Source of the DNA: Dickeya solani IPO 2222
GTDB taxonomy: Bacteria; Pseudomonadota; Gammaproteobacteria; Enterobacterales; Enterobacteriaceae
DNA length: 32,000 nt
NCBI RefSeq assembly: GCF_001644705.1
Contig: NZ_CP015137.1
Location: 3,750,001-3,782,000, forward strand
Direction of reading: 5' to 3'
The first letter of the stretch is position 1, and each line of letters begins with the position of its first letter. The position numbers and the translations under genes were made by a program. Below the pieces are notes generated by a model, which saw only the letters and a program-made list of their open reading frames with translations, was not told the origin of the DNA and searched no databases. Positions 1-32,000 of this stretch are shown in pieces.

Positions 1-3000
1 CGCGCCTACCAGTGCGTGACGCCGGAGGAAAAGGCGCTGCTGTTGAATGACTGGCAACGCGAGCGCGCCAGCCACCCGGTCACCACCACGTTGCACCAGC
101 AGTTCGAACAGCAGGCGGCGCGACGCCCGCAGGCGGTGGCGCTCAGTGGCGAAAACGGCTTGCGCGTCAGTTACCGGCAACTTAACCAGCGCGCCAACCA
201 ACTGGCCCACTATCTGCTGAAGATGAAAGCCCAGCCGGGGGAGCACCCGTCGCGGGTCGGCATCTGTCTGGAGCGCGACGACAACACGCTGGTGGCGATT
301 CTGGCTATCCTCAAGGCGGGCATGACCTACGTGCCGATCGACAGCAGCCATGCTCAGGCGCGTATTCATTACTACGTGCAGGACGCCGGGCTGAACTGGG
401 TGATTGGCGGGGAGCCGTTCCGTCATCTGTTCGCCGGTTGCGACGCCGATTTCATCAGCCTCGACAACGAAGCCGGGCTGATTGCCACCATGCCGGAAAC
501 CAACCCGGAAGTCGCCGTCAGGCCGGACTGCCTGGCGTATATCATTTACACCTCCGGCTCCACCGGCAATCCGAAAGGGGTGGAGATCCCGCATGCGAAC
601 GTGCTGAGGCTGTTCAGCGCCAGTGAACGCCACTTCACGTTCAGTGAAGCGGATGTGTGGACGTTATTTCACTCCTGCGCGTTCGACTTTTCGGTGTGGG
701 AAATCTGGGGCGCGCTGCTGTATGGCGCCCGGCTGAGCGTGGTGCCCTATTGGGTGACCCGCACGCCGGCGCGTTTTCGCCAGTGGCTGGACGATGAGCG
801 CGTCACGGTGCTCAACCAGACGCCGTCCGCGCTGTATCAACTGATTGCCGCCGACGGCCAGACGCCGGGGCGATGCGATAGCCTGCGCTACATCGTGCTG
901 GGGGGCGAGGCGCTGGAGCCGGCGTCGCTGCGGGCGTGGTTCGCCAAATACGGCGACGACCAGCCGGACATCATCAACATGTACGGCATTACCGAAACTA
1001 CGGTGCACGTCACCTGGCGTAAAATCACCCAGGCCGATGCGCAACAGGGCGGCAAAAGCCCGATCGGCGTGGCGCTGGATGACCTGCGCATCTATCTGCT
1101 GGACGCCCAGCAGAACCTGGTGCCGCTCGGGGCGACTGGCGAAATGTACGTAGGCGGCGCTGGGGTGGCCAGAGGCTATCTGCACCGGCCGGCGCTGACC
1201 GCGGAGCGTTTTATCCCGCTACAGGCTATTTTCCCGCAAGACGCTTTACCGCCTGACCAACGCGGCGAACGGGTCTACCGCAGCGGCGATCTGGCGCGTT
1301 TTCATGCCGACGGTTCGCTGGAATACCTCGGTCGTAGCGACCATCAGGTGAAAATTCGTGGTTTTCGCATCGAACTGGGGGAAATCGAAACCACCCTCAA
1401 ACGGCTGCCGCACGTGGAACAGGCGATCGTGCTGGCGCAGCGCGACCAACAGCAGCAGGCGCGGCTGGTGGCGTACGTGGTTTGCGACGAGTCGTGCACC
1501 ACCGAAATACTGCGCGCCGGATTGAAAGAAACGCTGCCGGACTACATGCTGCCGTCGGTGTTTTACTTCCTGGAGACGTTGCCGCTGACCACCAACGGTA
1601 AAATCGACCGGGCGGCGCTGCTGGCGCTGCAACAAGACCGGCCGCAGCTCGCCAGTGAATTCGTGGCGGCGCGTACCGATGTGGAACGTCAACTGGTCGG
1701 CCTGTGGCGTCAGGCGCTGCAACTCGACGCCATCGGCGTGCATGACAATTTCTTCGCGCTGGGGGGCGATTCGCTGCGCGGGGTGCAACTGGTGGGGCGC
1801 GCCAACGACCTGGACTGGAACCTGTCGCTGGTGGATCTGTTCCAGCATCAAACCATCGCCGAACTGGCGACGCTGATTGAGCAGACGCTGTCCGGGCAGC
1901 GCGGCGGCGTCGCGCGCACCGAACCGTTCAGCCTGATCTCGGAACAGGACCGGGCGCGTCTGCCGGAGGAGGTGGTGGACGCCTATCCGCTGAGCCGTAT
2001 GCAGGCGGGGATGTTCTACCACATGCAGCTGACGCCGGACGCCAACGTCTACCATTGCACCGGCACCTCGCATCTGCGGCTGTCGCAGCCGTTCGACCAG
2101 CAGGCGTTCCGCCAGTCGGTGCAGGAGGCGGTGGCGCGCCATGACGTGCTGCGCACCGCGTTCGATCTGGAAAATTACAGCCAGCCGCTGCAACTGGTGC
2201 TGCGGCATGCCGAATTGCCGATCGTGTTTGAAGATGTGCGCCACCTCAGCGCCGACGAACAGGAAGCCCGCATCAAGGCGCTGCTGGAAGCGGAGCGGGT
2301 CACGCCGTTCGACCTGCTCAAACCGACGCTGCTGCGTTTCTTCATCTCTCTGCGCGACGACACCAGTTTCCAGTTCACGCTCACCGAGTGTCACCCGGTG
2401 TACGACGGCTGGAGCTACCATTCGCTGATCGTCGAGATCTTTAACCGCTATGCGGCGCTGATTGGGGTTAAAGACTGGCAGCCGGACGCGAAAACCGGCA
2501 TCGAATACCGCGACTTTATCGCGCAGGAACAGCGGCTGATCAACGACCCGGCCCAACAACAGTGGTGGCAAGAGAAGCTGGCGGACTGCACCTTGCTGAA
2601 ACTGCCGCGTAAGGCGGGCGCTCAGGGGTACGCTGACGTGCCGCCGCGCCTGCGTTCGATATCGCTGACGCTGGACGCGGAGGTCTATAAAGGCATCCGC
2701 CGGTTGATGGCGACCCTCGCAGTACCGATGAAAAGCGTGCTGCTGAGCGCTCACCTCAAGGTGATGAGCCTGTTCAGCGGCGAAAACGACGTATTGACCG
2801 GTATCCCCACCAACGGCCGTCCGGAGGCCAAAGGCGGCGATCAGCTCTGCGGCCTGTTCCTCAACATTCTGCCGTTCCGGCAGCACTTAACCGACAACAG
2901 CTGGGGGGCGTTTATCCGCCAGACCTTCGCCAACGAGAGCGGCATGATGCCGTACCGCAGTTTCCCGCTGGCGGACATCCAGCGGCAATTCGGCCCGCAG

Positions 3001-5214
3001 CCGCTGCTGGACGAAGTGCTGTTCAACTACATGGATTTCCATGTCTACGAACGTCTGTTGCCGGAGCTGGGGTTTGAGGTCGCCAGCAACCTCAATAGCG
3101 ATGAGGTACACGAAGGCACCCACTTTGCGCTGAATGTGCATTTCCAGCACTACACGCTGACGTCGTCGCTGGTCAGCAATCAGGTTTCGATCCAACTGGA
3201 CTACAACGAGAACCTGCTCAGCCATGAACAGGTGCGGCATATGGCGGATTGCTACCGGGCGGTGTTCCGGGCGATGGTGAGCGATGAGCAGGCCATTCAT
3301 ACGCGCCAGTCGTTCCTGACCGATGCGCAACGGGCGCAGGTGGCGGCGTTCAGCCACGGCAAACCCGGCTATCAGGGAACGGATACGCTGGCGTCGCTGT
3401 TCGCCGAACAGACGGCGCGTCAGCCGGATGCCACCGCGGTGATTCTCGACGACAGACGGCTGAGCTACCGACAACTGGACGGCCACACCACGCAACTGGC
3501 GCACTGGCTGGCGCGCCACGGGGTGAAAAAAGGCGACCGCGTCGGGCTGTGGCTGGGGCGCAGCATCGAGCTGGTGGCGGCGATTCTGGCGCTGACCAAG
3601 CTGGAGGCGGTGTACGTGCCGCTTAACAAGGAAGATCCGGTCGTCCGGCGTCATGAACAACTGCTGGACGCCAACTGCGTACTGATGCTGGCCCGTCAGG
3701 GCGACGAGGCGCAGGTGCAGCAGACGCCGGTGCCGGTGCTGTATCTGGGGGAACAAGGGCCCTGGTTGTCGATGCCGCACACCGCGCTGCCGGTTTCGGC
3801 GGATAACGCGTTGCCCGCCTACGTGATGTACACCTCCGGCTCCACCGGCAAGGCGAAAGGGGTGCTGATTGGTCAGCGCGGCATTCTGCGGCTGGTCAGG
3901 GAAGTGGATTATGTCGAGCTGGAGCCGTACCAGCGTTTCCTGATGCTGGCGGCGGTGAGTTTCGACGCCTCGACGCTGGAGATGTGGGGGCCATTGCTCA
4001 ACGGCGGCGCGATTGTCATCTACCCGCATGACGGCGTGGATATTCCCCGGCTCTCACAGTTGATTCAGCGACATGAAGTGGAGTGCCTGTTCCTGACGAC
4101 GTCGCTGTTCAACCTGTTGGTGGATGAACAACCGCAGGCGTTGCAGGGCGTCAGGCAGTTGCTCAGCGGCGGCGAGGCGATGTCCGCCAGCCACGCGGCG
4201 CGCATACAGGCGCTGTACCCGCAACTGGAGCTGGTGAACGGCTACGGCCCGACGGAAAACACCACCTTCACCACCTGCTATCGCTACCGGGCCAACGCGG
4301 TGAACGACGCGCAGGGTATTCCTATCGGCCGTCCCAACCCCGGCAACGAGGTGCTGATTCTGGATCGCTTCATGCAGCCGGTGCCGGTCGGCACGCCGGG
4401 CGAACTGTATATCGGCGGCGACGGTCTGGCGCTCGACTACCTGAATCAGCGCGAACTGTACGACCGGTTGTTTGTGGCGCATCCGCAGCAGCCTGACCGC
4501 CGCCTGTACAAAACCGGCGATCTCGGTCGCTGGCTTGAAGACGGCAACATCGAATACCTCGGCCGTCTGGATAACCAGAACAAGATCCGCGGTTATCGCA
4601 TCGAACTGGGGGAAATCGAGTCGGTGCTGTGCCAGCACCCCGACATCGAACGCGCCGCCGCCGTGGTGGTGAGCGACGGACCCAAGAAGCAAATCATCGC
4701 CTGCGTGGTGCGACTGGCGGACAGCCAGCTCGACAGCCACGCGCTGCGCACCTTCCTGCTGGAGCGTCTGCCGCGTTACATGGTGCCGGGCCGCTTTAAC
4801 TTTGTCGATTCGCTGCCGTTGACCATGAACGGCAAGCTGGACGTGGCGAGTCTGAAACAGAGTTTGCAGGCGCCCGTCACCCTAAAACCGCAGAGCGACC
4901 CGCTGGTCGGGACCATTCAGGCGGTGTGGGCGGAGGTGCTGTCCATCCCATTGCCGGATCAGCAAGAGAACTTCTTTGATCTGGGCGGCGACTCGCTGCT
5001 GCTGGCGCGGGTGCACCTCAAGCTGGTGGCTAGCGGCTTCCCGCAGCTGAGCGTGCTGGATCTGCTGAATTTCACCACCATCGAGCAACTGGTGCAGCAC
5101 ATCCGCGGCAACAAGGCGCTGGCGCAGACGCAGGATCGCCAGCAGGTAGAAAGCAGTATTCAGGAAGGACGGCGCCGTTTGTCCGCGTTGCAAGCCAAAA
5201 GGAGTATGGGGTAA
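1..5214 (+). CDS. Non-ribosomal peptide synthetase, 5'-truncated by the window edge; visible domains A-T-C-A-T (two modules, no TE)
   Basis: The frame of ORF 16..5214 stays open back to nt 1 (cgc gcc tac cag tgc), so the gene begins upstream. Module 1 motifs: YIIYTSGSTGNPKGV (nt ~538), NMYGITETTVH, YRSGDLARF, GRSDHQVKIRGFRIELGEIE, NGKIDR. Carrier 1: FFALGGDSLRG (Ser codon 1771-1773). C domain: His-motif variant CHPVYDG (His codon 2392-2394). Module 2 motifs: YVMYTSGSTGKAKGV (nt ~3826), NGYGPTENTTF, YKTGDLGRW, GRLDNQNKIRGYRIELGEIE, NGKLD. Carrier 2: FFDLGGDSLLL (Ser codon 4993-4995). Stop TAA at 5212-5214. Confidence 0.97.
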   Translation, partial: RAYQCVTPEEKALLLNDWQRERASHPVTTTLHQQFEQQAARRPQAVALSGENGLRVSYRQLNQRANQLAHYLLKMKAQPGEHPSRVGICLERDDNTLVAILAILKAGMTYVPIDSSHAQARIHYYVQDAGLNWVIGGEPFRHLFAGCDADFISLDNEAGLIATMPETNPEVAVRPDCLAYIIYTSGSTGNPKGVEIPHANVLRLFSASERHFTFSEADVWTLFHSCAFDFSVWEIWGALLYGARLSVVPYWVTRTPARFRQWLDDERVTVLNQTPSALYQLIAADGQTPGRCDSLRYIVLGGEALEPASLRAWFAKYGDDQPDIINMYGITETTVHVTWRKITQADAQQGGKSPIGVALDDLRIYLLDAQQNLVPLGATGEMYVGGAGVARGYLHRPALTAERFIPLQAIFPQDALPPDQRGERVYRSGDLARFHADGSLEYLGRSDHQVKIRGFRIELGEIETTLKRLPHVEQAIVLAQRDQQQQARLVAYVVCDESCTTEILRAGLKETLPDYMLPSVFYFLETLPLTTNGKIDRAALLALQQDRPQLASEFVAARTDVERQLVGLWRQALQLDAIGVHDNFFALGGDSLRGVQLVGRANDLDWNLSLVDLFQHQTIAELATLIEQTLSGQRGGVARTEPFSLISEQDRARLPEEVVDAYPLSRMQAGMFYHMQLTPDANVYHCTGTSHLRLSQPFDQQAFRQSVQEAVARHDVLRTAFDLENYSQPLQLVLRHAELPIVFEDVRHLSADEQEARIKALLEAERVTPFDLLKPTLLRFFISLRDDTSFQFTLTECHPVYDGWSYHSLIVEIFNRYAALIGVKDWQPDAKTGIEYRDFIAQEQRLINDPAQQQWWQEKLADCTLLKLPRKAGAQGYADVPPRLRSISLTLDAEVYKGIRRLMATLAVPMKSVLLSAHLKVMSLFSGENDVLTGIPTNGRPEAKGGDQLCGLFLNILPFRQHLTDNSWGAFIRQTFANESGMMPYRSFPLADIQRQFGPQPLLDEVLFNYMDFHVYERLLPELGFEVASNLNSDEVHEGTHFALNVHFQHYTLTSSLVSNQVSIQLDYNENLLSHEQVRHMADCYRAVFRAMVSDEQAIHTRQSFLTDAQRAQVAAFSHGKPGYQGTDTLASLFAEQTARQPDATAVILDDRRLSYRQLDGHTTQLAHWLARHGVKKGDRVGLWLGRSIELVAAILALTKLEAVYVPLNKEDPVVRRHEQLLDANCVLMLARQGDEAQVQQTPVPVLYLGEQGPWLSMPHTALPVSADNALPAYVMYTSGSTGKAKGVLIGQRGILRLVREVDYVELEPYQRFLMLAAVSFDASTLEMWGPLLNGGAIVIYPHDGVDIPRLSQLIQRHEVECLFLTTSLFNLLVDEQPQALQGVRQLLSGGEAMSASHAARIQALYPQLELVNGYGPTENTTFTTCYRYRANAVNDAQGIPIGRPNPGNEVLILDRFMQPVPVGTPGELYIGGDGLALDYLNQRELYDRLFVAHPQQPDRRLYKTGDLGRWLEDGNIEYLGRLDNQNKIRGYRIELGEIESVLCQHPDIERAAAVVVSDGPKKQIIACVVRLADSQLDSHALRTFLLERLPRYMVPGRFNFVDSLPLTMNGKLDVASLKQSLQAPVTLKPQSDPLVGTIQAVWAEVLSIPLPDQQENFFDLGGDSLLLARVHLKLVASGFPQLSVLDLLNFTTIEQLVQHIRGNKALAQTQDRQQVESSIQEGRRRLSALQAKRSMG

Positions 5215-8200
5215 TGGAGAAGGTGCAATCAACCCACGGGTATGAACTGGCGATTATCGGTATGGCCGGGGTGTTCCCCGGCGCTGACGATGTGGCGCAA
5301 TTCTGGCGGAATCTGGTGGCGGGGGTGGAGTCGATCCGCACCCTGAGCGATGAAGAGCTGGACGCCGCCGCCGTCCCTGCTTCGCTGCGTCAGCAGGAAG
5401 ATTATCAGGCGCGGGCGGCGGACCTGACGCAGCCCTGCGCGTTTGACGCGGCGTTTTTTGGCTATTCGCCGCGGGAAGCGGAAGCGATTGACCCGCAACA
5501 GCGGGTATTTCTGGAGGTATGCTGGCACGCGCTGGAAAACGCCGGCTACGCGCCGGACAAGTTCGATGGGCAAATCGGCGTCTATGCCAGCAGCGCGGAG
5601 AGCAGTTACCTGATCCACTGTCTGATGGACCGGCCTGACGTGTTGCAGCGCGTGTCGCTGTCGGATCTGCAAAACGGCAACAACCGCGATTTTGTCTCCA
5701 CCCGCGTGGCCTACAAGCTGAACCTGCACGGGCCGACGATGACCATCGGCGCGGCCTGCGCCAGCTCGCTGGTGTCGCTGCACTTCGCGTGTCAGGCGTT
5801 GCTGATGGGCGAATGCGATATGGCGCTGGCGGGCGGCGTGCATATCGGCATGCCGGATAAGGGCGGCTACCGGTTCGGCGACAGCGGGATTCTGTCGCAC
5901 GATGGCCATTGCCGTTCCTTTGATGCCGACGCCAGCGGCATGATTGGCGGGGATGGCGCGGCGGCGGTGGTTGTCAAACGCTTGCAGGATGCGCTGGACA
6001 GCGGCGACACCATCACGGCGATCATCAAAGGCTCGGCCATCAGCAACGACGGCTCTCGCAAGCTGGGCTTCAGCGCACCCTCGGTGGCCGGGCAGGCGGA
6101 TGCCCTGCAACGGGCGTTGCTGACGGCGGACGTGCCGGCCGGCAGCGTGGGGTATATCGAGGCGCACGGCACCGGTACCCACCTGGGCGACCCGATCGAA
6201 ATCAAGGCGCTCAAAGAGGCGTACCAGATTGATAATCCGGTGCCGGAAAGCTGCGCGGTGGCGTCGGTCAAAGCCAACATCGGCCATCTGGATTCGGCGG
6301 CGGGCGTAACCGGGGTCATCAAGGCGGCGCAGATGCTGCATTATGGTTATATCCCGCCCGCCATCAGTTTTACCCGCCTTAACCCGGAAATCGTGCTGGA
6401 CGGCACCCAATTCTATATCCCGACCGAAGGCAAAGCCTGGGTCAGCGATGCGGTGCGCCGCGCCGGGGTGAGCGCGTTCGGTATCGGCGGCACCAACGCC
6501 CACGTCATTCTGGAGGAGTCACGCTTTACACGTTCGTCCGGCGCCGCGCCGCAGACGCAATTGCTGTGCTTTTCCGGCCATACGCCGGCCGCATTGCAAG
6601 ACAACATCGCCCGTTTTCATTATTGGTTCGCCTCCACGCCGCAGGCATCGCTGGCCGATGCCGCTTATACGCTACAGCAGGGACGTAGCGACCTGCCTTA
6701 TCGCTACAGTCTGGCGGTGGAAGGCCGTGAGCAGGCGCTGTCGCTGCTGGTGCAGGCCCGACCGGCAACGGCCAGGGTCGCGAAAGAGAAAAGCGCGTTG
6801 GTGTTCATGTTCAGCGGGCAAGGTTCGCAGTACCCCGGCATGATGGCCGGGGTTTATCAGCAGGCGGCGCTGTTCCGTGAAACGGTGGACCACTGCGCCG
6901 CATTGCTGCATCCGTTGCTGGGCAGGGATATTCGCCCGTTGCTGTTCGAAACCGACGGGCAGGACCCGCATTCACTGCTGTACCAGACCCGTTTTACCCA
7001 ACCGGCGCTGTTCGTCGTCGAATACGCCCTGAGCCGCCAACTGATGGACTGGGGGATCGTGCCGACCGCCTGCATCGGGCACAGTATCGGCGAATACGTG
7101 GCGGCCTGTCTGGCCGGGGTGTTCAGCCTGGAAGAGGCGCTGACGCTGGTGAGCCGTCGCGGCGAACTGATGAACGCCATGCCGCCCGGCACGATGCTGG
7201 CGCTGTCGATTCCGGCGGCGCAGGCGCGTGAAGCGCTGATCGACGGCGTGACGCTGGCGGCCAGCAATGCGCCTGAGTTTTGCGTGGTGTCAGGCCCGGC
7301 CGAGGCCATCGACCGCATGGCGCAGCGCATGGAGGAACGCGGGGTTGAAACCAAACGGCTGCACACGTCCCACGCGTTCCACAGCCCGATGATGGACGGC
7401 TGTCTGGAGGCGTTCCGACGCGCATTCGACAACGTGACCCTACAGGCGCCGCAGCTGCCGTTTATCTCCTGCCTGACGGGCGATTGGATAAGCGATGAGC
7501 AGGCGACCGACCCGGATTACTGGGTGCGTCAGCTGCGCGAACCGGTCGCCTTCAGCGAGGGGATTGCCAGCCTGCTGAGTTACGGCCCGTCGCTGTTGCT
7601 GGAAGTCGGCCCCGGCAAGGCGCTGACCGGGCTGGCGACGCTGCAACTGGACGGCGAGCGGGCGGATAGCCGCGTGCTGGGCACCCAACCCGACTTTCGC
7701 CACCGCGAGAACGATTATCGCCAGTTGCTGAGCGCGCTGGGGCAGCTCTGGCAGTGGGACATCAAGCCGGACTGGCGCGCATTCCACCGCCACCAGTCCC
7801 GTTGCCGCATTCCGCTGCCGGGCTACGCCTTCCAGCGTCAGGTGTACGATCTGACCAGCCTGGCAGCGCCGGCAACCACGGCGTCGCCGCGCGCTGTTCC
7901 GGCCGGTCAGCGCCTACCGCTGGAGCAGTGGGCCAGCCAGCCTTGCTGGCGCCAGAAACCGCTCAACGCCGCTCAGCGCGTGACGTGGCGCGGTCGCGGC
8001 ATCGTACTGTTTATGGATAAAACCGGGATGGCGGAACGGTTGGCCGGGCAACTGGAACAACTGGGCGCGCGGGTGTGCCGGGTTACGGCGGGAAAACGCT
8101 TTACCCGTAAAAATCCGCTGAATTGGGTGATCGACCCCAACGCACCGCAGGATCTGGCGGCGCTGGCGTCCTCGCTGGAGAAGCAGACGTTTCCGCTGGA

Positions 8201-9767
8201 TCACCTGATCCTGTGCTGGCCGGTGTCGCGGCGGGCGTTGCCGGTGCCTACCGCCATCGGTCACTACGAAACCCTGCTGAACATTGCCCGTCAGTTCGCC
8301 GGCACCGAGCGCCAGACGCCGCTGGTGCTGCATGTGGTGTCCAATGGGCTGCATGCGGTGACGCCGACGGATCGTTGCGACCCGGCGCGTTCGCTGCTGG
8401 TGGGGCCTTGTCGGGTCCTGGAAAAAGAGTTCGAACAGCTGGTCTGTCGCAGCATCGACATCGATGCGCCGTCGCGCGTGCTGTTTGCGCCGGCTTTTGA
8501 CCGGAATCTGGCCCCGTTGCTGGCGGAGCTGGCCGCGCCGGGTGACGAGCCGTTTGTGGCGTTGCGCGGCGGCGTTCGCTACATCCCGAGTCTGGAGCAA
8601 CTGGTGGCCGAACCGGCGGACGAGGAACAGTTGCCGGTGCTGACCCACGGCCGTTATCTGCTGACCGGCGGTTTCGGCGGCATCGGCATGACGGTGGCGC
8701 AGTGGCTGGCGCAGCACTACCGGGCGCACGTCATCCTGCTGGGGCGCGGTGACGTACCGCCGGAATCTCACTGGCAGCAATGGCTGGATGAACACGACGA
8801 CAGTAACGAGAAGTCGCTGAAAATCAGACAGCTACAAAAAATTCAACAGTTGGGCGGCACGGTGACGGTGATCGCCGCCGACCTGAGCAACGCCCGTCAG
8901 GTCAATCAGGCGCTGAAAGCCGTTACACACGCCCACGGTGCCATTCATGGCGTGTTCCACTGCGCCGGGGTGGCGGATGGTCGGTTGATTCAGCAGCGCA
9001 CCCCGGCGGATTCGCTGGCGGTGTTCAAGGCCAAGGTGTGGGGCACGCTGGTGCTGGAGCGTTACTTCCAGCGCCGCCCGCTCGATTTCTTCGTGCAGTG
9101 TTCATCGCTGGCGGCGGCGGTCGGTCCGATGGGCCAGGTGGCCTACTGTTCCGCCAACGCCTATCAGGATGCCTGGGCCACCGCCCGCAGCCGTCGCAGG
9201 ACGCACACCCGTTACCTGTCTATCGGCTGGGATTCCTGGCAGGAAGTGGGGATGGCGGTGGACAGCCTGAAAAAATGGAACAGCGGCGACACCGAAGCGG
9301 TGATCCGTCACGGCATCCGGCCGCAAGAAGGCTGCGAACTGCTGGCCCGGCTGCTGGTGCGTCAGGCGCCGCAGTATGTGATATCGACGCGCGGACTGCC
9401 GCTGCCGGACGCCGATACCCCGGCCGAGGATGACGCGCAGGCGGAGGAGGCCGGGCAGGAGACCAGCCTGTACCCGCGCCCGCCGCTCAGCAACGCCTAT
9501 CTGGCGCCCCGTGACCACATTGAGCAGACCATCGCCCGCATCTGGCAGGAAAAAATGGGGCTGGGGCCGATCGGCGTTGACGATGACTTCTTCGAACTGA
9601 ACGGTCATTCGCTGATGGCGGTGCAAATCATCGCCCAGATCAAGCAACAGCTGAAGGTGGCGTTCCCGGTGGGCTTTATTTATGACAATCCCACCATCGC
9701 TAAACTGGCCGGGCAGGCGCGACTGCGTCAGGAAGCTGCCCAACCGGCGCTGGAGGCGAGCGTATGA
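5214..9767 (+). CDS. Type I polyketide synthase, single module KS-AT-KR-carrier
   Basis: ATG 5214 overlaps the NRPS stop (TAATG). KS: Cys in TIGAACASSLV (codon 5757-5759), His motifs EAHGTGTHLGDP and NIGHLDSAAG. AT: GHSIGE (Ser codon 7083-7085) and HAFHS (malonyl-type signature). KR: Rossmann TGGFGGIGMT (nt ~8664) and catalytic YCSAN. Carrier: DDFFELNGHSLMAV (Ser codon 9609-9611). No DH, ER or TE motifs seen. Confidence 0.97.
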   Translation: MEKVQSTHGYELAIIGMAGVFPGADDVAQFWRNLVAGVESIRTLSDEELDAAAVPASLRQQEDYQARAADLTQPCAFDAAFFGYSPREAEAIDPQQRVFLEVCWHALENAGYAPDKFDGQIGVYASSAESSYLIHCLMDRPDVLQRVSLSDLQNGNNRDFVSTRVAYKLNLHGPTMTIGAACASSLVSLHFACQALLMGECDMALAGGVHIGMPDKGGYRFGDSGILSHDGHCRSFDADASGMIGGDGAAAVVVKRLQDALDSGDTITAIIKGSAISNDGSRKLGFSAPSVAGQADALQRALLTADVPAGSVGYIEAHGTGTHLGDPIEIKALKEAYQIDNPVPESCAVASVKANIGHLDSAAGVTGVIKAAQMLHYGYIPPAISFTRLNPEIVLDGTQFYIPTEGKAWVSDAVRRAGVSAFGIGGTNAHVILEESRFTRSSGAAPQTQLLCFSGHTPAALQDNIARFHYWFASTPQASLADAAYTLQQGRSDLPYRYSLAVEGREQALSLLVQARPATARVAKEKSALVFMFSGQGSQYPGMMAGVYQQAALFRETVDHCAALLHPLLGRDIRPLLFETDGQDPHSLLYQTRFTQPALFVVEYALSRQLMDWGIVPTACIGHSIGEYVAACLAGVFSLEEALTLVSRRGELMNAMPPGTMLALSIPAAQAREALIDGVTLAASNAPEFCVVSGPAEAIDRMAQRMEERGVETKRLHTSHAFHSPMMDGCLEAFRRAFDNVTLQAPQLPFISCLTGDWISDEQATDPDYWVRQLREPVAFSEGIASLLSYGPSLLLEVGPGKALTGLATLQLDGERADSRVLGTQPDFRHRENDYRQLLSALGQLWQWDIKPDWRAFHRHQSRCRIPLPGYAFQRQVYDLTSLAAPATTASPRAVPAGQRLPLEQWASQPCWRQKPLNAAQRVTWRGRGIVLFMDKTGMAERLAGQLEQLGARVCRVTAGKRFTRKNPLNWVIDPNAPQDLAALASSLEKQTFPLDHLILCWPVSRRALPVPTAIGHYETLLNIARQFAGTERQTPLVLHVVSNGLHAVTPTDRCDPARSLLVGPCRVLEKEFEQLVCRSIDIDAPSRVLFAPAFDRNLAPLLAELAAPGDEPFVALRGGVRYIPSLEQLVAEPADEEQLPVLTHGRYLLTGGFGGIGMTVAQWLAQHYRAHVILLGRGDVPPESHWQQWLDEHDDSNEKSLKIRQLQKIQQLGGTVTVIAADLSNARQVNQALKAVTHAHGAIHGVFHCAGVADGRLIQQRTPADSLAVFKAKVWGTLVLERYFQRRPLDFFVQCSSLAAAVGPMGQVAYCSANAYQDAWATARSRRRTHTRYLSIGWDSWQEVGMAVDSLKKWNSGDTEAVIRHGIRPQEGCELLARLLVRQAPQYVISTRGLPLPDADTPAEDDAQAEEAGQETSLYPRPPLSNAYLAPRDHIEQTIARIWQEKMGLGPIGVDDDFFELNGHSLMAVQIIAQIKQQLKVAFPVGFIYDNPTIAKLAGQARLRQEAAQPALEASV

Positions 9768-11275
9768 GCAGCCTGAATTCGCTTTCGGCATCATCGGAGC
9801 ATGTCGTGAAGGCGGCGGCCGCAGGGGAGGCGGTGCCGCTGGTGTATGCCCAGCACTGTTTCTGGTTTGTGGCGATGACGCTGGGGGATACCGCCAACAA
9901 TCAGTCCGCTCTGTTGATTGAAGGCGATTTGCAGCCGGAACTGCTGGAAAAAGCGTTGAACTGCCTGATCCACCGGCACAGCAGTTTGCGCATGGCCTTC
10001 AGCCAGTGGACGCCGGTGCAGCAATGCCGGGCGTTCCACGGTTTTGACCTCTCGGTGCTTAAGCTGGATGGGTGCGGCGAAGAGGCGCGCCGCCGGCGTA
10101 TTTCAGACATTTCGGCAAGGTTTATGGCGCAGCCGTTCGTGCTGGACAAGCCGCCCCATCTGCGGGCGCAATTGTTCCAGCTGCAATCGCAACGCTACCT
10201 GCTGCTGTTGTGTATGCCGCACATCATTGCCGATGGCGGCGCCTTTCACCTGTTCGAGCAGCAATTGTGGCAGGTTTACTCGGCGCTGAACGCTGGCCGC
10301 ACCCCGCGTGACGATCAGGACGCGACGCCGATTGAACACTGGGCGGCGCAGGAGCGTTTGCAAAGCGACGAGGCGTTGCAGGCCGAGCTGGCGTTCTGGC
10401 GCCAGCATCTGGCGGGCTATCGCTATGCCCACTTTCCGCTGTCGCTGATCAACCAGCAGGAGTTGATCGACCACCAGTGCGATATCCCGCTGGCAGACAG
10501 CGATATGGAGCGGCTAAAGCAACTGGCGCGCCAGCACCGTATGAGTGTGCAGATGGTGTTGCTGGCGGTGATCGGGCAGGTGGTGCATCAGTTGAGCGGC
10601 GAGTCGCGCTTTGCGCTCAATTCGGTGTTGGAAGGGCGCAATCAGCCGGGGTCCGAAACGCTGATGGCGCCGCAGCTGCGCGCCATGCCGGTGCCGATGG
10701 ATTTCAGCCAGCAGCCGGATCTCGCCTCGTTGCTGGAGCAGGTGCGGCAGAATGTGCTGCAAGCCTATGAGCATATGCACTCGTGGAGCCTGCCGATTGG
10801 CATTCTGGCCCGCCGGCGCTGGTCGCACAGCCCCCGGCTGTTGGTGACAGGCATCGAATGGCTGAGCCGCCTTTATTGCGGCATCGCCCGCAAGGCCCGG
10901 CTTTATCCACGTTTTCTGGCGGATTTCCTGTTCATGGAACCCAAGCCGCCCCGCTGGTGGTGGGCGCGGGACCCGGCGTGGCGGGCCAAAGGCGTGGCCG
11001 ATCCGCTGATCAACATCAACGTGTTGCAAGATGCCTTCAAGACCGACGCGCCGCAGGCGCAGTCGGCGACTCTGGCTATCAGCCACTGCCGGGAATCGGA
11101 CTATTTTATCGACGCCGACATCGCGACCCGCTGGGAAAGCGACACCATCAATATCTACATTACCCGCGGGGCCGACCGGCAGTTAAAACTGCACATCACG
11201 TGCTGCTGTTTTAATCAGGACGGTATGGATCGTTTTTTACAGTTGCTCCGTCAACAGCTCTCTTCCCTTGGTTAA
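9764..11275 (+). CDS. Free-standing NRPS condensation-domain protein (503 aa)
   Basis: ATG 9764 overlaps the PKS stop (ATGA). It has an N-terminal C-domain motif LIHRHSSLRMAF and the His-motif variant MPHIIADGG (His codon 10220-10222). No adenylation or carrier motifs are present in this ORF. Confidence 0.88.
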   Translation: MSSLNSLSASSEHVVKAAAAGEAVPLVYAQHCFWFVAMTLGDTANNQSALLIEGDLQPELLEKALNCLIHRHSSLRMAFSQWTPVQQCRAFHGFDLSVLKLDGCGEEARRRRISDISARFMAQPFVLDKPPHLRAQLFQLQSQRYLLLLCMPHIIADGGAFHLFEQQLWQVYSALNAGRTPRDDQDATPIEHWAAQERLQSDEALQAELAFWRQHLAGYRYAHFPLSLINQQELIDHQCDIPLADSDMERLKQLARQHRMSVQMVLLAVIGQVVHQLSGESRFALNSVLEGRNQPGSETLMAPQLRAMPVPMDFSQQPDLASLLEQVRQNVLQAYEHMHSWSLPIGILARRRWSHSPRLLVTGIEWLSRLYCGIARKARLYPRFLADFLFMEPKPPRWWWARDPAWRAKGVADPLININVLQDAFKTDAPQAQSATLAISHCRESDYFIDADIATRWESDTINIYITRGADRQLKLHITCCCFNQDGMDRFLQLLRQQLSSLG

Positions 11276-11291
11276 ATGAGCCGGACATTCA

Positions 11292-12236
11292 ATGGATATG
11301 AAACAGAAAGAGAAAGTGATCGAGTTTGATCAGGTGGTGAAAACCTACAAGGACCATCAGGCATTAAAGGGGGTGTCGCTGGATGTCTACCGCGGCGAGT
11401 TCCTCGGCCTGCTGGGGCCGAATGGCGCGGGCAAAACCACGCTGGTGGAAATTCTTGAGGGATTGAAACAGCCGGACAGCGGCAAGGTCAGGATACTGGG
11501 CAAGAGCTGGAGCAGGGACAAGGACTGGCTACGCCACCGCCTGAGCGGGGTGCTGCAGGAAACCCTGTTCATCAACAAGCTGAAGGTGGAGGAAACCCTG
11601 TCGCTGTTTGCCAGCTTTTACCGCTGCTCCCGTCAACGCATGAAAGACGTGATGGAGATGGTGGAGCTGACGGCAAAGCGTAAAACCTATGTCGAAGGGT
11701 TGTCCGGCGGCGAACGCCAGCGGCTGGCGCTGGGGGTGGCCATCCTCAACGAACCGGAAATCATGATTCTGGACGAACCGACCACCGGCCTGGACCCGCG
11801 TATTCGCCACGATACCTGGGATATTTTGCGCAAGCTGAACAAAGAGAATAACGCCACCATGATTCTGACCACGCATTACATGGAGGAAGCGGAATACCTG
11901 TGCGATCGCATTTGCATCATGAATCAGGGGGAAATCCTCACCCACGGCACTATGGATGAACTGCTCAGGAAACACTGCGTGGGCGAGGTGATTGAATGCC
12001 GGGCCTCGCATCCGGAGCGGCTGCAGGCGCTGCATCAGCACCCCAAGGTGCTGCGTTACCACTATGACGCCACCACGCAGCGCATCACTTTGCTGACTTT
12101 TAACGCCACCCAGTTTCTTGGCGACTTACTGACGATAGCGAACGAAGCGCGTACCGACATCATCGAACTGGTGGTGCGCAAAAAAACGCTGGATGACCTT
12201 TTTATGACGCTGGCAGGCCGGGGGTTCCATGAATAA
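11292..12236 (+). CDS. ABC transporter ATP-binding protein (ABC-2/DrrA-like exporter type)
   Basis: Walker A GPNGAGKTT, signature LSGGERQRL, Walker B IMILDEPTTGLD, H-loop TTHYMEEA. Length 314 aa. A second in-frame ATG at 11298 leaves the exact start slightly uncertain. Confidence 0.95.
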   Translation: MDMKQKEKVIEFDQVVKTYKDHQALKGVSLDVYRGEFLGLLGPNGAGKTTLVEILEGLKQPDSGKVRILGKSWSRDKDWLRHRLSGVLQETLFINKLKVEETLSLFASFYRCSRQRMKDVMEMVELTAKRKTYVEGLSGGERQRLALGVAILNEPEIMILDEPTTGLDPRIRHDTWDILRKLNKENNATMILTTHYMEEAEYLCDRICIMNQGEILTHGTMDELLRKHCVGEVIECRASHPERLQALHQHPKVLRYHYDATTQRITLLTFNATQFLGDLLTIANEARTDIIELVVRKKTLDDLFMTLAGRGFHE

Positions 12237-13341
12237 CGCATTGTTTTCGTTGATGCTGACGCAGTTCCGTCAATATTTCCGCGAACCCCAGATCCTGTTC
12301 TGGTCGTTCGGTTTTCCCCTGCTGCTGGTGTGGCTGCTGGGGGTGTCGTTCTCGATGCAGGATATCCCGGAACGGCATATCGGCATTCTGTTGCCGCAGG
12401 ATGCCGGCCAGCAGGCGCAGATCCGTGCCTGGGGGCAGACGCTGACGGAAAAACCGCATGAAATCGCCTCGATCGCCAATCGTTCGGAGGTGAAGCGCGA
12501 GAACACGGTCAAAATCAAGTACACCGTCAATTACTATCAGGATTACAACGACATCATTCTGGCGCTCAAGCGCGGCGATATTCAGATTATCGTGGAAACG
12601 CTGACGGACCAGGATCAGACGCAACGCCGTCTGTACTATCTTGATCCGCAGAATAGTGAAGCGATGCTGACCTACTACCTGCTGAATGAATCGGAACAGG
12701 CGCTCGGTCAGGCGGTGGCGCAGAATCTGTCGGTGCTCGACACCCCCGGCCTGCGTTATATCGATTTTCTGGTGCCGGGATTACTGGCGATGGCCATCAT
12801 GGAGACTTGCCTGATCGCCGTCGGCTGGGCGCTGGTGGAAAAACGCATCACGCGGGTGACGCGGCAGATGTGCATTACGCCGATGAACCCGTCCCTGTTC
12901 CTGCTGGCGCACATCCTATCCTGCTTCATTATCAATTTTATCGAGATCCTGATTATCTACTGGTTCGCCAAAATCTATTTCGATGTCAGCATTCAGGGGC
13001 AGTTTGGCGCGTTCCTGCTGCTGAATCTGGCCGGTAATCTCTGTTTCTCGGGCATTGCGGTGCTGGCGGCGTCGCGCGCCAAAAAAGCGCAGACGGCCAA
13101 CGGCTTGCTGGAGGTGATCATTCTGGTGCAGGTGCTGGTGTCCGGTATTTTCTTCAGCTACAAGAATTTTCCCGGCGCCGCCTTTATCGACCTGCTGCCG
13201 CTGACCATGCTGGCGAACATGATGCGCCGGGTGTTTATCGAAGGCGCGGACGTGGTCGCCGTGCTGCCGGCCGCCGCCGCGCTGTCGGCGATTGGGCTGG
13301 TTAGTTTCCTGGTCGGCAAGCGTATTTTCCGCTGGTATTGA
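12229..13341 (+). CDS. ABC-2 type transporter permease
   Basis: Its start overlaps the ATPase gene by 8 nt. Length 370 aa. It has one N-terminal hydrophobic segment (ILFWSFGFPLLLVWLLGVSF), a ~130-aa hydrophilic loop, then five further hydrophobic segments. This is the usual ABC-2 permease layout. Confidence 0.85.
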   Translation: MNNALFSLMLTQFRQYFREPQILFWSFGFPLLLVWLLGVSFSMQDIPERHIGILLPQDAGQQAQIRAWGQTLTEKPHEIASIANRSEVKRENTVKIKYTVNYYQDYNDIILALKRGDIQIIVETLTDQDQTQRRLYYLDPQNSEAMLTYYLLNESEQALGQAVAQNLSVLDTPGLRYIDFLVPGLLAMAIMETCLIAVGWALVEKRITRVTRQMCITPMNPSLFLLAHILSCFIINFIEILIIYWFAKIYFDVSIQGQFGAFLLLNLAGNLCFSGIAVLAASRAKKAQTANGLLEVIILVQVLVSGIFFSYKNFPGAAFIDLLPLTMLANMMRRVFIEGADVVAVLPAAAALSAIGLVSFLVGKRIFRWY

Positions 13342-13537
13342 CGCAAGGTGCCGGTTTTTTCTGGCGTGAAAAACTGTGCTGAGGTGGGCGACGTCGTCGG
13401 ATGAGCCGCATGGAGGCGGCGAAAGCCCGTGTCGCGTCGGACAAAAACGCCGCGAGCGTTTTTGAACAGCGTTTACGCTGGCCTGCAAGGGTGAATCCGT
13501 CAGGGCTCATCATTTAGCCATCAGCCAGTGGTCAAAG

Positions 13538-13556
13538 GGAGGCGCTTTGCGCCTCC
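13538..13556. terminator. GC-rich hairpin between the convergent ABC operon and hydrolase gene (likely terminator, mainly for the minus-strand hydrolase)
   Basis: GGAGGCGC-TTT-GCGCCTCC is a perfect 8-bp stem lying 5 nt beyond the hydrolase stop codon (13561-13563 on the minus strand). Short A/T runs flank it on both sides (aaag...gtcttta). The U-tract is weak. Confidence 0.5.
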
Positions 13557-13560
13557 GTCT

Positions 13561-14592
13561 TTATTGCGGGCAGCGGGTGTCGGCAATAAAACGGGTTTGG
13601 TCGGCGAGGTAACCGGCGGTAAAAATCTGGCGCGGGAAAAACAGCCCCAGCGTCCAGGATTTTATCAGCGACGTTTCTACCGATTTATCGACCATATTAT
13701 GCGTTGACTGCGGGTAATATTTTACCGTCAGCTGTCCCGGTCGTGTTAATAACGACTGATAGACATCGCGGGTATTATTGACGTCCACGTTAATATCTTT
13801 GCCACCCAGCATTAATAATGCCTTGGTATGTATATTTTTCAGATCGTCGGTAGCGTCGGCCTGAAAGTTTTTCTGAATAAATGTCCAGCGATCCGGCGTT
13901 AAATCGATATTTCCCGCTATATCCTGCTGATATTGCGCCAGCGTTTTTCCCTGCTGTAAATAACGCAGAATCACCGCATTGCGCGAGACCGCCTGTTCAA
14001 TCGTCTGCGCGGAGGCCTGCTTGTCCTGCATGCTGGCGAGGGTGTTGTATTGCCCCTGTTGCAGCCAGTTGATGGCGGGGGAAACGGCAATCATGAAGCA
14101 GACCGCCGGGTCGAGACGCGCGACTTTGGGCAGTACCCAGCCGCCCTGGCTGGCGCCCCACAGGCCGATGCGCGCGCCGTCCAGCTGCGGGTTGGCTTGT
14201 ACCCAGCGAATGGCGGCCATCACCTCGTTGGCGCGGTCGTCCATCGTTTGCAGCAGCCAGTTGCCGGGTGCGCCGCCAATGCCGGGTTTGTTCCACGATA
14301 GGCTGGCGTAGCCGGCTTTGGCGATCGCTTCCCACATCGGGCGATAGAAACCGCCGTGGGTGGCTTCAATCGGCCCGTCGCCGTGGATGAAAATCACCAC
14401 CCCCGGTTTCTGGCCGGGAGCCATGTTGGCCGGCATCGCCAGAATAGCCTCCAGCGGCTGCGCCGGGGTGGGAATAATGACTTTCTCTTCCCGTATTTTG
14501 TAATAGTTCTGATAGAGCAGGAAACTGAGCAAGGTCAGTGCGATGGCACAGGTAATCGGCATCCAGCGTGGCAGACGAAAAAACGTATCCAT
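13561..14592 (-). CDS. Membrane-anchored alpha/beta-fold serine hydrolase (acylpeptide-hydrolase/dienelactone-hydrolase-like)
   Basis: N-terminal hydrophobic anchor MPITCAIALTLLSFLLY. Nucleophile elbow GLWGASQGG (GxSxG). Candidate acid LGGKDINVD and His in PQSTHNM. Length 343 aa. No Shine-Dalgarno (SD) sequence precedes the ATG at 14592. Confidence 0.85.
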   Translation of the reverse strand: MDTFFRLPRWMPITCAIALTLLSFLLYQNYYKIREEKVIIPTPAQPLEAILAMPANMAPGQKPGVVIFIHGDGPIEATHGGFYRPMWEAIAKAGYASLSWNKPGIGGAPGNWLLQTMDDRANEVMAAIRWVQANPQLDGARIGLWGASQGGWVLPKVARLDPAVCFMIAVSPAINWLQQGQYNTLASMQDKQASAQTIEQAVSRNAVILRYLQQGKTLAQYQQDIAGNIDLTPDRWTFIQKNFQADATDDLKNIHTKALLMLGGKDINVDVNNTRDVYQSLLTRPGQLTVKYYPQSTHNMVDKSVETSLIKSWTLGLFFPRQIFTAGYLADQTRFIADTRCPQ

Positions 14593-14599
14593 GATTTTT

Positions 14600-14674
14600 T
14601 CAGTTCAGCGTCAGGGCAGAGGAATAACAGCGTAAATGATTTCGACGCAGCGGGGAACTTATATTGTGTGGCAT
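14600..14674 (-). CDS. Candidate 24-codon upstream ORF (MPHNISSPLRRNHLRCYSSALTLN) ending 7 nt before the hydrolase start
   Basis: On the minus strand a consensus SD AAGGAG (14681-14686) is followed by a 6-nt spacer and ATG (14672-14674). The stop TGA (14600-14602) lies 7 nt upstream of the hydrolase ATG. I recognise no homology, so support rests only on initiation signals and position. Confidence 0.3.
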   Translation of the reverse strand: MPHNISSPLRRNHLRCYSSALTLN

Positions 14675-14832
14675 GTTTCGCTCCTTTGTAACAGGAATAA
14701 CACCGACAGATTAAAGGACGTTTTAATGACGAAGGCGTTACCTGATATTTCTTTTCGCCATATTTTTAGCGCGGCACGGACATACTGTCGGGGATAAAAA
14801 TCGTGCCCCGTTTTTCGTGTTATTGTCAACGC

Positions 14833-14863
14833 GGTGGCCTGCCGACTGTGCCGACAGACCACC
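14833..14863 (-). other. Stem-loop 15 nt downstream of the RND gene stop (possible terminator or RNA-stabilising hairpin)
   Basis: The minus-strand RNA GGUGGUCUGUCG-GCACAGU-CGGCAGGCCACC forms a 12-bp stem including two G-U pairs. No U-run follows, so it is not a canonical intrinsic terminator. Confidence 0.3.
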
Positions 14864-14877
14864 GTTGCAGCCGTGGG

Positions 14878-17800
14878 TTAGCGTTCGTCCGGCGCCGTCG
14901 GCGTTTTCATTGCCCGGCGGGCGTCACGCCAGCGGTCGTAGCGCTCCTGCACGCTCATAACCGCCACGAAGAACACCGGCACGAAGAACACCGCCAGTAC
15001 GGTGGCGCTGACCATCCCGCCGAACACGCCGGTGCCGATGGCGTGCTGGGTTTCGGCGCTGGCGCCTGACGCCACCATCAGCGGCACCACCCCCAGCGCA
15101 AACGCCAGCGAGGTCATCAGGATTGGGCGCAGGCGCAGGCGCGCCGCCGTTACCGCGGCATCCACCAGTTCATGCCCTTGTTCGCGCAGCTGTCTGGCGA
15201 ACTCGACGATCAGGATGGCGTTCTTGGCCGACAGCCCGATCACGGTAATCAGCCCCACCTTGAAGAACACATCGTTCGGCATATCGCGCAGGATCACCGC
15301 CAGCACCGCGCCGAGCAGCCCCAGCGGCACCACCAGCATAACCGATAGCGGAATCGACCAGCTTTCATACAGCGCCGCCAGCACCAGAAACACCACCACC
15401 ATCGACAGCAGCAGCAACATCGGCGCCTGCGCGGCGGATTGCCGTTCCTGCAGCGATTGCCCGGTCCATGCCACGGTGAAGCCGGGCGGCAACTGCGCCG
15501 CCAGCCGTTCCATCTCCGCCATCGCCGCGCCGCTGGAGACGCCGGGCACGGCGCTGCCGGAGATTCTGGCCGCCAGGAAACCCTGATAGCGCGTCAGTTG
15601 CAGCGGGGTGTCGCTCCAGACCGGCGTCACCACTTCTTTCAGCGAAACCATGCCGCCCGCGGTGTTGCGCACATACAGCCGGAGCACATCGTCCAACTGC
15701 ATACGCGCCGGCGCGTCGGCCTGAATGATTACCTGCTGCATGCGGCCGGCGTTCGGGAAATCGTTCACGTACAGCGAGCCGATGGCGGCGGACAGCGTCT
15801 CGCTGAGGGTGCTGAACGATACGCCGAGCGCTTCCGCCTTTTGGCGATCGATATTCAGCCGCACCGTGCTGCCGGGCGGCAGGCCGTCCGGGTAGACGCC
15901 GGCGACGATGTGGCTCTGCGCCGCCAGTGTCAGCAGTTTGGTTTCCGCCGCCTTGAGCGCGGTGTAACCCTGGCCGGCGCGGTCTTGCAGGCGCAGGGTA
16001 AAGCCGGACGAGGTGCCCAGCTCATCGATCGCGGGCGGCATCAGCGTCATGGCGGTGCCTTCGCGGATCGACGACATCGCCTGCTGAGCCTGCGTTACTT
16101 CGCCCTGCGCGGTAGCGCCGTCGCGGGCCGACCAGTCTTTCAGCGTGGTGAACGCCATCGCCGCGTTGGGACCGGAGCCGGAGAAACCGAAGCCGAGAAT
16201 CGACATATTGGACGCGATGCCGGGGCGCGAGGCGACGTGTTGTTCGTAGGTTTTGACCACGTCTAGCGTGCGCGCTTCGGTGGCGTCAGACGGCAGTTGG
16301 ATCGACGTCATGAAGTACCCCTGATCCTCTTGCGGCAGGAAGTCGGACGGCAATTCACTGAAGATCCACGCCAGCGAGCCGGTCAGCGCGGCAAACAGCA
16401 GCAACATGCTGCCGGAACGGCGCAGCAGCGCGCGGGTGCCGGCGGCGTAATGCTGCGTCAACTGTTCGAAACGGCGGTTAAAGCCGCCGAAAAAGCCGCG
16501 TTTCTCATGATGACCGTCGGCAACCGGCGTCAGCAGCGTGGCACACAGCGCAGGGGTCAGCGTCAGCGCCAGAAACGCCGAGAACAGGATTGATACCGCC
16601 ATCGACAGGGTAAATTGCCGGTAGATGACCCCCACTGAACCGCTGGCGAACGCCATCGGGATAAACACGGCCGACAGCACCAGCGTGATGCCGATAATCG
16701 CGCCGGTGATCTCCTTCATCGCTCGGGTGGTCGCCGCTTTGGGCGACAGCCGTTCCTGCGCCATCAACCGCTCAACGTTTTCCACCACCACGATGGCGTC
16801 ATCCACGATGATGCCGATCGCCAGCACCATGCCGAACATCGTCAGCACGTTGATGGAGAAACCGGCCGCCAGCATCACCGTGAAGGTGCCGAGCAGGGCG
16901 ATGGGGGCGACAATCGCCGGGATCAGGGTATAACGCACATTTTGCAGAAACAGGTACATCACCAGAAACACCAGCACCATCGCTTCGGCCAGCGTCCTGA
17001 CCACCTGCTCGATGGAGATTTTGACGAACGGCGCGGTGTTGAACGGCAACGAATAGCCCATCCCGGCGGGCATGGACGATTTCAGCTCGGCCATACGCTG
17101 CGCGATCGCGGCGGCGGTGCGCACCGCATTCGCGCCCGGCGCCAGTTGAACGGCGGCGGCGGTGGCGTCCTTGCCGTTTTCACGCACGGAAAAACCGTAG
17201 GACTGCGCGCCCAGTTCGACGCGCGCCACGTCGGCCAGCACCACCCGCGAGCCGTCTTCCCGGGCGCGTAGTAAGATGGCGGCGAATTGCTCCGGGGTTT
17301 CCAACTGCCCTTGTACCGTCAGCGGAATGGTTACCCGCTGTCCCGGTAGGGTGGGCGCGTCGCCGACCCGGCCGGGGGCGATTTGCGCGTTCTGCTGGGT
17401 GATGGCGGTCGACAGGTCGTTCATGGTCAGGCCGTAGGACAGCAGCTTGTTCGGATCGACCCAGACGCGCATCGCCTGTTCGGCGCCAAAGAGCTGAACG
17501 CGGCCGACGCCGTCGATCCGGCGCAGCTCCTCGATCACGTTACGCGCCAGGTAGTCGCTCAGCGCCACCTGGTCGAAACGCCCGCTATCGGAGGTCAGGC
17601 TGACCAGCAGCAGAAAGCCCGATGAGGCGGACTCCACCTGCAGGCCGTTTTGCCTGACCGTTTGCGGCAGCCGGGGTTCGACCGATTTGATGCGGTTTTG
17701 CACGTCCACCTGCGCCAGCTCCGGGTCGGTGCCCGGTTTGAAGGTGATGCTGATCTGCGCCGAGCCGGAGGTGTCCACCGACGACTCGAAATAGAGCAGG

Positions 17801-18021
17801 TTTTTGACGCTGGACAGCTCGCGTTCGATCAGCCCGACCACCGCATCATTCATGGTCTGCGGCGTCGCGCCGGGGTAAGAAGCGGTGATGCTCACCGTCG
17901 GCGGCGCCACCGACGGGTAACGGGCGATCGGCAGTTGGGGAATGGCGATGGTTCCCAGCAGCACGATGAACAGGGCGATCACCCAGGCAAACACCGGGCG
18001 ATGGATAAAAAATTGCGGCAT
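14878..18021 (-). CDS. desB: RND (HAE1, AcrB/MexB-type) multidrug efflux permease
   Basis: Length 1047 aa. The N-terminus MPQFFIHRPVFAWVIALFIVLLG is typical of the family, as is the alternation of large hydrophilic loops and hydrophobic clusters. AAGGAG lies 9 nt upstream of the ATG. The gene starts 20 nt after the MFP gene stop. The symbol is given only by position next to a zeamine-type cluster, as I recall for Dickeya zeae DesAB; no sequence comparison was made. Confidence 0.96.
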   Translation of the reverse strand: MPQFFIHRPVFAWVIALFIVLLGTIAIPQLPIARYPSVAPPTVSITASYPGATPQTMNDAVVGLIERELSSVKNLLYFESSVDTSGSAQISITFKPGTDPELAQVDVQNRIKSVEPRLPQTVRQNGLQVESASSGFLLLVSLTSDSGRFDQVALSDYLARNVIEELRRIDGVGRVQLFGAEQAMRVWVDPNKLLSYGLTMNDLSTAITQQNAQIAPGRVGDAPTLPGQRVTIPLTVQGQLETPEQFAAILLRAREDGSRVVLADVARVELGAQSYGFSVRENGKDATAAAVQLAPGANAVRTAAAIAQRMAELKSSMPAGMGYSLPFNTAPFVKISIEQVVRTLAEAMVLVFLVMYLFLQNVRYTLIPAIVAPIALLGTFTVMLAAGFSINVLTMFGMVLAIGIIVDDAIVVVENVERLMAQERLSPKAATTRAMKEITGAIIGITLVLSAVFIPMAFASGSVGVIYRQFTLSMAVSILFSAFLALTLTPALCATLLTPVADGHHEKRGFFGGFNRRFEQLTQHYAAGTRALLRRSGSMLLLFAALTGSLAWIFSELPSDFLPQEDQGYFMTSIQLPSDATEARTLDVVKTYEQHVASRPGIASNMSILGFGFSGSGPNAAMAFTTLKDWSARDGATAQGEVTQAQQAMSSIREGTAMTLMPPAIDELGTSSGFTLRLQDRAGQGYTALKAAETKLLTLAAQSHIVAGVYPDGLPPGSTVRLNIDRQKAEALGVSFSTLSETLSAAIGSLYVNDFPNAGRMQQVIIQADAPARMQLDDVLRLYVRNTAGGMVSLKEVVTPVWSDTPLQLTRYQGFLAARISGSAVPGVSSGAAMAEMERLAAQLPPGFTVAWTGQSLQERQSAAQAPMLLLLSMVVVFLVLAALYESWSIPLSVMLVVPLGLLGAVLAVILRDMPNDVFFKVGLITVIGLSAKNAILIVEFARQLREQGHELVDAAVTAARLRLRPILMTSLAFALGVVPLMVASGASAETQHAIGTGVFGGMVSATVLAVFFVPVFFVAVMSVQERYDRWRDARRAMKTPTAPDER

Positions 18022-18041
18022 GGCGCGTGGCTCCTTTGCTG

Positions 18042-19196
18042 TTAGCGTGACACCACGTCAGTGGCGGACGGCACCTTTTTCCAGTTCTGTGTCGTCACCC
18101 AGGCGCCGTCTCTCAGTCTTTCGCCGCCTTCGATCACCACCTGTTGACCGGCGCTGAGCCCGGCGCGGATGCGATACTGCCGGTTGACCAGCTCGCCCAG
18201 CTCGACCGTAACGGCATGTGCCGTGTTACGGGCGTCAACCACCCAGATTTTGGCTTCGCCGGCGCTGCGCGTCACCGCCTGTTGCGGCACCAGCAGGGCG
18301 TCGTCGTGGTGACCGAGCGGGATGCGGGCGCGGACGAACATGCCCGGCAGCAGTTGCCGCTGCGGGTTGTCCACCAGAATGCGCAGCAGCACGTCGCCGG
18401 TGCCGGCGTCCACATTGACGCCGGAAAACAGAATGCGCGCCGGCATTGGGTAGGACTGGCCGTCGCCGCGCAGGATCACCGCCGGTACGCCGTCGCTGCC
18501 GTTGGCGCGCTGACTCAGCATATCCCGCAGTTGTTCCAGCGAGGAGGCCGGTTGCCGCACATCGACATAGACCTTATCGATCTGTTGAACCCGCGCCAGC
18601 GGATTGCTGTCGTTGGTGCTGACCAGCGCGCCTTCGGTGATCAACGCCTGATCGATACGACCGGCAATGGGAGACTCGACGGTGGCGAAGGTCAGGTCAA
18701 GTTGGCGGCGCGCCAGCGTGGCGCGTGTCTGCGCCACATCGGCGGCGGCCTGGTCGCGCTGGGCTATCGCGTCGTCATAGGTTTGTTGGCTGATAGCGCC
18801 GGTGCTGAGCAGCGGCTTGAGACGGGTGACCTGAATTTGCGCCCGGTTCAGCACCGACTGGGCGCGTTGCAGCGCGGCGCCGGCGGTATCGACGTCGGCC
18901 TTGAACGGCGCCGGGTTTATCTGGAACAACGGTTGTCCGGCACGGATCTCGGCGCCCTGTTCGAACAGCCGGCGCTGGATGATGCCGCCGACCTGTGGGC
19001 GGATCTCCGCCGTTCGCACCGCGGCGACTCTGCCGGGCAGATCGTCGGTCAGGGTGATGGGCGCGGGCGTAGCGGTCAGTACGGTGACCTGCGCCGGCGG
19101 CGGTTCGACCGGTGTGTCGGTTTGGTTGCAGCCGGTCAGCAGCATGCCGACCAGCGCCAGCATCACGCCGTGACGGCACAGTTGTTTAAGTGACAC
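18042..19196 (-). CDS. desA: RND efflux membrane-fusion (periplasmic adaptor) lipoprotein, AcrA/MexA family
   Basis: The ORF is open up to 19334. A lipoprotein signal (V)SLKQLCRHGVMLALVGMLLTG|C, with lipobox LLTGC, starts at GTG 19194-19196 and gives 384 aa, the family-typical size. Alternative starts are ATG 19334 and ATG 19304. Start uncertain, stop firm. The symbol is by position only. Confidence 0.9.
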   Translation of the reverse strand: MSLKQLCRHGVMLALVGMLLTGCNQTDTPVEPPPAQVTVLTATPAPITLTDDLPGRVAAVRTAEIRPQVGGIIQRRLFEQGAEIRAGQPLFQINPAPFKADVDTAGAALQRAQSVLNRAQIQVTRLKPLLSTGAISQQTYDDAIAQRDQAAADVAQTRATLARRQLDLTFATVESPIAGRIDQALITEGALVSTNDSNPLARVQQIDKVYVDVRQPASSLEQLRDMLSQRANGSDGVPAVILRGDGQSYPMPARILFSGVNVDAGTGDVLLRILVDNPQRQLLPGMFVRARIPLGHHDDALLVPQQAVTRSAGEAKIWVVDARNTAHAVTVELGELVNRQYRIRAGLSAGQQVVIEGGERLRDGAWVTTQNWKKVPSATDVVSR

Positions 19197-19391
19197 GGGT
19201 AGACGGGCGGTTGCGCCGTTCGGCTCCGCCTGACCGGGCGTCGCCAGCAGCAGGGCCGACAGAATACAGGCGGCCGGGTATTGATACGGTTTCTTGGTGT
19301 TCATATCACGTGGTAATCCCTGTTTACCGGCCATAGGGAGGCCAGACTGCGGAAGTCTGCGCCTGCTGTGTGCGGTTTCCGTTGGGGAAAT

Positions 19392-19409
19392 ATGGAGATA
19401 TGATGGAGA
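19392..19409. promoter_or_regulatory. Direct repeat ATGGAGA-N4-ATGGAGA (11-bp period) in the pump/two-component divergent intergenic region
   Basis: An exact 7-mer is repeated one helical turn apart, 30 bp upstream of the response-regulator ORF. This geometry is used by OmpR/PhoB-family regulators. Assigning it as a binding site is inference. Confidence 0.3.
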
Positions 19410-19438
19410 ACCTGCATTTTTTTATCATGAGCTGACCA

Positions 19439-20176
19439 ATGACCGTTCATACACAATCCATGCCGATGGCTGACGAGACTCATGGATTGGTGCTTATCGC
19501 TGAAGATGAGCCAGAAATCGCCGATATTCTCCGGGCTTACCTGACACGCAGCGGCTTACGCACCCTCCACGCCGCGGATGGACACAAGGCGCTGGAACTC
19601 CACCTTTCCATGAAGCCGGATCTGGTGCTGCTGGATGTGCAGATGCCGCAGGTCGATGGCTGGCAAGTGCTGGCGGGGATTCGCCACCGCGGCGATACCC
19701 CGGTGATTATGCTGACCGCGCTGGATCAGGATATCGACAAGCTGATGGGCTTGCGGATTGGCGCCGATGATTACGTGGTCAAGCCGTTTAACCCCGCCGA
19801 AGTGGTGGCGCGGGTGCAGGCGGTGTTGCGCCGCGCCGGTCTGCGCGCCGAGCGTCAGCCGCAGCGCTTCCTGCGTACCGGCATCTTTCAGATCGATCTG
19901 GAAAACCACGAGGTGGTCGTGGAGCTTAACGGCGTCGGCCAGCCGATGGAGCTGACGTTGACCGAATTCCGGCTGATCGCCCATATGGCGCGCGCGCCGC
20001 GCCGGGTTTTCAGCCGTGAGGAACTGCTGGTTTCCTGCCTGCCGGAGGGGGATTCGCTGGAGCGCACGGTGGACAGCCACATCAGCAAACTGCGCAAGAA
20101 ACTGGAGCGGTTGGGGCTGAGCGGCGTGCCGTCCAGCGTGCGCGGCGTCGGCTACCGGCTGGGGGACGCGTCATGA
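19439..20176 (+). CDS. OmpR/PhoB-family response regulator (BaeR-like)
   Basis: Receiver domain LVLIAEDEPEI...LVLLDVQMP (phospho-acceptor Asp)...DDYVVKPF. C-terminal winged helix ending VRGVGYRL. In-frame ATGs at codons 8 and 10 are alternative starts. Confidence 0.94.
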   Translation: MTVHTQSMPMADETHGLVLIAEDEPEIADILRAYLTRSGLRTLHAADGHKALELHLSMKPDLVLLDVQMPQVDGWQVLAGIRHRGDTPVIMLTALDQDIDKLMGLRIGADDYVVKPFNPAEVVARVQAVLRRAGLRAERQPQRFLRTGIFQIDLENHEVVVELNGVGQPMELTLTEFRLIAHMARAPRRVFSREELLVSCLPEGDSLERTVDSHISKLRKKLERLGLSGVPSSVRGVGYRLGDAS

Positions 20177-21357
20177 AACCGCTGGGTAGCCTGAGCCGCC
20201 AAATCGTGCGTTCCATGACGCTGCTGGCGCTGTCCGTCACCCTGATGATGGTAGTCGGTTCCTACATCTTCTATTCGCTGATGTTGACTATTTCGCCGGA
20301 AAGCCTGTCGTCGAGCGATCAGTTGATGCCGACGACGATGGAATGGTTCTGGATGGCGGCCACCACCCTGCTGGCGTTGGTGATCGCGGTGGTGCTGGCT
20401 ATCCGGCTGGCGCGCCGCATTCTGGTGCCGTTGAATTCGGTGGCGCACAGCCTGCGCCAAATCGCCGAAGGCGAACTGAACGCGCGTGCTGAAACCGACG
20501 ATTACTCGCTGGGCGAAGCGGCGTTGCTGGTGCGCGACTTTAACACCATGGCGGAGCGGCTGGAGCGTATGGCGCAGGAGCGGGCGTTCTGGAACGCCGC
20601 CATCGCGCACGAACTGCGTACGCCGGTTACTATTTTGCGCGGTCGGTTGCAGGGGTTGACCGAAGGCGTGTTCGAACCGGATATCGGGTTGTTTCGCAAT
20701 CTGCTGACGCAGGTGGAAGGGCTGGGGCGACTGATTGAGGATTTGCGGGTGGTGGGGTTGGCGGAAAGCGGTCATCTGGAACTGCGCTGGACGCAAACCC
20801 GCCTGTCTGACGAGGTGATGGCGGTGGTGAGCGCGTTCGAACCCACGCTGCAACATGACGGATTTACTCTGGCGCTGGCGCTGGGGGATCAGGTGGTGCA
20901 GTGCGACCCGGTGCGGATTCGTCAGGCGCTGCTGGCGTTGCTGGAGAATGCGCAGAAACACGCCGACCCCGGCCGGTTATGTATCCGGGCGGGCGTGGAT
21001 GGCGGGCGGGCGTTCCTGAGCGTCGAAGACGGCGGCCCCGGCATCGACCCGCAGCTCGCCGATCAGATTTTTGAAGCCTTCCAGCGCGGTGAACAGTCGC
21101 GTTCGGGCAACAGCAAAGGCAGCGGGCTGGGGCTGGCGGTGGTGCAGGCGATTGCTCAGGCGCACGGCGGTCAGGCGAGCTGCTGCCCGTCGCCGTCCGG
21201 CGGCGCGCGGTTCGAACTGCGCTGGCCGGCGGCCGGCCGGATCAGCGGGCTGTCGGTCAGCGGACAATCGATCAATGGGCAATCGATCAGTGGACAATCG
21301 ATCAACGGGCAATCAAGCAACGGACCGTCAGTCAGCGGACAATCAGGGACGGTCTGA
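20173..21357 (+). CDS. Sensor histidine kinase (2 TM, HAMP, HisKA, HATPase_c) with a repeat-containing C-terminal tail
   Basis: ATGA overlap with the regulator gene. H-box AIAHELRTPVT, N-box LLENAQKHA, G1 VEDGGPGI, G2 GSGLGLAVV. Two hydrophobic segments are separated by only ~20 residues (TISPESLSSSDQLMPTTMEW, nt ~20284-20343). Confidence 0.93.
   Translation: MKPLGSLSRQIVRSMTLLALSVTLMMVVGSYIFYSLMLTISPESLSSSDQLMPTTMEWFWMAATTLLALVIAVVLAIRLARRILVPLNSVAHSLRQIAEGELNARAETDDYSLGEAALLVRDFNTMAERLERMAQERAFWNAAIAHELRTPVTILRGRLQGLTEGVFEPDIGLFRNLLTQVEGLGRLIEDLRVVGLAESGHLELRWTQTRLSDEVMAVVSAFEPTLQHDGFTLALALGDQVVQCDPVRIRQALLALLENAQKHADPGRLCIRAGVDGGRAFLSVEDGGPGIDPQLADQIFEAFQRGEQSRSGNSKGSGLGLAVVQAIAQAHGGQASCCPSPSGGARFELRWPAAGRISGLSVSGQSINGQSISGQSINGQSSNGPSVSGQSGTV
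21241..21345 (+). repeat. Seven tandem 15-bp units (consensus RTCARYGGRCAATCG) encoding [I/V/S][S/N]G[Q/L/P]S pentapeptides at the kinase C-terminus
   Basis: Units, read in register from nt 21241: atcagcgggctgtcg / gtcagcggacaatcg / atcaatgggcaatcg / atcagtggacaatcg / atcaacgggcaatca / agcaacggaccgtca / gtcagcggacaatca. Confidence 0.9.
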
Positions 21358-22263
21358 CGGCAGCAACGCATCGGCTTTCAGCCAGGCCACGGCGCTGTCG
21401 ACCAGCGGATGGTAACGCCGGGTGTTCCAGGCTGCGGCGGCGGTGACCACGGTGACGTTTTCCTGCAACGGGCGCATCACTACATTGGCGGGGATCAGGC
21501 GTTGCATCGCGGACGGCACCAGCGCCACGCCCTGATCGCAGCTCACGTAGGCGATCTGGGATGTCACCGAACGCACTTCATGCAGCACACGCGGCGCAAA
21601 GCCGTGGGCGCGGCAGGCGGCGGTCAGCAAATCAAAATAGACCGGGCTGACCTGGCGTGCCGGCATTACCAGCGGCTGGTCTTCGAGCGATTTCAACTGG
21701 ATACACGGCAAGGCGGCGAGCGGGTGTTCCCGCGGCATCGCCACCGCCAGCCGGTCTTCCGCCAGCGGCAGGGTGTCGATACCGCTGGCGATGTCTCCCT
21801 CCAGACGCACAAACGCCAGATCCAGCTCGCCGGCTTCCAGCAGGGGGACGGCTTCCACGCTGTCGATTTCACGCACGAAGATCGTCAGGCCGGGGTGTTG
21901 CCGGCGTAGCGCGTCCAGCAGTCTGGGGGTGATTTCCAGCATAGCGGAGGTGATCGCCCCGATATTCAGCACGCCGGACTGGCCGCCGGCGATTTCTTTG
22001 ACCACCTTCTCCAACTGTTCCATTTGGCCGGCGAAGCGCCGCACCGCGGGCAGCAGAGCGGCACCGGCCGGGCTAAGGCGGGTGCCCCGGCGCGAACGTT
22101 CGAACAACTGCAATCTGAGCGACTGCTCCAGTACCTTGATCTGCTCGGTCAGCGGCGGCTGGGACATGCCCAGACGCTGCGCCGCGCGCCCGAAGTGCTC
22201 TTCTTCCGCCACCGCGAGAAACATCCACAGCTGTTTAAGCAGCCGGAAATCAATGGTTCCCAT
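21343..22263 (-). CDS. LysR-family transcriptional regulator
   Basis: The LysR-type N-terminal HTH begins at MGTIDFRLLKQLWMFLAVAEEEHFGRAAQRLGMSQPPLTEQIK, with GGGAGA ~7 nt upstream of ATG 22263. The 70 extra upstream codons of ORF 21343..22473 have no LysR counterpart. The 3' end overlaps the kinase 3' end by 15 nt (convergent). Confidence 0.9.
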   Translation of the reverse strand: MGTIDFRLLKQLWMFLAVAEEEHFGRAAQRLGMSQPPLTEQIKVLEQSLRLQLFERSRRGTRLSPAGAALLPAVRRFAGQMEQLEKVVKEIAGGQSGVLNIGAITSAMLEITPRLLDALRRQHPGLTIFVREIDSVEAVPLLEAGELDLAFVRLEGDIASGIDTLPLAEDRLAVAMPREHPLAALPCIQLKSLEDQPLVMPARQVSPVYFDLLTAACRAHGFAPRVLHEVRSVTSQIAYVSCDQGVALVPSAMQRLIPANVVMRPLQENVTVVTAAAAWNTRRYHPLVDSAVAWLKADALLPSDRP

Positions 22264-22297
22264 TGGGCTTTCTCCCTGTCTTTCTGTTCTGGATAGC

Positions 22298-22312
22298 GTA
22301 TCACAGCGATAC
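22298..22312. promoter_or_regulatory. LysR-type T-N11-A dyad (GTATC-N5-GATAC) in the divergent LysR/RraA-like intergenic region
   Basis: gTATCacagcGATAc is a perfect 5-bp inverted repeat that fits T-N11-A. It lies 35 bp upstream of the LysR start. Confidence 0.4.
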
Positions 22313-22381
22313 TTTATTAAAAATTTACATATCAGTGGGGTGACCTGATGATGGCGCGACCTTCGTTCAGGAGATGAAACC

Positions 22382-23065
22382 ATGACCTCAGCCAAACGCC
22401 TTGAGCGCCTTGCCGCGCTGGATACCAATACTGTTTCCGACGCGCTGGATTTTCTTGGCCTTCCCGGCGCCACTTACGGCCTGCGCCCTTTATGGGAATG
22501 CCCGCAGATCGTCGGGCGTGCCAGCACTATTCAGCTTGGCCCTAAACGGGATAATCACCCCACGGTGCATCTGATTTCACCGGTGATCGACGGGATTAGC
22601 GCGGATGACCGCGTACTGGTGATTGCCGGCGGGGTCGAGGGGATTTCCTGCTGGGGCGATATTCTGGCCAATGCCGCGAAGGCTCGCCACATACGCGGGT
22701 CGGTGATCGATGGCATGAGTCGTGACATTGACGGCAGCGAAGCCATTGGTTACCCGGTGTACGGCCGGGGGATCACCATGATCAGCGCTCGTCACCGCGT
22801 GGTGCAGCGAGAGGCGGGTAATCCGGTGCAAATGGCGGGCGTCACCGTGCAGCAGGACGATTATGTGATTGCTGATCGGTGCGGCACGGTATTTATCCCG
22901 GCGGCGCGTATTGATGAGGTGCTTGAGCTTGGCGAGCGCATTGCCCGCCGTCAGGATGGCATGGTGGCGGCGGTGCGTGCCGGGCGTGCGGTGGCCGAAG
23001 TGATGCATGACAAGGAGTTTGACGCCATTCAGACCCGGCCAACCTCACCGGAGTCAACGCAATGA
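22382..23065 (+). CDS. RraA-family protein (RraA / 4-hydroxy-4-methyl-2-oxoglutarate aldolase-like)
   Basis: Length 227 aa. N-terminal LDTNTVSDALD and the family core VIAGGVEGISCWGDILANAAKARHIRGSVIDGMSRD. GGAGA SD ~8 nt upstream. Confidence 0.8.
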   Translation: MTSAKRLERLAALDTNTVSDALDFLGLPGATYGLRPLWECPQIVGRASTIQLGPKRDNHPTVHLISPVIDGISADDRVLVIAGGVEGISCWGDILANAAKARHIRGSVIDGMSRDIDGSEAIGYPVYGRGITMISARHRVVQREAGNPVQMAGVTVQQDDYVIADRCGTVFIPAARIDEVLELGERIARRQDGMVAAVRAGRAVAEVMHDKEFDAIQTRPTSPESTQ

Positions 23066-23607
23066 GCCATTTTACTCCTCCTTATCTCAACCGTTTTCTG
23101 GCGCTGGCGCAGCCGTCGGCGACGTATCGGGTGATGGATCGCGTCGCTGCGCGCCGTGCGGCAGGTGTTCAGGTGATTTCCCTGTGTGCGGGTGAACCTG
23201 ATGTCGATACCCCGGAGCACGTGTGTGAGGCGGGCATTGCCGCTATTCGCGCCGGCTATACCCGCTATACCCAGGTGGCTGGGTTACGGTCGCTGCGGGC
23301 GGCGGTGGCCGCTAAGTTCCAGCATGAAAACGGTTTGAGCGCCGCCATCAACAGATACCGGGGTTACACTGTGAGCGTCCAGCCGGCGCGTTTTATGCCT
23401 TTGTCTCCTGTGAGGCGTTGCTTGGCAAAACCACCGCAGCCGGAACCGTACTGAATAGCGATGAAGAGGTAGCGACGGCGTTGCTGGATGAGGCCGGCGT
23501 AGCGGTGGCGCCAGGCAGTGCTTTCGGGCTTGCCCCCTATTACGTATGCGCTGGATGACGATGCGCTGCTCAGCGCTTGCCGCGCCATACGGGTGTTTTG
23601 TGAATGA
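23062..23607 (+). pseudogene. Class I (AspC-like) aminotransferase remnant with a large internal deletion and frame changes
   Basis: The N-terminal ~95 codons are typical (VISLCAGEPDVDTPEHVCEAGIAAIRAGYTRYTQVAGLRSLRAAVAAKFQHENGL). From ~23345 the homologous reading continues in another frame as IPGLHCERPAGAFYAFVSCEALLGKTTAAGTVLNSDEEVATALLDEAGVAVAPGSAFG. After one more shift near the C5 run/tattacgt (~23533-23545) it reads TYALDDDALLSACRAIRVFCE, with a stop at 23605-23607. The central segment of roughly 190 aa, which normally carries the PLP-binding Lys, is missing. Confidence 0.8.
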
Positions 23608-23631
23608 TTGACGTGACCGGGAGCGACGGAC

Positions 23632-24477
23632 ATGACGGAACAACAACAGGCAGCGAGCAGCCGCGTGAGCGCGGCATTCTGCTGCCAACGTACCGAACTG
23701 ACGGTGCGGGAGACCCACCTTGACGTGGCCGCCCTGTATCGCGACGGCCAGCGGGCGCCGATGGTCTTTTTGCACGGGTTTGGCTCCACTAAAGAGGATT
23801 ACGCCGATATCGTCCGCCACCCGGCGTTCGACGGGCGCCCGTTTCTGGCCTACGACGCCCCCGGCTGCGGGGAAACGGTCTGTGACGATCTGACGGCGAT
23901 CTCCATTCCCTTTCTGGTGGACACCGCGCTGGCGATGCTGGATAGATTCGGGTTCGATCGTTTTCATCTGATAGGGCATTCGATGGGCGGGTTGACCGCG
24001 TTGATGCTGGCGCAGCGCTGCCCGGAGCGGGTGCTGAGTTTTGTCGATATCGAAGGCAATATCGCGCCGGAAGACTGCTTTCTCAGCCGCCAGATCGTGA
24101 CGTATGCCGATGACGATGCCGGGCGCTTTTTTGATGAGTTCATCCGGCGCACCCACGCGTCGCCGGCGTGGTCCGGCGCGTTGTATGCTGCCAGCCTGCG
24201 GCATAAGGTGAGGGCCGGGGCGGTGCGCGGCATCTTTCAGTCGATGGTTGAACTGTCCGATAGCGGCGATCTGATGACGAGATTCCTTGGTTTACCGTGC
24301 CCGACAATGTTCATGTACGGCGAGCAGAACGCGTCGCTGTCTTATCTGGAGCACATCGCGCGCTACGGCGTGCGGCTGGCGGAAATCCCCCAGTGCGGCC
24401 ATTTTCCGATGTACGCCAACCCGGTGGCGATGTGGCGGGCGATCGCGGATTTCTATGCCGACGCGGCGGCAGACTGA
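23632..24477 (+). CDS. Alpha/beta-fold hydrolase
   Basis: Length 281 aa. VFLHGFGST oxyanion region, nucleophile elbow GHSMGG, and C-terminal His in QCGHFPMY. Confidence 0.85.
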   Translation: MTEQQQAASSRVSAAFCCQRTELTVRETHLDVAALYRDGQRAPMVFLHGFGSTKEDYADIVRHPAFDGRPFLAYDAPGCGETVCDDLTAISIPFLVDTALAMLDRFGFDRFHLIGHSMGGLTALMLAQRCPERVLSFVDIEGNIAPEDCFLSRQIVTYADDDAGRFFDEFIRRTHASPAWSGALYAASLRHKVRAGAVRGIFQSMVELSDSGDLMTRFLGLPCPTMFMYGEQNASLSYLEHIARYGVRLAEIPQCGHFPMYANPVAMWRAIADFYADAAAD

Positions 24478-24490
24478 CCGCCGGCGTTAT

Positions 24491-25390
24491 TCAGACCGGC
24501 TGACGCAGGTGCGCCAGCAAATTGGCGGCTTCGGGCTGCAAGGTCGCGCCTGACCTGATGCCTAGCCACAGCTTGCGGGTGGCCCAGCTATCGGTCAGGC
24601 GGATTGCGTGCAGCCCCACGCCGAGGATTTCCGGGCGAATGGCGCCTTCAGGCAGGATGCTGATGCCGAGCCCGGCTTCGATCATGCGGCACACGCCGTC
24701 AAAGCTGCTGACCTGAATGCGCAGACGCAGCATTTTTCCGTGCTCTTCGGCGGTGTCCTGCAACAGCTTCAGCAGCGAGCTGCCGTTGTTGAGGCCGACG
24801 AAATCGTACGGCAAGGCGTCGGCAAAGGCGATTTCCCGGTGTTCGGCCAGCGGGTGCTGAGGCGACACCAGCACCACCAACTGGTCTTCCCGGTACGGGA
24901 TCTTTTCCACGCCGGGGGAGGGCACATTGTCGGCGAAGATGCCGAGATCGGCTTGCCCGGTGAGCAGCGCCGTCACCACGGTTTCACTCAGTTTCTCTTC
25001 CAGATTGATCCGCACCAGCGGATGGCGTTGCAGAAAGTGCGCCAAATCCTGCGGCAGAAATTCGATGATGGCCGAGGTGTTGGCCCAGATGTGTACATGC
25101 CCGCGCACGCCGGCGGCGTAATCCTGCATCTCGCCGGCCATGCGTTCCACGCTGCCCACGACCTGACGGGCGAGTTGCACCAGCTCTTTCCCCGCCGCCG
25201 TCAGCGCCAGACCGCGCGGCATACGGATGAACAGCGTGCAATCGACGGTGCGCTCCAGTTCCGCCATGCGTTTGCTCAGGGCCGACAGCGTCATATGGAA
25301 GGCTTCGGCGGTCTTGGTCAGGCTACCGATTCTGGCGACCTGCAAAAACAGGCGTAGCGATTGCAGGTCAAAATGCGCGGGATTGATCAT
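24491..25390 (-). CDS. LysR-family transcriptional regulator
   Basis: The HTH begins at MINPAHFDLQSLRLFLQVARIGSLTKTAEAFHMTLSALSKRMAELE. This is codon 34 of ORF 24491..25489, so the start is placed at ATG 25390. The SD is poor. Confidence 0.88.
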   Translation of the reverse strand: MINPAHFDLQSLRLFLQVARIGSLTKTAEAFHMTLSALSKRMAELERTVDCTLFIRMPRGLALTAAGKELVQLARQVVGSVERMAGEMQDYAAGVRGHVHIWANTSAIIEFLPQDLAHFLQRHPLVRINLEEKLSETVVTALLTGQADLGIFADNVPSPGVEKIPYREDQLVVLVSPQHPLAEHREIAFADALPYDFVGLNNGSSLLKLLQDTAEEHGKMLRLRIQVSSFDGVCRMIEAGLGISILPEGAIRPEILGVGLHAIRLTDSWATRKLWLGIRSGATLQPEAANLLAHLRQPV

Positions 25391-25443
25391 GGGAAGGCGG
25401 CGATCCTCGAAAGCGTGAGCGTCACAGCCTAACACAGTGGCGA

Positions 25444-25464
25444 CCCTTTCCTGGCAGGAAAGGG
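25444..25464. promoter_or_regulatory. Perfect palindrome CCCTTTCC-TGGCA-GGAAAGGG containing a T-N11-A core, between LysR and the VOC gene
   Basis: An 8-bp inverted repeat read directly, 54 bp upstream of the LysR start and 83 bp upstream of the proposed VOC start. It is a candidate LysR operator. Confidence 0.4.
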
Positions 25465-25546
25465 TGATTGACGATTGAGGAATTATCAAAAGCCTCGCCT
25501 GCGCCTAGGATGTCGTCCTATTGTCTCAATTACAGGAAAGGCCGCG

Positions 25547-25939
25547 TTGATTAGTCATATTGACCACATTGTGCTGACCTGCGTGGATCTGGCGGTGACG
25601 CAGCGTTTTTACACCCAGGTGCTGCAACTGCGGCAGGAAACCTTCGGCAACGGCCGTATCGCGTTTTGCTTCGGGCAGCAGAAAATCAATGTCCACGTCA
25701 GGGGCGCGGAGTTTGCGCCGCATGCCCATCTGCCGGCGCCCGGCGCGCTGGATCTCTGTTTTATCGCCGGCGAACCGCTAACGCAGGTGATGGCGCATTT
25801 GCAGCGCTGCGGCTGGCCGATTATCGAGGGGCCGGTCGAGCGCACCGGCGCGACCGGGAAAATCCGTTCGGTTTACCTGCGCGACCCCGACCTGAACCTG
25901 ATCGAAATTGCGGAATATCTTCGTGATGACGTGGTGTGA
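25547..25939 (+). CDS. VOC (glyoxalase/bleomycin-resistance/dioxygenase) family protein
   Basis: The family-typical N-terminus ISHIDHIVLTCVDLAVTQRFYTQVL starts at TTG 25547, preceded by AGGAAAGG (25534-25541). This gives 130 aa. The ORF is open from 25475, but that extension overlaps the LysR promoter region. Confidence 0.78.
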   Translation: MISHIDHIVLTCVDLAVTQRFYTQVLQLRQETFGNGRIAFCFGQQKINVHVRGAEFAPHAHLPAPGALDLCFIAGEPLTQVMAHLQRCGWPIIEGPVERTGATGKIRSVYLRDPDLNLIEIAEYLRDDVV

Positions 25940-25974
25940 TCATTGAAGGCGTTTTTCATTCAACTCATTATTTC

Positions 25975-26170
25975 TATACCCTAAATAATTCGAGTTGCAG
26001 GACAACACGCTCGCGTGTTGAACAACGCAGTGCGTTGGCCCGACAGGGCAAGGCTCGTTAAGAGCCTTGTAACGCGGCAACCGAGCGAATCCCTGGGAGC
26101 TTACTCAAGTAAGTGACCGGGGTGAGTGAGGGCAGCCAACGCCCCTGCAACTTGAAGTATGACGGGTATA
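25975..26170 (+). repeat. ERIC (enterobacterial repetitive intergenic consensus) element, long form with central core
   Basis: It contains gcgaatccctgggagcttactcaagtaagtgaccggggtgagtgagg, which matches both halves of the ERIC core (GTGAATCCCCAGGAGCTTACAT / AAGTAAGTGACTGGGGTGAGCG). The right arm is gccaacgcccctgcaacttgaagtatgacgggtata. The ends are palindromic (tcgagttgcagg / cctgcaacttga). Confidence 0.85.
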
Positions 26171-26201
26171 AAAACGATATAACAGGATGTAGTGGCTGTT
26201 T

Positions 26202-26966
26202 ATGACCAGTTTGCTGATGACCAATGTGGTGTTGTGTTTGATTCTGGGGATGGGACTTGGGGTATGCGGCGGGATGCTGGGAATCGGCGGCGGGCTGATC
26301 GCCATTCCAGTGCTGGGGATGCTGTTTGGCATGAATCAGCACCTGGCACAGGGCACGGCGTTGATTATGATTACTCCGAACGTGCTGATCGGCTTTCTGC
26401 GTTACCGGCAGCGCAACAAGATCGACACCCGTATGACGCTGATGTTGTGCGCTTTCGCCACGGTGTCGGCCTATTTCGCCGCGCATATCGCCTCGGCCAT
26501 TCAGGTCGATAACTTGCAGCAGGCGTTTGCTATTTTCCTGCTGGTGCTGGCGACCTACTACATCTGGCAGTGGATCAACAGCCGGCGCAGCCGCACGCCG
26601 ACCTCGGTCTTATCAAAACGTTATCTGCCGGCGCTCGGCGTGGCGAGTGGCTTTATGTCCGGCATTTTTACCGTCGGCGGCGGGCTGGTGGTGGTGCCGG
26701 CGCTGGTGACGCTGTTCGGTTTCACCCAGACTCAGGCGCAGGGCATCGCGCTGGCGCTGGTGGTGCCCGGCGCGCTGGCGGCGCTGGTGTCTTACACCCA
26801 GGCCGGCAATGTGGATTGGTCGACCGGCATCCCGCTGGCGATCGGCGGTATTCTGAGCGTGTCGTGGGGCGTGGCGCTGGCGCACAAACTGCCGGTGGTC
26901 GCGTTGCGGCTGGCGTTCTGTCTGGTGTTGGTGGGCGTGGCGGTGGTGATGCTGGTGGCGAAATAA
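26202..26966 (+). CDS. TauE/SafE (TSUP, DUF81) family membrane transporter
   Basis: Length 254 aa and highly hydrophobic. Duplicated Gly-rich motifs GMLGIGGGLIAIPVL and GIFTVGGGLVVVPAL are typical of TSUP proteins. Confidence 0.85.
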   Translation: MTSLLMTNVVLCLILGMGLGVCGGMLGIGGGLIAIPVLGMLFGMNQHLAQGTALIMITPNVLIGFLRYRQRNKIDTRMTLMLCAFATVSAYFAAHIASAIQVDNLQQAFAIFLLVLATYYIWQWINSRRSRTPTSVLSKRYLPALGVASGFMSGIFTVGGGLVVVPALVTLFGFTQTQAQGIALALVVPGALAALVSYTQAGNVDWSTGIPLAIGGILSVSWGVALAHKLPVVALRLAFCLVLVGVAVVMLVAK

Positions 26967-26986
26967 CCTGTCGTAACCGCGGCTTG

Positions 26987-27008
26987 ACGGGTGGCGCGGT
27001 CCACCCGT
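26987..27008 (+). terminator. Hairpin downstream of the TSUP gene (possible terminator)
   Basis: ACGGGTGG-CGCGGT-CCACCCGT is a perfect 8-bp stem 20 nt after the stop. The T-tract is weak (tgccgtt). Confidence 0.4.
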
Positions 27009-27063
27009 TGCCGTTACAATCCGGTCATCGATCAACCTACGGATAATAATAAGGAGGACCATC

Positions 27064-27147
27064 ATGCTGCACTGTGAAATGTTTAACACTTCACATACTC
27101 TTGGCGATCGCCGCTGCTCAAGCGTTATCGATATCGTGCTGCGATAA
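27064..27147 (+). CDS. Candidate 27-codon leader ORF (MLHCEMFNTSHTLGDRRCSSVIDIVLR) upstream of the ABC-F gene
   Basis: Consensus SD AAGGAGG (27051-27057), a 6-nt spacer, ATG 27064 and stop TAA 27145-27147. I recognise no homology, so support rests on initiation signals and position only. Confidence 0.35.
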   Translation: MLHCEMFNTSHTLGDRRCSSVIDIVLR

Positions 27148-27159
27148 CGGTGGCTTGAG
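27117..27159 (+). promoter_or_regulatory. Extended hairpin enclosing the 3' end and stop codon of the leader ORF
   Basis: CTCAAGCGTTATCG (27117-27130) pairs with CGATAAC (27142-27148) and GCTTGAG (27153-27159). This gives 14 bp with a 4-nt bulge and an 11-nt loop. A second copy of CTTGAG (27245-27250) lies over the weak SD region of the ABC-F gene. Confidence 0.4.
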
Positions 27160-27256
27160 CGAAGCAAACCTCATTTCTCCTTCTCTCGGGCTTACCGGGT
27201 TATCGTCAGCGGTGTGTTGACGAGGCACAGTTGTGCCTGTAACTCTTGAGTAAGCA

Positions 27257-28981
27257 ATGAGCACTTTACTGACTGTACACTCCCTGAGTGTGGATACCCC
27301 TTTCGGCCCTCTGCTGAACGACATTTCTTTTACCCTGAATAAAGGCGACCGCCTCGGTCTTATCGGCCATAACGGCTGCGGCAAGAGCACGCTGCTGAAG
27401 CTGCTGGACGGCACGCTGACGCCGGCTCGCGGCAGCGTGACCCAGGCCCATCACTGCCTGCTGGCGCGCGTCGAACAGCATCTGCCGGCGGATCTGCATC
27501 CGCTGACGATGCTGGAGGCGGTGCTGGCCCGTCTGCCCGAGGCTGAACGCGCCGGCGAGCGCTGGCGGGCGGAAGCCCTGCTGGCGGAGATGGGATTCGG
27601 CGAACGAGACTGGCTGCTTTGTGCCGGCACCCTGAGCGGCGGCCAGCACACCCGGCTGCTGCTGGCGCGGGCGCTTGTCACCTCGCCGGATCTGCTATTG
27701 CTGGACGAGCCGAGCAACCATCTGGACTTGCCGACGCTGCTGTGGCTGGAGCAGTTCCTGCAACGCTGGAGCGGCAGCTTTGTGCTGGTGTCCCACGACA
27801 GCCAGTTGCTGGATAACGTCACCAACGGCAGCTATATCCTGCGCGACCAGCAACTGCATTACTTTGCGCTGCCCTGTAGCGCCGCCCGTACGGCGCTGGC
27901 GGAGCGCGATCGCAGCGATGCGTTGCGCCGTAAAGCGGAACAAAAGGAAATCGACCGCGTTACCGCCAGCGCCAAACGGCTGGCCATCTGGGGCAAGGTC
28001 TACGATAACGAAGATCTGGCGCGCAAGGCCAAGCAGATGGAAAAGCACATCGAACGGCTGAAGGACGACCAAACCGAGCTGACCGCCGGCAGCCAGTGGC
28101 GGCTGGCGCTGCATGGCGACGCGCTGGCCGCCGATCGGCTGCTGGAAATGACGGCGCTGGCGGTGAGCCCGGCGCCGGCGTGTCCGCCGCTGTTTACCCT
28201 GCCGTTACAGCGGGTGAAAAGCGGCGACCGGGTGGCGATTATCGGCCGCAACGGCTGTGGTAAGTCATCGTTGCTGCGCCTGTTGTGGCGGCAGTATCAA
28301 CATCCGGCGACGGACCCGTCGATTCGCCTGCACCCGCGCGTTCGGTTGGGGTATTACGACCAGACGCTGCATCAACTGCGTGACGACGATACGCTGTTTG
28401 ATGCACTGGCGCCGTTCGCGCCGCCGGCGCAGGACCGCAAGATGGCGCTGATCAGCGCCGGATTTCCGTGGTCGCGTCATCAGCAGACGGTCGCTACCCT
28501 GAGCGGCGGCGAACGCGCCCGGCTGCTGTTTGTCGGGCTGTCGCTGGCGCGCTACGGATTGTTGATGCTGGACGAGCCAACCAACCATCTGGACATGGAG
28601 GGCAAAGAAGCGCTGGCCGATACGCTGCAAACCTTTGGCGGCGGCGTGCTGCTGGTGACGCACGACCGGGCGCTGATCAGCCACAGTTGCAACCGCTTCT
28701 GGCTGGTTGAGCACGGGGTGTTGAGCGAGTGGCACGATCTGGATCAGGTCTATCAACGGCTGAGCGAACCAGCCGGCGAACCGACGGCGCACGCGGCGCC
28801 GCCGTTAGCGGCGGCATCGGATCATGTCGATGAAGCCGACGTGCTGCTGGCGCAACTGGTTGAGTTGGAACACCGGCTGGCCGAGGATCTGGCGCGTAAA
28901 GAGAAGCACCAGAAACCGGCGTTGCAGGCGCAGTGGCGGGAACAGATCGCCCGCCTCAACGCCCTGCTGGGGCTGGAGTAA
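27257..28981 (+). CDS. ABC-F family ATPase (two ABC cassettes, no membrane domain)
   Basis: Cassette 1: GHNGCGKST, LSGGQHTRLLLA, LLLLDEPSNHLD. Cassette 2: GRNGCGKSS, LSGGERARLLF, LLMLDEPTNHLD. The inter-cassette linker is charged and the C-terminal tail looks coiled-coil-like. Length 574 aa. Confidence 0.93.
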   Translation: MSTLLTVHSLSVDTPFGPLLNDISFTLNKGDRLGLIGHNGCGKSTLLKLLDGTLTPARGSVTQAHHCLLARVEQHLPADLHPLTMLEAVLARLPEAERAGERWRAEALLAEMGFGERDWLLCAGTLSGGQHTRLLLARALVTSPDLLLLDEPSNHLDLPTLLWLEQFLQRWSGSFVLVSHDSQLLDNVTNGSYILRDQQLHYFALPCSAARTALAERDRSDALRRKAEQKEIDRVTASAKRLAIWGKVYDNEDLARKAKQMEKHIERLKDDQTELTAGSQWRLALHGDALAADRLLEMTALAVSPAPACPPLFTLPLQRVKSGDRVAIIGRNGCGKSSLLRLLWRQYQHPATDPSIRLHPRVRLGYYDQTLHQLRDDDTLFDALAPFAPPAQDRKMALISAGFPWSRHQQTVATLSGGERARLLFVGLSLARYGLLMLDEPTNHLDMEGKEALADTLQTFGGGVLLVTHDRALISHSCNRFWLVEHGVLSEWHDLDQVYQRLSEPAGEPTAHAAPPLAAASDHVDEADVLLAQLVELEHRLAEDLARKEKHQKPALQAQWREQIARLNALLGLE

Positions 28982-28987
28982 ATCAAA

Positions 28988-29036
28988 CCCCATGAATATC
29001 ATGGGGTCCCCAGACGGTCAGGACTGACCGTCTGGG
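28988..29036 (+). terminator. Two tandem perfect hairpins immediately after the ABC-F stop
   Basis: CCCCATGA-ATA-TCATGGGG (28988-29006) and CCCAGACGGTCAG-GA-CTGACCGTCTGGG (29009-29036). No long T-run follows. Confidence 0.55.
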
Positions 29037-29129
29037 ATTAACATAATGTAATGCGCCGTATTACAGAGTTTGAACGATCATGCTCAGATTATTAAATAGT
29101 ATCTGGCGCGGTTATTCTTTCCTGATGCT

Positions 29130-29268
29130 TATACCCGTCATACTTCAAGTTGCAGGCGTGTTGGTTTTATTACTCGGCCCATCCATGGGCCTTGCCCTGT
29201 CGGACCAACGCGTTGCGTTGTTCAACACACGAGCGTGTTGCCCTGCAACTCGAATTATTTTGGGTATA
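29130..29268 (-). repeat. ERIC-family element, short form lacking the central core, inverted relative to the copy at 25975
   Basis: Its reverse complement aligns with copy 1 in two stretches. The first is ~80 nt of the left arm (tataccc.aaataattcgagttgcagg.caacacgctcg.gtgttgaacaacgca..gcgttgg.ccgacagggcaaggc) with 6 mismatches. The second is the last 26 nt (ctgcaacttgaagtatgacgggtata), which are identical. The central core is replaced by ccatggatgggccgagtaataaaaccaacacgc. Confidence 0.8.
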
Positions 29269-29299
29269 TACCCTTATGGTTTTTCTCCCGGGAGAGAAA

Positions 29300-30319
29300 A
29301 TGAATTTCACTCATGAGATCCTTAATGTCATTCACAGTACACCAGAATCACGAATCTCACTGGCGCAGAAACTCCAGGTAACCCGGCCTTATATCACCAA
29401 GCTCACCGCTGCTTTGCTGAATAAAGGGGTGATTGAGGAAACGGAGCAAAAAGATTCGCCGGTTGGCCGCCCAAGAACCATTCTGGCGGTAAAAAAAAGC
29501 ATGTTTTTCAGCGTGAACGTCATGGTCAGACAATATACGCTGGAAGCGATGCTCAATGACTATAATACGACGGAAAAAACCAGCGCCACCGCCATGTTCA
29601 CGTTTAATGGCCCGGTCAGTCCCGACGCTTTCGCCGCAAAAGTAAACGAGCTGATTAACCTGCTGTGTCAGCATGCTGGCGTGGCGCGCCAAAAAGTCAT
29701 TCACACCGGCGTGGCGTTACAGGGCGGCATAGAGCAGTTCACCGGGGTGGTAAGGTGGTGCCCGGCACTGAACGAACAACACGTTCGATTGAAAGACCGC
29801 TTGCTTTCGGCCTGCAATACCGGCGTTTCGGTCGTCAATATTGCTTGGTGCTCGTGCTATATGCTTAATAAGGCACTGATGCTAAAAGAGTCCTGGTTGG
29901 CTTTTTTGCCGGGGTTCGGCAGCCTGGGATTCGGTTATTTTATTAACGGGAATCCGGTATTGGGTGATAACGGGTTTTATCCTGAAATTGTGCATCTCCC
30001 TTATAGCGGCGGGCTGGAAAATGCCTTCGTTATTGATCCGCTATTTCCTGAGGAGTCAGCGGCCAGAGCCGTGGACGCCCTTTTTTTCGCTATCCGATGC
30101 ACGGCTCCGCTCCATAATATTAAACAGGTGTTGCTGGCTGGCGAGTTTTTTGATGAAGCGCCCGACTGGGTGATTCCCCGGACAGAACAGCTGCTTTCAC
30201 ACCATGACAGCGAACATATCAATACCATTCGGATTACGTTCCTCAAACTGCCTTGCAAGCAGAGTATGACCGGTCTTATCCGGCTGAGCTCTGATGCCAT
30301 TACCGCATTAATTGCGTAA
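29300..30319 (+). CDS. ROK-like (NagC/Mlc-type) transcriptional regulator, divergent
   Basis: The start is placed at ATG 29300 (GGGAGAG SD at 29290-29296). The first 50 codons of ORF 29150..30319 read through the ERIC repeat. N-terminal winged HTH ISLAQKLQVTRPYITKLTAALLNKGVIEE is followed by SPVGRPRTIL and a sugar-kinase-like body. The canonical ROK Cys/Gly signatures are not obvious. The gene is visibly more AT-rich than its neighbours. Confidence 0.55.
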   Translation: MNFTHEILNVIHSTPESRISLAQKLQVTRPYITKLTAALLNKGVIEETEQKDSPVGRPRTILAVKKSMFFSVNVMVRQYTLEAMLNDYNTTEKTSATAMFTFNGPVSPDAFAAKVNELINLLCQHAGVARQKVIHTGVALQGGIEQFTGVVRWCPALNEQHVRLKDRLLSACNTGVSVVNIAWCSCYMLNKALMLKESWLAFLPGFGSLGFGYFINGNPVLGDNGFYPEIVHLPYSGGLENAFVIDPLFPEESAARAVDALFFAIRCTAPLHNIKQVLLAGEFFDEAPDWVIPRTEQLLSHHDSEHINTIRITFLKLPCKQSMTGLIRLSSDAITALIA

Positions 30320-30336
30320 ACCGTCTTCGGTAGTCC

Positions 30337-30389
30337 ATGTTTTGTGATTAGCGCATCAGAACGAAACATCCCACTTTTACTTTGTTTCC
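30337..30389 (+). terminator. AU-rich hairpin plus T-rich tract after the ROK-like gene
   Basis: ATGTTTTGT (30337-30345) pairs with ACGAAACAT (30361-30369), giving 9 bp with one G-U pair. It is followed by cccacttttactttgtttcc. Confidence 0.35.
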
Positions 30390-30464
30390 TTGGTTAACTA
30401 ATGTGGTCGGCAGGGGGTGTCCTTTCGGACACTCAGTCGTGAGTCAAACAGGGATAAGGGAAAA

Positions 30465-32000
30465 ATGGGCAATAACAACAAGCATGATGCAGTGGGGCGT
30501 TTCCTTCTGGCGGTTCCCCTCCTGCTGGGAGGACTCAACCCGGCAACCGCTCTTGCGGATGCCACCTTGCAGAGCATGGCAGGGAAAACCGTCCCCTGGC
30601 AGGACCGGCCGCGCGTTTTCGTTTTGTCAGATATCGGCAATGAGCCCGATGATCAAATGTCGCTCACCCGTTTTTTGCTGTATAGCAACGAGCTGAACAT
30701 TGAGGGCATGGTGGCGACGACCTCGACCTGGCAGAAGAAAACCGTGCGTCCGGACATGATGGCGCGAGTACTCAGTCACTACGCGGAAGTCCAGCCAAAC
30801 CTGCTGAAACACGATGCGCGTTATCCCGCCGCTGCTTCGCTTAAAGCCCTTATCGCTTCCGGGCAATCAGCTTACGGGATGGGCGATGTCGGTCCGGGTA
30901 AAGCATCAACAGGGGCCGTTCTTCTGCTTAATGCGATTGAGCGGTCAACCGACGGCAACCGGCCGCTTTACATCAACCTCTGGGGCGGGGCCAACACGCT
31001 TGCTCAGGCGCTGACCGATTTATCGCGGAAATATCCGGCTGACAAGGTGAACGCTCTGACCCGTAACCTCATTGTTTACGCCATTTCCGATCAGGATGAT
31101 GCCGGGTACTGGGTACGCCAGCACTATCCCGAGATAACCTATATTGTTGATCCCTCAAGTCAGAACGGCGAGGACTATGCGCGCGCCACCTGGACGGGGA
31201 TCAGTGGCGACAAATATTACCGTAATGCCCCCGGCGCTGATTTCTCTACCGTCTCGCAGTCCTGGCTGGATGACAATATCCGCAAGAAAGGTCCCTTGGG
31301 TAAAGGGTACCTGCGGTATGACTTTATTATGGAGGGGGATACGCCGGCCTTCCTCGGGTTGATCCGTAACGGCCTTGCCAGTGAGATGAACCCTGGATGG
31401 GGGGGATGGGGAGGTCGTTATATTCTTCGCGTGCCCCAGAATGAGACGCGGCCGATCTGGAGCAGCGGCGGTGATTTTTTCCCTGGCAGCCCGAATGCGG
31501 CCGATACCGTCATCGGCATGGACGGCAGGCAATACACTTCGAATCAGGCCACCATCTGGCGGTGGCGCACCGCTTTTCAGCATGACTTCGCCGCGCGCAT
31601 GGACTGGAGCATTAAAGACTACGCTCAGGCTAACCACAATCCGGTGGTGGTGGTAAACGGGTCGCAGGGTAAGCAGCCAATTTCAGTGAAAGCCAAAGTG
31701 GGCGAGACGATTAAACTGAGTGCGGCGGGGTCGCGCGATCCCGACGGCGACACACTCAGCTACCAATGGATCTTTTACCCTGAAGCGTCGTCCGCCGTTT
31801 CGACGCCGGTGAATATCGGGGACGTCAGAGGAACGCGAGGCGAGGATTATCTGACTTACCCGGCGGTGCTATCGCTGAGCAACGCCGATCGGATAACGGC
31901 AGAGGTGAAGATCAACCATCCGGGTACGGCGCACATTATTCTGGCCGTGACGGATTCAGGCACGCCCGCGCTGACTTCCTACCGCAGGGTCATGGTGGTT
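30465..32000 (+). CDS. Secreted DUF1593 / nucleoside-hydrolase-like (Sde182-type) domain protein, 3'-truncated by the window edge
   Basis: This ORF is not in the supplied track because it has no stop in the window. ATG 30465 (AAGGG 4 nt upstream) opens 512 stop-free codons running to nt 32000. Signal peptide MGNNNKHDAVGRFLLAVPLLLGGLNPATALA. Hallmark PRVFVLSDIGNEPDDQMSLTRFLLYSNELNIEGMVATTS. The later segment NHNPVVVVNG...SRDPDGDTLSYQWIFYPEA is typical of the family's C-terminal Ig-like domain. Confidence 0.8.
   Translation, partial: MGNNNKHDAVGRFLLAVPLLLGGLNPATALADATLQSMAGKTVPWQDRPRVFVLSDIGNEPDDQMSLTRFLLYSNELNIEGMVATTSTWQKKTVRPDMMARVLSHYAEVQPNLLKHDARYPAAASLKALIASGQSAYGMGDVGPGKASTGAVLLLNAIERSTDGNRPLYINLWGGANTLAQALTDLSRKYPADKVNALTRNLIVYAISDQDDAGYWVRQHYPEITYIVDPSSQNGEDYARATWTGISGDKYYRNAPGADFSTVSQSWLDDNIRKKGPLGKGYLRYDFIMEGDTPAFLGLIRNGLASEMNPGWGGWGGRYILRVPQNETRPIWSSGGDFFPGSPNAADTVIGMDGRQYTSNQATIWRWRTAFQHDFAARMDWSIKDYAQANHNPVVVVNGSQGKQPISVKAKVGETIKLSAAGSRDPDGDTLSYQWIFYPEASSAVSTPVNIGDVRGTRGEDYLTYPAVLSLSNADRITAEVKINHPGTAHIILAVTDSGTPALTSYRRVMVV

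Follow-up and report, generated by a model that had tools for sequence, protein, structure and literature searches.

The first 14592 nt of the window (the whole stretch of DNA analysed, 32,000 nt in length) almost certainly come from the chromosomal zeamine (zms) cluster of Dickeya solani, of which they form the 3′ end (zmsI′ J K L M N), as judged from the sequence and its homologues. Open reading frames and Pfam domains revealed in it an NRPS fragment (A-T-C-A-T), a KS-AT-KR-ACP PKS, a condensation-only protein, an ABC-2 pair and a convergent hydrolase, as follows:

1..5214, + strand: NRPS fragment, open from nt 1, with AMP-binding/PP-binding/Condensation/AMP-binding/PP-binding (Pfam)
5214-9767, + strand: single-module type I PKS, KS-AT-KR-ACP, Zmn18 homologue (ZmsJ, inferred name), with KS, AT, KR and PP-binding (Pfam)
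9764-11275, + strand: free-standing condensation domain, ZmsK/Zmn19 homologue, 503 aa, with Condensation as the only Pfam domain
11292-12236, + strand: ABC transporter ATPase, ZmsL/Zmn20 homologue, 314 aa, ABC_tran (Pfam)
12229-13341, + strand: ABC-2 permease, ZmsM/Zmn21 homologue, 370 aa, ABC2_membrane (Pfam)
13538..13556, + strand: possible terminator, a GC-rich hairpin with a T-run behind it, in the gap separating the permease gene from the convergent hydrolase gene
13561-14592, − strand: alpha/beta serine hydrolase, ZmsN/Zmn22 homologue, 343 aa, with S33/S15/S9 Pfam matches and a GASQG nucleophile motif

The original prediction of five co-directional, tightly coupled genes agrees with these data: the NRPS and PKS genes overlap by 1 nt and the PKS and free C domain genes by 4 nt (ATGA), and the ATPase gene follows after 16 nt and overlaps the permease gene by 8 nt. 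Gene content, domains, identities, synteny, motifs and upstream genes are reported here as observed directly. Positions 1-19767 were 100% identical in DNA sequence to D. solani CP051457.1 and CM001860.1, and the exact database entries for the window proteins carry the name Dickeya solani, including strain D s0432-1 (the entry for the PKS reads ‘type I polyketide synthase [Dickeya solani]’).

Comparison with the EC1-type zms locus of D. oryzae (formerly D. zeae), which was found via the protein that UniRef names ZmsK, gave colinear identities of 84% (NRPS fragment), 79% (PKS), 75% (free C domain, against UniRef ‘ZmsK’), 92% (ATPase), 86% (permease) and 80% (hydrolase). With the S. plymuthica-type zmn17-22 proteins the figures, in the same order, were 61, 57, about 50 (Zmn19), 73, 68 and 57%, also colinear. 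The identity to named Zms and Zmn proteins extends over their full length, and the order NRPS, PKS, free C domain, ATPase, permease, convergent hydrolase is common to both types of locus. The proposed orthology and synteny with zmn/zms are thus borne out, and so is the gene order for the zmn17-22 homologues. It does not stand for zmn16, as the homologue of Zmn16, a 4166-aa NRPS, lies entirely upstream of nt 1 (CP051457.1). The D. solani homologues of Zmn16-22 have 4166, 2169, 1517, 503, 314, 370 and 343 aa, versus published sizes of 4169, 2180, 1531, 439, 314, 371 and 345 aa (PMC3547906, Table 1). The published 439-aa Zmn19 departs after residue 332 from a 512-aa S. plymuthica-type homologue, probably due to a frame error.

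The order and orientation of zmsI-zmsN and desAB-dzrR are identical in EC1 over the whole stretch that begins with the dimodular NRPS and ends with the histidine kinase (see below), with 75–92% protein identity and nearly equal lengths; differences in length were noted for ZmsK (497 versus 503 aa in D. solani), ZmsN (347 versus 343 aa) and the histidine kinase (365 versus 394 aa). The base composition, in contrast, differs strongly, GC3 being 39–65% in the EC1-type genes and 68–84% in D. solani. In S. plymuthica RVH1/AS12, zmn17-zmn22 share with D. solani the order, the domains, the unusual C motifs and the Thr/Val codes at 50–73% identity, but desAB does not adjoin the Serratia zmn cluster (PMC6538784), unlike in D. 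solani. The name ZmsI for the dimodular NRPS was inferred from the letter order.

A 55-kb zms cluster organised identically to that of EC1 has been described in D. solani (PMC10168573). As had been anticipated, the window holds only the last part of it, about a third, and the remaining genes lie upstream of nt 1 on CP051457.1, in a locus that overlaps the window locus exactly (overlap verified). The polyamine-forming genes expected there were found (Pfam):

upstream of nt 1, CP051457.1: PfaA-like gene, 2312 aa
upstream of nt 1, CP051457.1: PfaC-like KS-CLF-FabA gene, 1437 aa
upstream of nt 1, CP051457.1: PfaD/NMO-aminotransferase fusion, 1002 aa
upstream of nt 1, CP051457.1: KR, 255 aa
upstream of nt 1, CP051457.1: NAD_binding_4 reductase (thioester reductase), 421 aa
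upstream of nt 1, CP051457.1: CN-hydrolase (nitrilase), 257 aa

The PUFA-like genes, the aminotransferase fusion, the thioester reductase and the nitrilase sit 13.8–24 kb upstream of nt 1, and the six products agree in size with Zmn10-15 (2259, 1439, 1010, 255, 412 and 259 aa; PMC3547906). This locus was reached from the Zmn15 homologue through a Dickeya cluster member. When the C-terminal 1155 aa of the 4166-aa NRPS served as query, the homologue search yielded nothing but generic NRPS fragments (30–40% identity, at most about 2000 aa). A scan of genome contigs with 400 aa of this protein gave no Dickeya locus among the matches listed, which were taken up by generic NRPS motifs; it gave the S. 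plymuthica NBRC 102599 locus, which was the source of Zmn15-17.

That the cluster might be silent or defective in this strain, its genes lacking a current function, was considered and rejected as very unlikely. Low zms expression and activity have been reported for arcZ2-allele D. solani strains (IPO 2222 and IFB0223; PMC10168573), and some draft assemblies contain split genes; however, every ORF of the window is intact and has the same sequence as in complete genomes, and the drafts with split genes differ from the window by 6 gaps and 0 mismatches, which suggests that the splits are assembly errors. Moreover, D s0432-1 has exactly these proteins, and there deletion of zmsA abolishes the antibacterial activity (PMC10168573). 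That study calls the product only a ‘zeamine-like molecule’, no chemistry was found for D. solani, and it is assumed here that the product is zeamine/prezeamine.

The chemistry, including release and trimming, is described below by orthology with the S. plymuthica and D. oryzae clusters studied in the literature, of which the S. plymuthica zmn cluster is the one with genetic proof of the last two steps (PMC3547906, PMC5811116). The polyamine would come from the PUFA-synthase-like enzymes, the aminotransferase and the thioester reductase encoded upstream. The NRPS fragment comprises the C-terminal 1737 residues of the Zmn17 homologue (2169 aa), with the first C domain lying upstream of nt 1, and it is colinear with S. 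plymuthica Zmn17 from residue 450 to the end (61% identity over 1747 aa). The adenylation codes, read by hand from the motifs without a predictor, were DFWNVGMVHK and DALFLGGTFK, each equal at 9/10 positions to the published Zmn17 codes DFWNIGMVHK (Thr) and DALFIGGTFK (Val) (PMC3547906), the single differences being I to V in the Thr domain and I to L in the Val domain. So read, the last two adenylation domains are predicted to specify Thr and then Val, and the final two modules would add these residues to the peptide begun on the 4166-aa NRPS encoded upstream. The final C domain of the NRPS carries a CHxxxDG variant (ECHPVYDGW, fragment residue 797) and the free C domain a PHxxxDG motif (MPHIIADGG, residue 152), both of them published as unusual condensation motifs of the last NRPS C domain and Zmn19, respectively (PMC3547906).

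The PKS displays a KS active-site Cys in GAACASS, the AT motifs GHSIGE and HAFH (malonyl type) and the KR motif GGxGxxG without the LDD motif; the module would carry out one or two malonyl extensions of the chain and reduce the beta-keto groups. Its carrier domain stops at residue 1499 of 1517, so that only 18 residues remain after PP-binding, and no TE or reductase domain was seen by Pfam after the last carrier domain of the NRPS/PKS line. PF00975 was absent from every gene of the window locus and of the upstream CP051457.1 locus. The claim that the line ends without a TE or terminal reductase was thereby confirmed, the sole reductase being the stand-alone Zmn14 homologue, to which the literature assigns the release of the polyamine chain and not of the peptide-ketide (PMC5811116). 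Release would fall to ZmsK, which would link the peptide-ketide, still bound to the ACP, through an amide bond to zeamine II, a long-chain polyamino alcohol, at its primary amine. Deletions of zmn16-19 yield only zeamine II (PMC5811116). A soluble polyamine acceptor is also used by VibH of vibriobactin synthesis, a stand-alone C domain that acylates free norspermidine (PMC3547906), but VibH was not among the PDB matches of ZmsK at E ≤ 0.001, without detectable sequence likeness. The PDB sequence search gave no close solved relative of ZmsK, the best matches being the teixobactin Txo2/Txo1 C domains (E about 1e-25).

The same combination of PUFA-like enzymes, NRPS, PKS and free C domain occurs in the Xenorhabdus fcl cluster, where an untrimmed peptide-polyketide-polyamine conjugate, fabclavine, is the end product. 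The peptide part of prezeamine is that of fabclavine IVa (PMC5811116), and Xenorhabdus homologues were found for the free C domain (only 45–47% identity) and the nitrilase (62–67%). Nevertheless, the identities to the Dickeya/Serratia zms/zmn proteins are much higher, the source organism is D. solani, and a Zmn22 homologue is encoded at 13561-14592, whereas the fabclavine cluster, whose products stay untrimmed, is without one (PMC5811116). Assignment to the fabclavine type is therefore hardly tenable and was rejected.

Concerning the ABC pair, the ZmsL homologue shares a 90% cluster with WP_016943542.1, the accession given for ZmsL (PMC6538784). ZmsL/M are dispensable for resistance, the only role ruled out for them (PMC6538784), and they are the presumed exporter. 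A terminator consensus scan gave 4 sites in the region versus 2.4 expected, and near the hydrolase gene the numbers of predicted terminators and promoters were close to the shuffle expectation. For D. oryzae, a separate Lrp-bound promoter of zmsK has been reported, and in the lrp mutant zmsK/N and zmsGIJ respond in opposite ways (PMC12145271), so the five co-directional genes may not be one simple transcription unit.

Published work already covers the cluster and how it is organised in D. solani, as well as release by the free C domain, trimming and the adjoining pump; the finding is thus already known, and the locus matters little as a discovery; the sole loose end of some value is the site of action of the hydrolase, which bears on whether zeamines arise via export-coupled maturation. 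ZmsN would cut off the N-terminal pentapeptide, converting prezeamine into zeamine, as a zmn22 deletion accumulates prezeamines and demonstrates the role of Zmn22 in trimming (PMC5811116). Of the original claim of export followed by trimming, the trimming is backed by this deletion, while the order of the two steps is not borne out, the same study arguing for a cytoplasmic location.

The convergent orientation of zmsN was corroborated by the open reading frames and the hydrolase nature of its product by Pfam and GASQG, whereas its proposed membrane anchor stays a prediction. Its N-terminal segment WMPITCAIALTLLSFLLYQ has a Kyte-Doolittle value of 1.54, just below the usual 1.6 cut-off, with a charge of +2 before it and +1 after it. 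Hydropathy of at least 1.6 was found at the same N-terminal place in 29/30 full-length hydrolase relatives sampled (31–51% identity), and when the two Dickeya ZmsN were added to these relatives, 29 of the 32 sequences were more positive on the N-side. A lipobox pattern occurred in two relatives (LAGC and LIGC), only LAGC (P0400) sitting where the hydrophobic segment ends. The PDB sequence search gave no close solved relative of ZmsN (best match E 8e-8).

From these features it is a serious possibility, if not quite a probable one, that ZmsN/Zmn22 belong to a signal-anchored family (some members possibly lipoproteins) with a periplasmic catalytic domain, and that maturation follows ZmsL/M export. 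The anchor-like segments in nearly all the relatives argue against the cytoplasmic trimming of PMC5811116, which is one small new point; the positive N-side and the LAGC lipobox, typical of exported or signal-anchored proteins, point the same way. Trimming may instead precede export, the hydrophobic segment being a peripheral or cytoplasm-facing anchor or playing no role in topology. We consider this conceivable to a degree just short of likely: Zmn22 is reported to have no periplasmic signal sequence and supernatants are rich in untrimmed prezeamines (PMC5811116), and ZmsN itself has only borderline hydropathy and a weak charge bias. A periplasmic ZmsN, if true, would contradict the published cytoplasmic cleavage and mean export-coupled activation, like that of xenocoumacin or colibactin. 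There, XcnG and ClbP cleave the N-terminal leader off an NRPS/PKS product in an export-coupled manner, and their site of action is extracytoplasmic, possibly as for ZmsN if the anchor prediction is right. However, XcnG/ClbP are membrane-anchored periplasmic peptidases, and the leader they cut off is of the N-acyl-D-Asn type (PMC5811116); ZmsN is from a different enzyme family, being an S9/S33-like alpha/beta hydrolase. Since prezeamines already have activity of their own, the system is not a prodrug system in the strict sense (PMC5811116).

The functional unit reaches past 14592 to about nt 21357, with desBA, the DzrR box and dzrR:

14878..18021, − strand: RND inner-membrane pump, DesB homologue, ACR_tran, 89% identity to the EC1-type protein at the same position (PMC6538784)
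18042..19334, − strand: RND membrane-fusion protein, DesA homologue (Pfam), 82% identity to the EC1-type 420-aa protein
19389..19413, − strand: DzrR box between desA and dzrR, containing CTCCAT twice as a direct repeat
19439..20176, + strand: OmpR-type response regulator, DzrR homologue, 738 bp (Pfam), 92% identity to EC1-type
20173..21357, + strand: sensor histidine kinase beside dzrR, HAMP/HisKA/HATPase_c, 83% identity over 356 aa to EC1-type

Thus desB and desA stand beside zmsN, with a divergent dzrR and a DzrR box, as in the published DesAB-DzrR module (PMC6538784, PMC10052836), and together they would form a zeamine-inducible RND resistance module. The DzrR box agrees in 24/25 bases with the DNase I footprint CGGTTCTCCATCATATCTCCATATT (PMC10052836), and its search gave 1 match in the window and 0 in 100 shuffles. 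The length of dzrR equals the published 738 bp (PMC10052836), and desA may start either at 19334 (430 aa) or at 19304 (420 aa). The outer-membrane component, desC, is encoded elsewhere in the genome, outside the window (PMC6538784, PMC10052836). The histidine kinase next to dzrR corresponds to ‘S1’, reported as dispensable for zeamine resistance (PMC10052836).

The original prediction, that window positions 1-14592 are the 3′ end of a zeamine-type NRPS-PKS line, was borne out in its gene and domain content by the ORF list and a Pfam scan. Its gene order and orthologue-level similarity to zmn/zms were likewise recovered, with 75–92% protein identity to the EC1-type zms locus of Dickeya oryzae (L086), 50–73% to the Serratia plymuthica-type zmn loci (L004, L087), and every match to the latter colinear with the window.

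Genes of window positions 1-14592 (coordinates, strand, product; identity to EC1-type / S. plymuthica-type proteins)
1-5214, +, NRPS fragment open from nt 1: AMP-binding, PP-binding, Condensation, AMP-binding, PP-binding (ORF list, Pfam); 84% / 61%
5214-9767, +, PKS, one KS-AT-KR-ACP module, carrier domain ending at residue 1499 of 1517 (Pfam); 79% / 57%
9764-11275, +, free C domain, 503 aa, Condensation the only domain (Pfam); 75% / 50%
11292-12236, +, ABC ATPase (ORF list, Pfam); 92% / 73%
12229-13341, +, ABC-2 permease (ORF list, Pfam); 86% / 68%
13561-14592, −, alpha/beta serine hydrolase (S33/S15/S9 matches, GASQG motif); 80% / 57%

The locus L086 bears the ZmsK so named in UniRef (D. zeae), which is 75% identical over its full length to the free C domain, and has the same gene set and order as the window; the ATPase shares a 90% cluster with WP_016943542.1, the ZmsL accession of PMC6538784. 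The NRPS fragment aligned with residue 450 to the C-terminal end of Zmn17, and its specificity codes, hand-read from the A4-A5 and A10 motifs (DFWNVGMVHK and DALFLGGTFK), agreed at 9/10 positions each with the published Zmn17 codes for Thr and Val. Two published zmn peculiarities recur in the window: the last NRPS C domain carries CHxxxDG, and the free C domain PHxxxDG. The KS domain of the PKS has its active-site cysteine, the AT domain is of the malonyl type (GHSIGE, HAFH) and the KR domain lacks the LDD motif. The published sizes of Zmn16–22 are 4169, 2180, 1531, 439, 314, 371 and 345 aa (PMC3547906, Table 1), and those of the D. solani counterparts 4166, 2169, 1517, 503, 314, 370 and 343 aa. 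Over its first 332 residues, the published 439-aa Zmn19 of RVH1 shares 99% identity with a 512-aa S. plymuthica-type homologue, and it is unrelated thereafter. This pattern points to a frameshift in the deposited sequence, which would account for the difference in size between Zmn19 and the D. solani protein.

D. solani's zeamine cluster is already known, since a 55-kb cluster, zmsABCDEFGIJKLMNPQRS, has been described as having the same organisation as its EC1 counterpart (PMC10168573), and was drawn earlier alongside the EC1 and AS12 clusters (PMC4522980). Deletion of zmsA in D s0432-1 abolished activity against Bacillus subtilis, Streptomyces scabiei and E. coli (PMC10168573).

The polyamine-forming genes had been predicted to lie upstream of nt 1. 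They were reached from the S. plymuthica Zmn15 nitrilase (L004) through its Dickeya cluster homologue to a second stretch (L083) of the record containing the window. The two stretches, L083 and L001, overlap by 933 identical bases and, once joined, give a single 12501-nt gene for a 4166-aa NRPS.

Genes upstream of nt 1, in order
PfaA-like KS-AT-KR-DH protein, 2312 aa, gene cut at the start of L083
KS-CLF-FabA protein, 1437 aa
NMO/PfaD-aminotransferase fusion, 1002 aa
KR, 255 aa
NAD_binding_4 reductase, 421 aa, stand-alone, Zmn14 homologue
CN-hydrolase, 257 aa
NRPS, 4166 aa

From the cut point of the PfaA-like gene to the start of the NRPS gene, this set of PUFA-type, aminotransferase and reductase genes lies about 13.8–24.6 kb upstream of nt 1, and the prediction therefore held. 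Zmn14 has been assigned the role of releasing the polyamine chain rather than the peptide-ketide (PMC5811116).

The mechanism for D. solani is carried over from the orthologous systems. By that analogy, the NRPS would make a hexapeptide with a Thr-Val end, the PKS module would extend this with one or two malonyl units and carry out ketoreduction, the free C domain would release the chain by joining it in an amide bond to the primary amine of a polyamino alcohol, and the hydrolase would finally remove the N-terminal pentapeptide. S. plymuthica mutants lacking zmn16, 17, 18 or 19 are left with zeamine II only; without zmn22, neither zeamine nor zeamine I is made and prezeamines increase (PMC5811116). 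ZmsL/M are the presumed exporters; their deletion in EC1 left zeamine resistance unchanged (PMC6538784).

From the NRPS to the permease gene, successive genes overlap by 1 nt, overlap at an ATGA, are separated by 16 nt and overlap by 8 nt. Such tight coupling is no proof of a single transcript, because in D. oryzae EC1 Lrp binds zmsK's own promoter, and in a D. oryzae lrp mutant zmsG/I/J respond opposite to zmsK/N (PMC12145271). As zmsK overlaps the PKS stop codon, this promoter, if present, would sit inside the PKS gene (about 9300-9767).

The hydrolase had been described as membrane-anchored, whereas Zmn22 was stated to have no periplasmic signal sequence and its cleavage was concluded to be cytoplasmic (PMC5811116). 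The segment WMPITCAIALTLLSFLLYQ of ZmsN is borderline (Kyte-Doolittle 1.54). A full HMMER search gave 136 representatives at E ≤ 1e-30; among 30 full-length relatives sampled, 29 reached 1.6 or more in an N-terminal segment, and the N-side was more positive in 29/32 hydrolases (these relatives plus two Dickeya ZmsN). A lipobox pattern was matched by two relatives (LAGC, LIGC), of which only LAGC (P0400) stands where the hydrophobic segment ends. Nearly all sampled ZmsN/Zmn22 family members (P0350–P0435) have a basic N-terminus and, after it, a hydrophobic stretch of about 19 residues. As sequence predictions, these features are at odds with the published statement that Zmn22 lacks an export signal, and the segments of the relatives support the predicted anchor. 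Because of these segments and their charge bias, a periplasm-facing ZmsN may be about as likely as the cytoplasmic placement.

Features of window positions 14878-32000
14878-18021, −, DesB homologue, 89% identity to EC1-type
18042-19334, −, DesA homologue, 82% identity to EC1-type
19389-19413, DzrR site, 24/25 bases of the published footprint (PMC10052836)
19439-20176, +, DzrR homologue, 92% identity to EC1-type, 738 bp as published
20173-21357, sensor kinase adjoining dzrR, 394 aa vs 365 aa in the EC1-type locus
21343-22473, −, LysR-type regulator
22382-23065, RraA-like protein
23632-24477, alpha/beta hydrolase
24491-25489, −, LysR-type regulator
27257-28981, two-domain ABC ATPase, 574 aa
29150-30319, 389-aa ORF with no Pfam match, in a lower-GC stretch (49%)

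Since homologues of desB, desA, the DzrR site, dzrR and its neighbouring sensor kinase, a known zeamine-resistance module (PMC6538784, PMC10052836), directly follow the cluster, the zeamine-related unit extends to about nt 21357; the end originally placed at 14592 leaves out this module (14878-21357). The sensor kinase alignment to the EC1-type protein ends at residue 356, and in D. solani its ORF runs 15 nt into the convergent LysR gene. Positions 21343-32000 hold ordinary neighbours.

Over window positions 1-20176, GC3 is 68–84% in D. solani and only 39–65% in the EC1-type locus, despite 75–92% protein identity; in S. plymuthica-type genes it is 68–73%. The low GC of the EC1 cluster (48.77%) was remarked in the EC1 paper. 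Within the window, zmsL, zmsM and zmsN have about 56% GC vs 61–65% for the NRPS, PKS and C genes.

The PKS protein was present on 24 contigs in an exact-sequence look-up, and CP051457.1 (L001 nt 4788 = window nt 1) and CM001860.1 are 100% identical to the window over 1-19767. Entries identical to window proteins are named Dickeya solani (ANE76728–ANE76734 among others), with strain D s0432-1 named in one UniRef entry; the 90% clusters also contain D. fangzhongdai and a few D. dadantii proteins. In the D. solani assemblies L003 (JABAOP010000002.1) and L084 (CM001860.1), zms gene calls are split: C domain 360+138 aa, permease 71+283 aa and 4166-aa NRPS 2219+813+1106 aa. As L003 differs from the window by gaps only (6 gaps, 0 mismatches), the split calls seem to reflect indel errors in assembly, not true pseudogenes.
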